IMG/VR virus record: IMGVR_UViG_3300020188_000808
Span: 203,784 to 267,783 of that record
Length of the DNA: 64,000 nucleotides
Direction: 5' to 3' (one strand)
How positions within the stretch are numbered: the first letter of the stretch is position 1; every line of letters starts with the position of its first letter. The notes below the pieces were generated by a model. The model was not told the DNA's origin, did no database searches, and was given only the letters and a program-made list of their open reading frames with translations. Below are positions 1-64,000 of the stretch, in pieces. A program made the position numbers and the translations under genes.

Positions 1-2041
1 TCTTAGTAATAAACAAACCTGACTCAGCAACAATTTCTCTACCTGCCGCAATAACATCTGATCTGCTCTTTGGACAATGAAATGCTTCTTGCATAAACTT
101 TGGAAATGTTTCATTCGCCGCTTCACATACTTGATCATATAATGTAATAACACTATCTTTTGTCCAAGGAATTTTTCCAGCATCAATATCTGCTTTTAGT
201 ACAGGGTGGGCACTAAAGTAAACAGAATCAGTATCACCATAGATAATACTATCACCTACATGATCATATGTGCCTGTAATAACTTTATTAACTTCTGCAC
301 TCATATGTTTTGCGATAGCTCTACCTGTTAGTGTTGTTGATTGACCAATCCGCGGATCAAAGAATCTACAACCAGGATTAAGAATTGCACCATACAAACT
401 GTTCAAGTTAATCTTCTTAACCAACTGTCGTTTATCCCAAAACTCAACTTCAATTCTGTTTCCAGCATCAATAGCTTTGCCTTTTTGTTTTTGTAAATCT
501 TTACGTTCACTATACCAACGTTTAAGAAGTCCTGGAATAACACCGTCAAATTCATTAGTTAAGATAGTTCCGTTAGCAGTTAGCATCCATGGCTTGTGTG
601 AATCAAATATTAGTTTGTATATCTCAGCACCACTAAGAATTTCACTTTCACCGTTTTCAAAGTCAACAGTAATACTAATGTCTTTCTTCTTCTCCATAAC
701 TGCTTCGTATTCAATAGTACCAAAGCGGCCTTCCCAAGCACCTGCAAATGACTTCTTCTGAAGTGTCATTGCATCTTCAACCATTGCATCAGTTAGCTCA
801 GGACGTAATTGTCCTATAACTGTTGCAGGATCCATATTTAATGCTCTAATAACAGACGGATATAGTGAATTCAAATCCATTGAACCAATCCACTTGTGTA
901 CACCTTTTTTAGGAAATGCTACATAAGCACCTGCCGCAGGATCACTGCCAGGCTCACGTTTTACTCTGTTAGGAACTTGCAAGCCTCTGTGATGTGCTTC
1001 GTTGATAATTGCTTGTTCTGTAACTGCAACTGCACCCATAGTGGTCTGTAGTAACACCGTGTTACTATGTGCAAGTTCGTTACTAAGATCAATAAACTTT
1101 AGTTTTTTGTCCAGCTTGTCCAGTAGTGCAACGTCTTGTCTGTTGTACTCAATGAACGTTCTGAAGTCATTGTTATAAAGTTGATCGAGCGTACCTTCGT
1201 ACACAGTTTTGTTTTCGCCGATCTCAAGTTCGCCAATAGCGTCGAGTCGATATGTGTGTCTTTCTTCATATGTGTATTTACGATATAATTCCAAACTATC
1301 TAAATGCACTCTGCCTATTAGGTCATAGGTTTCAGCTTTACGTCCGTACTTTTCATATTCACGTTTCTTAGGAAGTTGTTTCCATAAACAAAAACGTCTT
1401 GTATCATCTTTACTTAAAACTCTTTTTACACGATTTACAGTATATGGAATATCATAACCTTCACTGTTCCAACCTGTAAGTATATCACTGTCTTGTATAA
1501 TATCAAGAAACGCTTCTAACATGTCGCCTTCTTTTTCATACAAGTATGTGTTTGGAAAATCTTTTACTTCTTCTTTTGCTTGTTCCATTGATAAGCCTTT
1601 AGGAGGCATAGCAAATGTAACTAGACTATCTAACCATTGTAAGTGTACAGTAATAGCAGTAATAGGCATAAACGGATCACTAGGATCAGCAAAGCCACGT
1701 TCTGGATCAAAGTCTGTCTCAATATCAAAAAAGCAAACATTCAACTTAGGTGAATCTACATTTAAATAGTTTTCACTCAAACATTGGAAGATTGGATTAA
1801 TATCACTTTCAAACAATTCTTTGTTTGCGTTAATGGCTAGTTCTTTACGAAACTGTTTTGTGTTTTTAGCAACAATTCTGCTTAACGGATCGCCGTAAAT
1901 ACTTTTGTACTTACCACGTTGATCTTTATAATAAAATGTGTATTTGATTGGGTATTCTGTGTAAGAACGCTTACCATCTTTTCGTTCGACTACTCTGATC
2001 ACATCCTGATCACGATCAAACTGTGCGTCTACATAACTCAT
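1..2041 (-). CDS. Family B DNA polymerase, 5' part; runs off the left edge and is absent from the ORF track
   Basis: Manual translation from ATG at 2041 gives MSYVDAQFDRDQDV. ExoI FFDIETDFD (~1710-1735), motif A SMDLNSLYPS (~860-885), motif B KINLNSLYG (~390-415), motif C YGDTDS (~225-243). AGGAG SD at 2049-2053. Confidence 0.95.
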   Translation of the reverse strand, partial: MSYVDAQFDRDQDVIRVVERKDGKRSYTEYPIKYTFYYKDQRGKYKSIYGDPLSRIVAKNTKQFRKELAINANKELFESDINPIFQCLSENYLNVDSPKLNVCFFDIETDFDPERGFADPSDPFMPITAITVHLQWLDSLVTFAMPPKGLSMEQAKEEVKDFPNTYLYEKEGDMLEAFLDIIQDSDILTGWNSEGYDIPYTVNRVKRVLSKDDTRRFCLWKQLPKKREYEKYGRKAETYDLIGRVHLDSLELYRKYTYEERHTYRLDAIGELEIGENKTVYEGTLDQLYNNDFRTFIEYNRQDVALLDKLDKKLKFIDLSNELAHSNTVLLQTTMGAVAVTEQAIINEAHHRGLQVPNRVKREPGSDPAAGAYVAFPKKGVHKWIGSMDLNSLYPSVIRALNMDPATVIGQLRPELTDAMVEDAMTLQKKSFAGAWEGRFGTIEYEAVMEKKKDISITVDFENGESEILSGAEIYKLIFDSHKPWMLTANGTILTNEFDGVIPGLLKRWYSERKDLQKQKGKAIDAGNRIEVEFWDKRQLVKKINLNSLYGAILNPGCRFFDPRIGQSTTLTGRAIAKHMSAEVNKVITGTYDHVGDSIIYGDTDSVYFSAHPVLKADIDAGKIPWTKDSVITLYDQVCEAANETFPKFMQEAFHCPKSRSDVIAAGREIVAESGLFITK

Positions 2042-2057
2042 ATTTTAACTCCTTGTA

Positions 2058-2103
2058 TGTCACTTGGGGCTGACAAAAACCAATAAGGTCGCTTATGGCC
2101 GAC
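2058..2103 (-). promoter_or_regulatory. Two tandem hairpins with GCCNNAAG 8-nt loops upstream of the polB SD (putative translational operator)
   Basis: Minus strand GTCG-GCCATAAG-CGAC (2103-2088) and TGTCA-GCCCCAAG-TGACA (2075-2058), 4 nt before AGGAG. Confidence 0.6.
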
Positions 2104-2407
2104 TTTTACCTTCATTCTTAAAATATTCATTCGCCTCTCTTGCCTTGTCATCTATCCAAATATCATAGTGTGGCTTTCTAAAACTTAGTGTTGTGTATAG
2201 TACACCCCACTCCGCAAACTGGTCTTTAGTAAGCTCACTCCAATCTTTGCCTGTGCTACCGCCTCTAGCAGTCCAATAATGTATTTCATTGCCTTCATTA
2301 TACAACTTATTAAAGTGTTGTATACGTTGAACATCTGGTTTACTAAATTCGTACTCACTGTTATTATTATAACAGATAGTTCCGTCTATGTCAACCATAT
2401 ATTTCAT
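2093..2407 (-). CDS. Minimal HAD-superfamily phosphatase
   Basis: Probable start MKYMVDIDGTIC at 2407. DxDGT motif I, WTARG, KP..D.WIDDK. Confidence 0.8.
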   Translation of the reverse strand: MKYMVDIDGTICYNNNSEYEFSKPDVQRIQHFNKLYNEGNEIHYWTARGGSTGKDWSELTKDQFAEWGVLYTTLSFRKPHYDIWIDDKAREANEYFKNEGKSRP

Positions 2408-2682
2408 ATTACGAACAACTGTATTAATGCCCAAAGGTTCATTGCTGAGAACCAAGAACAAAGTATAATTACAAATGCCGCTTGTCTAATAACTGCACTA
2501 ACAATGCCCAAAATACTTCCAACCAAATATAATGGCACAAATATTGTTGTTGCAGGGTCTAATATAGTAAAGCTCAATATTGCACTTGCTGAGATTAAGA
2601 ACAATGCCTCAATCATTTCGCAATAGAATGCAACAGGACTTAGCCTATAACTTGTTTTAAAGAAATTGGTTACTCTATTCAA
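2404..2682 (-). CDS. Small 3-TM membrane protein
   Basis: Three hydrophobic segments. Likely TTG start at 2682, just after the upstream stop (ORF track start 2712). Confidence 0.6.
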   Translation of the reverse strand: MNRVTNFFKTSYRLSPVAFYCEMIEALFLISASAILSFTILDPATTIFVPLYLVGSILGIVSAVIRQAAFVIILCSWFSAMNLWALIQLFVI

Positions 2683-2683
2683 A

Positions 2684-2944
2684 CTACTTGTCCTTGCCAA
2701 CTGTAACAACAAGTGTTTCTAGATCATCAAATTCATCAGCAACTTTATGCCATTCACCTTTTTGGGCAATCTTAATTGCTTTATTAATAAGGCTTGGTTT
2801 AATATCTAGTTCTTCTGCTACTGCTTTTACAGTATCTTTAAGACCTGTAGTTAAGTCTTCTACTTCTTGGAGTACTGTAACTCCTTCGTTAACCAATCTT
2901 TCTAGTTTGGCTTTTTCTTCTACGCCGTATGTTCGATCGCTCAT
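2684..2944 (-). CDS. Small dsDNA-binding protein (T4 DsbA / GapR-like helical fold)
   Basis: 86 aa helical, KLERLVNEG..LKDTVKAVAEELDIKPSLINKAIKI. Strong SD and its own sigma70 promoter. Confidence 0.6.
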   Translation of the reverse strand: MSDRTYGVEEKAKLERLVNEGVTVLQEVEDLTTGLKDTVKAVAEELDIKPSLINKAIKIAQKGEWHKVADEFDDLETLVVTVGKDK

Positions 2945-2968
2945 GTTATCTCCTTAATTGTTATATAC

Positions 2969-2997
2969 ATTATACACGAACTGTAAGTGCTTGTCAA
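2969..2997 (-). promoter_or_regulatory. sigma70-type promoter
   Basis: TTGACA-17-TATAAT, perfect consensus. Confidence 0.85.
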
Positions 2998-3003
2998 CAA
3001 CTA

Positions 3004-3543
3004 TTATTCAGCTTGTGTACGATGAATTGTTAAATTACCTGCTATTACTATTCGCTCTTTGTCGTTCTTCTGTGGGGGTACTTCGTGTGTTACCCAACCT
3101 GGGAATACTGCTATAAGTCCGGGATTTGGAAATATAGCATTACCACTTGTTGGAAATACTAAAGGTGCATCATCTGGAGTTGCATCAACATAGTATACAA
3201 AACTCCAAATAGCAGGATGATGTGCATGTGGTTTACAGCTATCGCCTTTGGAATATACTGCACCCCAACAATCTGTTACTTCATACTTACCACCAACTAA
3301 ATGTTCAAGACCATTTTGTACAACATCAATAGCAAAGTTAATAATCTTTTTAAAGTCAGGATCTCTAAACATTGTCCATTCTGTCATATTTGCTTGAACA
3401 TTTGTTTTTCTAAATTGGCAATCCCCTCTAGCTCTAATTTTTTCAGCTAGTATTGGATTGAGTGTCTCGGCATCTTCATATACGTGAGTATAGATGTCAG
3501 CAGATTCTTTAAACTCTAATTTTTGCACGTTTGGTATGAACAT
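3004..3543 (-). CDS. Putative 2OG-Fe(II) oxygenase
   Basis: HAH...FPGWVTHEV...ERIVIAGN DSBH signature. Confidence 0.8.
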   Translation of the reverse strand: MFIPNVQKLEFKESADIYTHVYEDAETLNPILAEKIRARGDCQFRKTNVQANMTEWTMFRDPDFKKIINFAIDVVQNGLEHLVGGKYEVTDCWGAVYSKGDSCKPHAHHPAIWSFVYYVDATPDDAPLVFPTSGNAIFPNPGLIAVFPGWVTHEVPPQKNDKERIVIAGNLTIHRTQAE

Positions 3544-3548
3544 GCAAT

Positions 3549-3556
3549 TATTTATA
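3549..3556 (-). promoter_or_regulatory. T4-type late promoter TATAAATA
   Basis: Exact T4 late consensus, 5 nt before the ATG at 3543. Confidence 0.7.
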
Positions 3557-3576
3557 TAGGGGTGTTTAATGTATTG

Positions 3577-4461
3577 TTATTGCTGGTTCTGTCCAGCTTC
3601 AGCTTGTTTCATAAGTGCTTTGAACTTACCAAACAGTTGAGGATTAGACATCATACTTTGAATAGCAGTTGCATATGGAGCAATCGCTTTAATAATATTT
3701 GGCGGTAATGTTTCACCTGATGATATTTTATCTAAGCCTTTTGCAACTTGGGCACCACTTGCTTTACCACCAACAACACCTTTTAATGCTGTTGCTTTTT
3801 GTGCAACCTGTTGTGTTTGTTTGTTATCGTCGCCTTTTGCTAAGCCAGTAACTTTGCCAATTACGCCGCCTTGTTCTGCACCAGCTCTTTTGATATCATC
3901 TCTACTAGCACCTGTGGCATTCGCCGCAAAATCTACTGCCTTGTCTGCTACTTTACCTGCAACTTTTTTAACAATGCCTGCACCTGGTGCTTCTTTTACA
4001 AATTTGTTTTTAGCTTTATTAAATCCCTTCCATCCTGTTTCGGGCTTTAATTTAACTGCACCGTCACTCCAATCTGATCCAGTCCATGTCCAAGTTACAG
4101 TACCATCGTTGTATGCACTACCTGGTTTTAAATCATCTATTGTTTTAGGTTGTTTTTGAGTTTGTGCTTTAGGATCTGGTGTCGGTGTTGGTGTTGGTTT
4201 TGCTTTAGTCTTTGTGTCTTTTTTAGAAGTGTCGCCTTTAGCAATCCAATCATCAGTTTCTTTATCGTCAATGCCACCGCCGGGTGCGATTGGTTCTTTA
4301 CTGCCGTGTGCGCCACCAAACTTTTTTGAAAATGCTTTATTTAGATTACTAAGACCTGTACCTAAACGATTGTTGCGAACTAAATCATCTACTTTACCAA
4401 GCGATGCTTTAGTGTTTAACCAACCTCCTGGAGGTGCTTCTACAAGATCTTCAACTTTCAT
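3577..4461 (-). CDS. Lys/Gly/Ala-rich putative capsid-internal protein
   Basis: N-terminus MKVEDLVE|APPGG, internal FVKE|APGAG, PT linker. Confidence 0.55.
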   Translation of the reverse strand: MKVEDLVEAPPGGWLNTKASLGKVDDLVRNNRLGTGLSNLNKAFSKKFGGAHGSKEPIAPGGGIDDKETDDWIAKGDTSKKDTKTKAKPTPTPTPDPKAQTQKQPKTIDDLKPGSAYNDGTVTWTWTGSDWSDGAVKLKPETGWKGFNKAKNKFVKEAPGAGIVKKVAGKVADKAVDFAANATGASRDDIKRAGAEQGGVIGKVTGLAKGDDNKQTQQVAQKATALKGVVGGKASGAQVAKGLDKISSGETLPPNIIKAIAPYATAIQSMMSNPQLFGKFKALMKQAEAGQNQQ

Positions 4462-4464
4462 TGA

Positions 4465-5127
4465 CTAAGCCTTTACGCAATTATCAACGGTCTTGCCGCC
4501 TTTTTTCTTAGTACCCATACGCTTGTAGCCTTTCCAGCATACTTTGCCGTCAACGCCTTTTTGTTTTTCTTCGTCAAGTGTAGTGTAACTAGGCTTGCCA
4601 CAATCTTTACATTTACTATTTGCTACTTTTTCGTTTAGCATATTAGCTAATGTGTTTTTGTATGATTCGTTTTTCTTTTTGTCTGCTTTAGAAGCGTGTA
4701 CTGCTTTACGCTGTGCATCGTTCTTGTACTTGCCTTCATTCTTTTGATTTTCTTTGTAGCAATCGCAATGTTCGCAATCAGGTCCGCATTTACATTCTGT
4801 TACAGGCTTTCCGCAACATGCTTCTGGACACATTTTTTCTTTAGCTTCGTTAGCTGTAGATTCTGCTACTTCGTCAAACTTCATTTGGTAGTCTAAGTGA
4901 TGGTAAACACTACCTAAATAATCTGCTGATTTAGTAATTTTAGCTTGTACCCAACCTTCTAAGCCTGCTGACTCGTCAACACCTTTAAGCATTTCGTGTA
5001 GTTTGATACTGTATTTTGCAATTTTGTATAGTTCAGCTCTAGCCATTTGTACTTCATGGTCTGACTCAGCTTTGTAAGCCATGTCTGCTAAACCTTCTTT
5101 TAGTTGTTTTTTATTCATATCCATCAC
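4465..5127 (-). CDS. Modular putative capsid-internal protein with Cys-rich and CWKGY modules
   Basis: Modules: LEGWVQAKITKSADYL; CPEACCGKPVTECKCGPDCEHCDC; EGKYKNDAQRKAVHA; CWKGYKRMGTKKKGGKTVDNCV. Confidence 0.6.
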   Translation of the reverse strand: MMDMNKKQLKEGLADMAYKAESDHEVQMARAELYKIAKYSIKLHEMLKGVDESAGLEGWVQAKITKSADYLGSVYHHLDYQMKFDEVAESTANEAKEKMCPEACCGKPVTECKCGPDCEHCDCYKENQKNEGKYKNDAQRKAVHASKADKKKNESYKNTLANMLNEKVANSKCKDCGKPSYTTLDEEKQKGVDGKVCWKGYKRMGTKKKGGKTVDNCVKA

Positions 5128-5143
5128 TTTATCTCTCTAATAG

Positions 5144-5151
5144 TATTTATC
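5144..5151 (-). promoter_or_regulatory. Late promoter GATAAATA
   Basis: Overlaps the TAA stop of the upstream gene. Confidence 0.65.
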
Positions 5152-5377
5152 GTTTAGCTACTTTGCCACCAAAGAAACTGTCTGACGCATCTAGTGCATT
5201 AACCACTGTGCCGTCTGCTTTTTTCTTAGACTTCTTTTTAGGTACACCGTTCTTATCACGTGGTATTTGACCATGTGCATGTACTGGATTTGCCACAGTT
5301 GCTATAGCACCTGCACTAGTACCGCCTGCTGTTGCAGTTTCTTCTAGGTCTTTTTGAAATAGTTCACGTATTAACAT
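5147..5377 (-). CDS. Small basic putative capsid-internal protein
   Basis: MLIRELFQKDLEE|TATAGGTSAGAIA, Lys-rich tail. Confidence 0.55.
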   Translation of the reverse strand: MLIRELFQKDLEETATAGGTSAGAIATVANPVHAHGQIPRDKNGVPKKKSKKKADGTVVNALDASDSFFGGKVAKR

Positions 5378-5382
5378 AGTAT

Positions 5383-5390
5383 TATTTATC
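5383..5390 (-). promoter_or_regulatory. Late promoter GATAAATA
   Basis: 5 nt before the ATG at 5377; overlaps the upstream stop. Confidence 0.7.
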
Positions 5391-6276
5391 CTGATTTAGC
5401 CATCTTAGTTGCTGTTGCATACATAACTGCTTCAGCATCTTTGCCATAACGCTTTTTAAAGTCACTTTTATTCTTTTTCATACCCTTTACTATGCGTTCT
5501 TTTTCTGCTTCTTCGTCTTTATCTAGTTCACGTTCTTCTACAGGTTTATTAAAGTAATCCTTTAATAGTCCAGCAGTACGCTCGAACTTGTGATCTTTGT
5601 GCTTAAATCCAACTCCACCTTTAGCTTCCCAGTTTCTAATATTAGATCCAAAGTCGTCAATTAGTATGTTAGGTGTACCATCAGGTTGTTTAGCCCACTT
5701 GTATTTGTCTGCGGATATAATAACTTCTTTAGGTGGAAAAAACGCTAAGTTCTTTTTAATCCATTCACGCTTGTGTGGTTCTGCTTTAGGGTCGTTAGCT
5801 AACGGAGCACTTAATATGTTGTACTCTCCTTTTAGCTCTTTAATAATGTTTAATAAGTTTTGAGCATTTTTTGTTAATGGTAATGATAACCAAAAATCAT
5901 CTTTGTCTCTAATTGTTTGTAATGCACTTTCAATGTCTGTAATTTGTCGCCAATCTTTACCTACTATCTTCTTCCAAGCTGGAAAGAAATCAGCTAATAC
6001 TCCGTCCATGTCTACGTATATTTCACTAACTGCTGATAGTTCTTTTGATTTTAATTCTTTTATTTGCGACTCAGTCATCCCCATATTAAATAAAGTATTT
6101 GGTTTTGTATTTTTATGTGCTTTCTTATGCATAGTATACAACGGCTTTCCATCTTTGTCAACCGAATTACCAAATTTCTTTGCTTCAATACTAGTTTGAT
6201 CCACGCCAACATCAGGAGTTGTGTTAACACCTTTTACAATGCGTCCTACGCCTTCTGATATCTCATGCCATCTCAT
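5386..6276 (-). CDS. 5'(3')-deoxyribonucleotidase-like HAD domain flanked by small modules
   Basis: YVDMDGVLADF...ILSAP...KREW...LIDD. N-terminal ISE|GVGRIVKG and C-terminal VEE|RELDK..FKKRYGKDAEAVMYATATK modules. Confidence 0.8.
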   Translation of the reverse strand: MRWHEISEGVGRIVKGVNTTPDVGVDQTSIEAKKFGNSVDKDGKPLYTMHKKAHKNTKPNTLFNMGMTESQIKELKSKELSAVSEIYVDMDGVLADFFPAWKKIVGKDWRQITDIESALQTIRDKDDFWLSLPLTKNAQNLLNIIKELKGEYNILSAPLANDPKAEPHKREWIKKNLAFFPPKEVIISADKYKWAKQPDGTPNILIDDFGSNIRNWEAKGGVGFKHKDHKFERTAGLLKDYFNKPVEERELDKDEEAEKERIVKGMKKNKSDFKKRYGKDAEAVMYATATKMAKSG

Positions 6277-6500
6277 TTCTTTTTACGTCCTCTAAACCCT
6301 TGTGGCATATTTTGGTTAGTCATATAAGGTCTACTAAACCAAAGTTTAAACCAATCTTGATCACCTGGTTTTACACCCATTGCTTTTTCTTTTTTCTTTA
6401 GAGCTGTTGCAGTAATACTAGGATTTTCGTCAATCTTATACTCCGAATAACCTGAGAATTCATTAATCCCTGCTAGTCGTTGTAAAGTTTTAATATCCAT
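6273..6500 (-). CDS. Small hypothetical protein
   Basis: 75 aa, LQRLAGINE...VKPGDQDWFKLWF, tightly packed between its neighbours. Confidence 0.65.
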   Translation of the reverse strand: MDIKTLQRLAGINEFSGYSEYKIDENPSITATALKKKEKAMGVKPGDQDWFKLWFSRPYMTNQNMPQGFRGRKKK

Positions 6501-8440
6501 TACTTCTTTCCACTCTTCATGTTAGCACACCAGTGATACATTTTAGCCTTTTCGCCACTTGCATTTTTAGCACGTTTGCGTAGTGCTGTAACACTACCAT
6601 TGCAACTAGCACCTGACTTTTTTACACGCCCTGGTCTGCTTTTACCTTTTTTTTTACCGTCAGCAAAGTTTTCTTCTACATTTTCGTTATGTTTAAAGTA
6701 TTCTATTTGTCCTAGACGCTTTTCAGCCGCTTTACGACTATCGTATGTGCCAAGTTTCTTTTTACCGTCTTTACTGTAGATAACATACTTGTCACCTTGC
6801 TTACGAATAGTTTCTTCTATAGTTTCTTTTTTCTTACCGTCAGCAAAGTTTTCGTCTAGCATGTTTTCTAATACTTCATCTGCCATATGCACACGAGCAT
6901 ACTCTGCACCTGTTAAACGTAGTGCATCATATCTGTGATGTCCGTTTACAATACGTCCTTTGCGATCAATTTGTAAAGGTGCATAATCGTCGTTTAATAC
7001 GTTTACTAGTTGCTTACCTAGTTTATGCCAATGGCGTTCGCTTTGTACAGTTTTAAGTTTGTCTAGTTTAATTTTACCTGGCGACCCAAGTTTCTTTAAC
7101 TGCGGAGGTGCTTTACCGCCTGTGGGTTTGTCATCAAAATGTGCATCTTGATAACCTTGAGCATCTTGTGTTTGATAACCAATACGATTAAGTTGCTTCA
7201 TAAGGTACTTCATTTCTTTAGCACCTGCATAAGGAGCAATCATAATGTCTGGTTCATCTACATTAGATCCTGCTGGCATTGACTTTAGATTAGCTAAATT
7301 AGTACCTAATTTTAAAAAGTCGTATGCTGTGTCTGACTTAGTTAAGAAAGAATTTTTAGGATTAGGAAACATTTTACCTTCGTGGTGTCCTTTTTTAAGA
7401 GGCTTTTTCTTTTTCTTTTCACTAGCATTTAACCCACTTTGAAATGTTGCAAATTTTGCCTTGCCTTGCTCAATTTTTGAGTTAGACGCTGATGGAACAG
7501 AGTCGGAAGGACGTTCGTTAACATCAACTTCTTTAGTTAAGTTAGCTTTAAGTCTATCATATGGGTCTTGTGTTGAAATTTCTTTATTTTTTGGAACTTT
7601 AATACTTACATTAATGTTTAAGTTATTGAATAAGTTCTTAACACCGTTAACACTTTTTAGTGCTTTTTGCATTAGTTCTTTTTCATCTTCAGCTCTACTA
7701 TCGTAAAACTTAATAAATTTCTGTGCTTCTTGTGGAGTAATTAATACTTCACCACCGCTACTTGCACCACCTGTATCTTTATAACTTAATGGAAAAGGCA
7801 TACTGTCTTTTCTATCAGCAATGTTATATAATACTTCAATCTTTGGTCGTTGTTGCTTTACACTATATTCATCTAAACTTTCATCAACAATGCCCATGCC
7901 TTTTCTAACTTGGTCATACATTTGCTGTGCCATCTGTGCATTAGCAACACCTTGTTTGAAACTATCAAAGTCACCTTCTTGTGCCGCGGCTCTCATTTTA
8001 CTTGCACTCATGCCTTCAGCACCATCTGCATCAGGATCACGTTCGCCTGCACTTACAATGTTAATACTGTTAAAGTTATAGTCTTTACCGTTGTAGTCAT
8101 TTAATAATTTAGTAAATGAATCAACTCTGTCTGAACCTGCTACATATATAATATCTGTATAGCCTTTAGCTTCTAGACTTTGCATAGCTTGGATAATAGT
8201 TTTTACTTTAGGATCACCTATTTCAATACCTGGAAAACTTTTAGATGCAAAGTACATCTTTTCTGGGAATGGTAGTGGATCTGTTTTAGGTTTTTGTGTT
8301 TGACTTAAAAATAAAAAAGGATCGCCCTTTTGTGATTTTACTACGTCAGCTAATTTAGCATGTCCAATAGTTGGAGGATTCATTCTTCCAAATGCAAACA
8401 CCGCAGTCTTAGGTGCTTCAAAAAGCTCACGTAAAAGCAT
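6500..8440 (-). CDS. Multidomain protein: cytidyltransferase-like (HIGH) domain, ParB/Srx-like domain and small basic modules
   Basis: FAFGRMNPPTIGH, AGSDR, RDPDADGAEGMSASKMR. ParB-like LQIDRKGRIVNGHHRYDA. ENFADGKKK occurs twice. Confidence 0.8.
   Translation of the reverse strand: MLLRELFEAPKTAVFAFGRMNPPTIGHAKLADVVKSQKGDPFLFLSQTQKPKTDPLPFPEKMYFASKSFPGIEIGDPKVKTIIQAMQSLEAKGYTDIIYVAGSDRVDSFTKLLNDYNGKDYNFNSINIVSAGERDPDADGAEGMSASKMRAAAQEGDFDSFKQGVANAQMAQQMYDQVRKGMGIVDESLDEYSVKQQRPKIEVLYNIADRKDSMPFPLSYKDTGGASSGGEVLITPQEAQKFIKFYDSRAEDEKELMQKALKSVNGVKNLFNNLNINVSIKVPKNKEISTQDPYDRLKANLTKEVDVNERPSDSVPSASNSKIEQGKAKFATFQSGLNASEKKKKKPLKKGHHEGKMFPNPKNSFLTKSDTAYDFLKLGTNLANLKSMPAGSNVDEPDIMIAPYAGAKEMKYLMKQLNRIGYQTQDAQGYQDAHFDDKPTGGKAPPQLKKLGSPGKIKLDKLKTVQSERHWHKLGKQLVNVLNDDYAPLQIDRKGRIVNGHHRYDALRLTGAEYARVHMADEVLENMLDENFADGKKKETIEETIRKQGDKYVIYSKDGKKKLGTYDSRKAAEKRLGQIEYFKHNENVEENFADGKKKGKSRPGRVKKSGASCNGSVTALRKRAKNASGEKAKMYHWCANMKSGKK
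6654..6853. repeat. 20-bp direct repeat TTACCGTCAGCAAAGTTTTC, 180 bp apart
   Basis: Identical copies at 6654-6673 and 6834-6853 encoding ENFADGK. Confidence 0.9.
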
Positions 8441-8778
8441 TAGTACTCTCCGTCTCTAAGTGCTTCCATTTCTTCACTACAAATTACTTCTGCTAAAGAT
8501 TTATATTCTTCTTTAGTTAAAAGTTTTGTAGGATCTTTTGAAATGTTAAATTTATTACAATACTGTTCACAGCATCTATCAATCATAGGTGATAAATCTT
8601 GAGGTACTGGACTTTTGCCGCCTTTTAATTTATCTTGTAGTTTTGCCATTGTTGGATAATACTGTTTGCGATAGAACATTGGGTCGTTCTTCATAAACAC
8701 TTGTAAGTCGCCAATGACATCAAATCCTAACTCATTTTCTTTTGTTGGGTCTAAATCTGCAAACTCAGTTATTTTCAT
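8440..8778 (-). CDS. Hypothetical protein
   Basis: Probable start MKITEFAD at 8778, right after the upstream stop. DL.VFMKND.MFYRK.YYP. Confidence 0.65.
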   Translation of the reverse strand: MKITEFADLDPTKENELGFDVIGDLQVFMKNDPMFYRKQYYPTMAKLQDKLKGGKSPVPQDLSPMIDRCCEQYCNKFNISKDPTKLLTKEEYKSLAEVICSEEMEALRDGEY

Positions 8779-8779
8779 A

Positions 8780-9370
8780 TTACCACTTCCTACATGACCA
8801 GTAACGTGCCTTAGTACGTGGTCCTGGATTATCACAGTTGTGTCTAGCACGGAAACTTCTTCTACGTGCTGGATTAGACTTTTTAATACTCATTGCCTTA
8901 CCTTTGACACTTGATCCACCGTGTCCAAAGTTTACTTTTTTAACATTTCCTGTTTTAGGATCTTTTACATATACCTTAAACTTCTTAACATCACCTTGCA
9001 TAGGTTTACCAAGTTTTACTTTACGTCCTTGATATTCTGCTTCGTCTACAATATCATCTTCGTTATACCACATAACACCGTACTGTTCATAAAACTCATC
9101 ATCATCGTCATAAGTTTCTTCAATAATATCTTCGCCAAGCCCTGCACTAATTTCAATATCAAAGTCATCGTAACCTTGTTCGAACATGTAGTTTGCTAGT
9201 CTGTTAGCATACTCGTTTGATTCGTCTTCTGAAAGTTGTTTTGGTAAAGCAATTTCCCATGCTGTACCACCTTGCTCAGTTTCGTAAAGATTTTGATCAG
9301 GAAAGATACTTTCGTCTAACAACTTAGTTGTTTCCTGTTTTTCCATTACTATTCTTACAAAATGTTCCAT
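8780..9370 (-). CDS. Hypothetical protein with acidic N-terminus and basic C-terminal module
   Basis: IVDE|AEYQGRKVKLGKP...RRRSFRARHNC...ARYWSCRKW; recalled from T4-like marine phage proteins. Confidence 0.7.
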   Translation of the reverse strand: MEHFVRIVMEKQETTKLLDESIFPDQNLYETEQGGTAWEIALPKQLSEDESNEYANRLANYMFEQGYDDFDIEISAGLGEDIIEETYDDDDEFYEQYGVMWYNEDDIVDEAEYQGRKVKLGKPMQGDVKKFKVYVKDPKTGNVKKVNFGHGGSSVKGKAMSIKKSNPARRRSFRARHNCDNPGPRTKARYWSCRKW

Positions 9371-9378
9371 CTTATCTC

Positions 9379-9717
9379 CTAGTGGTTTAATAGCACACTA
9401 TTTACTGTACCTGCTGTATGTACTGCTAACACTCTTACCCAAACAAAATTGCCTGTAAAGTTTTTAAAGTAATTACCGTCACTACCTGTTTCGCTTGTAT
9501 TAGTTATATCAAACCAATCATCAGCTGTAGGAGTTACTGCTAGAGTTCCTTGCATTTTAATAGTTCCGTTAAAGCCACTAAGGTTGTATTGCACAGTATG
9601 GAACCCATCTGCACGACCGTAATAGCCGTCTCCTTTAAACTTCTCACCTGTAATAGTCTGTGTTGTACTATCTCCTAGGTGTGTGTTTTGTGTTAATATT
9701 GTTGTACTGTTGGACAT
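9379..9717 (-). CDS. Small beta-rich putative virion protein
   Basis: GDGYYG..DG.HTV...FTGNFVWVR, late promoter upstream. Confidence 0.6.
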   Translation of the reverse strand: MSNSTTILTQNTHLGDSTTQTITGEKFKGDGYYGRADGFHTVQYNLSGFNGTIKMQGTLAVTPTADDWFDITNTSETGSDGNYFKNFTGNFVWVRVLAVHTAGTVNSVLLNH

Positions 9718-9721
9718 ATAG

Positions 9722-10378
9722 TTATTTATCTAGATCTTTACTACTTATAATTTTATCAATTCTCATCAAATCCTTCTTTAAGAACAATCTAATTAAGGTT
9801 ATAGTGGCAAAATCTTTAACATACATGTACATACCTTTGAGATTATATCCGCGTTGTATGTTACTTAATACTCTATTACCTATCTTAATTTTACTTTTAT
9901 GTTTGATGCAGAAGTTCGCAAGGTTCGGATCAGCAGTTCCGTTAAGTGTAATTTTATAACCAAAGTCTATAGTATCATTAATAATAATATTAGGGGTTAA
10001 GATTGCATTATCTTTGGGCATGTGTACTACGCAAACTGCGTTTAGTTTACTAGTTATAGTTTTAACCCATTCATAGTTATTAGTGTATATTCCTAAGTGA
10101 TAACTTTCACAACGAATTTTAAAATTTTCTTTTTGTTTTATGAATAACGAAAGTAATATCTGTAGATCGGATAGTTCTTCAGAAGTAACATTTACTGTTC
10201 TAAATCCAGACCCCCATTTAACAAAACCTTCAGCTTCGTATTGTTGAATAGCAGTATCGATAGACTTTCTTGCATGAGAAAAGTTTTTATTTCTAAAAAC
10301 AAAGCCTAATGCATTATGAAAGTCTACCTTATACTTGTATTGATCGTAGAATAGTTTATGAGAATCAACTTTTATCAA
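9722..10378 (-). CDS. Hypothetical protein
   Basis: 218 aa ORF overlapping the clpA stop; start codon uncertain. Confidence 0.6.
   Translation of the reverse strand: MIKVDSHKLFYDQYKYKVDFHNALGFVFRNKNFSHARKSIDTAIQQYEAEGFVKWGSGFRTVNVTSEELSDLQILLSLFIKQKENFKIRCESYHLGIYTNNYEWVKTITSKLNAVCVVHMPKDNAILTPNIIINDTIDFGYKITLNGTADPNLANFCIKHKSKIKIGNRVLSNIQRGYNLKGMYMYVKDFATITLIRLFLKKDLMRIDKIISSKDLDK
9723..9730 (-). promoter_or_regulatory. Late promoter GATAAATA
   Basis: 5 nt before the ATG at 9717. Confidence 0.7.
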
Positions 10379-12632
10379 CTGTTTCGGGCTCCTTGACTGT
10401 ATTTACAGTAGTCTGTAAGTCAAACGCTCCGTCTTTAATGTCGATATGTAGTTTACCACCGTTCTTTAGGTCACCAAACAGTAATACTTTAGACAACGGA
10501 GTTTTAATATCATTATCAATTACACGTTGCAACGGTCTTGCACCCATCTTGGGATCAAATCCTTTGTCTACTAAGTAATCAATTGCTTCGTCTGAAATAG
10601 TAGTTACAACATTCTTTTCAGTAAGCATTGTCTTAAGATCAACTAAGAACTTACCAACAATTTTAATCATTGTATTCTTTTCTAATCTACCAAATGTCAT
10701 AACACCGTCAAGTCTGTTACGGAATTCTGGAGCAAAGAACTTTTTAAGTTCGCCATCGTCGTGGTCTTTCTCCATATCGCCAAATCCTACTGCATTAGTA
10801 TCAGCTTCAGCTGAACCTAAGTTTGTTGTAAGGATTAATACAAGGTTTCTACAGTCAGCAGTCTTACCGTTACTACCTGTAACAAATCCGTTGTCCATAA
10901 TTTGTAATAATAATGAACTTACATCTGGGTGTGACTTCTCAATTTCATCAAGTAGTAATACACAGTTTGGATTCTCTTGTACTTTAGTAATTAGTAAGCC
11001 ACTATTTTCTTCAAAGCCTACATATCCTGGAGGCGAACCAATTAGTTTAGCAACACTATGTTTCTCTTGATACTCTGACATATCAAATCTAATTAGTTTT
11101 ACACCTAATTGTTTTGCAAGTTGTTTCGCTGTTTCAGTTTTACCTACACCAGTTGGCCCCATAAACACAAACGATCCAATTGGTTTGTTTTCTGCTTTAA
11201 GTCCTGCTTGTGCTACATGAATCTTATCAACAATGCTGTCAATTGAACTGTCTTGTCCGTAAATTGCGGCTTTCATATTATGGTTTAAATTAGCAAGGTT
11301 ACTAGTTTCAGTTTCCATAATTTGTTCTTTAGGCATGTTAATCATCTTAGCAAGTTCAAACTGTACTTCTTTCATACCAACTGTCTTGTTTGGTTCACTT
11401 GTAATATTAAATCTTGAACATGCTACATCTAATAAGTCAATAGCTTTGTCAGGTAATTTTTTATCTGTTTGATATTTCACACTAAGTTTAATTGCAGTAT
11501 CAATAGCTTCTTCTGTAATAGATACTTTGTGAAAGTCTTCGTAATATTTTTTAATACCTAATAAAATATCTTTAGTAATTTCATTAGTAGGCTCGTCAAC
11601 ACTTACACGAGCAAATCTACGCATCAATGCACGATCTTTTTCAAAGAACTTTCTATATTCTTCCCATGTAGTTGATGCTACAACTTTAATATTTCCTTTA
11701 GTAAGAATAGGCTTTAGCATATTAGCTAAGTCATTTGATTGACCACTACCGCCAGCACCTGCTCCACTAATCATATGGGCTTCGTCAATAAACATAATAG
11801 TTTTGCCTTTCTTCTTAAGGCCAGCAATAACTAATTTAAATCTTTCTTCAAAGTCTCCTCGGTATTTACTACCTGCTAACATACTACCAATGTCTAAGTT
11901 GTATACTGCATATTCTTTAAGAAACTCTGGAACATTGTTATTAACAATATTATATGCAAGTCCTTCTGCAATAGCAGTTTTACCTACACCAGGCTCACCA
12001 ACTAGCAATACATTGTTCTTCTGTCTACGGCCAAGTGCTAGTGCAATGCTTTCGAGTTCTTCTGAACGTCCAATAACAGGATCAATTTTTCCTGTTTCAG
12101 CATCAGTATTAAGATTAGTTGTAAACGAACGTAATGCACGATTGGCCATCCCGGCCATTTCCTCATCTTCAAAGTTAGCTTCAAGTTCATTGTTTAGATA
12201 GTCGGCAAACTTTTCTTTTTCAATGCCTACTTCGTTAATAAAGTACAATGCCCAACTTTTCTTTTCGTTAAACATACTTAGGAATACATCGCTAACTTCA
12301 ATAGAGTTGCGACCACTAAACAACACTTGTGTAAATGCTCTGTTTAGTACACGTTCTACAGCCTGTGTTTTCTTAGGCTTCCATTTTTTAGGAAGTTCCG
12401 CTCCTTCAGGCATTAGTAAGTCGTTACATTTAGTTTTAAGATAGTTCTCTACATTCTTTTTTATAAAATCAGGGTCAGTATCATTATACCCAGATAGAAT
12501 ATTAGAAAAGTCTTCTTCACATAACATTGCAAACAACAAATGCTCTAATGTAAGATACTCGTGATTTAACTTTTTAGTTACATCAAGTGCTTTGTCAAAT
12601 ATTTTCTGTAAATTTTCGCTAGGTTCAACCAT
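10365..12632 (-). CDS. clpA: ClpA-like AAA+ unfoldase
   Basis: Clp N domain. Walker A GEPGVGKT and GPTGVGKT, GSKYRGDFEER, RFDMSEYQEKH, PPGYVG. VGF ClpP-docking loop; no ClpB middle domain. Confidence 0.93.
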   Translation of the reverse strand: MVEPSENLQKIFDKALDVTKKLNHEYLTLEHLLFAMLCEEDFSNILSGYNDTDPDFIKKNVENYLKTKCNDLLMPEGAELPKKWKPKKTQAVERVLNRAFTQVLFSGRNSIEVSDVFLSMFNEKKSWALYFINEVGIEKEKFADYLNNELEANFEDEEMAGMANRALRSFTTNLNTDAETGKIDPVIGRSEELESIALALGRRQKNNVLLVGEPGVGKTAIAEGLAYNIVNNNVPEFLKEYAVYNLDIGSMLAGSKYRGDFEERFKLVIAGLKKKGKTIMFIDEAHMISGAGAGGSGQSNDLANMLKPILTKGNIKVVASTTWEEYRKFFEKDRALMRRFARVSVDEPTNEITKDILLGIKKYYEDFHKVSITEEAIDTAIKLSVKYQTDKKLPDKAIDLLDVACSRFNITSEPNKTVGMKEVQFELAKMINMPKEQIMETETSNLANLNHNMKAAIYGQDSSIDSIVDKIHVAQAGLKAENKPIGSFVFMGPTGVGKTETAKQLAKQLGVKLIRFDMSEYQEKHSVAKLIGSPPGYVGFEENSGLLITKVQENPNCVLLLDEIEKSHPDVSSLLLQIMDNGFVTGSNGKTADCRNLVLILTTNLGSAEADTNAVGFGDMEKDHDDGELKKFFAPEFRNRLDGVMTFGRLEKNTMIKIVGKFLVDLKTMLTEKNVVTTISDEAIDYLVDKGFDPKMGARPLQRVIDNDIKTPLSKVLLFGDLKNGGKLHIDIKDGAFDLQTTVNTVKEPETVDKS

Positions 12633-13159
12633 TATGTTATGTACGCTCCAAATCTTTTTAATAATTTTGATTGCTTTTTCTTAGCAATGTCGAGTTTTAA
12701 TTTACTTACACGGTCAATGTAATTGATTCCGTATAAGTGATCGTATTCATGTCCTGCAATTCTTGCATTCCATCCTACTAGTTCTATTGTACACTCTTTA
12801 CGACTAGAGTCAAGACACTCTATTACCATTCCTGTTGGTCTTTTAACCTTAAAAAATAGTAATGGAAAACTTAAACAACCTTCTTCGCCTAACACAGTCT
12901 CCTGACTTACGGCTGTAATTTTAGGATTAATAATTGCAAAAGGTTTATTATCTTCATAACCTTCTAATCCTTCAGGTTTAATAATAAAGATTTGTGCATC
13001 AAGCCCAACTTGATTAGCACTAAGTCCTACACCGTTTTCTTTTTCCATAATTTCAATCATTTCTGATTCAATTTGTTTAGCATCGTACTTGTCAAAGTCA
13101 AACGGCGCTACTTTTTTATCTAAGAACGGGTCGGGGAATCTAAGTAGTTTTAGTTTCAT
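12632..13159 (-). CDS. def: Peptide deformylase
   Basis: GVGLSANQVG, EGCLS, HEYDH motifs. Confidence 0.95.
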   Translation of the reverse strand: MKLKLLRFPDPFLDKKVAPFDFDKYDAKQIESEMIEIMEKENGVGLSANQVGLDAQIFIIKPEGLEGYEDNKPFAIINPKITAVSQETVLGEEGCLSFPLLFFKVKRPTGMVIECLDSSRKECTIELVGWNARIAGHEYDHLYGINYIDRVSKLKLDIAKKKQSKLLKRFGAYIT

Positions 13160-13988
13160 CTTGTATCTTTCTTATTTTTTCTCTTAATAGTTCGTCGTTA
13201 ATTTTTGGTGTAACACCATTTACTTTAATATATAAGTTGCCTGTTTGTCCTTGTCGTCTATTTGGTAATCCCTGTCCACCAACACTAAAAACTGTTCCTG
13301 GGTTTGACCCTGCTGGTACATTAACACTTAATGTACGTCCGTGTATTGTTTGGATGGTTATGTTTGTGCCTAAAATGAAATCAAATAAATTTAACTTCTT
13401 GTCTATATATAAATTTATGCCATCTTGAGTGTACTCGGGGTGCTTTCTGACTCTTATAAGAACATGCAAATCACCTCTTGGTGCTTGGCTATGTGCATCA
13501 CTGCCCATGCCTGCATACCGTATTCTATCACCTGCTTGTACACCTGGTGGTAATTTAATTTCTACTGTTTCTTCTCTACCACTAGGCAATCTGTAAGTTG
13601 CAATAACTTCTTTACCGGTAACAATATCTTCTAAATCAATATCAGCACCAATAGTTATATCTTGGTTCCTCATATGTCTACGCATATTTGGGTTTGCTCC
13701 AAACATTTGTCCAAATATATCTTCAAAATTAGCACCACCAAAAGCATTTGAAAAATGACTCTGCTGTTGTGCTTGTGCTTGTTGAGGATCAGCAGTTCCA
13801 TACTGATCATACATCTGTCTTTTTTGTGGATCTTTTAGTGCAGAGTATGCTTCGTTAATTTGTTTGAACTTTTCATCACTTCCACCATTCCGATCAGGGT
13901 GGTGTTGCATACTTTGTTTCTTGTATGCTTTCTTCAGCTCTGAGTCTGTGGCGTTTCTTGGAACACCTAAAAGTTCGTAATAATCCAT
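13140..13988 (-). CDS. dnaJ: DnaJ-family co-chaperone lacking the Zn finger (CbpA-like)
   Basis: J domain with HPD, G/F linker (FEDIF), C-terminal GDL domain; no CxxCxGxG repeats. Confidence 0.9.
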   Translation of the reverse strand: MDYYELLGVPRNATDSELKKAYKKQSMQHHPDRNGGSDEKFKQINEAYSALKDPQKRQMYDQYGTADPQQAQAQQQSHFSNAFGGANFEDIFGQMFGANPNMRRHMRNQDITIGADIDLEDIVTGKEVIATYRLPSGREETVEIKLPPGVQAGDRIRYAGMGSDAHSQAPRGDLHVLIRVRKHPEYTQDGINLYIDKKLNLFDFILGTNITIQTIHGRTLSVNVPAGSNPGTVFSVGGQGLPNRRQGQTGNLYIKVNGVTPKINDELLREKIRKIQDETKTT

Positions 13989-13994
13989 AATAGT

Positions 13995-14023
13995 ATTATA
14001 TACTTATCTTAGGCTTTTGTCAA
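13995..14023 (-). promoter_or_regulatory. sigma70-type promoter of dnaJ-def-clpA
   Basis: TTGACA-17-TATAAT, 6 nt before the ATG. Confidence 0.85.
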
Positions 14024-14026
14024 GTT

Positions 14027-14368
14027 CTATTTGTCTGGATTCTTTTTAGATGTACCAGCATATAGTCCAAACCATGCCGCTCCTGCACCTACAACAATAC
14101 TAACTAATCCTGATTGCTCTAAGTTTGGATTTGGTAAATTCATGAACCATGTTGTAACATCATATAATAAGTAAATGTAAACTGACAAAAAGATTCTTGG
14201 AAAAATTCTCCAAGCATCTACAGCTCTTGCGAGAAAGATAAGATGCATATACGGATTCTTACCACTGTCAACTACATTAGTATCTACTTCTAATTCTAGT
14301 TTAACTTTTTTTGTATCTGTAGTTTCTACCTTTGTATCAGTTTCTACTTTTTTAGTTTCATTTTCCAT
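14027..14368 (-). CDS. 2-TM membrane protein, holin candidate
   Basis: Charged N-terminus, WRIFPR followed by two TM segments; lies in the lysis region. Confidence 0.5.
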   Translation of the reverse strand: MENETKKVETDTKVETTDTKKVKLELEVDTNVVDSGKNPYMHLIFLARAVDAWRIFPRIFLSVYIYLLYDVTTWFMNLPNPNLEQSGLVSIVVGAGAAWFGLYAGTSKKNPDK

Positions 14369-14792
14369 TTTTAATTTTCTCTATATTTTCTTTATTATCT
14401 TTAATTGCATCAGTTTGTGCTTTATCAATCATCTCTTGAAGACGTCTTCCTTTATCAATATCTGAATCTAAATGTAGATTTTTATTAATAACTTTTTCTA
14501 ACCTGTGAAACTTAACACGGTCATTTGGAATATATCTCCAAGTATAACCACGCTTACCGTAAACACCAAACACACTTTCACGCAATCCTATTTTAACTAT
14601 AATAGCATCATCGTCATCTAATATAATAGCATCACCCTCATTAAACGCAGGATTCATTTTAAACTTTAATCCTGACATTAGATTAGCCGCAAAATCTTTA
14701 AACCAGAAAGCAACAGAAATACTAATTAGTATTGCTATCCAAGGTGCTAACAAATCTGTTAAGCTCATTCCTAATTGATCAAATGCGTCCAT
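14358..14792 (-). CDS. Minimal MscS-like membrane protein
   Basis: TM helix then KDFAANLMSG...FNEGD.I.LD...IVKIGLR, matching MscS TM3 and beta domain. Probable ATG at 14792 with a GGAG SD. Confidence 0.6.
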   Translation of the reverse strand: MDAFDQLGMSLTDLLAPWIAILISISVAFWFKDFAANLMSGLKFKMNPAFNEGDAIILDDDDAIIVKIGLRESVFGVYGKRGYTWRYIPNDRVKFHRLEKVINKNLHLDSDIDKGRRLQEMIDKAQTDAIKDNKENIEKIKNGK

Positions 14793-14807
14793 CTTCGTCT
14801 CCACTAG

Positions 14808-14815
14808 TATTTATC
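14808..14815 (-). promoter_or_regulatory. Late promoter GATAAATA
   Basis: Part of a 13-bp repeat shared with 16972-16984. Confidence 0.7.
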
Positions 14816-14824
14816 AGTCAAAAG

Positions 14825-14858
14825 GAAAGGTTGTCCAAAATAAATTAAACAACCTTTC
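14825..14858 (-). terminator. Intrinsic terminator-like hairpin
   Basis: 10-bp inverted repeat GAAAGGTTGT/ACAACCTTTC with T-runs on both sides, just after the stop at 14869. Confidence 0.7.
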
Positions 14859-14868
14859 TAGTTTTTTC

Positions 14869-16662
14869 TTAGTTTATAGCAGGTAACTTACTGTAGTTAA
14901 CTGTATAATACCCTGATGGGTGTGTATCAACTGCGTCTGCATACTTAGTTTCTAATAGCTCTTGTGCCATTACACCTGTTTGTACTGCATTATCCCACAC
15001 ATAATTATATGTGTAAGTGTTAATACCGTTGACTTTGCCTGCAAATTCAACGTTTTCTTTTAAGCGTGAGTCTGAAAAGAATTTCTTAACACTCTTCCAA
15101 CTCTTCTTAGCACCGTCAGCAACTACATTAGCCGCATCAGTAATAGCTTTTTCAGCACTCTTAATGGCATTGTTTGCTTGATTAATAGTATTGTTACATG
15201 CATTAATGGCGCTGTTACATGCATTAATAGTGCTGTTAGCCGCTTTAACAGCGTTATTAGCATTAAATACACTTGTAGTCCACTTACCTACTTCGTTACC
15301 CCAATGTGCAACTGCATTAGCCGCATCAGTCATTGCTTGACCAGTTTGGTTAATTGCATCTTCGGTAGCACTTACTGCCGAGTTACATGCATCTACAGTT
15401 TGTTTTGCAACTTTTTCGCCTTGTTTAGCAACTACTTGTGCTTGGTTTGCAACTTTCATTGCTTCTGCTTGTGCTTTATCAATTCCATCAGTTACATGGT
15501 TCAATGCTTCGTCCATTGTTCCACCTGCGTTTAGAATAGCGTTAGCACCGTCTACTAGTGGTCCAATATCAATGTCAACATTCACATCAACATCTAGTCC
15601 AACTAGCAAAGCCGCTTGTCCGTCAATACCAAAACTAATTGTATCATCTGTATATGTAGCGTGTGCAGAACCTTGAGCACCAATTTGGCCTCCAATACTT
15701 GCACCAGCACCACCGGATACTGTTGCTCCGCCTATGTGTGCAGAACCTTCAGCATCAACTCCAACGTTAGCACCTGCAATAGCACCGCCACCTACGTCAA
15801 CTCCGTCTTTACCAATACTTGCATGTCCACCTGCTTCTGCGTATGCTTCAGCGTGAGCACCTGCTGTACCTTCTGCACCTGCATCAACACTAATATCACC
15901 TACAGGTGTATCAATACCAATCTTAGCATCTGCTGATCCTGTTGCTGTTACATCTGCACTTGCACTTGCACCAACTGTAGCCGCGGCTTCAACACCGTCT
16001 TTGTCAACTGATCCACTTGCTTTTGCGTGTGCTTCTGCTTCTGCTTTTGCTTTAGCTTCTACGTCTGCACTTGCATCTGCATGTGCGTCTACGCCTGGAA
16101 CAATTTCTTGTTCAGCATGAGCTTCAGCACCTGCACTTGCACTTGCTTCTGCACTAGCATGAGCTTCAGCGCCTGCGGCAAATGAACTATCAGTTACTTC
16201 GTAACCTGCACTTGCTCCTGCTTCAGCACTTGCACTTGCATCAGCTTCGTAACTAGCACCTGCGTGTTCGTCGCCTACTGTTTCACCTACTGATGTTTCG
16301 ACACCTGCGGCAACTTGAATTGTGTACTGAGGTCTTGAAACATCTTGGACCATTGCTTCAGCTTGTGCAACTTGTGCCTGTGCCGCCGCATAATCGTCAT
16401 CTGCTTGTTTTTGTTTTGCAATAGCATCATCATGATCTTTAATTGCTTGATCATGTGCCGCTTCAGCCGCCTCTTGTTGCTGTTGTGCAGTCTTTTGTTC
16501 GCTTTGTGCGTTTGCTTTATTAGCTTTTGCTGTATCTGCTTCTTGTTGTGCAGATTTCTTTTGATTTTCTGCTTTAGCTTTTTCTGAATTTTTTTGATTT
16601 ATTTGATTTTGAGCATCACGCTTTTGGGCTTCGGCTTTGTTTTTATCGTCTTGTGCTGACAT
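14869..16662 (-). CDS. Ala-rich coiled-coil/beta-repeat protein with C-terminal intramolecular chaperone (peptidase S74)
   Basis: C-terminus FF|SDSRLKENV...GVMAQEL...VNYSKL. N- and C-terminal heptad regions flank AxAxAG repeats. Confidence 0.75.
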   Translation of the reverse strand: MSAQDDKNKAEAQKRDAQNQINQKNSEKAKAENQKKSAQQEADTAKANKANAQSEQKTAQQQQEAAEAAHDQAIKDHDDAIAKQKQADDDYAAAQAQVAQAEAMVQDVSRPQYTIQVAAGVETSVGETVGDEHAGASYEADASASAEAGASAGYEVTDSSFAAGAEAHASAEASASAGAEAHAEQEIVPGVDAHADASADVEAKAKAEAEAHAKASGSVDKDGVEAAATVGASASADVTATGSADAKIGIDTPVGDISVDAGAEGTAGAHAEAYAEAGGHASIGKDGVDVGGGAIAGANVGVDAEGSAHIGGATVSGGAGASIGGQIGAQGSAHATYTDDTISFGIDGQAALLVGLDVDVNVDIDIGPLVDGANAILNAGGTMDEALNHVTDGIDKAQAEAMKVANQAQVVAKQGEKVAKQTVDACNSAVSATEDAINQTGQAMTDAANAVAHWGNEVGKWTTSVFNANNAVKAANSTINACNSAINACNNTINQANNAIKSAEKAITDAANVVADGAKKSWKSVKKFFSDSRLKENVEFAGKVNGINTYTYNYVWDNAVQTGVMAQELLETKYADAVDTHPSGYYTVNYSKLPAIN

Positions 16663-16949
16663 TACTTTCTCCTTTTAGATTCTAAATGTTTAATACGTGT
16701 TTCTAACTCGTCAATCTTACGAGCTATATTTGGATTTACTTTCTTCCATGCATCAGGGTCTTGATTAAACCATGTCCAACCATATCTATCTCTAATGCTG
16801 TCTAAAAGTGTGTCCCATTTACCAAATACCCATAGTGCAATACGTGTATCTCTCATATATGCAATGAATAATGCTCCAAATATACTGCCGGCAATCGCGG
16901 TATATATCCATAGTCTATCACTAGCCATGCGTTCTATCATTTCGATCAT
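16662..16949 (-). CDS. Small single-TM membrane protein
   Basis: TM LWIYTAIAGSIFGALFIAYM, Trp-rich middle, coiled-coil tail. Confidence 0.7.
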   Translation of the reverse strand: MIEMIERMASDRLWIYTAIAGSIFGALFIAYMRDTRIALWVFGKWDTLLDSIRDRYGWTWFNQDPDAWKKVNPNIARKIDELETRIKHLESKRRK

Positions 16950-16974
16950 ATTGTAATCCTGTGTATTATGTTAG

Positions 16975-16982
16975 TATTTATC
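16975..16982 (-). promoter_or_regulatory. Late promoter GATAAATA
   Basis: Upstream of 16949. Confidence 0.7.
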
Positions 16983-17142
16983 AGAAGGCACAAGCAATTT
17001 CGCCTTTGGGTTGTACCTCAATATTTTTATTATTTTTAGAATCTTTGGTAATATCAATGTCTGCACCAGGACGTACAGAACATGTACTTTTAGCACAAGA
17101 GGATAATAGGACAATCAGAGTCAACATTGCCCAAATACGCAT
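16981..17142 (-). CDS. 53-aa lipoprotein (not in the ORF track)
   Basis: MRIWAMLTLIVLLSSC-AKSTCSVRPGADIDITKDSKNNKNIEVQPKGEIACAF. Lipobox LSSC; start overlaps the o-spanin stop. Confidence 0.75.
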   Translation of the reverse strand: MRIWAMLTLIVLLSSCAKSTCSVRPGADIDITKDSKNNKNIEVQPKGEIACAF

Positions 17143-17531
17143 TACTTTTTAGTTTTGCTTTTGTCTGTAGACTCGTAATATTCTTTGTAAGATTTAATAA
17201 TTTCGTCTTGTTGAAGCATATATGCACGTATTTGTGCGAAGTTTTTACTTAGAGCTTCATAACCGTCATCTGTTAATCCAAATAATACAGGGTCAACACC
17301 GCCTGCTTTAAGTTTAGCAAATACTTCATCGGCATTGTCACTAGTAATGATAGTCCATTTGATTTCTTCTAGTTTTGGAGTTAACGGTTGTGGCAACGCA
17401 AGAGGTTCTCTTGGAACTTCTGTCTTAAAGACTTCTAGTTGCTTAACAGAACTACATCCACTAATAAGGAACGTAATTGGGATTAGCAATACTAGGACAC
17501 TCAGAGTTGATCTCAGATTTCTTAGTAGCAT
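17142..17531 (-). CDS. o-spanin (Rz1-like lipoprotein)
   Basis: Lipobox ISGC, Pro-rich segment, overlaps the 3' end of the i-spanin. Confidence 0.75.
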   Translation of the reverse strand: MLLRNLRSTLSVLVLLIPITFLISGCSSVKQLEVFKTEVPREPLALPQPLTPKLEEIKWTIITSDNADEVFAKLKAGGVDPVLFGLTDDGYEALSKNFAQIRAYMLQQDEIIKSYKEYYESTDKSKTKK

Positions 17532-17946
17532 TTTTCTCTTTCTCCGTTAATGGTGACCCCATAGCAATTTCTACACATCTCATTGCTTTTGTAGTCGCAC
17601 CGTTAATAACACGTTCAACTGATTTAGGACGTTCATCTGCAAGTTTGCCAATGTCACGTACTTCACCTTGAGCGTTAATTTTATTAAAGCGTTCGTCTAG
17701 TGCTTGGAATTCAGCGGCTAGTGTTTTATTTTGTTCAGTTAGTTTGGCTGATATAGCTTTTTGCGATTCAAAGTCAGCTTTTGCTTGTGCAATTACTTCT
17801 TTTTGATCAGCAACACTTTGTTCTAACTTTAAATTATTTGCTTCTGATGTAGCCAAGTCTGCTTTTATATTCTTAACATATACATAGCCACCGCCGGCAC
17901 CTGCCAACGCTACAACTATCATTGCTATTTTAATCGATGCAAACAT
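17461..17946 (-). CDS. i-spanin (Rz-like)
   Basis: N-terminal TM plus long coiled coil, next to the endolysin. Confidence 0.75.
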   Translation of the reverse strand: MFASIKIAMIVVALAGAGGGYVYVKNIKADLATSEANNLKLEQSVADQKEVIAQAKADFESQKAISAKLTEQNKTLAAEFQALDERFNKINAQGEVRDIGKLADERPKSVERVINGATTKAMRCVEIAMGSPLTEKEKNATKKSEINSECPSIANPNYVPY

Positions 17947-18070
17947 CTTTTACCTCATATCTATGTTGTTCACAGACGACAATTTCAATTGGCTTGTTGT
18001 CGCCGTCTGTAAACGTTTCAATTAGTTTACCTTCGTGTTGTCTACCGCAATTTTGGCAAACGTCACTCAT
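17930..18070 (-). CDS. 46-aa Cys/His protein (not in the ORF track)
   Basis: MSDVCQNCGRQHEGKLIETFTDGDNKPIEIVVCEQHRYEVKDVCID; ATGA overlap with the endolysin stop. Confidence 0.65.
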   Translation of the reverse strand: MSDVCQNCGRQHEGKLIETFTDGDNKPIEIVVCEQHRYEVKDVCID

Positions 18071-18576
18071 GCCATTGACAAAGCAAGTTCCGTTGTTTCG
18101 TCTACTCTACGTGTCCAACCTCGACCAAATGTTTCAAAGGTCTTTAATCTTTCGTAGTATCCTTGACGGTCTTCTTGGAACTCTTTAATAGTTTCTTTAA
18201 GTCCATGTGTGTCAACATATTCAGCTAATTTCTTTAGCGTGTTAGGACCAATTCCGCCATCAGCTACTGTACCAATCATAGTTTGTAAGTATTTTGCTGA
18301 ACGTCCTGTACCGGCATTAACACCAAAGTCAAATACACATAAGTCTAATCCACTTGGTAGTTCATCGCCTTTAACACGATCCCAATAATTCTTTTTGTAA
18401 ATTGGAGCAACATCTGCGACTGTTAAGTCTTTCATGTCTTTTGTTCCGCCCCATTCTTCATACACACGTTTTGTAACACCCAAGTTAGTTTCGCCACCTG
18501 GATCTTTAGGGTGATTTACATATCCGCCCTCGTGGTGTAGAATAGTTTCTAAACATTTTTGATAGTTTTCTTGCAT
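18067..18576 (-). CDS. Endolysin, glycoside hydrolase family 108 with PG-binding domain
   Basis: HEGGYVNHPKDPGGETNLG, FDFGVNAG, DGGIGPNT, FGRGWTRR. Confidence 0.92.
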   Translation of the reverse strand: MQENYQKCLETILHHEGGYVNHPKDPGGETNLGVTKRVYEEWGGTKDMKDLTVADVAPIYKKNYWDRVKGDELPSGLDLCVFDFGVNAGTGRSAKYLQTMIGTVADGGIGPNTLKKLAEYVDTHGLKETIKEFQEDRQGYYERLKTFETFGRGWTRRVDETTELALSMA

Positions 18577-18587
18577 TGTAATTTATC

Positions 18588-19298
18588 CTATTTTGTTAGG
18601 ACTACTACATACCCATTGTTCTCAACCAAATAATTTTGACCATACTTTGATATATTGTAGTCTCCAATATATTTAGTTAAGTAAATAATCTCGGCAAAAG
18701 AATTGGCATCATATGATTCAGTAATTCTTTCGTGGATGTCTTTATGCTCTCCAAAATCTACAACATTGTACTGTAATGGTTCAGCATATATTTTTGAGAA
18801 TTTAATTTTATTTTCAACAAGATCAATACTGTCAAGATAGCTTTTACTAAAAAAGTTCTTGTAGTTGTCCATATTGTTTTCGTTTACTCTTATTTCGTAT
18901 GCACCTTTATCTAATGGAACTGTTGCTAAAATGTTTTCCATTTGTGCTTCTTGGCTTTTAAAACTTTTGTAATAGCGGAATTTAAACTTATCTATGTTAG
19001 CTAATTTACCAACACCGTCTAACATTTCTATGATTTGTTTTGGAACATCTTTATGACGTTCAATTTCTACAAATACTTTATATGTTCCATCAGTCTGTTC
19101 TCCTGAAGTAACATCAGCATCTAGTATGTAAGGATAACCTTTCTCAAAAAAGTTCATTAAATCTTTTGCTGGTCCTTCAGACATGCAACTAAAACTGCAT
19201 ACTACAATATCCTTATCATCACCCATTTTACTTTTAAAACTATCAATTTCAAAAATAGGTAAAACTAAATCGTTAAGATCTCCGGCAATCAATCCCAT
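18588..19298 (-). CDS. Hypothetical phage protein
   Basis: 236 aa; IDSFKSKMG.D..I...FFEKGY..ILDADV..GE. Confidence 0.7.
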   Translation of the reverse strand: MGLIAGDLNDLVLPIFEIDSFKSKMGDDKDIVVCSFSCMSEGPAKDLMNFFEKGYPYILDADVTSGEQTDGTYKVFVEIERHKDVPKQIIEMLDGVGKLANIDKFKFRYYKSFKSQEAQMENILATVPLDKGAYEIRVNENNMDNYKNFFSKSYLDSIDLVENKIKFSKIYAEPLQYNVVDFGEHKDIHERITESYDANSFAEIIYLTKYIGDYNISKYGQNYLVENNGYVVVLTK

Positions 19299-19819
19299 TA
19301 TACTGCTCCACCTTCGACTGCGGCAGTTTCGCCTTCTTGTGCAATGTCGTCAACTGCTGGTTGAGTTGAAGCTACTGCTGGTTCTTTAACATAATCCAAT
19401 TGTTCTTTGTATCCACTATAGATGTTTAAAATAAGTTCTTTAGGCATTTTAATAGTTACTACCCAAACAGGTTCTCTATCTAGTTTGCCTTTCTTAGTAC
19501 CAGGTCTAATATCGCTTGGTTCTTTAATTTTGCGTGGTTTAAGAATAGCTGTTTTTTCGTATGATACATAACAGTCGTAATCTAATAGACGTTTTCCACC
19601 TGCTGGATCAGGCATCTTATCTTTAGGCCACATAAATGAAGCCGCTACCCAATGTCTTTCAATTTTAGGTCCTTCAACTAACTCACCATCTTCCCAGTTA
19701 GCATACACGTATAGATCTAATTCGTCTAATACACGTTCAAAGTCTTTTAAAACACTTAAAGCAGTATCACTTTCGTATATACTTTCAATGTTTGTAATAA
19801 TATCTAATACATCACGCAT
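19298..19819 (-). CDS. Hypothetical phage protein
   Basis: 173 aa; DFERVLDELDLYVYANW.DGELV.GP; late promoter at 19846-19853. Confidence 0.7.
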   Translation of the reverse strand: MRDVLDIITNIESIYESDTALSVLKDFERVLDELDLYVYANWEDGELVEGPKIERHWVAASFMWPKDKMPDPAGGKRLLDYDCYVSYEKTAILKPRKIKEPSDIRPGTKKGKLDREPVWVVTIKMPKELILNIYSGYKEQLDYVKEPAVASTQPAVDDIAQEGETAAVEGGAV

Positions 19820-19845
19820 GTCGTTTTCACCTATTCTTATACACT

Positions 19846-19905
19846 TATTTATCCGGATACGATCTATAAGTGTGCAGTTTTGTCTTGTGACCCAAATGGT
19901 AAATA
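19846..19905. promoter_or_regulatory. Divergent late-type promoters: GATAAATA on minus at 19846-19853, GGTAAATA on plus at 19898-19905
   Basis: Motifs in the divergent intergenic region before 19819 and phoH. Confidence 0.55.
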
Positions 19906-19975
19906 TTAGTGTAGGGCAGTAATACTGTGAATCTACAGTGACTGTCTTTATACTAACTCATGAAGGAGGAACTTA

Positions 19976-20695
19976 ATGGGTGCTAAAAGACGAGCAAGAG
20001 CTCATAAAACCCCCGCTGATAACAATGTTATTAGCTTTTCAAAACCACAACAAAAACAAATCAATATACTTCCTAGAAACAAAAACCAAGAAACATATAT
20101 GCTAAAACTGTTGGACCCGAAGAAAGACATAGTCTTCGGTGTTGGTCCTGCGGGAACCGGTAAGACCCTACTTGCGGTCCAGGTGGCTATTAAGTTATTC
20201 AAAGAAGGCGCAATTGATAAGATTGTTGTAACAAGACCTGCTGTTTCAGCTGACGAAGATCTTGGTTTTTTACCAGGAACAATGGAAGAAAAAATGGCTC
20301 CATGGACAAGACCTATCTTTGATGTTTTTAAAGAGTACTTTAGTGCTAAAGAACTTGAAGGTATGATGTACGATGGTGTTATTGAAATTTCACCGTTAGC
20401 TTATATGAGAGGTCGAACATTTAAGAAATCAATAATTGTTGCAGATGAGATGCAAAATGCAACACCAAATCAAATGAAAATGTTACTAACACGTATTGGT
20501 GAGAAATCACAGATGGTAGTAACAGGCGATTTAGCTCAAGCTGATAAGTTGAGTAATAATGGTTTGATTGATTTTATTAAATCGTTAGAAAAACACAGAG
20601 AAACAACGCACATTGACATAGTCAGATTCCAAACTCATGATATAGAAAGGCATGATGCAGTTAAAGAAGTATTAGCTGTTTATGGCGACGAGTAA
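19976..20695 (+). CDS. phoH: PhoH-family ATPase
   Basis: GPAGTGKT, TRPAV, LGFLPG, AYMRGRTF, DEMQN, GDLAQ; strong SD. Confidence 0.95.
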   Translation: MGAKRRARAHKTPADNNVISFSKPQQKQINILPRNKNQETYMLKLLDPKKDIVFGVGPAGTGKTLLAVQVAIKLFKEGAIDKIVVTRPAVSADEDLGFLPGTMEEKMAPWTRPIFDVFKEYFSAKELEGMMYDGVIEISPLAYMRGRTFKKSIIVADEMQNATPNQMKMLLTRIGEKSQMVVTGDLAQADKLSNNGLIDFIKSLEKHRETTHIDIVRFQTHDIERHDAVKEVLAVYGDE

Positions 20696-21448
20696 TTAAT
20701 CATCACCTGGAAGATCTATGTCGTTTTGATCAACGATGTAGGTCTTCTTAGCGTGTTGCCACTTAGACCAACTGTTAAAGATCATTCTTTGCAGTCCAAT
20801 GATAGCATTGTGTCTATCAACTGCGGTCTCACTTAGATTTCCTGTACGAGCAACAACTGTTTCTCTCTTAATAGGAATCAGTTGGCACAAAGGTTCACCC
20901 ATTTTAATTGTTGTAGGCTTAATTTCTTTTAGCATAATATTAAGCGGACTAACTAATGCACCTAAGTCATGGTCAATAATACCAGGAATTGCTTCATAGT
21001 TTCGATCTTCATGATAAAACATAGGTTGATATAAAACACTCCAATTAGACTTGCTCCATATTCTCCAAGGACAATCTAATTTAACCGCGGCTCTTACACC
21101 AAACTTAGTTAGTAGTTGTGTTTCATTCTCTACTTGATCTGCAGGATGATATGCAGAATTATAAGCTGGATCACTATAGCGTGTTTCTACGTAATTTCCA
21201 TCATCACTTGGTAAAATTTCCATATCGCACCAAGCAGGAATAACAAATCCAGTCTCCATAAAATCTTTAATGCCTGGGCATCCTTTTACAGTTTGTTCAC
21301 TGTCAATTTTATGCTTTTGTTTATTAATATACGCTGGCATCTTTTTCCAGGCTGTAGGTTTAAATTCACCAGCTGGTCTAATAGGAGCATGTTTGCGTAC
21401 AGCCCACCTTTCAGTTTCAAAAAATATTACTGGTTCTGGATTATTCAT
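20696..21448 (-). CDS. Hypothetical beta-rich phage protein
   Basis: TVKGCPGIKDFM.TGFVIPAW...PGIID.D...GEPLCQLIPIKR. Confidence 0.65.
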   Translation of the reverse strand: MNNPEPVIFFETERWAVRKHAPIRPAGEFKPTAWKKMPAYINKQKHKIDSEQTVKGCPGIKDFMETGFVIPAWCDMEILPSDDGNYVETRYSDPAYNSAYHPADQVENETQLLTKFGVRAAVKLDCPWRIWSKSNWSVLYQPMFYHEDRNYEAIPGIIDHDLGALVSPLNIMLKEIKPTTIKMGEPLCQLIPIKRETVVARTGNLSETAVDRHNAIIGLQRMIFNSWSKWQHAKKTYIVDQNDIDLPGDD

Positions 21449-22121
21449 TAATTGTTTCCATCAAAGGAAATATTTCTGCAATTACCTTTGCACATGCATG
21501 AGCAATATCCATATGTTCTTTTTGTGTACCATTAGCACCACGTAGATCAATGTAATGTAACCAACTACGCAAAGTACCATTCATGTACAGTCGTGTTTTA
21601 GTACAACCTTCGGGCAATACTGCACGAGCTTGTTCTTTTGCAATACCGTTATCAATTGCCCACTCGTATGCTTCTTTAGACGCATCAATTACTTTTTGTT
21701 GTTGCGTTTCCCAATCATTGAGTAGATTCATATCTTGTTGTGTATTACCTAGTGCAATACTATTTTGTCTGTTCTTTGTGTCCTGTAGTCGTGCTTCACG
21801 TAATACAAATTGATTGCCAAACTCTGCAGGATCTGCATAACGCTGACTAAACTCTTGGAAACTAAAACTACGATGACGCACAATTTGATGTGCAATATCA
21901 CGTGTAGTATTAATTTCTAAACAAGCACTAACCATTTCTAAAGGAGACCAATGTTGATGTTTAATCAAATACTTAATTAAACGTTCACTTGTTTCGTTGT
22001 TAATTTGTGCCGCAGGGTTACTTACCTTGGCACAAAAAGCAATAAGTTCCTGTAAATCATCAACACCTTCAGTTGAAAATTCATCCGTTGCTTTTGAGTA
22101 ACTTACTAGTCTGACCTTCAT
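21441..22121 (-). CDS. thyX: Flavin-dependent thymidylate synthase
   Basis: HWSPLE, RHRSFSFQEFSQRY, EQARAVLP. Confidence 0.95.
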   Translation of the reverse strand: MKVRLVSYSKATDEFSTEGVDDLQELIAFCAKVSNPAAQINNETSERLIKYLIKHQHWSPLEMVSACLEINTTRDIAHQIVRHRSFSFQEFSQRYADPAEFGNQFVLREARLQDTKNRQNSIALGNTQQDMNLLNDWETQQQKVIDASKEAYEWAIDNGIAKEQARAVLPEGCTKTRLYMNGTLRSWLHYIDLRGANGTQKEHMDIAHACAKVIAEIFPLMETINE

Positions 22122-22269
22122 TTTTTAATTCCTTTGTTCGATGTTCTAACCAATTAATGGCTGTGTGTATATGTCCTGTATCATGTTCACGTAAACAAGA
22201 TTTTGCATATTCAATTTCACGTTCTAATATAGTAACTGCTATTAGGTTACCGGGAAAGTCTTTTTTCAC
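22081..22269 (-). CDS. Small hypothetical protein
   Basis: GTG start at 22269 (GTGA overlap with the parvulin stop, GGAGG SD); DTGHIHTAI. Confidence 0.55.
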   Translation of the reverse strand: MKKDFPGNLIAVTILEREIEYAKSCLREHDTGHIHTAINWLEHRTKELKNEGQTSKLLKSNG

Positions 22270-22601
22270 CCAGTCCTCCAAATCACATGTACGCCAAATT
22301 CTGTTACGAATGGGTGTGGCCCTAATTCTCCAATTGGAATAGCCGCACACGCAGTCGAAAATTCTACAACCATGTCAGTTGGTTCAAACCAACCTAGGTC
22401 GCCTCCGTTATTCTTACTAGGACATGCAGAGTTTTCTTTTGCCATTTGATCAAAAGAAACGCCACCTTTTTTTAGTTCTGCTGTAATTCTTTCACCTTCG
22501 GCCATTGCTTCACCAACGCCTCGACTGTGTGTAGAATTCTTTGCTCCTTTAAATGATAGCAGTATATGACTTGCTCTCATCTTTTTCGTGTTTAGTGCCA
22601 T
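22266..22601 (-). CDS. Parvulin-type peptidyl-prolyl isomerase
   Basis: RASHIL, F...AKENSACPS...GGDLGWF, TEFGVHVI. Confidence 0.9.
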   Translation of the reverse strand: MALNTKKMRASHILLSFKGAKNSTHSRGVGEAMAEGERITAELKKGGVSFDQMAKENSACPSKNNGGDLGWFEPTDMVVEFSTACAAIPIGELGPHPFVTEFGVHVIWRTG

Positions 22602-22922
22602 TTAATCTCCTTTACCTGGTTTAGTTGACATTACATCAATTACAGGAATTTTATCTGCTAATACATCTTCTTCTCTGACCTGTGTAATATTGGGCCATTC
22701 ATAACTATATTTACTATTGATCTTAAACCAAGTACCGTCATCCTGATCCTCTGTAATAATAGCATCAACAGGACATTCAGGTTCACATACTCCACAGTCA
22801 ATACATTCATCTGGGTTAATAACAAGCATATTTTCACCTTCATAAAAACAATCCACAGGACATACTTCAACGCATGTCATATGCTTACAATTAACACAAT
22901 TATTATTAACCAAATAACTCAT
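22602..22922 (-). CDS. fdxA: 7Fe (FdxA-type) ferredoxin
   Basis: [18 protein letters not shown]...[15 protein letters not shown]. Confidence 0.88.
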
Positions 22923-22925
22923 AAT

Positions 22926-23171
22926 TTACCCCATCCAGTTCCATACACCTCTAATTGCTAATAGCAAATACATCAATTCCATTAATGCTCTAGGTATATC
23001 TTTATCTTTAATTCCCATCCAAATCCAGATACTACAACTTGCAAGAGCAACACCCCAACCTATCCATTGTATTTTTGGATCACCACCACTTAATATAAAT
23101 GCACTAACCATTGCTAGTATAAATCCTAGCCATCGCCAGCCGTCAATTTTGTGGTAGTAGCGTATTTTCAT
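22926..23171 (-). CDS. Small 3-TM membrane protein
   Basis: Three TM helices, Trp-rich. Confidence 0.65.
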   Translation of the reverse strand: MKIRYYHKIDGWRWLGFILAMVSAFILSGGDPKIQWIGWGVALASCSIWIWMGIKDKDIPRALMELMYLLLAIRGVWNWMG

Positions 23172-24082
23172 ACTTTACCAAGTTTAATTAATGTTGCGGC
23201 TAAATTAATTTCCGGATCAACTACTAATGTGTGATCTACTAGACCTTGTTTAATAATCATAATAGCTTTATCTTGTTGATCAGCATCACCGAATAAATCA
23301 ATATTGTCATAAAGCCAACGATAAATCTCTTCCATCTCTTCAGCTCTAGCACTTGCACAAACAAGTTTACGTGCTTCTGTAATTTTACCTGCTTTAAATA
23401 ATTGTACCATATCAAGTTTCCAATCAGCTTCTGTTTTATCAGCTTCGTTGGGTTTAATTAGTACACCGTCTTGTGAATTCATTTGCACCATATTAATGCA
23501 TTTACGTAAATCTGGATATGTTGCTTTTACATATGTATCAAGTGTGTCTAAGTCTGGTTGTACACCTTCTGCAATTAAAATCTCTGCAACTCTAGCAGTA
23601 AACTCTGTTTGATCTACTTTTGCAATATGAAATCCTTGACATCTACTGTGCAATGCCGGAATAATTCTATTAGGATAGTTACACGTTAAAATAAATCTGC
23701 TTGTAGTATGATATTCCTCCATAACACCACGTAGTGCGGCTTGTGCGTTAGGCGACAAATAATCAGCCTCATCTAGTAGCACAACCTTAAAGTCACCAAA
23801 TGGAATCATCTGTACAAAGTTTACAATCTTATTTCTAACTTCATCTACAGAGTTTGTTCGACTTGCGTTAATTTCTAGTATGTCTAGATCATTTAATTCT
23901 AGTTCGTTAAACAGTAGTTTAGCAAGTGTTGTCTTTCCAATACCTGCGTTACCACTAAACAACAAATGAGGAATAGTTTTGTCTTTAATCCAAGTTTGTA
24001 TTTGTTTCTTTTGATGTTCATCTCTGAACACATAACCGTCTACTGTTTTAGGACGATATTTTTCTACCCAAAGTTCTTTCAT
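23168..24082 (-). CDS. Clamp loader AAA+ subunit (RFC / T4 gp44-like)
   Basis: WVEKYRP, GNAGIGKT, INAS, LLDEAD, SRC motifs. Confidence 0.93.
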   Translation of the reverse strand: MKELWVEKYRPKTVDGYVFRDEHQKKQIQTWIKDKTIPHLLFSGNAGIGKTTLAKLLFNELELNDLDILEINASRTNSVDEVRNKIVNFVQMIPFGDFKVVLLDEADYLSPNAQAALRGVMEEYHTTSRFILTCNYPNRIIPALHSRCQGFHIAKVDQTEFTARVAEILIAEGVQPDLDTLDTYVKATYPDLRKCINMVQMNSQDGVLIKPNEADKTEADWKLDMVQLFKAGKITEARKLVCASARAEEMEEIYRWLYDNIDLFGDADQQDKAIMIIKQGLVDHTLVVDPEINLAATLIKLGKV

Positions 24083-24492
24083 GTTTGTGCCTCGCTTATT
24101 CGTTTTCTCAAATTAGATGTACTAAATGAGTGTTGTCTTTTATTATAATACAATTCTATGCCTTTGTCAACACAAATCTGCTTACCTGTAAACTCTTTAT
24201 CACGATATTCTTCGCCAATAAATCTACGATTCAATGTATATGTTAACAAAATATCTTTTAAATCTTGTTCTGTAGCATAGGGAATAATTTCATCGATATA
24301 CTTACAACCTTTTAATTGAACATATCGTTCGAACACACTTTGTATAGGTTTATTCTTTTCTGGTCTATCAATAGTTGGATCTGTTTGTAATCCAACAATC
24401 AAATAGTTGCAATTCTCACTTGCTTCTTTTAGCATAGCAACATGTCCACTATGGAACAAATCAAAACTGCTAAATGTTATTCCTACTGTCAT
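24079..24492 (-). CDS. Glycerol-3-phosphate cytidylyltransferase-like (TagD family)
   Basis: Start MTVGITFSSFDLFHSGH at 24492; RQHSFSTS. Confidence 0.85.
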   Translation of the reverse strand: MTVGITFSSFDLFHSGHVAMLKEASENCNYLIVGLQTDPTIDRPEKNKPIQSVFERYVQLKGCKYIDEIIPYATEQDLKDILLTYTLNRRFIGEEYRDKEFTGKQICVDKGIELYYNKRQHSFSTSNLRKRISEAQT

Positions 24493-25096
24493 AGTTAACT
24501 TGCTCCTTTTTAAATATAGGTAATATAATATTGCGTTGTCTTGCAAACGGAGTACTCTTACCACTAAACACGTATCCAGCAGTAACACGAGGACTTACAT
24601 CTTTAACAGGTATGCCTCTATGTAAGTAACGACTTGGAAAGACGATTAGACGTCCTTCTTTGTATTCCACTTCATCAATTTTTTTACCATCTTTCTCAGG
24701 ATCGCCATCCCAAAAATCCATACCAGTGTCACCGTGAATTAAATAAACCATAGTGTAAGCAGGTACATCATCTCCACTATCGACATGCAATCCACCTGTG
24801 TGTTCTTTTGTTGTAAGATTAATTTGTACTTGATTTAATTGTATGTCGCCAACATCATTGTCAATTAGATTCTTATGATGTTCAAAGGCGTGCCATACTG
24901 CTTTTAGTGTCCACGGAGTATTTTCTAACTCTGCTTGTGAAAACTGTTGACTAAAGATTTGATGTCCTTGATACTGACCTAAACCTCTATGTCCAAAACT
25001 AAGTGGATAATGTAATACTTGATTTATAGCTTGGTCATGTAACCATTGTGGAACTACATCATCAAGTATTACTATTTTATTGGGATCATAATTCAT
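24470..25096 (-). CDS. 2OG-Fe(II) oxygenase
   Basis: HVD...GRLIVFPSRYLHRG...PRVT. Confidence 0.8.
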   Translation of the reverse strand: MNYDPNKIVILDDVVPQWLHDQAINQVLHYPLSFGHRGLGQYQGHQIFSQQFSQAELENTPWTLKAVWHAFEHHKNLIDNDVGDIQLNQVQINLTTKEHTGGLHVDSGDDVPAYTMVYLIHGDTGMDFWDGDPEKDGKKIDEVEYKEGRLIVFPSRYLHRGIPVKDVSPRVTAGYVFSGKSTPFARQRNIILPIFKKEQVNYDSRNNI

Positions 25097-25102
25097 AGTT
25101 TA

Positions 25103-25131
25103 ATTATAAACTATGTTTGTTAGAATGTCAA
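25103..25131 (-). promoter_or_regulatory. sigma70-type promoter
   Basis: TTGACA-17-TATAAT, 6 nt before the ATG at 25096. Confidence 0.85.
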
Positions 25132-25139
25132 GTTCTTTT

Positions 25140-25553
25140 TTATAAATCGCCTTTGACTCTATTTTCGGAATAATGTGCATCAAATTCGCCGCCTGGGTAT
25201 CGTGATTTAAGTTTATCAATATTCATTTGAATTACTTCATTAGGATCAATATTTAATGCCATACATCCTTGCATCCAATACCACATAACATCACCTAACT
25301 CACGTTGCATATGCCAAATGTTGTCTTTGTCCAAAGGCTTACCTTGAAACAAGATCTTTTTAATAATCTCAGTAAACTCTCCTGCTTCAGCACCTAACCC
25401 CATAGACGCTGTTAATAGTCTAGGTAAGTTAATATCTCTATCAGTATTGTTTAATGTAGCCCAATGTGATGAAAACGCATCATTACTTGAACTTTCTTTT
25501 GATGTTACAGCATCAACAAATTCTTTATATTTATTTAGGTCTATTTCAGCCAC
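25140..25553 (-). CDS. mazG: MazG-like nucleotide pyrophosphohydrolase
   Basis: GLGAEAGEFTEIIKK...RELGDVMWY...NIDKLKSRYP. Confidence 0.88.
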   Translation of the reverse strand: MAEIDLNKYKEFVDAVTSKESSSNDAFSSHWATLNNTDRDINLPRLLTASMGLGAEAGEFTEIIKKILFQGKPLDKDNIWHMQRELGDVMWYWMQGCMALNIDPNEVIQMNIDKLKSRYPGGEFDAHYSENRVKGDL

Positions 25554-25580
25554 AAGGTATTCCTCTTCTTTTTTAAAGTG

Positions 25581-26027
25581 TTATGGTGTTCTAACGAAAT
25601 CGCTAGGATCAATTGTTGGTTGTGATAAGTCTGTTGAATGACCAATACCAAGATCTTCGGGTGCGTCTTTACTTGTAAGTAAGATAGCATTAACATCAAT
25701 TAATCTAATATCTAACTCACCTAGTTCTTCGTCTTCGAGTATAATACTTCTACTCCAACGCCCGTGTTCTACATAAATCCAATCACCAACTTCGTATGGA
25801 TCTTTATTCTCAGAACCAATAGCATAAATTTGGCACCATCGTGGACGAATGCCTCTTTCTTTACCATCGTCATGAGTAAGAATAATTCCTCCTTTGGTAG
25901 TACGTTCTCCAAAGTTCATATTATAAGCAAGTACACCATCATGAATGGGTCTTATAGTTCCTTTGATACGAGTTTTAACTTTCGGGCCTTCTCCAAAGCC
26001 TTTAACTACTTCTGGATCTAATTGCAT
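25581..26027 (-). CDS. GroES-like co-chaperonin
   Basis: IRPIHDGVL...ERTTKGGIIL...AIG...VGDWIYV. Confidence 0.75.
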   Translation of the reverse strand: MQLDPEVVKGFGEGPKVKTRIKGTIRPIHDGVLAYNMNFGERTTKGGIILTHDDGKERGIRPRWCQIYAIGSENKDPYEVGDWIYVEHGRWSRSIILEDEELGELDIRLIDVNAILLTSKDAPEDLGIGHSTDLSQPTIDPSDFVRTP

Positions 26028-26030
26028 TTT

Positions 26031-26471
26031 TTAGTCACCTTTTTTTACAAAATTACCATCTTCATCTTCTACCCATGCTGTACCTGTTTCATCAGCTTCT
26101 TCATCGATAGCCGCCATTTCTGCTTCTACTTTAGAAGTAGTAGCTTTGACTGCTTTTTTAGCTGGTGCTTTAGTTTCAGTTGCTGGTACTACTACTTGAG
26201 GTTGTGCAACTTGATCTATAGCAACATCATGATTGCCTTGATTTGGTACTTCATCTGTAACAGTTTGTGGATGATCTTTATAGTACTCTTCTAAAATATC
26301 GTCACGTTTTTTAATGATTTGACCGCCTGGGCCTAATTCATCACCACGTGCATTTACTCTAGCATTTCCTACAGCTGGTGTAAGTTCATTACGTTGGCGT
26401 AGTAGATCCATATCAACGGACTTACCTTGCATACTTTTATAAACTTTACGACCTGATTGCTTCATAGCCAT
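26031..26471 (-). CDS. Hypothetical phage protein
   Basis: YKSMQGK.VDM..L...NE...AVGN..VNARGDELGPGG; promoter-like GATAAGTA at 26499-26506. Confidence 0.7.
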   Translation of the reverse strand: MAMKQSGRKVYKSMQGKSVDMDLLRQRNELTPAVGNARVNARGDELGPGGQIIKKRDDILEEYYKDHPQTVTDEVPNQGNHDVAIDQVAQPQVVVPATETKAPAKKAVKATTSKVEAEMAAIDEEADETGTAWVEDEDGNFVKKGD

Positions 26472-26501
26472 TTTATTTCTCCTATTATATTATATACTTA
26501 C

Positions 26502-27023
26502 TTATCTCAGGAACTCACGCCAATCCAGGCCAAACTGGATTGAATTTACCTTGTGTACACCTATCAAATATAGCACATATGATGCTACGCTTGATCCACG
26601 TCCTACACCCCATACAATGTCGTTCTCACGCATAAAGTTCACAAGATATATCATATACTGTAGCAAAGGCTTCATACCTCTGCCTTCAAACTCTGCAAGT
26701 TCTTCTGCACATCTTGCTGTTTCTTCTTGTGTAGTACATTTCTCCAGCACCCAATTATGTACATTAATGGCTTTGTATGCGTCAGGCATGAACCATTCAC
26801 TTTGACATACACCGTCAAAAGTCTTTTGATCTACATCTAATGGGATATACTTTTGTAGTTTGCTAAGGCCTTGTTCTTCCATAGCACTATTGAACTTGTC
26901 TACGTCATCACTTGGATCACATAGTACAACGTGTACCTTATCCGCATGACCACTATAGATCATATCAATAAGATCTTTATTAGAAAATCGTGGAATACCT
27001 AAATCGTCAGTTTTCATAAGCAT
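26502..27023 (-). CDS. Stand-alone fragment of DNA polymerase III alpha (DnaE palm region)
   Basis: WGVGRGSSVASYVLYLIGVHKVNSIQFGLDWREFLR matches DnaE GxGRGS...LGIT.VDP....L.FERFL. Confidence 0.85.
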   Translation of the reverse strand: MLMKTDDLGIPRFSNKDLIDMIYSGHADKVHVVLCDPSDDVDKFNSAMEEQGLSKLQKYIPLDVDQKTFDGVCQSEWFMPDAYKAINVHNWVLEKCTTQEETARCAEELAEFEGRGMKPLLQYMIYLVNFMRENDIVWGVGRGSSVASYVLYLIGVHKVNSIQFGLDWREFLR

Positions 27024-27029
27024 ACACTT

Positions 27030-27058
27030 ATTTTAACTTACATTGATTAGATTGTCAA
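27030..27058 (-). promoter_or_regulatory. sigma70-type promoter
   Basis: TTGACA-17-TAAAAT, 6 nt before the ATG at 27023. Confidence 0.75.
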
Positions 27059-27257
27059 GATCTTTATTGCCGTTTTCTGGATTTGATTTGCTCGATCTAT
27101 CAATCATTTCTAATTTGTATGTGTCTAACATAGTTTGGATTTGATGTTGAGCATCAGGATTTCTAGTTTGAAACCATTTCTGTGTTAACGAATTAATTTT
27201 TTCTACAATTTGTTCGTCTGTTAGAGAACTTATATCTGATAGTAATGGATGATCCAT
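27033..27257 (-). CDS. Small helical hypothetical protein
   Basis: 74 aa, HPLLSDISSLTDEQI...LDNLINV. Confidence 0.65.
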   Translation of the reverse strand: MDHPLLSDISSLTDEQIVEKINSLTQKWFQTRNPDAQHQIQTMLDTYKLEMIDRSSKSNPENGNKDLDNLINVS

Positions 27258-27268
27258 TAATTAATACC

Positions 27269-27847
27269 TTATGCGAATTGACCAATGTATTGTGCGTAAA
27301 CTGTGATACCACCGTCATATGTCCAAACGTCAACACAAATTGGATCACTATTGCTGTTTACAACAAATGGTGCTGGAAATGGGTTATCGCCGTTTGTACC
27401 ATATTTGATAGTACCATTTTCTGTAGCAAAAGATACTGTTCTTGCTGTACTATCGCCTAATGTATCTAACAGCATAACTCTAATTCTACCTACTTTGTTT
27501 GCTGTAGGCCAATCAGTAAATGTTAGTGTAAGTGTGTTTGATCCAATAGTAAATGTTTGAAAATTACCATTAGTAAAACTAACGTTTGTTGGACCAGTTA
27601 CTGTACCACCTGGATAATGTTTTTCAGTGTTAGCAATAAAGTTTGCTCCACTTACATCGTTACCTAGAAAGTTGTTTGCCGCGTTTAATTTTGCAGTATT
27701 TGTCTGCAAATCTTCAATTTCATTCTTTGCGGCTGTGAAATTGTTCTTGATAGTATTAAAGTTATTACGAAATCCCTGGCTGTCATTATCCTGACCTGCT
27801 ACGGGAAACGTAGAATCAATACTTGTATTGTCAATATTACTTGCCAT
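27269..27847 (-). CDS. Putative virion/baseplate protein
   Basis: FPVAGQDNDSQGFRNNF N-terminus, coiled coil, beta domain; GCTAAATA promoter at 27870-27877. Confidence 0.7.
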   Translation of the reverse strand: MASNIDNTSIDSTFPVAGQDNDSQGFRNNFNTIKNNFTAAKNEIEDLQTNTAKLNAANNFLGNDVSGANFIANTEKHYPGGTVTGPTNVSFTNGNFQTFTIGSNTLTLTFTDWPTANKVGRIRVMLLDTLGDSTARTVSFATENGTIKYGTNGDNPFPAPFVVNSNSDPICVDVWTYDGGITVYAQYIGQFA

Positions 27848-27881
27848 ATTAGTTCCTCTCTAGTATATGTATTTAGCTAGG

Positions 27882-30800
27882 TTAAACATTATATTGATAG
27901 TTTCCGAATGCAATATATTGCTCATCGCTATTACCTATAGTAGCATCAACAATATATCTATCTATTTCAAAATCTAAATTCTTAAAGTCGAACCCACTAT
28001 TAGTTATATTTAATAAAATCTGTGCCGCTGTTCCTGGTTTACAATAGCATAATGGTACTGCTGTAACATATCCTAATTCTTGTACACCAGAACCTTGTGC
28101 AGTTGACATCCAAATAGGTAAGAAACTACCTTCTGTAACGCCCGCTTGTGCTATATTTTCACGCATATTTGTTACATTACTAATAAAGCGTGTTTGATCG
28201 GTAGAATTACTAATTTGTACAGCATCACTATCTACTTTAAGAGTGTTGTATGTTGGTCTAAATCTAAACGGATCACTACTTGTAGTAGCAATTTGTCCTG
28301 CTTTTAATATAGCACCATTTCTAGTTGTAATTTCAATAGTGCCGTTTGCATCGTATATAACAGATCCTGCTCTAGTAATAATTTCTAAATCGTTACCAAA
28401 CGCTCGAACATTAATAATTTGATTTACACTATTTCTAATTTGGAAAACAGCTTCACCTGCTCCTTCTTTACTAGCATCATCACGTGTTTCGTACTCAACA
28501 CTATCAACTGTAATTTTCTTTTTGTTAGCAATTCCTGTAGTTTTAGCAACCTTTCCAGTCTTTGTATCTAAAGGGTCATTTACATCTACATAAATTACTT
28601 CATACAATACTGTGTTAGTTCCGTTCTCTTTTGCTTCTGCAACTTTCAACTCACCAAATTTAAATCTTTTACGTTTATGATTTTTTCTAGAAGCCGCAAC
28701 ATACTCTTTAATTTCTTTAGTTTCAATACCAGCATATACTAACATCTTAACTTCTTTTTGTAGACCAAACTGTGCATCATTTGGTCTGTAAATACTATTA
28801 GGTGTAAAGATATTACTATCACCTATGAAATTTTTATATATTTGGCGCTGTGTAGTTTTAAATAAAGGTTTAACATATAAGTTACTGTACGTCAAATTGT
28901 CAGGATCTCTTACAACAATGTTAAACGTTCTAGTTGTAGAACTAAACCCAAATCTATCTCTTGCTTGTACTGTGAAAATAAACTTTCTATCAATAGTAGT
29001 TGTACCACCGTCAAGTGTAAATTTATTATTATCAATAGTTGAAAGACCATCTGAAGTAGGTGTTGCAAACTGTACAACTTTACCAACAATTTCACCATCA
29101 AAGTTTAAAGTTAACCCTGGTGGCAATCTACCACTTGATAATGTATAAAGTAATGAACTATCTGTAACACTTGTTAATGCTTCTACAAAAAACGTACTAA
29201 CAAAGTTAGCTTTGATACTGCCTAAGTTTTCTGTAGTTTGCCATTTAATTGTACTTTCAACTTCTCCTAAAATCTTAACTGTAAACGTTTTTCTTTTTTC
29301 AGCAATTAACTCTTGACTGATACTAGTAAAGCGTTGAGCATTAATTGTAAATTTGTATTCTTTTGTAACAGCTGGCTGATAAGGAACACGACCTGCTATT
29401 TCGCCGGTAGTAACATCTAATACTAACCCTGGTGGAATTTCACTTGGAGTATTATCTGGATTAGTTGATTCAAACGTATATGTTAGATCACCTAGTACTG
29501 TTTGAGGATCAAATACATCTAAGAAAATTGTTACGTAATTGTTAGCACGTTTAAACCCTAAGTCTGCTGGTGTTAACCAAACAGGAGTTCTTAAATAAGT
29601 GTTGTCTGCTTTGAATACCCCTGTACCAATTTGCATAACTGTGTTATCTGCACGTAGGAAATCATCACCTACTAAAAATATTTCAAATGATCTTTTAACA
29701 ACAGTATCACCGTCACTTACACTTACATCAAATGCGTATCTTCGATTTAATTTTTTTCTACTTTGTGTTGGGATAGCATCGTCATATCCTTTTGTATCAT
29801 AGTAGTAACTTTCAAAGCCGTTAGCACTTCTTAATCCAAAGTCAAACGCATATGAGTCAAACTGTGTTGCATCATAAAATCCACTACCTGCATTTTTGTC
29901 TATTGCTAGGATAGGGTCAACAATTCCAACTAATCTTCCGTCAGTTGTTAATTGTAATCCTGGTGGTATTTCTCCATCACCGTCGGCAATAAAATATTCT
30001 AATGTTTGTCCAGTTGGTAAGTCAGCATCAATTGCTTCTAATTGGAAGTCAACAATACTACTGTCTAAAATGAATGTAGCACTTCCTCTTCCTAATGGTA
30101 ATAGTCCTTCTGTTGTTGACCATACTGGATCATCAGGACCTTCTATAGTTAGAGTAAATGTTCTATCTCTTAATCCTTCTTCGTTGGTTGCACGTAACAC
30201 AAATTTAAATTCAGTAGTACGTGACACTTCAAAAGGAGTACCAACAATTTTATTTTGTTCTAAACGCATACCCGGAGGTAATTCCCCACTAATTAGTGTA
30301 ACAATATCTGTGTTTAATGTAATAGTAGTTGGGGATCCATCAGATATATAAACGTCTTTTAATACTGATTCTGTATATGTAAAGTAACTTCTTACAATAT
30401 CTCTATACCATAATTCAGTTGTTACATAGTCACTACTTCCACTTGTTTTATAGTGTAGTACTTGACCTGACAAGTATGAGTAATAATATGTACTGTACTG
30501 TCCATAAAATGTTCCTCCAGCATCTGGTATTTGTCCACCAACATATCCTTGAGATAATGCCCATTGATATGCTGTTTCTTGACCGCCTAACCATGTTACT
30601 GGAGTTGTACTATAATTAGGTGCTATGTTATTACTAGGATCAACATAACCTCCAACGTAAGGCATCATATCGTTCGTTGTAGCAACATTTGTGTCACCAT
30701 CAGTACTTTGTATTGTTAATATTCTTTTACCTTGTTTAACAGCCGTATTTGTGTTATAGTCGTCTGCCGAATTACCTGTATTTGCTTCTGATGACGGAAA

Positions 30801-31442
30801 GTAAAAACTACCATTTCTAAACATTGGGTTAAACAGTGGAGCATTAATTGTAGCAAAATCTTTAACGCCAATGTCGTCAATTTCAATCATTGCACGATTA
30901 ACTAACAGTCCGCCGTTATTAATACCAAGTAGTTTGATTTCGTTTGATTCAACATTTGAAAATTTACTAAGTTTATTAATAAGTTGACGTAGCATTTCAA
31001 TGTCTGGTGATTTATTAGTATCTTCGTCAATCACATTCCAATCATTTAACGGTTTGTCAGGAGCAACAATAATATGATCTCCTAAATAATTTTGCCAGTC
31101 GTTGATCATATTAGCACCTGTACTACCCTGAGGGTGTAAAATAATAACAACAGGTATTAGCTTGTTTGATAAAGTAGGAATAGTTGGAACACGTATAGCT
31201 GGGGTTGGATATGTTGTAGTCATACTAGCACCATATTGATCAACATGATCAATACTAATACTAATAGTACTAGCATTACTTAATGCCGATTGTGGTGGAT
31301 AACTTAAACTTTGATTGCTAGGATTATATCCGCTACCGCCGCCTATTGTTGGATCTAACGGCAGTGGAACTGATGCTGTAACTCTTTCTTGTAGAGTTGC
31401 TAAATTATAACCTGATTTTTGAGTCCAACTTGGTACTGCCAT
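27882..31442 (-). CDS. Large baseplate-wedge-like protein with Ig-like (He_PIG) repeats and an inserted alpha/beta-hydrolase-like domain
   Basis: Repeated G.LPPGL.L...G.I.G.P modules, C-terminal FDFKNLDFEIDRYIVD, esterase-like insert at aa ~93-355; late promoter at 31467-31474. Confidence 0.75.
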   Translation of the reverse strand: MAVPSWTQKSGYNLATLQERVTASVPLPLDPTIGGGSGYNPSNQSLSYPPQSALSNASTISISIDHVDQYGASMTTTYPTPAIRVPTIPTLSNKLIPVVIILHPQGSTGANMINDWQNYLGDHIIVAPDKPLNDWNVIDEDTNKSPDIEMLRQLINKLSKFSNVESNEIKLLGINNGGLLVNRAMIEIDDIGVKDFATINAPLFNPMFRNGSFYFPSSEANTGNSADDYNTNTAVKQGKRILTIQSTDGDTNVATTNDMMPYVGGYVDPSNNIAPNYSTTPVTWLGGQETAYQWALSQGYVGGQIPDAGGTFYGQYSTYYYSYLSGQVLHYKTSGSSDYVTTELWYRDIVRSYFTYTESVLKDVYISDGSPTTITLNTDIVTLISGELPPGMRLEQNKIVGTPFEVSRTTEFKFVLRATNEEGLRDRTFTLTIEGPDDPVWSTTEGLLPLGRGSATFILDSSIVDFQLEAIDADLPTGQTLEYFIADGDGEIPPGLQLTTDGRLVGIVDPILAIDKNAGSGFYDATQFDSYAFDFGLRSANGFESYYYDTKGYDDAIPTQSRKKLNRRYAFDVSVSDGDTVVKRSFEIFLVGDDFLRADNTVMQIGTGVFKADNTYLRTPVWLTPADLGFKRANNYVTIFLDVFDPQTVLGDLTYTFESTNPDNTPSEIPPGLVLDVTTGEIAGRVPYQPAVTKEYKFTINAQRFTSISQELIAEKRKTFTVKILGEVESTIKWQTTENLGSIKANFVSTFFVEALTSVTDSSLLYTLSSGRLPPGLTLNFDGEIVGKVVQFATPTSDGLSTIDNNKFTLDGGTTTIDRKFIFTVQARDRFGFSSTTRTFNIVVRDPDNLTYSNLYVKPLFKTTQRQIYKNFIGDSNIFTPNSIYRPNDAQFGLQKEVKMLVYAGIETKEIKEYVAASRKNHKRKRFKFGELKVAEAKENGTNTVLYEVIYVDVNDPLDTKTGKVAKTTGIANKKKITVDSVEYETRDDASKEGAGEAVFQIRNSVNQIINVRAFGNDLEIITRAGSVIYDANGTIEITTRNGAILKAGQIATTSSDPFRFRPTYNTLKVDSDAVQISNSTDQTRFISNVTNMRENIAQAGVTEGSFLPIWMSTAQGSGVQELGYVTAVPLCYCKPGTAAQILLNITNSGFDFKNLDFEIDRYIVDATIGNSDEQYIAFGNYQYNV

Positions 31443-31487
31443 GTTTCATATCCTTTAACTTATTAGTATTTATCGGATATCAAGTGT

Positions 31488-32366
31488 TTAGAATGCACGT
31501 TGTTGTTTAGTACTAGGACCTACGATATATGGGTATACTGGTTGGTTATTTGTATCTACAGTCATAAAGTAAGCATATGTGCCATCTGGATATTCCGGAG
31601 TTTTTGTGAAGCGTCCGTTGTATTGATCCAAAGTTCCTGTACCAATTTGAAATTCGTGATCGTTAACAAATGTTCCTGCTGTTTTTTCTGAATACAAATA
31701 GTCACGACCTGGTCTTTCACTACCATAATATTGATATGAACTTGTCATTCTAATTACTACTGACAAAGGATCGTTAAAGTCTGAATAACCAAATGGTCCG
31801 TAAATAGGATATCCATCAAAACAGTAACCTACAATTTTACTATGACCGTCTGCATGTCTAAACTTATCTCCACCAAAGTCGCTTCCAGCATAATATGTAG
31901 GAGTTGGACTTGCGTCAGTATCAATCATTGTAGTTGACCATGCTGGTCCTGTTTCACTTGATCCTGTTGGTAAAAATAAAAACATTGCTGACATATAATG
32001 ATATTGACCATTTGTTTCTGGCCATCCACCTGCATCGTCACCGCCATAATTTCCTCTAAACTGTACAGCATTATATTCAAATCCTGTAGCTGGTGCATCG
32101 TCAATTGCACTTAGTCCAGGTGGAACAACGCCAACTCCTGAACTTGGTGAGTAAAATACAACACCATTAGACATAATGCCTAGTGGAGTTAGTGCAGTAG
32201 TTAGCTGTGCGTTTGTAGTATTTTCGCCACCTCTAAATGTAAAAGAATAGTTGTATGATTGTGATTGGGCTGTATTTGCACTAGGTGCAAACGCATTATT
32301 GCCAAACGCTTTACCAAATTGTGCTGGATTAGGTAATCCATTTGATGTAATTGTTAAAGTTGCCAT
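31488..32366 (-). CDS. YHYH-domain protein
   Basis: GQYHY, GHSKIVGYCFDGYPIYGP, LDQYNGRF...YPY. Confidence 0.8.
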   Translation of the reverse strand: MATLTITSNGLPNPAQFGKAFGNNAFAPSANTAQSQSYNYSFTFRGGENTTNAQLTTALTPLGIMSNGVVFYSPSSGVGVVPPGLSAIDDAPATGFEYNAVQFRGNYGGDDAGGWPETNGQYHYMSAMFLFLPTGSSETGPAWSTTMIDTDASPTPTYYAGSDFGGDKFRHADGHSKIVGYCFDGYPIYGPFGYSDFNDPLSVVIRMTSSYQYYGSERPGRDYLYSEKTAGTFVNDHEFQIGTGTLDQYNGRFTKTPEYPDGTYAYFMTVDTNNQPVYPYIVGPSTKQQRAF

Positions 32367-32367
32367 A

Positions 32368-33072
32368 TTAGCTTATTACTCCTGCGTCAAAAGTTCTATC
32401 ATCAGGAGTCATATATCCTCCAAAGTCTATATCTGTTTCGTAAAGTAGCCAGTCACTGAAGCCCCTTACATCATTACTTAGCGTTCCAAAATCAAATCCT
32501 GCTGTATTTGGCTCAATACTTCTAATATCAATACCGTATACTAATCCTTGTAAGTTACCTGTAACAGGACCACTAAATTCACTTGCTGTAAATGTTCCGC
32601 CGTTAGTAATATCAAAACCAGCGGCATTTAAGTTTCCGCCTAATTCTGGACTTGTGTCTGTTACAATTTCTGCTGTTGAATTAACAGTTAAAACATTTCC
32701 TGATAATGATGTATTTGCACCTGTACCACCAAAGATACTAAGTGATTGGCCATCTGCAAGTGATATGCTACCTGAATCTGAAACTATAGTTAATGCTTGT
32801 AATCCTCCTGTAGCATTAACTGTAATTCCTTGCGGAGTACTAGTTAGTGTTACATTAGATCCTTGTACTAATTTTTTAAGTTGAATTTCAGCTCCAACCT
32901 TTTGTGAAAATATACCTTCGCCAACATTCCCTACATTGGCAACGGTTGTGCTTTCTGGTGAACGTAGATCTAAATCATCAAAATTTTGATTTACTTTAAT
33001 AAACGCTTCACGAAGATCATCACCTGTTCCGTCGTTTGCTAGTGTACCGATATTAATTGTTTGTAAAGCCAT
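32368..33072 (-). CDS. Baseplate/fibre connector-like protein (T4 gp9/gp10-type N-terminus)
   Basis: INIGTLANDGTGDDLREAFIKVNQNF; late promoter at 33093-33100. Confidence 0.75.
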   Translation of the reverse strand: MALQTINIGTLANDGTGDDLREAFIKVNQNFDDLDLRSPESTTVANVGNVGEGIFSQKVGAEIQLKKLVQGSNVTLTSTPQGITVNATGGLQALTIVSDSGSISLADGQSLSIFGGTGANTSLSGNVLTVNSTAEIVTDTSPELGGNLNAAGFDITNGGTFTASEFSGPVTGNLQGLVYGIDIRSIEPNTAGFDFGTLSNDVRGFSDWLLYETDIDFGGYMTPDDRTFDAGVIS

Positions 33073-33095
33073 ATTATCTCTCTTCTATAATGTAT

Positions 33096-34718
33096 TTATC
33101 CTTGTCCACTACCACTAGTACCTTTGGCACTAAACTGTATTGGACTATTATAAGGCCAATATGCTATATTACGTGTACCACCATATAATCTAGGTATACT
33201 ATTACTTGCAACAAAACTGTCAGGATTACCTGTATTATATAATTGTTCTTTTGCGTTGTTAGTCAAGAAATCTTTAAATTCTTGTGCTGTGCCTCCCGGA
33301 TTTGCTTGTAACCATAAAGCACCCATTCCTGTTATTTGCGGCGCCGCCATGCTTGTTCCACTAATTCTAGCAATAGAATATGCTGTGTTAGGTGGATAAT
33401 TTTGTTTGGTACTATATGTAGATACATTACTTGTAACACTTGTAATTTGTTCACCAGCGGCATTGATGTCTAATCGAGCACCACGCTCACTATCTTCTCT
33501 TAAAAATTCTTCTGAACCATACTGGTCACATGCCATATTGCCAACCCATACTGTATCTAATGAGTGCGGGCTACTTGGCCTATTATAAAATACAGGCTGT
33601 CCTGCGGCAATGTATCCAGCCCATGTTTCGTTGAGTGTATAATAACTGTCATATATTGTATCAGCATATTGTCCTGCGGATGATCCTGCACAAGGATGAT
33701 ATCCATTACCTGCGGCTTTAACACATATTACTCCGGCATCAGTTAATTGTTCTTGTTCAACATCAGCTGGCGTATATGCCATTGGGTGTCTACTTGCTAC
33801 TGCACCGTATTGTGTAAATGTACCACTAGTCCACGCCTGTGGTGTAATACTTTGATCAACACCTCTATAAAAAATTGATTGAATTTGTGTAGATCCAAAT
33901 TGTGAATTTCTATAATACCAACTATATCCCCAACTTTGATTTACAATAGTAGGACGTTTAAATCCTGTATTTGGATCAATTGGTTTTTGTTCGTGGAATA
34001 ATCTAATTAAATCATAACGATCAGTATCAATACTATGATTAGACCCGCCAAATATTCTCATAGAATAAATTCTTGCATTCTTTGCCCAACCATATGTTTT
34101 ACCAGCGGCAATACCTGTACAATGACTACCATGAGCACCTGCTCTATTTGAATCATTTGATGTGTTAGCATAAAAGCTACTAGGCATTGTTCCTGATAAT
34201 CCAGTTAGTTCGTACCAATCAACTTGTTGGAATCTACTTACTCCATTTGCATCTTCCCATTCAGGGTGATCAACTTGTACACCGTCATCTTGAATAACAA
34301 TGTCTACTCCGGTTCCGTCTAGTGTATAATTGTAATCAGCTGTACGTGTGCTTGAAGAATTATAATCTAAATTTGGATCAATATGTCTTTCTAAACCCCA
34401 GTTAACACTATTTGAACCGTTTACAAAACTTCTTTGAAATTCTGCATTTTGTGTAGCATATAGTTCTTGTGTTTCTATGTCTGGAACTCCTGCTACTGAT
34501 AGTACTCGCGGGTCATTTGATAATGCCGCGGCTTCTTCGTCAGTAAGATCATAATGCGTCATTCTGTTATTAGCAGGCCTAGCATTAATTACTGGTACAC
34601 TTCTATCAGGTACAATACTACTGTTTACAGAGTCATCAGTCGATGTGTCTCTTTGTAAATCGTTATCGACTACTGCAACATCTATGCCTTTTTCTGTAAC
34701 TACAATATATTCAGCCAT
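33096..34718 (-). CDS. Subtilisin-like S8 serine protease
   Basis: GVDIVIQDDG (Asp), HGSHCTG (His), AAGN (oxyanion), GTSMAAP (Ser). Confidence 0.9.
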   Translation of the reverse strand: MAEYIVVTEKGIDVAVVDNDLQRDTSTDDSVNSSIVPDRSVPVINARPANNRMTHYDLTDEEAAALSNDPRVLSVAGVPDIETQELYATQNAEFQRSFVNGSNSVNWGLERHIDPNLDYNSSSTRTADYNYTLDGTGVDIVIQDDGVQVDHPEWEDANGVSRFQQVDWYELTGLSGTMPSSFYANTSNDSNRAGAHGSHCTGIAAGKTYGWAKNARIYSMRIFGGSNHSIDTDRYDLIRLFHEQKPIDPNTGFKRPTIVNQSWGYSWYYRNSQFGSTQIQSIFYRGVDQSITPQAWTSGTFTQYGAVASRHPMAYTPADVEQEQLTDAGVICVKAAGNGYHPCAGSSAGQYADTIYDSYYTLNETWAGYIAAGQPVFYNRPSSPHSLDTVWVGNMACDQYGSEEFLREDSERGARLDINAAGEQITSVTSNVSTYSTKQNYPPNTAYSIARISGTSMAAPQITGMGALWLQANPGGTAQEFKDFLTNNAKEQLYNTGNPDSFVASNSIPRLYGGTRNIAYWPYNSPIQFSAKGTSGSGQG

Positions 34719-34744
34719 ATTATGCTCCGTCTCTTTGTTTAAAT

Positions 34745-37195
34745 TTAATCAACAACATATCCTGATTCTCCTGCTAGTCTTGGATCGTCTTGTGCTGGTG
34801 TGTTACCATCTTGGAATATACTTCTAATTGTTGCAAGTGATGGTTTACTAATTATTGGTGCAATGTATGTGTTATGGAATGCATAACCTAACGGATTGTT
34901 TGTTTGAATGCCTGCTTGGGTACGCATATCATCTGTCCACTCTGGAGCAAGACTTCCACCGTCCCATAATTCTGTGTATTCAAACATAGCAAAGTTTAGT
35001 AGGAACAAGTATTCTTTTGCGGCTACTTCAAATGCATCTGCATCTGTTTTCCAATCATCTGGATTTTCTTGATAACCTGATGGATCCCACTTGCCAGCAT
35101 CGTATGCTTCTTCCATTGCGGCATACAAATCACCTGTCTGCCAGTCAGCGGCTAAGAACTGATATAGTTTTATATCGTCTGCAGGTAACCCGTGCATGTG
35201 TAGTGTGTGGAATACGTGTTCAATAACTTCTTGTGCGTCAATGTCACCATCGCCATACCCATCACCAGTTGAGTTTAAATACCATACCATGTCATTTTGT
35301 ACAGTCGTATCAAACAGGTTAGTTAAGTTCCAAGCAAGAACACCTGCATCAGTTAAGAAGTTTGGAGTGTAATCTGCTCCTGCACCTCTTGCTACTCTTT
35401 GTATAGTTGGTAAGCCTGCGTGATAAGTTCCTGCATCACCACGGAGTGTTTTAATTAAATTTCTTTGGTATTCTTCGTTAATGCCTGCACCATTTGGATC
35501 TGTAAATAATTCAAACATACGTGCTACTTTTTCTAACCATGCATCTGGTACTGCTGTTTGTCCACCTACTGTGCCAGCACCCATAACTCTTACACCGTTA
35601 ACAGTAACTTCACGTTTGAAGAAGTCACTGCCGTCACCTGTAACATTAATAATTGGAAAATTACGATATTCTGAGTCTGCTATATCTTTAAAGGTTACAG
35701 CAAAATGCGCCGCAAATGGAAACACCCCTATTCTATTAGATGTTGCATCTGGACTCATTAAATTTCTACTGTTTGCAAAAAATGTACTTGCATTACCTTC
35801 ATCAGTAGAACCTTGAAATAATGCACCTTTGAGTGCATTGTCCTGCCACCATTTACGCAACTGTGCCGGAGACCAACCTGGGTTAAGTTGTAATAATAAA
35901 CAACTCATACCCGATACTTGTGGTGTTGACATACTTGTTCCTGAATAGGTTGCAACTGCTGATGAACTTGTATTTGTAGCACTAACAATATCAGTTCCTG
36001 CTGTATAAACATCTACTCGAGGTCCTTTATCACTTGATGATTGGCAAGCCTCTGATCCTGAATACAACGCACTATCTATATTACCTACCACAATAGTGTC
36101 AGGACCAATATTACCTGCTCCTCTATTATAATAAATTGGATTACCAGAAGCAATACCTCCTGTTGTAATACTACGTAAGATATAATTATCGTAATCTACG
36201 TCACCTGGGTAACAAAGTTTTTGACCTTGGTTACCTGCACTTTTCATATAGTGTACACCTTCGTCCTGCATTTCTTCAACTTCAGCATTTAGGTTGTACA
36301 AGTTAGCATTAAATCTATTTAAAGTATCTCCAATCATTCCGTATGCTGTACTTTTAACAGTACCAACATTTTGACCTCTAAAATTTATAGCAGTCATACT
36401 TGTAAAGTATGCTTTATATCCCCAACTAGCACCAACCACAGTTGGACGCTTAACACCTGTTACAGGGTCAACAGTTTTTGCTCTATGAAATTCTTTAATA
36501 CTATCAAACCATAATGAACTAGGAATAATATCCATAGGCATACAAAAAATATTTGCATTTTTAGCCCAGCCATAATCTTTACCTACAGCAATGCCGCAAC
36601 AATGTGTTGCATGATAACTTGATCCAGATGTATTTGAATAATCAATAGTAGAAATACTACCCATGTTTGGAAGTGTATTCCATTGAAATTCTTGTAAGCG
36701 ACTATTGCCGTCTTTGTCTTGCCATTGTACGTGATCAAATCTAAATTTACTTTCTTGGTGTACGTAGTCAATACCTGTTCCATCTAGATGGTATGGATAA
36801 ACACCACCAATATCAATATTTTGAGAACCTGAACCCCAAGCATTAGCTTCTTGTATGTGTCTACGTAGTCCCCAATTTCCTCTAAGAGTACTACTATTGT
36901 CTCTAGTCCAATTTGCTTCTTGTTCGTAGTCGACCCAGCTTTCGTCCCATTCTAACGGTTCGTTAACTCCGCCAACATCTGGATGGTTTAATAATGCTTG
37001 TGCTTCTTCGTCTGTAAGAGCAACATGAAACATTCGTTTACTAACAGGTCGTTCATTTACAATACTAATAGTTCTATCTGGAACAATGTTACTATCAATA
37101 CCATCATCCATAGATGTGTCTCTGTTAAGATCTGATAATATTAAATTTTTATCAGCACCTTTGTGTAGCGAAACAACATATTCTTTTTCTGACAT
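34745..37195 (-). CDS. Second S8 protease fused to a C-terminal zincin-like domain
   Basis: GIDYVHQES, HATHCCG, SAGN, GTSMSTP; tail EVIEHVFHTLH...AKEYLF. Confidence 0.85.
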   Translation of the reverse strand: MSEKEYVVSLHKGADKNLILSDLNRDTSMDDGIDSNIVPDRTISIVNERPVSKRMFHVALTDEEAQALLNHPDVGGVNEPLEWDESWVDYEQEANWTRDNSSTLRGNWGLRRHIQEANAWGSGSQNIDIGGVYPYHLDGTGIDYVHQESKFRFDHVQWQDKDGNSRLQEFQWNTLPNMGSISTIDYSNTSGSSYHATHCCGIAVGKDYGWAKNANIFCMPMDIIPSSLWFDSIKEFHRAKTVDPVTGVKRPTVVGASWGYKAYFTSMTAINFRGQNVGTVKSTAYGMIGDTLNRFNANLYNLNAEVEEMQDEGVHYMKSAGNQGQKLCYPGDVDYDNYILRSITTGGIASGNPIYYNRGAGNIGPDTIVVGNIDSALYSGSEACQSSSDKGPRVDVYTAGTDIVSATNTSSSAVATYSGTSMSTPQVSGMSCLLLQLNPGWSPAQLRKWWQDNALKGALFQGSTDEGNASTFFANSRNLMSPDATSNRIGVFPFAAHFAVTFKDIADSEYRNFPIINVTGDGSDFFKREVTVNGVRVMGAGTVGGQTAVPDAWLEKVARMFELFTDPNGAGINEEYQRNLIKTLRGDAGTYHAGLPTIQRVARGAGADYTPNFLTDAGVLAWNLTNLFDTTVQNDMVWYLNSTGDGYGDGDIDAQEVIEHVFHTLHMHGLPADDIKLYQFLAADWQTGDLYAAMEEAYDAGKWDPSGYQENPDDWKTDADAFEVAAKEYLFLLNFAMFEYTELWDGGSLAPEWTDDMRTQAGIQTNNPLGYAFHNTYIAPIISKPSLATIRSIFQDGNTPAQDDPRLAGESGYVVD

Positions 37196-37206
37196 TTTGT
37201 TAATCC

Positions 37207-39840
37207 TTAAACAATAGTTATGTTACCAACCATAGCTGAATGAATTGTACATTGGTATACTAACGTACTATCACTAATATCGTGTGGTACGGTAAATGTT
37301 TGTGTTCCTGTTTGTAATCCTGAAATTCCTTCACTAAATGCCGCGCCACCGTTTGATACTCTAAATTCAAATGGATGAGTTGATCCTGTAGTATTTTTAA
37401 ACACGTAGGTAAATCCTTTGTACAAAGTAAAGTTAGGATTATCAGTAGTACCACCAATTCCTGGACCACTAAATCTGTATGCAGTACTTCCATTTGCTGT
37501 AATAGTGTAATGAAGTATAGGACCATCATGTTCTGCCCAAGCAGTTCCGTTGTACCAAATCATTGATCCTTCTATTGGATTAGCAATACTAACATTGTCG
37601 TCTGGTAGTGCTATCCAATCATAGTCTGCTCCAGTCCAACTTAAAATTTCATTTGAATTTGCTGTAACTGTATTTAAATGTGCATCTACATCTGAGTTAG
37701 CATATACAGTATCTGTGAAAGTTGAATTAATTGTAATATTACCCTCAGCATCACTTGTAGTTGTAACATTTGTGCCGCCAACAAACTTAATACTTTCTTG
37801 ATTGTTAACTATTCTTAGTGTGGAGTCATCTGCACCAACACTAAATCTAAAATCATCACTAGATGACTTCCAAGATGTACCATCCCAGAATTGCATTTGT
37901 CTTTCTGAACTATTATAAACTACATCGCCTGCTTGAGCAGTTAATGTTGACATTCCGTCGGTGTCATAAGATCCTAATCTTAATACTGTTTTTTGTAATA
38001 CAACAGCATTAGCCGCATCAAGTATAATATTACTTGCACTAGTAATAGTTGGAATACCTGTTGAACTTGAAAATATTTCTGGTGCTTCAATTTTACCAGT
38101 TGCTACTAAATTAACTCCTGTTAATGTATTAGTAGTTTTATTATAAACTAGATCTGCATCACCGCCAAATTCTCCGCCGTCATTAAACTGTACTTGTGTA
38201 TCACTACCGCCTGGGATCCCTGATCCACCACCACTTGCGGCATTAATAGTAATTGTGTCTGTTGCATCATTGGTTGTAATTGTTACGTTAGTACCAGCTA
38301 CTAAAGTTAATGTATCATTTGCAGTATCTGCAACAACATTGTTTGATCCTGCTACAATGATTGTACTAAACGAATTACCGCCTGCAATGTTATCAACCCA
38401 GGCTAAATTCCCTGAACCATCTGTCTTTAAAATTTGGTTATTAGTACCGTCACCGTCTGGTAAGGTCCAAGTTACATTAGTTGTTAATGCCGCAGGACTC
38501 TTAAATGCGTTGTACTTAATGTTAGCAGTATCGTATAATCTTAATTCTTTACCACTAGTTAATCTAACAGCATCTGCAAAGTTAACTTCTGAAGCAGTAC
38601 CTGTAATGTTACCGGTAACAGCAAGTCCACTTGTTTGTGTACTAGTAGCAACAATAGTATTAAGTGAAATAACATTAGTATTTGGATTGTACGTAATGCC
38701 TGAATCTGTTTTTAATATCTGTTGACTTCCATTACCTGCCGCAACAAACGGAATGTAATGACTTGCCGCAGTATTATCTAACTGAGTAGTAACAGTTGAT
38801 GCATCTAAGTTGTTTAATGCTCTAGGACGCCAATAACTGTTTCCGTTATCCCAACTTAGTACATAATTATCTACAGGTGTAACTACTGTTACATCTACAT
38901 CGTCTAAGTCACCAATTGTTGAAATACCACCAGCTACTGTTCCTGGTTCCCATCTTGAATTTGAATTACTCCAAACTAGTGCTTGTCCATCTGCAGGAGT
39001 TGGTGCAACAACATTTGTTAAGTCACCTAATGCTCCTACTGTAATTGTAATATCACCTTCAGCTGTACTTGTAGTACTAATACCTGTACCACCTGAAATT
39101 TTAAATGATTCTCCGTTACCAATTTGTCTTAGTGTTGAGTCATCAGCACCTATGCTAAATGATGTAAAGTTTTCACCTTCGTTCTGTAAAACTTTCCATT
39201 CTCCACTGTGAGCATAATATGCTTTACCTGTTGCATGAACGTGTGCAAACATACCATGGTAAGTTGCCGCATCAGGTAAATCTTCTAACTGTGCAAATAC
39301 GTTTGCAAAGTAAACTTTACCTGTTGTATTAATATCTTGGTTAGTAGTATTACCTCTTGTAAGTATTGACTGTAAGTTATCTGATTCAGTAATAACATTT
39401 GTAAATTTAAATGTTCCTGTTTCATGATTATAATATATAACTTTTCCATCATCACCACTAGTAACAGGATCAACATTGTTTAAACTTGATAAGTTAGTTG
39501 ACTGTATACGAGCATCAACTCTTGCAGTTGAGTAATATAAATTAGTAAGTCCTTCTGGAATACTATCAGTATCAGTACCAAACACTAAGTATCCTGAGTC
39601 GTTTGCAAATGCACTTATTGCACTTGGTACAACAGGAATAATTGGTTTGTTAGTTAGATCGTTGTAGTTACCACTGAATGGATTATTGAATGATACTCCG
39701 TTAATTGTAACGTCTGTAGCATTTACAGTTCCAACATTAGTAAGCCCAGCGTTACCTAAATCTAAATTATCACCTGCTGGTAATTCTTTGATTTTGTTGT
39801 CATCTAATGTGTCAACTATAAGTGGTATTCTATTTGCCAT
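37207..39840 (-). CDS. Tail fibre-like protein with C-terminal cupredoxin-like domain
   Basis: Fibre modules (GADDSTLR twice, GGSDTQVQFND, WTLPDGDG); C-terminus HPF...YQCTIHSAMVG; late promoter at 39859-39866. Confidence 0.8.
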   Translation of the reverse strand: MANRIPLIVDTLDDNKIKELPAGDNLDLGNAGLTNVGTVNATDVTINGVSFNNPFSGNYNDLTNKPIIPVVPSAISAFANDSGYLVFGTDTDSIPEGLTNLYYSTARVDARIQSTNLSSLNNVDPVTSGDDGKVIYYNHETGTFKFTNVITESDNLQSILTRGNTTNQDINTTGKVYFANVFAQLEDLPDAATYHGMFAHVHATGKAYYAHSGEWKVLQNEGENFTSFSIGADDSTLRQIGNGESFKISGGTGISTTSTAEGDITITVGALGDLTNVVAPTPADGQALVWSNSNSRWEPGTVAGGISTIGDLDDVDVTVVTPVDNYVLSWDNGNSYWRPRALNNLDASTVTTQLDNTAASHYIPFVAAGNGSQQILKTDSGITYNPNTNVISLNTIVATSTQTSGLAVTGNITGTASEVNFADAVRLTSGKELRLYDTANIKYNAFKSPAALTTNVTWTLPDGDGTNNQILKTDGSGNLAWVDNIAGGNSFSTIIVAGSNNVVADTANDTLTLVAGTNVTITTNDATDTITINAASGGGSGIPGGSDTQVQFNDGGEFGGDADLVYNKTTNTLTGVNLVATGKIEAPEIFSSSTGIPTITSASNIILDAANAVVLQKTVLRLGSYDTDGMSTLTAQAGDVVYNSSERQMQFWDGTSWKSSSDDFRFSVGADDSTLRIVNNQESIKFVGGTNVTTTSDAEGNITINSTFTDTVYANSDVDAHLNTVTANSNEILSWTGADYDWIALPDDNVSIANPIEGSMIWYNGTAWAEHDGPILHYTITANGSTAYRFSGPGIGGTTDNPNFTLYKGFTYVFKNTTGSTHPFEFRVSNGGAAFSEGISGLQTGTQTFTVPHDISDSTLVYQCTIHSAMVGNITIV

Positions 39841-39873
39841 TTTGTTTTCCTATATCCATATTTATCGTACTCA

Positions 39874-40695
39874 TTATAGTGCCGCTATTCTTACTTGGAA
39901 GTCAGCAAAGTCGGCACTTGCCGCTACTTCTGTTTTCAGTGTTGTTAAACTAATTGTTTCTGCTTGTAATGCAGTATCCGCCAATGCACCTTGTGCTGAT
40001 GTTGCCGCATCTGTGATTCCATAACCTGATAGTGTAGTTGGTGTACTTGTAATGTCGCCAAATGCAACGGTTGTTAAGAAATTTGTTCCTGTAATAGTAG
40101 CACCTGTAAAGTCTACTGTTGTACCACTTGGATAATCTACTGTGTTAGTTCCACTACCAATAGTAACTGTACCACTTGTAGATCCGCCAATGTCAATACT
40201 AGCCAATGCGGCACCTATTAAAGTAATACCTGCTGTGCCTCCTATTGTAACACCAGTAACTGCACTTGTTGTTACTGTAGCAACTCCAAGTCCGTCATCC
40301 AATGCTGATTGTGTTGGTATTGTTAAATTTGTTAATGCTGAACCATCTAATGCTGGTAAGTTACCTACTAGCACACTAGAGTTAATAGTGCCTGCAACAC
40401 CGTCAATTATTAATGTACTGTTATCAGCAAATACACTACCTGTCACGTCACCGTCTAATGCACCTACAAATGATCCGTAGTGTGTATTAGTAGCTGAACT
40501 ATATGCTAATGAACTATCTTGTGCAAAAATATCACCTTGTATGTCTTGTGCAACGGCAACGCCACCACCTTCAAGTACAACTACTCTAGCATATAAATCT
40601 GTAAAGTTTGCATTAACTTTAGTAAACGCAACTCTAATAGGATCTCCATCACCTTTGTTAGCATATGTGCCAATGTTTATAGTTTGTTGTGCCAT
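39874..40695 (-). CDS. Short fibre/baseplate protein (gp9/gp10-type N-terminus)
   Basis: INIGTYANKGDGDPIRVAFTKVNANF; PTTLSGYGITDA fibre repeat. Confidence 0.75.
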   Translation of the reverse strand: MAQQTINIGTYANKGDGDPIRVAFTKVNANFTDLYARVVVLEGGGVAVAQDIQGDIFAQDSSLAYSSATNTHYGSFVGALDGDVTGSVFADNSTLIIDGVAGTINSSVLVGNLPALDGSALTNLTIPTQSALDDGLGVATVTTSAVTGVTIGGTAGITLIGAALASIDIGGSTSGTVTIGSGTNTVDYPSGTTVDFTGATITGTNFLTTVAFGDITSTPTTLSGYGITDAATSAQGALADTALQAETISLTTLKTEVAASADFADFQVRIAAL

Positions 40696-43600
40696 TATAC
40701 TCTCCCTACCACTGCTTCAACTGTGCCATGACCGGGATCATCTTTGGCTTGTAATGCTTTACCAATTACAGTTCCAACACTAGGGTTTGAACTTGCTATT
40801 GCGTAACCTGGAATACTTGCTGAAACAAGCATATCACCTTTGCGTACTATGCCAACAACATTTACAGGAACTCTACCTTGTAATGCTATTGCAGTAACGT
40901 GTTCGCCTTCTAAACCACTGTTCATTAAGTAACCTGGTTTCTCTGAAACTACACCAGCTACCCTTGTGTCGTCTTTTAATTTTGTACTTGTTAGTTCTTG
41001 TTCACCGCCAAATATCAATACAGTACCAACAGCGTAGTCTTGGTCTGCTAAATAATTCTCTGCTAAGTCAGCATAACGTGATTGTGTTGATGTACCATCT
41101 ATTACCGTTGCATAAACAGTATTGTATCTATTCGAACTTGTACCAATATTATACGTATCGTGTAGTCCTGGTTCAAATCCTGTTGATGTTGTTTTAACAA
41201 CTACTGCACCGTCACTAATTAACGCAATCTGTCCTGCCGCACTATAACCTGTGTTAGCACCAATACCAATACCTGTTGAGTTTGCATCAAGTTCACCTGG
41301 TGCTTCAATAAAGCTACTGTGTATCCAATCAACTGCTAGTCTGCTTTCGCCTGCTAGTGCTGAGTTAGTTTGGAATGATCCTTGTGTAACTCCTGTTGCT
41401 CCAATGTTAACCGATCCTGGAATTTCAATTGTTGGTGTAACTGAACCAGCTGATGTCATAAACAATGCACCACCAGGTGTTGAAAGTTGTATTTCATTAC
41501 CGCTAGTATCTAGTATTAAGTAGTTGTCAACTTTAAGACCTTGTACACTTGCTACTCCAACACCGTCTGTTTTAACAAGAGAGTTTATTGCTCCTGTTGT
41601 ACTAACATTTTCTTGTACACCGCCACCTTCACTAACAATAGTTGCAAATGGAACTTCACTTACATCACCGTTACTTGAGTCACCAGCCGCTCTACCAATT
41701 ACAGTACCGTCGGCAATGTTAATAATTTTTCTATAGTCTAAAGCACCATTGTCAATTGTAATCCAACCACTGTCTGCTGTAAATATATCACTATCAAAAC
41801 TAGCAACACCTAAATCATTCTGTGTAATACCAGTTGCGTTAGCTCTTGTACTTGCAGTTTCTAATGCTAGTTTACTTTGTTGTATACCTGCACTTGCATT
41901 TACATCAGCATTAATAATACTATCAGGTCTAAGTCTTAGATCAACAGTTGCTCCTGTGCCACTTCTAGCAACAACAATATTAACATCTGAACTTGCTAGT
42001 TCAACTAAGTTTGCAAATTCATCAATTGGTCCTGTTTTAACTTGTGCTGACACACCGCCTGCTGTTGAAACAATATCTGAATTTAGTATTGTTCCTGTTA
42101 CTGCGGTGTATGTAATTAAGTTTTCTGCTTCACCATTGCGTGTAACATTTGTAATTTCTACAATAGTACCTGTTGCACTTGATCCGTTACCTGTAATAGT
42201 ATCGCCTGCTACAAAGTTACCACCAGTTGCAGGTTGTGTATAAATTCTAAACTTACCTGTTGAACCAATAAGTTGATTTCCAGCTAACCCATTAGTTTTC
42301 ATATCAATTAATTCAGGAATAGTATCACCGGAATCAATTAACCCGTCAACATAACTCTTAGTTGCCGCTTCTTGATCACTTGACGGATCAGCTAAGTTTG
42401 TAAATGTAAATCCACCAGCGTTGATATTAGCTGTTAAAGATGTTGTACCGTCTCTTGCTAATGCACCTGGACCAATAATATTAGCGTATGGGTTACCACC
42501 GTGGTCCCAACCTAATCTTCTTGCAACATACCCACGTACTGCTGATTCAACCGGAACTGTATCAGTAGCGTTATCAGTCATGCCGTCATCAGCACTAAAT
42601 TCTGCTACAACAACACCACGTTTAAATCCAATACCATCCAAATTACTCAATGCAATCGAAGCACTAAATGTAACTGTACCTGTACCTTGGTCAACTGTAA
42701 AGAACTTACCTACTCTAAAGAAACCGTCTTCATCTGTACTTACGTAGAATACTCTACCCTTATCTCGTTCGTCAACTTGTCTAGCAGTTTGTTTAGGTTG
42801 TGTTGGTTGTCCTAGTACAACATTTGGATAGTTACTTGTGTTAAAGCCACCTGTACCAATGTTTAAGAAGTCATGTCCTGTTGCTCTAGTTGTTGAAATG
42901 TTAACAGTAATGTTACCGCCTTCACCACTAATTAATCCTACTCTCAATGTAACTGTATTAGTTGCATTATAAACTGAACTTACAATACCTGCCGCCGATG
43001 CCGGACTGTTAATGTCTGATCCAGCCAAGTCTTGAATGGCAATAGTACCATAGCCTGTTCTTTGTGTGTATCCTGTAACAGTATGCGTTTTACCATTCCA
43101 GGTAAAGATCATGTCACCTGCATTAAGTTGATCTAATTGTTTCTGTGAGAAAATACTAACAACAGCAATAACATTATCACCTGCTGTAGCACCCATTGTA
43201 GTACCTGTACCAGCATAAGTGCTTAACTGTGAATTTGTTTCGTCAACAACAAGTTTGATATATTCATATGTACTATCAAGTCTAACTTGCTGTGTTCCTG
43301 CCGGTAAAGCATTACCCAATGCGTTTGTAGTATTAAAACTAATAACTCTATAAATTGTATTAGGTTCTTGATCAAATATTAATGCACTACTTGGTCTAGT
43401 TGTTGCAACATCAACTCCTGATAGTTCAAGAGTTTGTCCAATTCTAATAGTACCAATTTGACCGTTTGTTAATACTGCTTTAAGTCCTGTTGTACTAGTT
43501 TGGTTAGCACCTGTTGTTGCCATGTTTAATTTATAAACAGTACTGTTAATAACACCAGTTGGAGGTGATACAGGTTGTGTTATCGCTTCAACAGTTGTAA

Positions 43601-46600
43601 TTTCGTATCTAGTAGTTCCTAATACTCCGCCGTGATCAATTTCAATTTCTGAATTTGTTCTTGGAGGTGTAGCAAACTCGTATGCATATATAAACAGTTG
43701 ATCTTCTGCGTGATCAAAATCGGCACCATCGTCAAAGATTTTAAATGGTGTAGTAAAGTTGTTTCCAGTTGTAATAATGTCCGGAATTTCGTTTGGATCT
43801 GAACCTGTACTTACTAGTCCGTATTCTCCATATGCGTTAGATCCGTTAAGTGATCTAATTTCTGAACCACTGCCTGCATAGTATGCCGCTTGACAATAAT
43901 ATGTAAACTGTGATACAAGCTCTGAAAGTCCTGTGTTAACAGCAACAGTACCGTAACCTAAGTCGTTAACTTGTGTAAAGTCGTTTGCTAACATACTTCT
44001 GTTACCAGCTGTTTGTAACACAATGTTAGTTGGCATAGGTTGATCAAAACCAGTTCCACTATTTGAAGTTGGATCTAATATAAGTGTTGCAGTACCTGCC
44101 GCCTGATCATAACTAGTAATTGCATTTACCTGGAAACGCTTGCCGTTAATATAAAATGGGCTTGGTACTTGTGGACGCTTAATTCTTAGTCCTTCACCTG
44201 CCGCACTTTGTACGTTTAGTGTGAAGTTATCTGTTTTACTGTTTACAACAGTTCGTAAGTTACCAACAAATCCGTCAATAAACATACCGCCTCTAAATGC
44301 TTGTTTATTAATACTCTGTGAGAAACTTGTTCCTGTTTGAATGTATGGTGATTTAGTTAGTACTACTCCTTCTGGATCTAGTACACACATAAAGCCACCG
44401 TGTCCCTGTACACTCATGTTACGTACGATAGTTGCGTCATTCATTAAGAAGACGTCCATATCTTTGTTTTCTTTTGGTGTACTTGAAGCGTTAGTATAAT
44501 CTGTTAAGTAATGGTAACCATAACTTGGTGAGTCAAGTGCTGGTAATACAGCAAGTCCGTTAGTAATAACGTTACCAACCATGTCAAGCAATGTACCAAC
44601 TTGTGTACTTGCCGCCGCTTCAGCCGCTGTAGAGTCAATTGTTTGTGTTGTTCTTATAGGGTTTTGTAAACTTGTATATGTAGCGTTAGCAAAAATATAT
44701 GTTTGAATTATTGCTTTTAGCTGTGCCATTGCGGCTGTAGTTTGTGCTTCTTGTCCGTTAACTAAACTAACAACACCGTCATAATATCTTGATGCATTAA
44801 GATGTGTTTTTTCATTACCACTCCATCTAATATCATATATTAATCCGTCAATGATAATTCCTGCATCTCTTTCACATTTTTGTTTATCGTAAGTAAAGCC
44901 AGCCCAAATTCCAGTACCAATTACAATCTGTGCTTCAATCCAAGCTACAACTTCATCTTTAAGAAATTCTTTGTTTGCAGTTAAGAGTTCAATAGCATTT
45001 GGGTTGTATTCCGGTTTTAATGCAAGACCATCAAATTCAGGTTCTCTATAAAAATAAGTATTAGCCCAAATTGATGTACTTGTACCTGGAGCTGGTTTAA
45101 TATTAACACGTCTAAACTCGTCACCTTTTATTGATACTCCTGCTGGAATCTTAATTGGAAACTGTTCTAAGTATGTACCCGACTCAACATGGATACTGAT
45201 ATCTTTGGTTGAAAACTTATTACCATAATCAATTTCTTCGCCAACTACTGGAGTAATTGGTTCAAGTAATTCTATTTCAATAGTATCAACTGCTGGACCT
45301 CTTGTTGTTGATACAATTCTACCAACTGCTCCAGAAGTCCTAAATGACATTAGTTTGCCTGGTACTAAGTCTTGGTTTGAAATAATGTTTTGGTCAACAT
45401 AACCTTGACCACCATTGGTAATTGTAACAGTCCATGTGCTACCTTCAACTGTTTGTGGAGCACTAGCAATAGTTGGTCCTGTTACGATTGTTTTAACAAT
45501 ATCCCATTTTGCCGCTACTGCTGTTTGTCCAACTAAGTCAACTACTTGTGCCGGAATAGTAACCTGTGTACTAACATTTTGATATAAATTAGTTTCTACT
45601 GTGTTAGTAATAACTTTAGCATGTAGAGCTTTGGCAAAGTTAAGTGACGCTATTGTTTCAGTATATTGTGTACGTCTAGCAATCTGTCCACTTGCACTAC
45701 TGTAATATCTTAATCCAGCATTTCTACTGTGATAGTTTGCAAAGGTTCCATCTAAAATATCTAATACAATACCTTCTGCAATAAATCCTAAATCTCTACG
45801 ACATAATGTTTCGTCATATAATAAGTTTGGAAATTGATCTGCTAGGTATGCAATAGTTTCATCTATAATAAATTGTTTGTTTGCATCTGTAAGAATTTTA
45901 ACTTCTTCATAACCGCTACTACTAGTAACGCCACTTGATGCAACAGTTGAATTAGTTAGCCCATTGCCATATGTAATTCGTTGTTGATAAGGTCCTAAGT
46001 TAACAGGACTTGTTATAATAATTTCTTCTGCTTTTGCCGCCGCGGCCGCAACTGAAGCATATGAATAGTTCCATGAACGACCTTCTTGACCAACTGGAAC
46101 GTTAGCCATTGTATCGTCACCTTTGGTACTTACATATAAGTTTGTTTTAGAAGGGTATGCACTATTGTCTACATAATATTTTGTAACTGCTTGTAAATCT
46201 GTAATACCGCCTGGCGTTCCTGCTCCTGCTTGAGATCCTGGATGATCATGCAAATACAATGCACCTGTCATTGTATCACCTTCACGTCTAGTAATACTCT
46301 TACGTGGTAGTGCTTCAGTACTAATCCAATTACCTGTTAGAGCTGGATCATATTCAGAATCTTGCATTGTCTGTGTGCCAGTTCCTGACCCACTAGGTAT
46401 AGCAATTTTAACTCTTGTTAACTCATCTTCATTTTGTGCTTCTGCTATTGATGTGTGGACACTTAATTGTGTAGCACTTACATATCTTAAATAATAAACG
46501 GTTCCGCTTACAAGTCCAGTAGCATCAGCACCTGTTGAATTGTATCTATAACTAATACCATTAGCAGTTGTTGAGAATCCATGTCCTGCACTTACAACAA

Positions 46601-47180
46601 TATTTCCATTTGCAAAACTAGAAATTGTAAAACTATACGCTGATGCATCAATTGGTTCGTCACGTACTCTAATTTGTCCTTCACCACCTGGTGAACCTGT
46701 TGAACGCAAGTAACGTCCGTCAGCATAACCTTTGTTAATAAGTAAATCGTCAACTCCAAAGTTAGTACCGTGTGTTGAGTTTAGTGCATTAACTGCACTT
46801 TGTGAAACTGGTGCGTTTGCAATAGCTTGGTTAGCCGCATTAAGTGGACCACCTAAACTTGGAGTGCCGTCTGTACTAATTACACTTGATACATTACTAA
46901 TTACAATTTGATTTGGACTTGTTGAGTTGATACTCATACCAGTCCCGCCAACTAGTGTTTTAAAGTCTACTGCTGTACCTTCTGCGTTAGCTTGTGGAAC
47001 TGTGTATGCAGTTAGTGTATCTGGAACATCACTTAAACTTGTAAAACTAATTTGACCGCCAATGCCAAAAACAGCATACAGTTCAGTAAAGTTTTCATTG
47101 GCTTTTCTAAAGGCTTCTCTAATACTATCACCAGTATTGTCGTTGCCCTCTGTTCCAATATTAATATTTAATTTTGACAT
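40695..47180 (-). CDS. 2161-aa virion fibre/spike protein with C-terminal auto-cleaving chaperone (peptidase G2-like)
   Basis: gp9/gp10-type N-terminus, CxRD repeats, beta-helix GDEFRRV.I.P, C-terminus Y|ADLAENY...GVVSEKPG...ALQGRVPV...IGKAL. Confidence 0.8.
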   Translation of the reverse strand: MSKLNINIGTEGNDNTGDSIREAFRKANENFTELYAVFGIGGQISFTSLSDVPDTLTAYTVPQANAEGTAVDFKTLVGGTGMSINSTSPNQIVISNVSSVISTDGTPSLGGPLNAANQAIANAPVSQSAVNALNSTHGTNFGVDDLLINKGYADGRYLRSTGSPGGEGQIRVRDEPIDASAYSFTISSFANGNIVVSAGHGFSTTANGISYRYNSTGADATGLVSGTVYYLRYVSATQLSVHTSIAEAQNEDELTRVKIAIPSGSGTGTQTMQDSEYDPALTGNWISTEALPRKSITRREGDTMTGALYLHDHPGSQAGAGTPGGITDLQAVTKYYVDNSAYPSKTNLYVSTKGDDTMANVPVGQEGRSWNYSYASVAAAAAKAEEIIITSPVNLGPYQQRITYGNGLTNSTVASSGVTSSSGYEEVKILTDANKQFIIDETIAYLADQFPNLLYDETLCRRDLGFIAEGIVLDILDGTFANYHSRNAGLRYYSSASGQIARRTQYTETIASLNFAKALHAKVITNTVETNLYQNVSTQVTIPAQVVDLVGQTAVAAKWDIVKTIVTGPTIASAPQTVEGSTWTVTITNGGQGYVDQNIISNQDLVPGKLMSFRTSGAVGRIVSTTRGPAVDTIEIELLEPITPVVGEEIDYGNKFSTKDISIHVESGTYLEQFPIKIPAGVSIKGDEFRRVNIKPAPGTSTSIWANTYFYREPEFDGLALKPEYNPNAIELLTANKEFLKDEVVAWIEAQIVIGTGIWAGFTYDKQKCERDAGIIIDGLIYDIRWSGNEKTHLNASRYYDGVVSLVNGQEAQTTAAMAQLKAIIQTYIFANATYTSLQNPIRTTQTIDSTAAEAAASTQVGTLLDMVGNVITNGLAVLPALDSPSYGYHYLTDYTNASSTPKENKDMDVFLMNDATIVRNMSVQGHGGFMCVLDPEGVVLTKSPYIQTGTSFSQSINKQAFRGGMFIDGFVGNLRTVVNSKTDNFTLNVQSAAGEGLRIKRPQVPSPFYINGKRFQVNAITSYDQAAGTATLILDPTSNSGTGFDQPMPTNIVLQTAGNRSMLANDFTQVNDLGYGTVAVNTGLSELVSQFTYYCQAAYYAGSGSEIRSLNGSNAYGEYGLVSTGSDPNEIPDIITTGNNFTTPFKIFDDGADFDHAEDQLFIYAYEFATPPRTNSEIEIDHGGVLGTTRYEITTVEAITQPVSPPTGVINSTVYKLNMATTGANQTSTTGLKAVLTNGQIGTIRIGQTLELSGVDVATTRPSSALIFDQEPNTIYRVISFNTTNALGNALPAGTQQVRLDSTYEYIKLVVDETNSQLSTYAGTGTTMGATAGDNVIAVVSIFSQKQLDQLNAGDMIFTWNGKTHTVTGYTQRTGYGTIAIQDLAGSDINSPASAAGIVSSVYNATNTVTLRVGLISGEGGNITVNISTTRATGHDFLNIGTGGFNTSNYPNVVLGQPTQPKQTARQVDERDKGRVFYVSTDEDGFFRVGKFFTVDQGTGTVTFSASIALSNLDGIGFKRGVVVAEFSADDGMTDNATDTVPVESAVRGYVARRLGWDHGGNPYANIIGPGALARDGTTSLTANINAGGFTFTNLADPSSDQEAATKSYVDGLIDSGDTIPELIDMKTNGLAGNQLIGSTGKFRIYTQPATGGNFVAGDTITGNGSSATGTIVEITNVTRNGEAENLITYTAVTGTILNSDIVSTAGGVSAQVKTGPIDEFANLVELASSDVNIVVARSGTGATVDLRLRPDSIINADVNASAGIQQSKLALETASTRANATGITQNDLGVASFDSDIFTADSGWITIDNGALDYRKIINIADGTVIGRAAGDSSNGDVSEVPFATIVSEGGGVQENVSTTGAINSLVKTDGVGVASVQGLKVDNYLILDTSGNEIQLSTPGGALFMTSAGSVTPTIEIPGSVNIGATGVTQGSFQTNSALAGESRLAVDWIHSSFIEAPGELDANSTGIGIGANTGYSAAGQIALISDGAVVVKTTSTGFEPGLHDTYNIGTSSNRYNTVYATVIDGTSTQSRYADLAENYLADQDYAVGTVLIFGGEQELTSTKLKDDTRVAGVVSEKPGYLMNSGLEGEHVTAIALQGRVPVNVVGIVRKGDMLVSASIPGYAIASSNPSVGTVIGKALQAKDDPGHGTVEAVVGRV

Positions 47181-47190
47181 GTATTATTCC

Positions 47191-47514
47191 CTAAAATCCT
47201 ATTGATTCACCACAACCACAACTTGAAGTACTTGCTGGATTCTCTACTGCAAAGTATGATCCAAACATTTCTTTCTTGTAGTCTATTGTACTACCTAGTA
47301 AAAACATCACGCTTGATGGATCTACTATAAATTTTCCATTGTTAAATTCAACTACTTCGTCATCTGCGTTCACTTCGTCTTCCATAGTCCAATCGTATTT
47401 AAATCCTGCACAACCGCCACCTTTTAACGAAAGCCGTACAGCTGGCTTTTGATGTTGTTCAACCATGTTTTGCATTTGTTCTTTGGCTGATTCTGTTAGT
47501 GTTACTATTGACAT
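47191..47514 (-). CDS. iscA: A-type Fe-S cluster carrier (IscA/HesB family)
   Basis: GGGCAG, NP....CGCGES; late promoter at 47536-47543. Confidence 0.9.
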   Translation of the reverse strand: MSIVTLTESAKEQMQNMVEQHQKPAVRLSLKGGGCAGFKYDWTMEDEVNADDEVVEFNNGKFIVDPSSVMFLLGSTIDYKKEMFGSYFAVENPASTSSCGCGESIGF

Positions 47515-47582
47515 TGCTGTGTTTCCTATTACTATTATTTATCAGTTAATCTATAATCCGAATGTGAATAAATACTGTTACT

Positions 47583-47867
47583 ATGTTTTTAAGAACTGAA
47601 AAGAAAATTCAATACTATATGCGTAAAGGTAAACGCGGACATCACCCATATCAGCGTAAAAAAACGCTAGTGTTCTTTGAGTGTGATAATTGTCACGAAG
47701 AATTTACCCGTGATAAAGGACAAGTAGACCCTAAACGGTTAACAAATGATTATTCACATGTTTGTGAAAAATGTGATCCTAAAAGATTTGCTCAAAAAGC
47801 TGGTGTACTACAACGTAAGAAGCTTAATGTTAGGGTAGATACTATGACTGATATTAGCAAATTGTAA
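47583..47867 (+). CDS. Small basic Zn-ribbon protein
   Basis: CDNC...HVCEKC; AATAAATA at 47567-47574. Confidence 0.7.
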   Translation: MFLRTEKKIQYYMRKGKRGHHPYQRKKTLVFFECDNCHEEFTRDKGQVDPKRLTNDYSHVCEKCDPKRFAQKAGVLQRKKLNVRVDTMTDISKL

Positions 47868-47890
47868 TACCAGTCACAGTACTAAAGTAA

Positions 47891-48064
47891 TTACTCTGAT
47901 TTATACAATGTCCAAGCACCATATGCGATTGCCGCATAAGCCGCTAGTTTTGCAAGAGGTCCTGCAATTAGTACAATCACGCCAACGCCAATAAGCATTG
48001 CGCCATCCCAAGATGTGCGTTCTTCAAAACGTTCACCTACCCAATTTTTAATAGTATCGATCAT
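47891..48064 (-). CDS. 57-aa 2-TM protein, holin-like (not in the ORF track)
   Basis: MIDTIKNWVGERFEERTSWDGAMLIGVGVIVLIAGPLAKLAAYAAIAYGAWTLYKSE; AAGGAG SD; CGTAAATA at 48093-48100. Confidence 0.75.
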   Translation of the reverse strand: MIDTIKNWVGERFEERTSWDGAMLIGVGVIVLIAGPLAKLAAYAAIAYGAWTLYKSE

Positions 48065-48095
48065 TATAATCTCCTTAAAAGTTAATGTGTAGTAT

Positions 48096-49124
48096 TTACG
48101 CTTTATATTGTTCGTATAGCTTAATGCTGGCTAAGTTCTTCATCTTGCTTTCGCACATAATATCTGCATAAGGCAAAAACGATAGTGCGTATTCATTTAC
48201 TAGAGGATTAGGATAGAAGTCACTGTGTGCTCTAAGTTTGCCTTTTTTGTGTCCTGCTTCTAATAGTGTAGGAAAGTCAGGCATTGTGTCGTGTGCAAAG
48301 CCTTCGGGCAATGCTTCGTCTCTGCTATATGAATAATGTATTACAGGACGTACACCACGCCAACTATCAATTATGCGAGCAAATCTATCGTCGGTGGGGT
48401 ATATGTATTCACCTTCGCGGCACCACGTATGGTGTATGTCAAGAACGAGGGCACAGGTATCAACAAGTTCGAGACTGTGTTCGACACCCCATTTGTTTTC
48501 GTCGTTTTCAATCGTGATGCAGTTTCTCGCTTCTTGAGATAATCTTGTGTTAACTGCGTGTTTGATACCGGCTGGACCCTGCCTGCCTGATATATGGACG
48601 TTGCATTTAAAGTCTTGGAATGTGCGTCCATAGCCCATCCAGCGGATGACATCGGTGTGATATTCAAATTCTTCTACGCTCCTATTTACTATATCAGGGT
48701 TGTCAGATGCCAAAACACAAAACTGGCCAGGATGCATAGACAACCGTACATCCAATTGCCTTGCCACCTCGCCGACCCTTGCAAAATGCTGTTCGCAATA
48801 TGCGACCACATCAGGTAGTTTCCAATAATAGCACCAAGTAGGCTCAGTGTATACAGGAAGTACGTCACTGCCAAGCCTAACCATTCGTAATTCATCGGGT
48901 AATCCTCCTACATATCTAATCAAGTTTTCGTATGACTTGATGTTGTGAACCATGATGTCCCACAAACGTTCTTCTGCAACATCCTTTGTTTGTCTATTTA
49001 ACCATTGAACTGTGGTGCTTCGTGTGTTCAATGGTCGTTGAATTTCTTCTAGTAACTTTTTCTTTTGTGTTTGATCTGGGTGCATGTACTTACATGCGAA
49101 GCCTATACGTTTATGAGAGTTCAT
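48096..49124 (-). CDS. uvsE: UV damage endonuclease
   Basis: RIGFAC, RLSMHPGQF, ENDE, LDIHH, RAHSD, MCESK.KN. Confidence 0.93.
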   Translation of the reverse strand: MNSHKRIGFACKYMHPDQTQKKKLLEEIQRPLNTRSTTVQWLNRQTKDVAEERLWDIMVHNIKSYENLIRYVGGLPDELRMVRLGSDVLPVYTEPTWCYYWKLPDVVAYCEQHFARVGEVARQLDVRLSMHPGQFCVLASDNPDIVNRSVEEFEYHTDVIRWMGYGRTFQDFKCNVHISGRQGPAGIKHAVNTRLSQEARNCITIENDENKWGVEHSLELVDTCALVLDIHHTWCREGEYIYPTDDRFARIIDSWRGVRPVIHYSYSRDEALPEGFAHDTMPDFPTLLEAGHKKGKLRAHSDFYPNPLVNEYALSFLPYADIMCESKMKNLASIKLYEQYKA

Positions 49125-49821
49125 CTTTTAATAGTGTCCAAGTTTCATTATAATCATTTACATTATAGCAGAAACCTAGGTCATTGTCAATGATTACTTT
49201 CTTCAAAGGATAATCATTCCCTTCAGGGTGCATAGCATCACCAAAAAAGTGTATAGTATCACTAGGACTAAAATCTTTTATAATTTGACTTTTATCAAAT
49301 CCTTTAGCAAATATGTCAATACCTGTTTCACCACCTACTACTGCTTGTAGATTTGGAAAAACTTTATTAAACTCTTTAGCTAATTTGTTGCGTTCGTTGT
49401 GTTTCTTATCGTATTCTACATAAACTTTACGTTCTAACGAATCAGCATTACGTCCTACTACACTAAAGTTTATCATACCAGGTCGTTCTTCAAAGTGTAA
49501 TCCTGTTCTTAATACAAAACGACTTTCATCTAATTTAATTTTTAACCATTTACGAGCATCATCTGGTAGTGTCCAATCAGTAGTATATACATTTTTACCT
49601 TGTTCCCATACATCACAACCTGAACAGTTGTATACACGTTTTGCTAGATTATAAGTTGCTTCGCTTATTTGTTCTATAGTTTTAGATTTATCACTGCCTG
49701 TAACAAGATATACATCATTAGTTAAACAAAATGTATTAAAGAACATTTTAAATTCTAAATCAATTAGACTACGACTTGGTGTTAGTGTTCCGTCTACATC
49801 AAATATAAATTTATTACTCAT
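49111..49821 (-). CDS. HAD IIB phosphomannomutase-like protein
   Basis: Start MSNKFIFDVDGTLTPSR at 49821; TGSD, GG..GIDI...G.DK, FFGD...GNDY. Confidence 0.85.
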   Translation of the reverse strand: MSNKFIFDVDGTLTPSRSLIDLEFKMFFNTFCLTNDVYLVTGSDKSKTIEQISEATYNLAKRVYNCSGCDVWEQGKNVYTTDWTLPDDARKWLKIKLDESRFVLRTGLHFEERPGMINFSVVGRNADSLERKVYVEYDKKHNERNKLAKEFNKVFPNLQAVVGGETGIDIFAKGFDKSQIIKDFSPSDTIHFFGDAMHPEGNDYPLKKVIIDNDLGFCYNVNDYNETWTLLKDELS

Positions 49822-49988
49822 AACCCAATTAATCCCCATCCGTGATTTGCTATTGCATTAGTGATAATAGCAAGACAAGTAATAATGTGCAAAATAACCC
49901 ACATACTACGAAGAACGGCAACCTTGTCTGCTTTTTTATTTTCGTCATATGCTTTTTGCCCTATCGCTTTACACCAATATTCCCACAC
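49818..49988 (-). CDS. Small single-TM protein
   Basis: Probable GTG start at 49988: MWEYWCKAIGQKA...ADKVAVLR followed by a TM segment. Confidence 0.55.
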   Translation of the reverse strand: MWEYWCKAIGQKAYDENKKADKVAVLRSMWVILHIITCLAIITNAIANHGWGLIGL

Positions 49989-49990
49989 AA

Positions 49991-50692
49991 TTATTTCCAA
50001 TGCTCTTTGCACCAAGGATCAATGCAGTCTTTTGGATTAGGATCTCCGTGAAATACAGCAATACTTGTTTCAGGTTTAATGATTGGATCACCTGGGCTAA
50101 CAAAGTTTCGTTTGCCGTTGTATCTATTCATTTCAGGTCGTCCACGCATTTCCCACTTGTAACTTTGAATCCATTCATCTGGCCAAAAATTAAATTGTGA
50201 TTTTACATTAGCATATAACCAATCTTGATCTCCATGGTACTTACGTGCATTTTGTTTTGGATCTTTCATAAACTCGTGATATACGTTTGCATGTTGTCCT
50301 GTTTCTAATCTAAAACAACTTGAATTCATTCTTTCCCATTGACTTTGTACGCTACGATTAAAATCACGTATTACACAAAACTCTCCTGGCTTGTAAGTAA
50401 ACAACTTATCAATGTTACCAAATACAATAACATCAAGATCTAAAAATAATACAGTACCGTAACACCCAAAGTCTGGATTAAAGAACATTGTCTTATACCA
50501 CCAACCATTGATGTCGCTGTTTAACTGCAAAGGTTTAACTTGTATGCCCATGTCAAGTCCTGTTGGATCTTCTGTAAAGCAAACAAAGTTATGTGGTACA
50601 GTAAGGTTACGGGTTACCATTCTATAAAGAACATTAACATATTCTGCTGAATACTTTTTACCGTGCTTTAGGCATACTACATGATTGGGCAA
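49991..50692 (-). CDS. GT-A fold glycosyltransferase (GT8-like)
   Basis: FLDLDV DxD motif, NSS, GDQDW, FHGDPNP. Confidence 0.8.
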   Translation of the reverse strand: MPNHVVCLKHGKKYSAEYVNVLYRMVTRNLTVPHNFVCFTEDPTGLDMGIQVKPLQLNSDINGWWYKTMFFNPDFGCYGTVLFLDLDVIVFGNIDKLFTYKPGEFCVIRDFNRSVQSQWERMNSSCFRLETGQHANVYHEFMKDPKQNARKYHGDQDWLYANVKSQFNFWPDEWIQSYKWEMRGRPEMNRYNGKRNFVSPGDPIIKPETSIAVFHGDPNPKDCIDPWCKEHWK

Positions 50693-50704
50693 TTTAACTT
50701 CCTT

Positions 50705-51256
50705 CTAAATTGACGAATTAACTGGACCATAATTTTTAGTAGTCATTGCTTTTAAAGGATTGGCTCCTAGACTTAGTGTAACTCTTGGACCTAGTATTAA
50801 AGGTTTATGATTTGTAAGTCTTGGTAAAAGCAAAGCATCACCAGTTCTACAATGATAAATTTCTTTGTTCATTGTGTCTGCATCTGTTACAAGATATGCA
50901 GTTTCACCGTATCCTTGTATAAGCAAAACAGTTTCATAATCATTGTGTAAGAATAAACTGTTATGTCCGTCACTTAATGAATAAAATAAACTAGCATTAA
51001 AATGCCCTTCAGTTTCGTGTCTTTCATAATGCTTTTGAAACTCTAACAAATATTTTTGTATACGCTTGTCTGATCCTATGTCAGAAATATGTGTACTGCC
51101 TTTTACAAATTCATCTACATTTGATACTGTAGATTTATATTGATTTATTTCTACTAGTGTTGTAAAATTAATATCGTCTAGTGCATCTGGAAATGCATTT
51201 TTGTAATGTGCTACCTTAAGATTTTTACGATCTTCGTTTATTTGGTCCCAAATCAT
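50705..51256 (-). CDS. JmjC/cupin-like 2OG oxygenase
   Basis: HND..VLLIQGYG...GDALLLPR...H...PRVTLS. Confidence 0.7.
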   Translation of the reverse strand: MIWDQINEDRKNLKVAHYKNAFPDALDDINFTTLVEINQYKSTVSNVDEFVKGSTHISDIGSDKRIQKYLLEFQKHYERHETEGHFNASLFYSLSDGHNSLFLHNDYETVLLIQGYGETAYLVTDADTMNKEIYHCRTGDALLLPRLTNHKPLILGPRVTLSLGANPLKAMTTKNYGPVNSSI

Positions 51257-51264
51257 TTTAATTC

Positions 51265-51714
51265 CTATCCTTCATAGATCGCTGAGTTTGCTCCGTGTTC
51301 GGCACATTCTACCTTTACACAATAACAACGACCGTCTGTTGCTTCACGAATCAGTTTGTCAGCAAAGTAAAATGCGTGTTCTGCAAACTTCTCTGCACCT
51401 ACACCGCCAAACTCTCTTACTTCACACAAGCCTTTGTCTTGTAGATCATAAAAGTCTTGTTTGTGCGGATCGTTAAAGTCTACACAAGTCTTATGATCAA
51501 AACTATCTTCTAACCAAGCCTTCAAAGGCTTTAGTCCGCCAAAGTCGACTGCCCAGTTTTTATTGTCTAGATGATCACATCCAAATGTAAATGTAAATGC
51601 TAGACTGTAACCGTGTAGCAAATGGCAATGTGAATGATCTGCGTTAGGTTGTCTAAAGACTGCCGAAAGACCAATGTTGTGTCCGTAATGTTTTGTACTA
51701 TAATGTTTTCCCAT
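51265..51714 (-). CDS. queD: 6-carboxytetrahydropterin / 6-pyruvoyltetrahydropterin synthase
   Basis: CHLLHGYS, VDFG.LK, FDHK, E.GANSA.Y. Confidence 0.88.
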   Translation of the reverse strand: MGKHYSTKHYGHNIGLSAVFRQPNADHSHCHLLHGYSLAFTFTFGCDHLDNKNWAVDFGGLKPLKAWLEDSFDHKTCVDFNDPHKQDFYDLQDKGLCEVREFGGVGAEKFAEHAFYFADKLIREATDGRCYCVKVECAEHGANSAIYEG

Positions 51715-51793
51715 AATATTCTCCTACTATAATGTTTTTTTTATGGGCGGCAGAGTTAGAAGGGTTGACGCCAAGTCCTTTATTCATGTATAT

Positions 51794-51822
51794 ATTATAT
51801 ATGAGTTTTGTTTACTTGTCAA
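51794..51822 (-). promoter_or_regulatory. sigma70-type promoter of queD
   Basis: TTGACA-17-TATAAT. Confidence 0.85.
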
Positions 51823-52423
51823 GTGTTTTGTGGTGTGTATTAAAACTCATTGTTATCCGTTTTTCAGTTGGATTTGGTTTTGTATAATGATACAACCAAC
51901 TTGGAAATAATATTAAGAATCCTGTCCTAACATCAAATTCCATTTCGTCTGCTGTGTATTCTGTTGCTTTAGCATGTATTTCAGACATCTTAGGACCAAG
52001 TATTGGACTTTTAAATATTAATGGAGAACTGTTTGGTTCAACAAATGGATAATATGCTCCACTGACAATACTTAGTTCGTGTCTGTGTAAATCTACACGA
52101 CCGTCAAGTTGTTGTGCATTTAACCAACTTTTTGATATTTCGGTATATTCTAAGCCTGCATGAAAACAATATTCATTGATACACATTTGTATATCGTCTT
52201 TAATTTTAAATCTGTCAAGCACGTTCATTTCTAATTGACTAGTAGTTTTTCCTTTACCAATCTCTTCAGGCCAATCGGTAACATTATTAGATTCAACGTA
52301 GTCTAATATTTCTTTATTGCTTGGATGGTCGTTTAAGTTATAAACTTGTACTAGTGTAGGAAAGATTGGATAGTCTGCTTTCCTAAACGGTCCATCAACT
52401 ATCTGTGCTTTCATGTGGGTCAA
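51812..52423 (-). CDS. 2OG-Fe(II) oxygenase
   Basis: HRH..SIVSGAYYP...FPSWLYH...KRITMSFN. Confidence 0.85.
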   Translation of the reverse strand: MTHMKAQIVDGPFRKADYPIFPTLVQVYNLNDHPSNKEILDYVESNNVTDWPEEIGKGKTTSQLEMNVLDRFKIKDDIQMCINEYCFHAGLEYTEISKSWLNAQQLDGRVDLHRHELSIVSGAYYPFVEPNSSPLIFKSPILGPKMSEIHAKATEYTADEMEFDVRTGFLILFPSWLYHYTKPNPTEKRITMSFNTHHKTLDK

Positions 52424-53042
52424 TCCTATAATCTCTTATTTTTGCATACGCGGCTCTGTCACTGTGTCGAATAGTATTAAAACTAACTGTGTATCGTTTT
52501 TCTGTTGTGTTTGACGGCACATGATGTCGCATCCAGCTTGGAAATAAACATAGCAATCCTGTTTTAGGATAACATTCTAATTCATATCTATTGTAGTCTG
52601 TTAGTCCTAGTGCTGAATAGTTCATAAAGTTTACTTGATTAGGGTTTTCAAAAACCAAAGGCGCACTACCTCCATCTACATAAGGATAGTATGCTCCGCT
52701 GACAATACTTCTTTCATGTCGATGTGCATCTACTTGTCCGTTCTGATATAACGAGTTAAACCAACTAGTTGATATTAGAGTGTAATCAACACCAAGATGT
52801 TGTGTATAAATGTCAACACATTCTTGTATAGTTTTCCAAAGGTTAGTTAGTCTTTTATCATTAAGGAACTGTTCATCTCCTGTGATGTAACTACTCTGTC
52901 CTTCGTGTACTAGTTTATGGTCACCAAATTTTGTATACGTGTTAATCATTTCCATTACAGTATTTTCATCAGGATGTCCTTCGATGTCAAATGTTGTAAC
53001 TAAACTTGGAAACGCATTATGGTGTGCAGGCTCTAACTTCAT
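52395..53042 (-). CDS. 2OG-Fe(II) oxygenase, paralogue of the adjacent gene
   Basis: HRH..SIVSGAYYP...FPSWMRH...KRYTVSFN. Confidence 0.85.
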   Translation of the reverse strand: MKLEPAHHNAFPSLVTTFDIEGHPDENTVMEMINTYTKFGDHKLVHEGQSSYITGDEQFLNDKRLTNLWKTIQECVDIYTQHLGVDYTLISTSWFNSLYQNGQVDAHRHERSIVSGAYYPYVDGGSAPLVFENPNQVNFMNYSALGLTDYNRYELECYPKTGLLCLFPSWMRHHVPSNTTEKRYTVSFNTIRHSDRAAYAKIRDYRIDPHESTDS

Positions 53043-53593
53043 TTAAGTTCCTCTAAATCTAAATTCTTTATGTTACTATACTTATCTGGCCATTTTTTTG
53101 TAGAGTAATAATTGAATGTAATATCAGGAAAGTGTTCAAATACTTTGTTTATTTGGTATATCCAATAACTTGGGTCAACTGGTCTAGCAGTTGATTTGCT
53201 GTAGTTTTTAGTATCCTTGTAAATATTTCCATGGTACAAATCAAACCCTACTAGGTTAACTGGTTCTCTCCATTCATATGCTAATCTTGCTCCAATTAGC
53301 ACAGCAAAAGGACCACTGCCCCAATGCCAAGGATCATCTGGTCTTGCTGTACCTCTGTAAGGTAAGTCAGGTAAACACTCAACTCCTTTGAAATCTTTAA
53401 ACCAGTCTTTACGAGTATATAAACTGCCCTTAAATGTGTTTGCTTCTAGTACTTCTTTAACCATTCGCTTGTCGCAACAGACTAGATGATCTACTGTATA
53501 ATCTCTATACAGGGCATTACATCCTACTTTAGTATCTCTAATCAGATCTAAATCAATGTTATATCTAGTTTCACCGTTGCCAATTACAAGCAT
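53039..53593 (-). CDS. CstII/Maf-like (GT42/DUF115-fold) putative CMP-sugar transferase
   Basis: Start MLVIGNGETR at 53593; GCNALY, SG..A...A, LVGFDLY parallel CstII IAGNGPS / RCNQFY / TSG / LSGIDFY. Confidence 0.55.
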   Translation of the reverse strand: MLVIGNGETRYNIDLDLIRDTKVGCNALYRDYTVDHLVCCDKRMVKEVLEANTFKGSLYTRKDWFKDFKGVECLPDLPYRGTARPDDPWHWGSGPFAVLIGARLAYEWREPVNLVGFDLYHGNIYKDTKNYSKSTARPVDPSYWIYQINKVFEHFPDITFNYYSTKKWPDKYSNIKNLDLEELK

Positions 53594-53598
53594 AACAT

Positions 53599-53611
53599 TA
53601 TTTAATAAATA
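53599..53611. promoter_or_regulatory. Overlapping divergent late promoters
   Basis: ATTAAATA on minus (53599-53606) and AATAAATA on plus (53604-53611). Confidence 0.6.
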
Positions 53612-53638
53612 CAATATACAAAAGGAACAAATACGAAC

Positions 53639-56020
53639 ATGACTGCATACTACGATTTTTTCAGATACGTTAAACTATATTCCCCTGACGGAACAACATT
53701 AGAAGCTACTGTAGAAGCTGATAGTGTTACAGATAGTATTAATTTTGTTAGAGGAAACGGTGTTGCTTGGAACACAGTTGATGTCGGTACAGACACGTTT
53801 AAATTTGATGTCGATTACAGTCTTAGTATTCCATTAGCAAGTACAGATATAACACTTACTGACGTTAATAATGCAACCTCAACAATCAGTTTAGTTGCAG
53901 GTGGTAATATGATTATTACTAGAGATAATGCAAATCAATTAACTATTGCGGCATTGGTTGGCGGTGTTAGTAAATCAATTCAAAACATTACAACAACTAA
54001 CCCAGTTGTAATTACAACAACAAATGCACACGCATTCACTGATGGTACAGAAGTAACTATTGTTGATGTTGTTGGAACTACACAGCTTAACGGTAACGAA
54101 TACTTCATGGACGTACAAACTAGTGACACGTTTGCTTTGTACACAGATGCACAATTAACAACACCATTAGACGGCACAGCATTTACAGCATATGTCAGTG
54201 GCGGAGTTGCTACTGCTGATTACGGTGGAGCAAAGAACGCATTTAAAACTATTCAGGTAACAGGTCAAAGTCCTGTTGTTGCTGACAACATTCAAGATAT
54301 TTTAAACCTAACAGGTGGAACAGGTATTGACATTACAACAACACCTGGAACAGACTCTATTGCATGGGCGATAGACAATACAGTAACAACACTTGCAGAT
54401 GCACAAACTTTACTAAACAAAACTTTAACATCTCCAATCATTGCGGCAATTAAACCAAGTGCAAGTAATTCATGGTCATTGCCTGATAGTAACGATACAT
54501 TTGTAGGTAAAGCTACAACAGACACGTTTACTAACAAGAGTGTTGACTTAACAAATAATACACTAACGACAACTATAGCACAATTGAATACAGCCGTTAG
54601 TGACGAAACAGTAGTAGCTAGAGATACAACAGACACACTTACAAACAAGTCAATTAGTTTAACTGATAATACAGTAACAGGTACAATAGCAGAACTTAAT
54701 ACCGCAGTTAGTGATGAAACTGTAGTAGGTAGAGATACAACTGATACACTTACAAATAAAAGTATTGATCTAACTGATAATACTGTAACAGGAACCTTTG
54801 CGGAATTTAATACTGCGGTTAGTGACGAAACACTTGTTGGACTTGATGCATCACAAACATTAACAGCTAAAACGCTAACTGATCCTATTCTATCTCCTAC
54901 TGCTACAACAGCAGGTAAGATTGAGTTTTTAGAAGGAACAGACAACGGTACTAACAAAGCAACACTAATAGGTCCTGCAAGTACTGCTGATGTAACTATT
55001 ACATTGCCAGCCGCAACAGATACACTAGTTGGTAAAGCAACAACAGATACATTTACAAATAAAAGCGGTAGTAATAGTCAGTGGACAAATGATGAAGCAT
55101 ATATTAAAGCTGACACAAGTGACACACTTACAAACAAGTCAATTAGTTTAACAACTAATACTGTAACAGGTACACTTGTAGAATTTAATACTGCGGTTAG
55201 TGATGCTACTCTTGTTTCAACAACAGGTATAGAAACCCTTACTAACAAAACTTTAACATCTCCGACCTTTAGTGGAACAGCAACATCATTCACTTCAACA
55301 GGTATTGATGACAATGCAACAAGCACATCTATCACTATAGATTCATCACAGAGTGTAGGTATTGGCGGAGCACCAGTAGCTCTTAGTGGAAATGCTACCC
55401 CAGGATTAACACTTACTTCAAATGGTCCTTTTATACTTTTAAAAGATGCAAACAACGCAAATAAAACAACATACATTTCTAATAATAGTGGGGTACTTCA
55501 ATTTGGTATAGTTGATGATGATGGCGTAACAAATAAAACTGAACATATGCAGATTACTGATACAGGTACAGTACAAGTAGCGTCAGCCGCAAATTTTGAA
55601 ACTCCTAATATTACAGGATCCATTCCAGGCATGACATTTGTTATGACTATTGGGGGAATTACAACGATAGGTGATGGTGCAACAACTGTTACAAGATATG
55701 CTACTCCAGGAAATGATTGGCAAGCAAATTTAGCCATAGGTACTAGCATGCCAGTTACTAGCAATATGAAATGTGTTGCAATGTCTGTTCTTTGTGATGG
55801 TGTGCTAACTGTTGGTTCTTCAAATGTAACACTTATGAAAAACGGTGTTGATACAACAACATCTGTTACCTTTGCTAATGGAGATGGCGGAACTGGTGAT
55901 GTAAAACAAAGCACAGTAAATAATAGCTTTGACGCTGGTGACAGAGTAGGAATCAAAGTAGTCACACTATCAGCAACTGCTAGAGCATACCTTGTTATGA
56001 CTCAGTGGGAATTAATTTAA
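53639..56020 (+). CDS. Thr-rich accessory tail fibre/virion protein
   Basis: FCCH-like domain (ITTTNPVVITTTNAH...GTTQLNG), TLTNK repeats, TLPAATDTLV; lone plus-strand structural gene. Confidence 0.75.
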   Translation: MTAYYDFFRYVKLYSPDGTTLEATVEADSVTDSINFVRGNGVAWNTVDVGTDTFKFDVDYSLSIPLASTDITLTDVNNATSTISLVAGGNMIITRDNANQLTIAALVGGVSKSIQNITTTNPVVITTTNAHAFTDGTEVTIVDVVGTTQLNGNEYFMDVQTSDTFALYTDAQLTTPLDGTAFTAYVSGGVATADYGGAKNAFKTIQVTGQSPVVADNIQDILNLTGGTGIDITTTPGTDSIAWAIDNTVTTLADAQTLLNKTLTSPIIAAIKPSASNSWSLPDSNDTFVGKATTDTFTNKSVDLTNNTLTTTIAQLNTAVSDETVVARDTTDTLTNKSISLTDNTVTGTIAELNTAVSDETVVGRDTTDTLTNKSIDLTDNTVTGTFAEFNTAVSDETLVGLDASQTLTAKTLTDPILSPTATTAGKIEFLEGTDNGTNKATLIGPASTADVTITLPAATDTLVGKATTDTFTNKSGSNSQWTNDEAYIKADTSDTLTNKSISLTTNTVTGTLVEFNTAVSDATLVSTTGIETLTNKTLTSPTFSGTATSFTSTGIDDNATSTSITIDSSQSVGIGGAPVALSGNATPGLTLTSNGPFILLKDANNANKTTYISNNSGVLQFGIVDDDGVTNKTEHMQITDTGTVQVASAANFETPNITGSIPGMTFVMTIGGITTIGDGATTVTRYATPGNDWQANLAIGTSMPVTSNMKCVAMSVLCDGVLTVGSSNVTLMKNGVDTTTSVTFANGDGGTGDVKQSTVNNSFDAGDRVGIKVVTLSATARAYLVMTQWELI
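54515..55225 (+). repeat. 37-aa (111-bp) repeats in the fibre gene
   Basis: TxDTxTNKSxxLTxNTxTxTxxxxNTAVSD units at 54515, 54626 and 54737, plus a fourth at 55115. Confidence 0.85.
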
Positions 56021-56496
56021 TTTTTAGGATTAACGATTAATAAAATATTATCGTATGTTTGTGATTTTTCAGTTTGGAAGATTAGATAGTTGCATACAAA
56101 GTTACCTGTCATGCTAACACGGTATTCTCCACCCGCCATCATATCGTTTGGAACAGCCATTGTCCATTGATTAGGAATAGGTTCTCCAGGGCGTGTGTTA
56201 CGAGTGTATTGTTTTGTAAACTTGTCTAATCTATGCGTATGTCCATCTTTATGATATGCTACACCATACACTTCTGTACTATTACATTCATGCTTTTTAG
56301 AGCCTATCATCATAAACTCTATATCGTCGTGCTGTTCAATTGGGTTGTTTACTATTTCAATTTTAACATCTTGGAATACAAAAGCGTTATTAAAACTCAT
56401 ATATGCAATACCTAGCACAATGATAGTCATTAAACTTAGTCCACTGACTACATTTGCTATTGCACGTAATAGGATGAATTTTTGATTACTTGTCAT
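56017..56496 (-). CDS. Single-TM protein with a two-Cys soluble domain
   Basis: Probable start MTSNQKF at 56496; N-terminal TM; KHEC...FVCN. Confidence 0.6.
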   Translation of the reverse strand: MTSNQKFILLRAIANVVSGLSLMTIIVLGIAYMSFNNAFVFQDVKIEIVNNPIEQHDDIEFMMIGSKKHECNSTEVYGVAYHKDGHTHRLDKFTKQYTRNTRPGEPIPNQWTMAVPNDMMAGGEYRVSMTGNFVCNYLIFQTEKSQTYDNILLIVNPKN

Positions 56497-56821
56497 TTCT
56501 AACTTTTCTAAGTTCTTTTTTAATTCTACTAAATTCAACGTGAACTTCATATAAATTATTACTTGCCCTCTGTAAGGTATTTATTAATGATTTGATTGTA
56601 AACAGAGTCCAAAACCACCAAGTTACGGCTGTCACAGCAAATGATCCTACTCCCCACCAAAATGCTTGGGCAAAGGTTATAGTATTAAAAAGAAGCAATA
56701 CTCCAGTAATCGTTAGAAATGCTGTTGGGATTACTTTCGCATAGATATCCCACAGTTCTACCTGTTTTTTAATCTTTTCTTCTATTCTCTTTTGTTGTTC
56801 TAGTTCTTGTTTTTTCATCAA
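56486..56821 (-). CDS. 2-TM membrane protein with coiled-coil tail
   Basis: Two TM helices; ATTAAATA promoter at 56851-56858. Confidence 0.65.
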   Translation of the reverse strand: MMKKQELEQQKRIEEKIKKQVELWDIYAKVIPTAFLTITGVLLLFNTITFAQAFWWGVGSFAVTAVTWWFWTLFTIKSLINTLQRASNNLYEVHVEFSRIKKELRKVRNDK

Positions 56822-56887
56822 TAGTTGCCTTTACTGTGTTCTCTACAGTATATTTAATCTAGTTAGGTGATAAATTAAAGCAGACTA

Positions 56888-58015
56888 TTAAGAACTAATA
56901 GTGCCAAATGGCTTCCATTCGCCTGGCGTTCCTTCTCTAATACATACCCACCCTACATATCCTGTTGGAGTTGGCTCTGTATTAAAAATTAGATCTCCTC
57001 TAGTGTAAATTCCGTTAGTTGGAAGTTGATCACTAAATTCAATTTTCTTACCTTGCACTTTAATTGGTGATGCAACACTTAATGCTGTATCAGGATTATT
57101 AATTCCAATACCTACATTACCTTTGAAAGTTGTAACAGTATTAGAATCAGTACCAACTTCAATTTTGTTGGTAGATTTAAGTTTAATTCTTGTAACATCG
57201 TCAGTTACTAGCTCTAAGTCGTGTGTAGTATATGATCCAGTTTTAATACTATCAAACCCAGGCTCAACGATATATTCTGCTTCATTGCTGGCTACACTTA
57301 GTTGTCCGTTTGGAGCATCTATACCTATTCCTAATCTCATTCCATCTCCGTCATAGAAGATAAACTGATCAATATTCATATTGCCTTCGGTTCTTAAATT
57401 TCTAAGTGTACCTACGCTAGTTAGATTAGAATGTGTTATGCCTGCGCCAAGTGTGTCTGAACTTAGTACTGAAACATTGCCAATCATATAATGCTTTGCA
57501 TCATGTAAGTCCAACGACTCACTACTCCATAGTCTTTCGGAGTTGGCTTGCATTACTAGTTGTTTGGTATGACCGTACCCGGTCCACATTAGACCTTTTC
57601 CAAATGGGGTATCTTGTTCACTACATTTAAATTCTAATGGACTTGTTCTTTCAAGTCTAACGTCAGCATTAATTTCTACTGCATCAATACGTTGAGCAGT
57701 GATGATTCCGCCAACCTGTAAATTCTTTTCAACTTTAATATCCCCTTTGAGTTCAACAGCATCAATGTAGTCTACAACAATTCTATCATCTTTAACAAGT
57801 AAACTTACTTTAGATGCTTGGTCGTATATACCAACACTTTTAAATGCTGAGATAGTACCTCCGTGTACTAAGTCACCTGTAATTGAATCGTTGGGCATAC
57901 CCTCTACTGTTGGAACTGATTGCTCTCGTTGTGAGATAGTTTCAATTGCATTAGCGAGTTGTGTCAACCCATTTTTAATTACTAAAAGGTCATTATCTGG
58001 AATATTACTGTTCAT
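56888..58015 (-). CDS. Putative virion fibre/spike protein
   Basis: SNLTSVGTL, GNVGIG..NP, C-terminal GD.IFN.EP...GYVGWVC...GTPG.WKPFG. Confidence 0.7.
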   Translation of the reverse strand: MNSNIPDNDLLVIKNGLTQLANAIETISQREQSVPTVEGMPNDSITGDLVHGGTISAFKSVGIYDQASKVSLLVKDDRIVVDYIDAVELKGDIKVEKNLQVGGIITAQRIDAVEINADVRLERTSPLEFKCSEQDTPFGKGLMWTGYGHTKQLVMQANSERLWSSESLDLHDAKHYMIGNVSVLSSDTLGAGITHSNLTSVGTLRNLRTEGNMNIDQFIFYDGDGMRLGIGIDAPNGQLSVASNEAEYIVEPGFDSIKTGSYTTHDLELVTDDVTRIKLKSTNKIEVGTDSNTVTTFKGNVGIGINNPDTALSVASPIKVQGKKIEFSDQLPTNGIYTRGDLIFNTEPTPTGYVGWVCIREGTPGEWKPFGTISS

Positions 58016-58020
58016 ACTAT

Positions 58021-58028
58021 TATTTATC
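58021..58028 (-). promoter_or_regulatory. Late promoter GATAAATA
   Basis: 5 nt before the ATG at 58015. Confidence 0.7.
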
Positions 58029-58037
58029 CAGAACAGT

Positions 58038-59321
58038 TTACTGAACGACTTTTAACAAAATAGTATCTTGATTAATACGACCATTAAGTTTGATGTCTAC
58101 AGCATTGATTTCGTCTAAGAATGTCTTAACTTTTCGTGACCCAGCTTGTTTAAATTCTTCAAGTTTCTCTTCAGGTTTACGTAGTGTTTTTTGTACACTA
58201 AGGGATTCGTTGAAGTTAATAATAGTAGTACCTTTGATACTAAGTCCACTACCTTCACGTCCTTGACGCATAGGATCTAAGTTCTGTGCAATATAACGTC
58301 CAAGTTTCCGTGTTTTAATATTAAACACCCAAAGCTCACTTGCAAATATAATATCTTGTGGATTAATACTTGCTAGTTTAAACTTATCATCAGTATGAGC
58401 ATACTTTAGTTTAGTAACCATTTTTTCTTTGCTTAACACACGTTTGCGAGGCTTACGTGTTGCTTTAGCAGTTTGAATAATAACGTCTAATGACCCCATT
58501 AGTAGTTTGAGACTGTCTAACTTACGTTTAAGTGCTTTAGTAGAATAAATTGCATATGCCTCTTTATACTGTGCATATGTTTCTTGATCATATTCACTCA
58601 TTTTAGCAAGTTCAGCTTTGCTAGGAAAGTTTACAACTCCATCAAGTTCTTCAATTTCTCCTATATAGAAATCTCTAATCTTTCGAGCATGTGCTTGAGT
58701 GCATTGCGAGTCTCTAAGATGTTTGCTAATATCAAATTCTCTAGGATTAAACTTCTCCATTTCGTCCATCCATTTTTCTAACCATATGTCAATCTTTTCA
58801 GACATTATAATTGACTGCTCATAAATTCGTTGTTGGATAGTTGGCTTGTATACTGTAGATTCTTCTTCTTGTTTTTTCTTAGTTTCTTCAACAACTAGAG
58901 AACCACGTGCATACAGCTCTTTTAGTGTCTTTTCAACAAACTCGGAGAATGGCTTTACTGTACCCATAGTACCAGCAAGGCTAATCCAATGTTCGTTGTA
59001 TGCAGGGTGTACATCTGGCATACCATTTGATAGCATTCTACACAATCCACCAATGGTAGGACCAAAACAATTATCTGGAAGTTTTTGAACTACTGTTGCT
59101 TTATCCTTCCATTTAGAGTTATCTAACATCCATTGCTTAACCCAGAGCTTATAGTCTGAACTTTTAAATTCCATGCGATAATAATCATTTGCAGAATTTT
59201 TCAATCGACCAAAAGTTGGACCGTCAAGTTCAAGAGCACCTTCAAACGAAGGTTCGTTGTTCTTGTTGCTTATTCGGCGAGCAACTGGCTTTTTTCTTTT
59301 TGGACCTTTTGGAATGGCCAT
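58038..59321 (-). CDS. Hypothetical phage protein
   Basis: 427 aa; LWVFNIKTRKLG.Y...IKGTTI..F...KTLRKPEE...NGRIN; TTGACT-16-TATAGT at 59355-59382. Confidence 0.7.
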   Translation of the reverse strand: MAIPKGPKRKKPVARRISNKNNEPSFEGALELDGPTFGRLKNSANDYYRMEFKSSDYKLWVKQWMLDNSKWKDKATVVQKLPDNCFGPTIGGLCRMLSNGMPDVHPAYNEHWISLAGTMGTVKPFSEFVEKTLKELYARGSLVVEETKKKQEEESTVYKPTIQQRIYEQSIIMSEKIDIWLEKWMDEMEKFNPREFDISKHLRDSQCTQAHARKIRDFYIGEIEELDGVVNFPSKAELAKMSEYDQETYAQYKEAYAIYSTKALKRKLDSLKLLMGSLDVIIQTAKATRKPRKRVLSKEKMVTKLKYAHTDDKFKLASINPQDIIFASELWVFNIKTRKLGRYIAQNLDPMRQGREGSGLSIKGTTIINFNESLSVQKTLRKPEEKLEEFKQAGSRKVKTFLDEINAVDIKLNGRINQDTILLKVVQ

Positions 59322-59404
59322 TATCTAAACTCCTCTAATTTCTATGTAATCATAACTATATAGCAAAAAGATATAAAGTCAACTAAAAATGGTGGTTCGT
59401 GTTA

Positions 59405-60733
59405 TCAAAGTTTTTCGTTAGACTCAAAGCCACGGAACGTTTTAAATCTTGGAAAACGTAAACTATACGTTTCACTATCTTGTGATTTAGTACGAGCATC
59501 TGCCCTAATTTCAATTAGCTGACCAATGAGACTAGCACGTTCAGTCCAGTACTCATCACGTTGAGAGTCAGTGAAACCGCTCCCACAGTTAAGGCGATAA
59601 TTGTATCCATCGTCTTCTCCTTCTACTATTACGGCACCTAGTCTTCCCGCATTACGTCCAGTGCCTTCTTCAACGTCTACGACTTTTAGTGTAATTTCAA
59701 TAAATGGTTTTGCCTTTAACCAAGCATGAGTTCTTTTGCATTCATAGGGTGCATCAACATCTTTGATCATAACCCCTTCGTAACCACCGTCTACAGCCGT
59801 CTTATTAAGCTCTACAAAGCGTTGTTCGCCTTCAGGAGTACTTAGGTCTACATCTTCCCATTCAAGTGCTTGTACGTGCTTTAAAACAGCTTGATTACTT
59901 TCAACCCAATGTTTGGTTATTGCACTTCTTGTTGACTGTGGTTTATCCCAACCACCTTCTTTGAAATTGGATAGTGGAATAGTATCAAATAAATGTAATA
60001 CTGCATCTTTGGCTGTACCACCGCTCTTTCTATGTACCTGCTTCATAAGGTCCTGAAAGTTAGCACTCATTACTTCACCGTCTAACACAAGGTCATATGG
60101 TGCAGGATTATCTTTGAGTACTGTTTTAATTTCTTCAATAATGTGATCAAAGTTATGAAACTGTTTACCATTACGACTAAACATTTCTACCTTATCACCT
60201 TGAATAATTGTAATAACACGAACGCCATCTAACTTAACTTCAATTTGTTTCTTACCAACCATCTTCTTTTCGTGGTTAGCAGAGTCATGTGCTAATGCAC
60301 AAGTAAATGTAGGAATTGTATATTGTGGAAACTTCTTTGCAATTTTGTTTACTGTTTTTTCTGAAACACCACAACGTAGATCTTTTATAAGTATTCTACG
60401 ATAGAACATGTTCCATTGTTCTGCGGTTGCTAGATCTTTACAAAGTATAATTGCATCTCTAGCATTATGCCCTGTAAGTTGTCTGTCAATTAATTTACGT
60501 GCTAGTTCTTTGAATGTAGGCCAAGCAAGACCTTGTGGCGTAAGTACTTCATTTTCTTCTTTTTCAGGTACTTGTTTTACACCAAAAGTAACAAGTGGAT
60601 CAAGTGCCATACGTACACCTTCAAAGAACTGATCTAGTCCTTCTTCCATTGCTTCTAAGATAACTTGTTCTTTTGCTAGGCGACTGTTGTCTGCCTCTAA
60701 TTTTGAAATAATTTCTTGTGGTTGTGTTCTCAT
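59405..60733 (-). CDS. ATP-dependent DNA ligase
   Basis: EVKLDGVR (motif I), SRNGK, LDGE, EGVMIK, WLKAK, SLRFPRF. Confidence 0.95.
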   Translation of the reverse strand: MRTQPQEIISKLEADNSRLAKEQVILEAMEEGLDQFFEGVRMALDPLVTFGVKQVPEKEENEVLTPQGLAWPTFKELARKLIDRQLTGHNARDAIILCKDLATAEQWNMFYRRILIKDLRCGVSEKTVNKIAKKFPQYTIPTFTCALAHDSANHEKKMVGKKQIEVKLDGVRVITIIQGDKVEMFSRNGKQFHNFDHIIEEIKTVLKDNPAPYDLVLDGEVMSANFQDLMKQVHRKSGGTAKDAVLHLFDTIPLSNFKEGGWDKPQSTRSAITKHWVESNQAVLKHVQALEWEDVDLSTPEGEQRFVELNKTAVDGGYEGVMIKDVDAPYECKRTHAWLKAKPFIEITLKVVDVEEGTGRNAGRLGAVIVEGEDDGYNYRLNCGSGFTDSQRDEYWTERASLIGQLIEIRADARTKSQDSETYSLRFPRFKTFRGFESNEKL

Positions 60734-60772
60734 ATTGTGCCTCTGTTGCCTTTATAATTAATTCTTATGTAT

Positions 60773-60801
60773 ATAATACAGTCAAATGTGGCTTGTGTCA
60801 A
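60773..60801 (-). promoter_or_regulatory. sigma70-type promoter of the ligase gene
   Basis: TTGACA-17-TATTAT. Confidence 0.75.
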
Positions 60802-60814
60802 CCTTTTTGTTTAT

Positions 60815-60891
60815 TGGCGCACCCGAAAGGATTCGAACCTCTGACCCCAACTTCCGCAAAGTTGTGCTCTATCCAGCTGAGCTACGGGTGC
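60815..60891 (-). tRNA. tRNA-Arg, anticodon GCG, CCA encoded
   Basis: Full cloverleaf: GCACCCG-TA-GCTC-AGCTGGATA-GAGC-A-CAACT-TTGCGGA-AGTTG-GGGTC-AGAGG-TTCGAAT-CCTTT-CGGGTGC-GCCA. Confidence 0.93.
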
Positions 60892-60899
60892 GTAAATGA

Positions 60900-60932
60900 A
60901 AACAGGCGACACAATTTAATGAGCCGCCTGCT
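60900..60932 (-). terminator. Hairpin / terminator-like element between 60956 and the tRNA
   Basis: AGCAGGCGGCTCA-TTAAAT-TGTGTCGCCTGTT followed by TT. Confidence 0.55.
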
Positions 60933-60955
60933 TTCTAGTAAAAACTAACGTTATA

Positions 60956-61204
60956 TTAGTTTACTAAACCTTTTGCAAGTGCTTTGTAACCAGCGGCTAC
61001 GATTGCTCTTGAAGGTGTTCCCAATCTGTACTTCTTAACACCATTTTTCTTAGTGTTTAGATACACAGGATGACCTGCGAATCTTAGTGATTGGATTACA
61101 GCTTGAGGATTACCTGCTTTGAATCTTGATTTAAGTTCAGCTGAGGTATACTCTTTACCTGATTGAAGTGCAGTTAATACACTATCTTGAATTGTCGTTT
61201 TCAT
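60956..61204 (-). CDS. Small winged-HTH DNA-binding protein
   Basis: VLTALQSG...T..ELKSRF..NP.A.I..LR..GHPVY...YRLG. Confidence 0.65.
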   Translation of the reverse strand: MKTTIQDSVLTALQSGKEYTSAELKSRFKAGNPQAVIQSLRFAGHPVYLNTKKNGVKKYRLGTPSRAIVAAGYKALAKGLVN

Positions 61205-61268
61205 ATATTTTCTCCTTATAAGTTTAAAACGTCTTAACTTTAAGCATTTACAGCTCTAAGTTATTAAT

Positions 61269-61297
61269 AGTATAACAGAATTAGTTTATAAAGTCAA
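61269..61297 (-). promoter_or_regulatory. sigma70-type promoter
   Basis: TTGACT-17-TATACT. Confidence 0.75.
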
Positions 61298-61313
61298 ACA
61301 GTTATGTTACCAA

Positions 61314-61901
61314 TTATACAAAATCGGGTCCATGCACCCATCCTACAATACTTTTGCGGATGCCTTTAGTGACAGGAGTTACCTTGTGTGGCAACCAACT
61401 TGGAAAGAAACAGATCTCATGTTTTTGTAAATCTGTTTGGAGACCTTGAAAATCTGGCATTAATAATAACTCGCCACCTTCAAAATCTTTTGGATCACTA
61501 AGAAGAATACTAAAAGATATCTTTCGAACCTGGCCGTGTTGTCCTTTAAAAGCCCCGTCCGAATGTGTTTCGTAGTGTCCTTTTTTGTCAGCATCATAAA
61601 CACCATACTGACAAGGTTCTAAATCTGTAATTGCATATTTAAATAATGTGTTGTTTGCATAATGAATAACATTACCAAGTAGTGCATAAAATTCTGGGTG
61701 CATACGAGTATCAATCCAATCAATGTCTGTACTACGGATTGATGTGTCGTCATCATGCTGATCGTCTGTAATATATCTTGCAGGTCGAACTTCCATTGAT
61801 TCTTCAATGCTGTCAACCATTTCCTGTGTAAGTCCCCATTCTTGTAACTTATAATAAGGAAACGGATTGTTTCGTATGTTAGGCGGAGTTAGTTGATACA
61901 T
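61314..61901 (-). CDS. Prolyl-hydroxylase-like 2OG-Fe(II) oxygenase
   Basis: HSD...RKIS...FEGGEL...FPSWLPHKVTPVTKG.RKS. Confidence 0.88.
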   Translation of the reverse strand: MYQLTPPNIRNNPFPYYKLQEWGLTQEMVDSIEESMEVRPARYITDDQHDDDTSIRSTDIDWIDTRMHPEFYALLGNVIHYANNTLFKYAITDLEPCQYGVYDADKKGHYETHSDGAFKGQHGQVRKISFSILLSDPKDFEGGELLLMPDFQGLQTDLQKHEICFFPSWLPHKVTPVTKGIRKSIVGWVHGPDFV

Positions 61902-62416
61902 TATTTAAACCTCGCTTGTATAGTTACTCTTGTTTGTTTAGCCCACGGAGTGATAGCACTCACACTATGTTGTGTTGGGTGTTGTCTATTGTCATTAAGT
62001 ATTAATCTATTAAATTTTGGCTCTTGTGCTAGTATCTTGTCATCTTCTTTATACAAGAACAATCCGCCGTCTGCTGAATCCCAATGTTGATTAAGGTAAA
62101 TTGTACCACTTGCTATATACCCTGCATCGTCATGCCAGTCTAACATACTGTTCCTATTCCACAAGTATATAAATGCTTCAAATTTTAGATCACTGTAGAA
62201 TGGATTTAAGTTTACAAATTGTTTGCGTAATTCTTTATGTGTATTATCTGACACTGGACTCATGTTAGCACTATTTGCACCTTCAACAACAATACCTTCC
62301 CAACTGTGACTGGTAGCCCAAACAGCTTCTGACGACTGGATTTTTGTTTTAATCTCAGTTGCTATGCTGTCAATTAATTTTTGACTTAGGAAATTATCTT
62401 CTACGAGTATTGCCAT
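61901..62416 (-). CDS. 2OG-Fe(II) oxygenase
   Basis: WHDD...IYLN..W...GG...H.VS...RVTIQ. Confidence 0.85.
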   Translation of the reverse strand: MAILVEDNFLSQKLIDSIATEIKTKIQSSEAVWATSHSWEGIVVEGANSANMSPVSDNTHKELRKQFVNLNPFYSDLKFEAFIYLWNRNSMLDWHDDAGYIASGTIYLNQHWDSADGGLFLYKEDDKILAQEPKFNRLILNDNRQHPTQHSVSAITPWAKQTRVTIQARFK

Positions 62417-63089
62417 TTAGTTTGTTCCATTGTTCTAATTCTTCTGGTGTGTTAATTTCCATTCCGCTAAACTCACAAGGAAGTACACCAATATTCCATC
62501 CGTTCTTTAACCAACGAAGCTGTTCTAAACTTTCGTGGCGTTCTTCTTTTGTAACAATTAAGTTATCGTATTGTTCTAATGCTTTACGTTTGTAACCGTA
62601 AATACCTAAATGCCAATCACCGTAGCCAGTCATGCCTCTCCCAAACCATAAACACTTACCTGCACCTCTAACTAGTTTAACTGTGTGAGGGTCGTTCTGT
62701 TTTTCTTCTGGCATCATTGCACACATTGTGGACACATCATAGTCTTTTAAGTTACTTAATGTTCCTTCAATCATATCTAGTGTAACATCGGGCATGTCGC
62801 CTTGTACGTTAATAAATGTATCGTACTTGCTAAAAAACTCGTGCTTAACTGCACCTGCACACCGTTCTGTGCCGTTTGCATAATCCTTTTGTTCAATAAA
62901 ACATGTGTCAGCATTGAACTGATTGTACACTTGCATACTGTCAGTTAGTACATATGTTGGTATCTTAGACGCAATACAAGCGTCATACACACGTCTAATC
63001 ATAGTCTTAGCACCCAACATAGCTAGTGGTTTGCCCGGTAAGCGTGTACTAGCAAATCTAGCCGGTATAAGAATAGCTGTGGATTTCAT
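62394..63089 (-). CDS. kdsB: CMP-KDO synthetase (3-deoxy-manno-octulosonate cytidylyltransferase)
   Basis: IPARFASTRLPGKPL, GTER, NVQGD.P, HLGIYGY, LEQLRWL. Confidence 0.93.
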   Translation of the reverse strand: MKSTAILIPARFASTRLPGKPLAMLGAKTMIRRVYDACIASKIPTYVLTDSMQVYNQFNADTCFIEQKDYANGTERCAGAVKHEFFSKYDTFINVQGDMPDVTLDMIEGTLSNLKDYDVSTMCAMMPEEKQNDPHTVKLVRGAGKCLWFGRGMTGYGDWHLGIYGYKRKALEQYDNLIVTKEERHESLEQLRWLKNGWNIGVLPCEFSGMEINTPEELEQWNKLNGNTRRR

Positions 63090-63831
63090 CTACTACCCTT
63101 TCAAAATCATTTAGTTTTAACATATTAGGCCCATCGCTAGGTGCATTGTCTGGGTCGTCGTGTACTTCTAAGAAAAAGTTTGTTACACCTAGAGCGGAAG
63201 CGGCACGAGACAAGCCAGGCACATACCCGCGATTGCCGCCACTACTATCGCCGTTACCCCCTGGCTTTTGTACCGAGTGAGTAACATCATAAACGATAGG
63301 AACGCTATAATTATCAAGCATATACTGAATGCCGGTGAAGTCAGTAACCAAAGTATTGTATCCAAAACTAGTACCCCTTTCTGTGATCCATACTTCTTTA
63401 GCACCTTCTGTTTTGCTTAATATGCCGTTGACGTCCCAAGGTGCAAGGAACTGTCCTTTTTTAATATTAACAATTTTGTCTGTTTCACATACCGCTTGTA
63501 TCAAATCAGTTTGCCTACAAAGGAATGCAGGTATTTGTAATACATCTACTGCATCATTAAAATATTCTGTAATCTTTTCAATTTGATCAATGTCATGTAC
63601 GTCAGTAAGTGTCAAACAATCTACATTATCTTTAATAATATTAAAATCATTTAGAGTATTAACAAGTCCAACACCACGCTTACCTTGCATACTACTTCTA
63701 TTGGCTTTATCAAAACTTGCTTTGAATATATATTCTATATCATACTTTCTACATACATCTGCACAATGTTGTGCAATCATTAAACTATGTTCTAACGATT
63801 CGTGTTGGCATGGTCCTGCAATAATTCTCAT
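63058..63831 (-). CDS. kdsA: KDO 8-phosphate synthase (metal-dependent type)
   Basis: AGPC, FKASFDKANRSS, QIPAFLCRQTDL, NIKKGQF, ERG, DVTHSVQ, SDG. Confidence 0.95.
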   Translation of the reverse strand: MRIIAGPCQHESLEHSLMIAQHCADVCRKYDIEYIFKASFDKANRSSMQGKRGVGLVNTLNDFNIIKDNVDCLTLTDVHDIDQIEKITEYFNDAVDVLQIPAFLCRQTDLIQAVCETDKIVNIKKGQFLAPWDVNGILSKTEGAKEVWITERGTSFGYNTLVTDFTGIQYMLDNYSVPIVYDVTHSVQKPGGNGDSSGGNRGYVPGLSRAASALGVTNFFLEVHDDPDNAPSDGPNMLKLNDFERVVDEIHSYSYTG

Positions 63832-63995
63832 GATCTCTCCGTTAGTATCAAACTACCTTGATCCCCTATTTCAATCTTAAGTTTAGTACCTTCAGTCCAC
63901 CCCTTCTCGTCAAGTATCTCTTGAGGAATAGTTAGGATTGTTTCCCCTGTTTTGGGATCATCGTGGAACAAGTCTTCGTATTTGTAAGTTTTCAT
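63828..63995 (-). CDS. 55-aa AbrB/MazE/SpoVT-like DNA-binding protein (not in the ORF track)
   Basis: MKTYKYEDLFHDDPKTGETILTIPQEILDEKGWTEGTKLKIEIGDQGSLILTERS; ATGA overlap with kdsA. Confidence 0.65.
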   Translation of the reverse strand: MKTYKYEDLFHDDPKTGETILTIPQEILDEKGWTEGTKLKIEIGDQGSLILTERS

Positions 63996-64000
63996 TTTGT

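What the first reader, a model, noticed from the sequence alone, without database searches (positions are those of the whole stretch)
53039..63831. Candidate phage KDO-glycosylation system: kdsA/kdsB plus a CstII/Maf-like transferase back-to-back with a Thr-rich fibre
Seen: kdsA and kdsB. ORF 53039-53593 carries the motif series IGNG / GCN.LY / SG..A / GFDLY. It shares overlapping divergent late promoters (53599-53611) with a very Thr-rich fibre gene, the only plus-strand structural gene here. Known: KdsB makes CMP-KDO; CstII (GT42) and flagellin Maf transferases use CMP-ulosonic acids, and Maf acts on Ser/Thr. Inference: rather than boosting host LPS, the phage may make CMP-KDO to O-glycosylate its own fibres or to alter host surface receptors. 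Caveats: the same fold includes MptE-like pterin kinases and queD is nearby; kdsC and kdsD are not visible in this window.
Basis: inference. Interest (0 to 1): 0.72.

Follow-up and report, generated by a model that had tools for sequence, protein, structure and literature searches.

The report
Phage sialyltransferase-like enzyme beside a fibre gene
A large uncultured T4-like phage carries a small, unannotated enzyme shaped like bacterial sialic-acid transferases, placed back-to-back with a threonine-rich tail-fibre gene and 9 kb from genes that make activated KDO sugar, so it may sugar-coat virion proteins, but the tie to KDO is optional across relatives and nothing is shown biochemically.

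Summary
The observations hold. kdsA passes the KDO-8-P synthase models. kdsB is KdsB-like but scores below the curated cut-offs. ORF 53039-53593 carries the stated motifs. The fibre is 19.8% Thr. The 13-mer at 53599-53611 is identical in the 20 relatives I printed that share the divergent layout.

The ORF belongs to a virus-only family with no Pfam match (more than 1000 proteins). Its profile hits CstII (GT42) at E=5e-8. Its AF2 model (pLDDT 97) aligns best to Maf (Z 12.1) and CstII/CstI (Z about 10.4), ahead of MptE HPPK (Z 8.7).

The gene is a core, syntenic gene of a clade of roughly 360-kb T4-like phages. A second conserved paralog sits between the portal and prohead-protease genes.

The kdsB co-occurrence test mostly fails. 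None of 20 related records has a CMP-sugar synthetase. Outside phages with kdsAB lack the family. A complete 357-kb relative keeps kdsAB more than 70 kb from either copy. Against that, close relatives keep kdsA-kdsB in place, and at least two unrelated kdsA lineages sit one gene from this ORF.

Best reading (about 0.35): a late-expressed CMP-ulosonic-acid-type transferase acting on virion proteins, with kdsAB as an optional donor supply. Donor and acceptor are inferred. kdsAB in a cyanophage is already published.

The parts
53039..53593 (-). GT42/Maf/DUF115-like single-domain enzyme, 184 aa ('GT42L-A'). It is the first gene of a co-directional run of overlapping genes.
   Evidence: No Pfam or NCBIfam hit. 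PHROG 30607, function unknown. The family has more than 1000 proteins and 641 clusters at 50% identity. Profile against the PDB: CstII at E=5e-8. AF2 pLDDT 97. Fold matches.
53599..53611 (.). Conserved 13-mer TATTTAATAAATA in the 45-bp divergent spacer. It reads as a late-type box AATAAATA toward the fibre, overlapping ATTAAATA toward GT42L-A.
   Evidence: Identical in all 20 divergent-arrangement loci printed, while the flanks vary. The spacer is fixed at 43-48 bp. ATAAATA is under-represented in the window.
53639..56020 (+). Thr-rich (19.8%) fibre-like structural protein, 793 aa. It has an N-terminal E1_FCCH-like domain and seven T[LF]T[NA]K[ST] repeat motifs (mostly TDTLTNKS).
   Evidence: Pfam E1_FCCH at E=1.7e-6, just below the cut-off; PHROG 692, virion structural protein. 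Composition and repeats. Homologues range from 706 to 1400 aa and share the N-terminus.
52395..53042 (-). 2OG-Fe(II) oxygenase (Oxy_5 type). Its start overlaps the stop of GT42L-A.
   Evidence: PF13759 at E=2.3e-18.
51812..52423 (-). Second 2OG-Fe(II) oxygenase (Oxy_5 type).
   Evidence: PF13759 at E=1.2e-16.
51265..51714 (-). QueD-type PTPS (6-carboxytetrahydropterin synthase-like). Its motif is CHLLHGY.
   Evidence: PF01242 at E=5.6e-12. Sequence. Motif rules from PMC5041015. Nearest phage homologues are QueD-like genes at 47-55% identity. Found beside GT42L in 73 of 80 loci.
50705..51256 (-). JmjC/cupin-like protein.
   Evidence: PF08007 at E=1e-4.
49991..50692 (-). GT8-like glycosyltransferase.
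   Evidence: PHROG 1962, glycosyltransferase, E=3.4e-30. PF01501 at E=2e-6. Co-located with GT42L in 79 of 80 loci.
49111..49839 (-). HAD-IIB phosphomannomutase-like sugar-phosphate enzyme. It is a possible stand-in for the missing KDO-8-P phosphatase; that role is inference only.
   Evidence: PF03332 at E=1.5e-24; TIGR01484. Follows GT8 in every kdsA-containing block.
56888..58015 (-). Tail-fibre-like structural protein (o375) with its own exact late box GATAAATA.
   Evidence: PHROG tail-fibre and virion-protein hits. Promoter. Syntenic in 73 of 80 loci.
58038..59321 (-). Conserved protein of unknown function (o427), a syntenic partner.
   Evidence: PHROG 11903 at E=3e-47. Present in 68 of 80 loci.
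61314..62416 (-). Two tandem 2OG-Fe(II) oxygenases (Oxy_3 type) directly downstream of kdsB.
   Evidence: PF13640. The same order is kept in L087-L089 and L126.
62394..63089 (-). KdsB-like CMP-KDO synthetase.
   Evidence: PF02348 at E=3.9e-23. Every NCBIfam hit is a KdsB model, all below cut-off. It is the only CTP_transf_3 gene in the contig.
63058..63831 (-). KdsA, KDO-8-phosphate synthase.
   Evidence: NF003543 at 333.7 bits and TIGR01362 at 322.7 bits, both above their cut-offs.

Best explanation
ORF 53039-53593 encodes a minimal (184-aa) one-domain transferase of the GT42 / Maf / DUF115 superfamily. It is a virus-specific core gene of a clade of roughly 360-kb T4-like phages.

It is transcribed with the late (structural) genes. 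In this lineage the promoter is a conserved bidirectional element shared with a variable, Thr-rich fibre gene. A second conserved paralog sits inside the head-morphogenesis module.

Most likely mechanism: like its nearest characterised relatives, it takes a CMP-activated ulosonic acid and transfers it to hydroxyl groups of virion proteins (the fibre for this copy, head proteins for the paralog) in the infected cell. The donor normally comes from the host pool. In lineages that carry kdsA/kdsB, as here, the phage tops up CMP-KDO itself.

What is shown: the fold, the family relationship, the synteny, the promoter conservation, the identity of KdsA, and a KdsB-like cytidylyltransferase overlapping it. 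What is inferred: transferase activity, the donor, the acceptor and the timing.
For: **Fold and family**
- The profile hits CstII, CstI and 9c08 at E=5e-8 to 1e-5.
- The top 12 Foldseek hits are all GT42 chains. Maf scores Z 12.1 and CstII Z 10.5, with 159-174 of 184 residues aligned, against 128 residues for MptE.
- Three of the four characterised activities in this superfamily use CMP-ulosonic acids: CstI/II, Maf and WaaZ. WaaZ hits PF01973 at E=7e-7 and carries PF01973 plus PF27901 in the precomputed annotation.
- The nucleotide-loop motifs GNGxS, xCN, SG and G(F/I)D line up with those of CstII.
- Two near-invariant Tyr residues (Y125, Y131) lie in the loop that corresponds to the CstII lid. 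From memory, the CstII lid holds Tyr156 and Tyr162.

**Phage-specific, late, structural context**
- Nearly every named relative is viral. The atlas lists the family's clusters as 96-100% Viruses.
- The 13-mer is conserved, and exact late boxes precede the fibre, o375 and o177.
- The paralog lies between gp20 portal and x319, gp21, gp22, gp23 in this genome and in three relatives.
- The neighbours are fibre-like proteins and a GT8-like glycosyltransferase.

**KDO link**
- kdsA-kdsB lie 9 kb away here and in relatives at 78-80% identity.
- The block GT42L, PTPS, kdsA, (kdsB), GT8, PMM recurs in KdsA lineages that are at least two independent placements on the tree.
- The contig has no WaaA-type KDO transferase.

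**Transcripts:** in one salt-marsh metatranscriptome run the contigs break exactly at the spacer, with equal depth on both sides.
Against: - No biochemical or proteomic data exist.
- kdsB is absent from 20 of 20 related records. kdsAB also occurs in phages without the family. So KDO cannot be the family's general phage-encoded donor.
- The PTPS|GT8 junction also takes other inserts (jmjC), so it may simply be an insertion hot spot. Gene overlaps in that block extend to UvdE, an unrelated DNA-repair gene.
- The fibre is adjacent in only about a third of loci.
- In pelagiphage HTVC008M the three family members lie among replication and recombination genes.
- CstII's catalytic His188 aligns with Pro141. 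That column is Pro in 52 of 87 sequences and His in 9 of 87.
- hhalign against the WaaZ family is not significant: probability 3.8%, E 0.011.
- The box facing the ORF has one mismatch and leaves almost no leader.
- The metatranscriptome contigs may contain DNA. In three of the four runs they bridge the spacer.
Confidence: 0.35

Rival explanations
1. The enzyme is the same kind of ulosonic-acid transferase, but the acceptor is a host surface glycan (LPS core or capsule), as with CstII and WaaZ. The phage remodels the cell surface late in infection, for example to block superinfection or to keep progeny from re-adsorbing. kdsAB supply the donor.
For: All characterised GT42 and GT73 enzymes act on LOS or LPS (PMC5811610). 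kdsAB in the cyanophage S-SCSM2R were interpreted as cell-wall synthesis and modification genes (PMC12801897). Elsewhere kdsAB sit in sugar-nucleotide islands with an epimerase and a UDP-glucose dehydrogenase. GT8- and PMM-like genes lie nearby.
Against: The family is virus-specific and has no close bacterial homologues, unlike typical host-derived auxiliary genes. It lacks the C-terminal membrane-association region of CstII: 184 aa against 259-291 aa. One paralog is embedded in the head module.
Confidence: 0.2
2. kdsA/kdsB and the GT42-like gene are functionally unrelated. kdsAB is a mobile auxiliary cassette that boosts host LPS precursor supply and lands at variable sites. Its nearness to the GT42-like gene reflects insertion hot spots. 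This reading is compatible with any function for the ORF.
For: None of 20 related records has kdsB, and 2 of 20 have kdsA. Only 7 of 19 kdsA-bearing records carry the family, and in the complete 357-kb genome the two are more than 70 kb apart. More than 560 viral kdsA relatives exist, most in other contexts. The same junction holds jmjC in this phage.
Against: At least two distinct KdsA lineages occupy the same slot, one gene from the ORF. In L100 and L103 kdsA, kdsB, GT8 and PMM overlap one another directly after GT42L and PTPS. No other KDO transferase candidate was found in the contig.
Confidence: 0.4
3. The protein is an MptE / thiamin-pyrophosphokinase-like pyrophosphokinase. It works with the neighbouring PTPS and the phage's GTP cyclohydrolase I on a pterin or a related small molecule.
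For: MptE HPPK scores Z 8.7 and TPK Z 8.3. Eleven of 87 members hit PF01973 weakly, and one 435-aa relative hits it at E=4e-13. PTPS is adjacent in 73 of 80 loci. FolE is present at G000:191273-191761.
Against: Sequence and structure are closer to GT42 and Maf. The PTPS has the QueD-type CxxxHG motif and lacks the PTPS-III Glu, and its nearest homologues are QueD genes of 7-deazaguanine phages, so no hydroxymethylpterin substrate is expected. There is no FolP. Two or three paralogs per genome, in head and replication modules, do not fit a single metabolic step. Synteny across the block also includes a ligase and UvdE, so adjacency is weak evidence.
Confidence: 0.12
4. The enzyme glycosylates or otherwise derivatises phage DNA or nucleotides, as in the hypermodification pathways of other T4-like phages.
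For: T4-like phages use phage glycosyltransferases together with sugar-nucleotide genes to hypermodify DNA (PMC13326640). In HTVC008M and Mosig the family sits beside gp59, gp32, UvsY and helicase genes, with 2OG oxygenases and a carbamoyltransferase.
Against: The 268-kb contig has no ThyA or dCMP-hydroxymethylase homologue, no TGT/DpdA and no QueC. The 2OG oxygenases are Oxy_5 and Oxy_3 types with no match to other Pfam families. No known DNA glycosyltransferase has this fold (my knowledge).
Confidence: 0.08

Closest known systems
CstII / CstI of Campylobacter jejuni and the Pasteurella multocida LOS alpha-2,3-sialyltransferase 9c08 (CAZy GT42)
   Same: It is the best sequence-profile match (E=5e-8 to 1e-5) and supplies the top Foldseek hits, with Z 9.0-10.5. 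The order of the nucleotide-site motifs is shared: GNGxS, xCN, (T/G)SG, G(I/F)D.
   Different: It is about 100 residues shorter and has no C-terminal membrane-association region. TM-score is only 0.5-0.57. The catalytic His188 aligns with Pro141. It has its own hallmark motif NNxYKxTxNY. It is virus-specific. Donor and acceptor are unknown.
Maf flagellin nonulosonic-acid transferase (PDB 5mu5; Pfam PF01973 / DUF115)
   Same: It is the best structural match (Z 12.1, 159 residues aligned to the central domain). Maf modifies Ser/Thr of a secreted filament protein, the closest functional analogy for a fibre-modifying enzyme.
   Different: There is no significant sequence match to 5mu5. Maf has large flanking domains (632 aa). 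Only 11 of 87 family members touch PF01973, and weakly.
WaaZ, KDO III transferase (CAZy GT73; Pfam PF27901 plus PF01973)
   Same: It belongs to the same superfamily and is a documented CMP-KDO transferase (PMC5811610). This shows the fold can use CMP-KDO.
   Different: The profile-profile match is not significant (probability 3.8%). WaaZ is 283 aa, enterobacterial and acts on the LPS inner core.
MptE archaeal 6-hydroxymethyl-dihydropterin pyrophosphokinase (PDB 8sd5) and thiamin pyrophosphokinase
   Same: They share the Rossmann-like core (Z 8.7 and 8.3). A pterin-pathway gene (PTPS) lies next door.
   Different: Fewer residues align (128). There is no sequence hit. The neighbouring PTPS is QueD-type, not the HMDHP-forming type.
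kdsA/kdsB of Synechococcus phage S-SCSM2R (PMC12801897)
   Same: It is a T4-like marine phage with an adjacent KdsA and KdsB (30-40% identity). The authors read them as cell-wall synthesis and modification genes.
   Different: S-SCSM2R has no member of the GT42-like family. Its kdsA and kdsB are convergent rather than co-directional, and they sit in a photosynthesis and auxiliary-gene region.

Membership tests
CAZy GT42 (CstI/CstII sialyltransferases) | Significant sequence similarity to characterised GT42 enzymes | tested here: met
   The family profile A2 hits nine distinct sequences (CstII variants, CstI, 9c08) at E=5e-8 to 1e-5. The window protein alone has no Pfam CST-I hit, and 6 of 87 relatives hit it weakly.
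CAZy GT42 (CstI/CstII sialyltransferases) | GT-A-variant single Rossmann fold with a lid | tested here: met
   AF2 pLDDT 97. Foldseek probability 1.0 with TMq 0.50-0.57. VIA Z 9.0-10.5 over 152-174 residues.
CAZy GT42 (CstI/CstII sialyltransferases) | Catalytic base His188 (CstII numbering) | tested here: not met
   In the HMM alignment His188 falls on Pro141 of the D-P-x-Y-W motif. That column is Pro in 52, His in 9 and Tyr in 7 of 87 sequences; the head-module paralog has His.
CAZy GT42 (CstI/CstII sialyltransferases) | Transfer from CMP-Neu5Ac | not testable with these tools
   This needs an enzyme assay.
Maf / DUF115 (Pfam PF01973) | Match to PF01973 above the gathering score | tested here: not met
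   The window protein has no hit. Eleven of 87 relatives hit at best E=2e-4. One 435-aa relative passes with 49.9 bits against 34.6.
Maf / DUF115 (Pfam PF01973) | Structural similarity to the Maf central transferase domain | tested here: met
   5mu5 scores Z 12.1 with rmsd 3.6 over 159 residues, the top hit.
WaaZ KDO III transferase (GT73, PF27901) | Profile-level homology to WaaZ | tested here: not met
   hhalign of A2 against the WaaZ alignment A4 gives probability 3.8% and E 0.011. The precomputed Pfam for family members is empty, whereas WaaZ carries PF01973 and PF27901.
MptE-type HPPK | Pathway partner that makes 6-hydroxymethyl-dihydropterin (PTPS-III with ExxHGH, or FolB), and a downstream FolP | tested here: not met
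   The PTPS motif is CHLLHGY, which is QueD-like and lacks the Glu. Its nearest homologues are QueD genes. There is no Pterin_bind gene.
KdsA (KDO-8-P synthase) | Equivalog HMM above its cut-off | tested here: met
   NF003543 scores 333.7 against 242, and TIGR01362 scores 322.7 against 314.
KdsB (CMP-KDO synthetase) | Equivalog or subfamily HMM above its cut-off | tested here: inconclusive
   All five NCBIfam hits are KdsB models, but all fall below cut-off (best 163.5 against 193). Pfam CTP_transf_3 is passed. The gene overlaps kdsA.
Complete KDO pathway (KdsD, KdsA, KdsC, KdsB, transferase) | KdsD (SIS), KdsC and a WaaA-type transferase are present | tested here: not met
   None was found in the 268-kb contig, which is 75% complete. 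A HAD-IIB PMM-like gene could substitute for KdsC; that is inference.
T4-type late promoter | A (T/N)ATAAATA box at a suitable distance upstream, conserved among relatives | tested here: met
   For the fibre there is an exact AATAAATA 27 nt upstream of the ATG, and the box was identical in all 20 loci printed. For the ORF the box is ATTAAATA (one mismatch), 5 nt from the ATG, so that side is inconclusive. Transcript 5' ends were not mapped.

The most novel reading that the evidence does not exclude
A large clade of uncultured roughly 360-kb T4-like phages O-glycosylates its own virion proteins with KDO or another CMP-activated ulosonic acid. The Thr-rich fibres would be modified by one paralog and head proteins by the other, using a previously unrecognised, minimal, virus-specific branch of the GT42/Maf superfamily. 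Some lineages encode KdsA/KdsB to feed it. This would be the first ulosonic-acid protein glycosylation in a phage and a new acceptor class for KDO.
Probability: 0.15. Interest if true: 0.85.

Novelty: new variant of a known kind. Interest (0 to 1): 0.55.

Why it matters
If the enzyme decorates virions with an acidic sugar, it would add a post-translational layer to host recognition, particle stability and grazing or immune evasion in abundant environmental phages. It would also show that 'LPS-type' auxiliary genes such as kdsAB can serve the virion rather than the host envelope.

Independently of the mechanism, the work gives a large, unannotated, virus-only protein family (more than 1000 members, no Pfam) a fold and a testable activity. 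It also shows that the family has two conserved paralogs embedded in structural modules of a poorly known jumbo T4-like clade.

Tried and rejected
- **Complex prediction.** Complex prediction of the full fibre with the ORF returned no verdict: score 0.00 and the controls were not run. I do not use it as evidence either way.
- **Narrow profile.** The closer-family profile A1 found nothing in the PDB. Only the broad profile A2 reaches GT42.
- **WaaZ homology.** hhalign against a single WaaZ sequence and against the WaaZ family was not significant.
- **PF27901.** The WaaZ_KDO_III model is not in the local Pfam copy.
- **Atlas fold search.** It returned only the family's own viral clusters.
- **Nucleotide search.** Megablast of the region against the phage collection found nothing. 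Tblastn of the ORF found only the pelagiphages HTVC008M and Mosig.
- **Broad-alignment locus search.** The search for related loci with A2 failed for lack of a conserved peptide, so I used A1.
- **Domain fusions.** The 3668-aa hit P0254 is a repetitive Ig/PKD surface protein and a spurious partial match. The longer relatives of 230-290 aa have no added Pfam domain.
- **Pterin-kinase idea.** I examined it and down-weighted it.
- **DNA-modification idea.** I examined it and down-weighted it.
- **Metatranscriptomes.** Contigs from RNA libraries cover the region at 99% identity or more, but contigs have no strand and may include DNA. Only one of four runs shows the break at the spacer.
- **Literature.** I found no paper on DUF115 or GT42-like proteins in phages.

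Full report
**Setting.** The window is bases 203,784-267,783 of a 267,783-bp IMG/VR viral contig that CheckV rates 75% complete. GC is about 36%. The genome is T4-like. It has gp20 portal, gp21 protease and gp23 capsid, a baseplate-wedge/fibre connector and T4-type fibre proteins, and a family-B DNA polymerase. No psbA was found. Completeness estimates for relatives, and one complete relative of 357,559 bp, put the clade's genome size near 360 kb. Salt-marsh metatranscriptome runs hold the region at 99% identity or more.

**Observation check.**
- kdsA (63058-63831) passes both KDO-8-P synthase equivalog models.
- The overlapping gene at 62394-63089 passes Pfam CTP_transf_3. Its only NCBIfam hits are KdsB models, and all are below the curated cut-offs. 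It is the only cytidylyltransferase of that type in the contig.
- Searches for KdsC, a SIS-domain KdsD and WaaA found nothing in the contig.
- The target ORF starts at the ATG at 53593 and carries the four motifs. These are among the most conserved columns of the family.
- The fibre is 19.8% Thr, against 5-6% for enzymes and 10-13% for other fibres. It has seven T[LF]T[NA]K[ST] repeat motifs, mostly TDTLTNKS.
- The 45-bp divergent spacer holds TATTTAATAAATA at 53599-53611. This 13-mer is identical in all 20 divergent-arrangement loci I printed, whose GT42-like proteins are 50-100% identical, while the surrounding spacer varies. The spacer length is fixed at 43-48 bp.
- Toward the fibre the 13-mer gives the late-type box AATAAATA 27 nt before the ATG, with a Shine-Dalgarno. 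Toward the ORF it gives ATTAAATA, 5 nt before the ATG.
- ATAAATA is under-represented in the window. In the 48-64 kb region it occurs only here and upstream of two structural-type genes, o375 and o177.
- The ligase and UvdE genes instead have sigma-70-like TTGACA-N17-TATAAT-type boxes.

**What the ORF is.**
- It has no Pfam or NCBIfam hit and one PHROG of unknown function.
- It belongs to a large family: more than 1000 proteins at 90% clustering and 641 clusters at 50%. Members are about 190 aa, and the atlas labels the clusters 96-100% viral.
- A profile of 87 diverse members hits nine distinct GT42 sequences (CstII variants, CstI and the Pasteurella LOS sialyltransferase) at E=5e-8 to 1e-5, and nothing else credible.
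- The AlphaFold2 model is very confident, with pLDDT 97 and pTM 0.93.
- The top 12 Foldseek hits are all GT42 chains. Maf ranks 13 and MptE HPPK ranks 47.
- VIA-align gives Maf Z 12.1, CstII 10.5, CstI 10.4, 9c08 9.0, MptE 8.7 and thiamin pyrophosphokinase 8.3.
- The protein is a stripped-down version, about 100 residues shorter than CstII. CstII's catalytic His188 aligns with Pro141, a column that is His in only 9 of 87 members.
- The family-wide invariants are GNGxSR, GCNA, RD, D41, E47, W-x-SG, GFD and the hallmark NNxYKxTxNY.
- E. coli WaaZ, the KDO III transferase (GT73), hits PF01973 and so shares the superfamily. This shows the scaffold can use CMP-KDO. Direct profile-profile similarity to WaaZ is not significant.

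**Genomic context across relatives.** A scan of IMG/VR found 582 relatives, of which I fetched the best 80 with 10-kb flanks. The gene sits in a strongly conserved block: ligase, o427, o375, (o111), [fibre], GT42L, [2OG x2], PTPS, [jmjC or kdsA(B)], GT8, [PMM], UvdE.

| Neighbour of GT42L | Loci out of 80 |
|---|---|
| GT8-like glycosyltransferase | 79 |
| PTPS | 73 |
| o375 | 73 |
| o427 | 68 |
| UvdE | 60 |

- A large divergent Thr-rich fibre (706-1400 aa, 11.5-19.8% Thr) is the upstream neighbour in 22 of 76 evaluable loci, and probably 27 counting truncated cases. The rest have co-directional fibre-like genes or a small divergent ORF.
- The fibre gene varies widely in length across relatives: 343, 793, 810 and 1144 aa.
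- A second family member (36% identical, 200 aa) lies between the portal gene gp20 and an acidic 319-aa protein, followed by gp21, gp22 and gp23. That position is conserved in three relatives, including the complete genome.
- Pelagiphage HTVC008M has three members. They lie beside a Nol-like carbamoyltransferase and 2OG oxygenases, and between UvsY and a helicase.

**The KDO link.**
- *Forward test.* Only the window's own copy has kdsB within 10 kb, and 7 of 80 loci have kdsA. None of the 20 largest related records has any CTP_transf_3 gene, and 2 of 20 have kdsA.
- *Reverse test.* kdsA is common in viral contigs (more than 560 relatives), and 59 of the best 80 have kdsB directly after it. Seven of 19 large kdsA-bearing records carry the GT42-like family. 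These are mainly the large contigs CheckV places near 350 kb. Four records that CheckV completeness puts at roughly 175-210 kb lack it.
- In the complete 357-kb genome, kdsAB is more than 70 kb from either copy. Cultured or deposited phages with kdsAB have no family member. Taken together, the gene does not depend on phage kdsAB, and kdsAB does not depend on it.
- *Counter-evidence.* Relatives at 78-80% identity keep kdsA, kdsB, Oxy3, Oxy3 ... ligase ... fibre and GT42L exactly as here.
- In 16 other loci kdsA, and in L100, L103 and L153 also kdsB, lies between PTPS and GT8, one gene from the ORF. In L100 the genes overlap one another.
- A KdsA tree requires at least two, and most parsimoniously three, independent placements at that junction, one by a deeply divergent lineage.
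- This pattern suggests selection for co-location. It also fits an insertion hot spot, since jmjC occupies the same slot here.

**Rivals.**
However, the PTPS has the QueD-type CxxxHG motif and lacks the PTPS-III Glu (PMC5041015). Its closest phage homologues are QueD genes at 47-55% identity. There is no FolP. The block's synteny also includes unrelated genes.
- *DNA modification.* This is conceivable by analogy with arabinosylated T4-like phages (PMC13326640) and the pelagiphage contexts. But no ThyA or hydroxymethylase homologue, TGT or QueC was found.
- *Host-glycan remodelling.* This fits the precedent of CstII and WaaZ and the published reading of cyanophage kdsAB (PMC12801897). It fits poorly with a virus-only family whose paralog sits in the head module.

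**Verdict.**
- The sequence observations are confirmed and the fold prediction is right.
- The proposed KDO dependence is at best facultative, and the fibre as acceptor is a reasonable but untested guess.
- My preferred reading is a late, phage-specific, CMP-ulosonic-acid-type transferase acting on virion proteins, supplied by host CMP-sugar and, in some lineages, by phage KdsA/KdsB (confidence about 0.35).
- kdsA/kdsB in a T4-like cyanophage has already been published (S-SCSM2R).
- What is new is the recognition of this family, its fold, its two structural-module paralogs and its recurrent neighbourhood with kdsA.

Noticed in passing
G000:C1:101220-101822 (outside the window; L094:9221-9823, - strand): A second member of the GT42-like family (200 aa, 36% identical) lies between gp20 portal and an acidic 319-aa protein, followed by gp21, gp22 and gp23. 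The position is conserved in three relatives. This copy has His at the column that aligns with CstII His188.
   Followed up: yes
L094:8160-9119 (- strand), outside the window: A 319-aa extremely acidic protein with repeats (EATDEEVDESSDDEETN x2) sits between the paralog and the prohead protease. It is probably a prohead core or scaffold component.
   Followed up: no
L044, L069, L074, L078, L079, L084; L099-L101, L108, L109, L120, L121, L124, L127-L130; L100, L103, L153: kdsA, sometimes with kdsB, is inserted at the same PTPS|GT8 junction by KdsA lineages that the tree separates at least twice. In L100 kdsA, kdsB, GT8, PMM and UvdE overlap one another.
   Followed up: yes
window 59405-60733 and 48096-49124 (upstream regions): The DNA ligase and UvdE genes are preceded by near-consensus sigma-70-type boxes (TTGACA-N17-TATTAT and TTGACA-N17-TATAAT). 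The fibre, o375 and o177 have (N)ATAAATA late boxes. Early and late genes are therefore interleaved in this block.
   Followed up: partly
G000:C1:191273-191761 and window 51265-51714: The phage encodes GTP cyclohydrolase I and a QueD-type PTPS whose third zinc-binding His is replaced (CHLLHGY). The contig has no QueC, TGT/DpdA or FolP. This is an incomplete 7-deazaguanine or pterin pathway of unclear purpose. The PTPS is up to 95% identical in phages whose GT42-like protein is only about 54% identical.
   Followed up: partly
window 61314-62416: Two tandem 2OG-Fe(II) oxygenases (Oxy_3 type) directly follow kdsB and travel with kdsAB in relatives. Whether they act on KDO, as the KDO hydroxylase KdoO does, was not tested. 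They do not hit a KdoO model.
   Followed up: no
window 10365-12632 (- strand): A 755-aa protein matches the PHROG 'ATP-dependent protease' at E=2e-242.
   Followed up: no
window 6500-8440 (- strand): A 646-aa protein has an N-terminal cytidylyl/nucleotidyl-transferase-like domain (PHROG 3041 and 395). It is unrelated to KdsB-type CTP_transf_3 and I did not characterise it further.
   Followed up: no
window 33096-34718 and 34745-37195 (- strand): Two tandem paralogous proteins (540 and 816 aa) both match PHROG 9158, function unknown, and hit a 'protease' PHROG more weakly. They lie upstream of the baseplate/fibre connector gene.
   Followed up: no
NC_020484.1 (HTVC008M) 752-1309, 4180-4983, 77489-78319; MT647606.1 108398-109243: Cultured SAR11 myophages carry one to three distant members of the same family, annotated as hypothetical. 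One is followed by a Nol-like carbamoyltransferase and two 2OG oxygenases. These would be tractable systems for testing function.
   Followed up: partly
window 51200-56100 in runs X1-X14: Many salt-marsh metatranscriptome libraries contain this phage at 99% identity or more. In one run the contigs break exactly at the divergent spacer (53577-53633) with equal depth on both sides. DNA carry-over is not excluded.
   Followed up: partly
L166:8067-11417: In a phage fragment without the GT42-like family, kdsA-kdsB follow an NAD-dependent sugar epimerase and a UDP-glucose dehydrogenase. So kdsAB also travel in ordinary sugar-nucleotide islands.
   Followed up: partly
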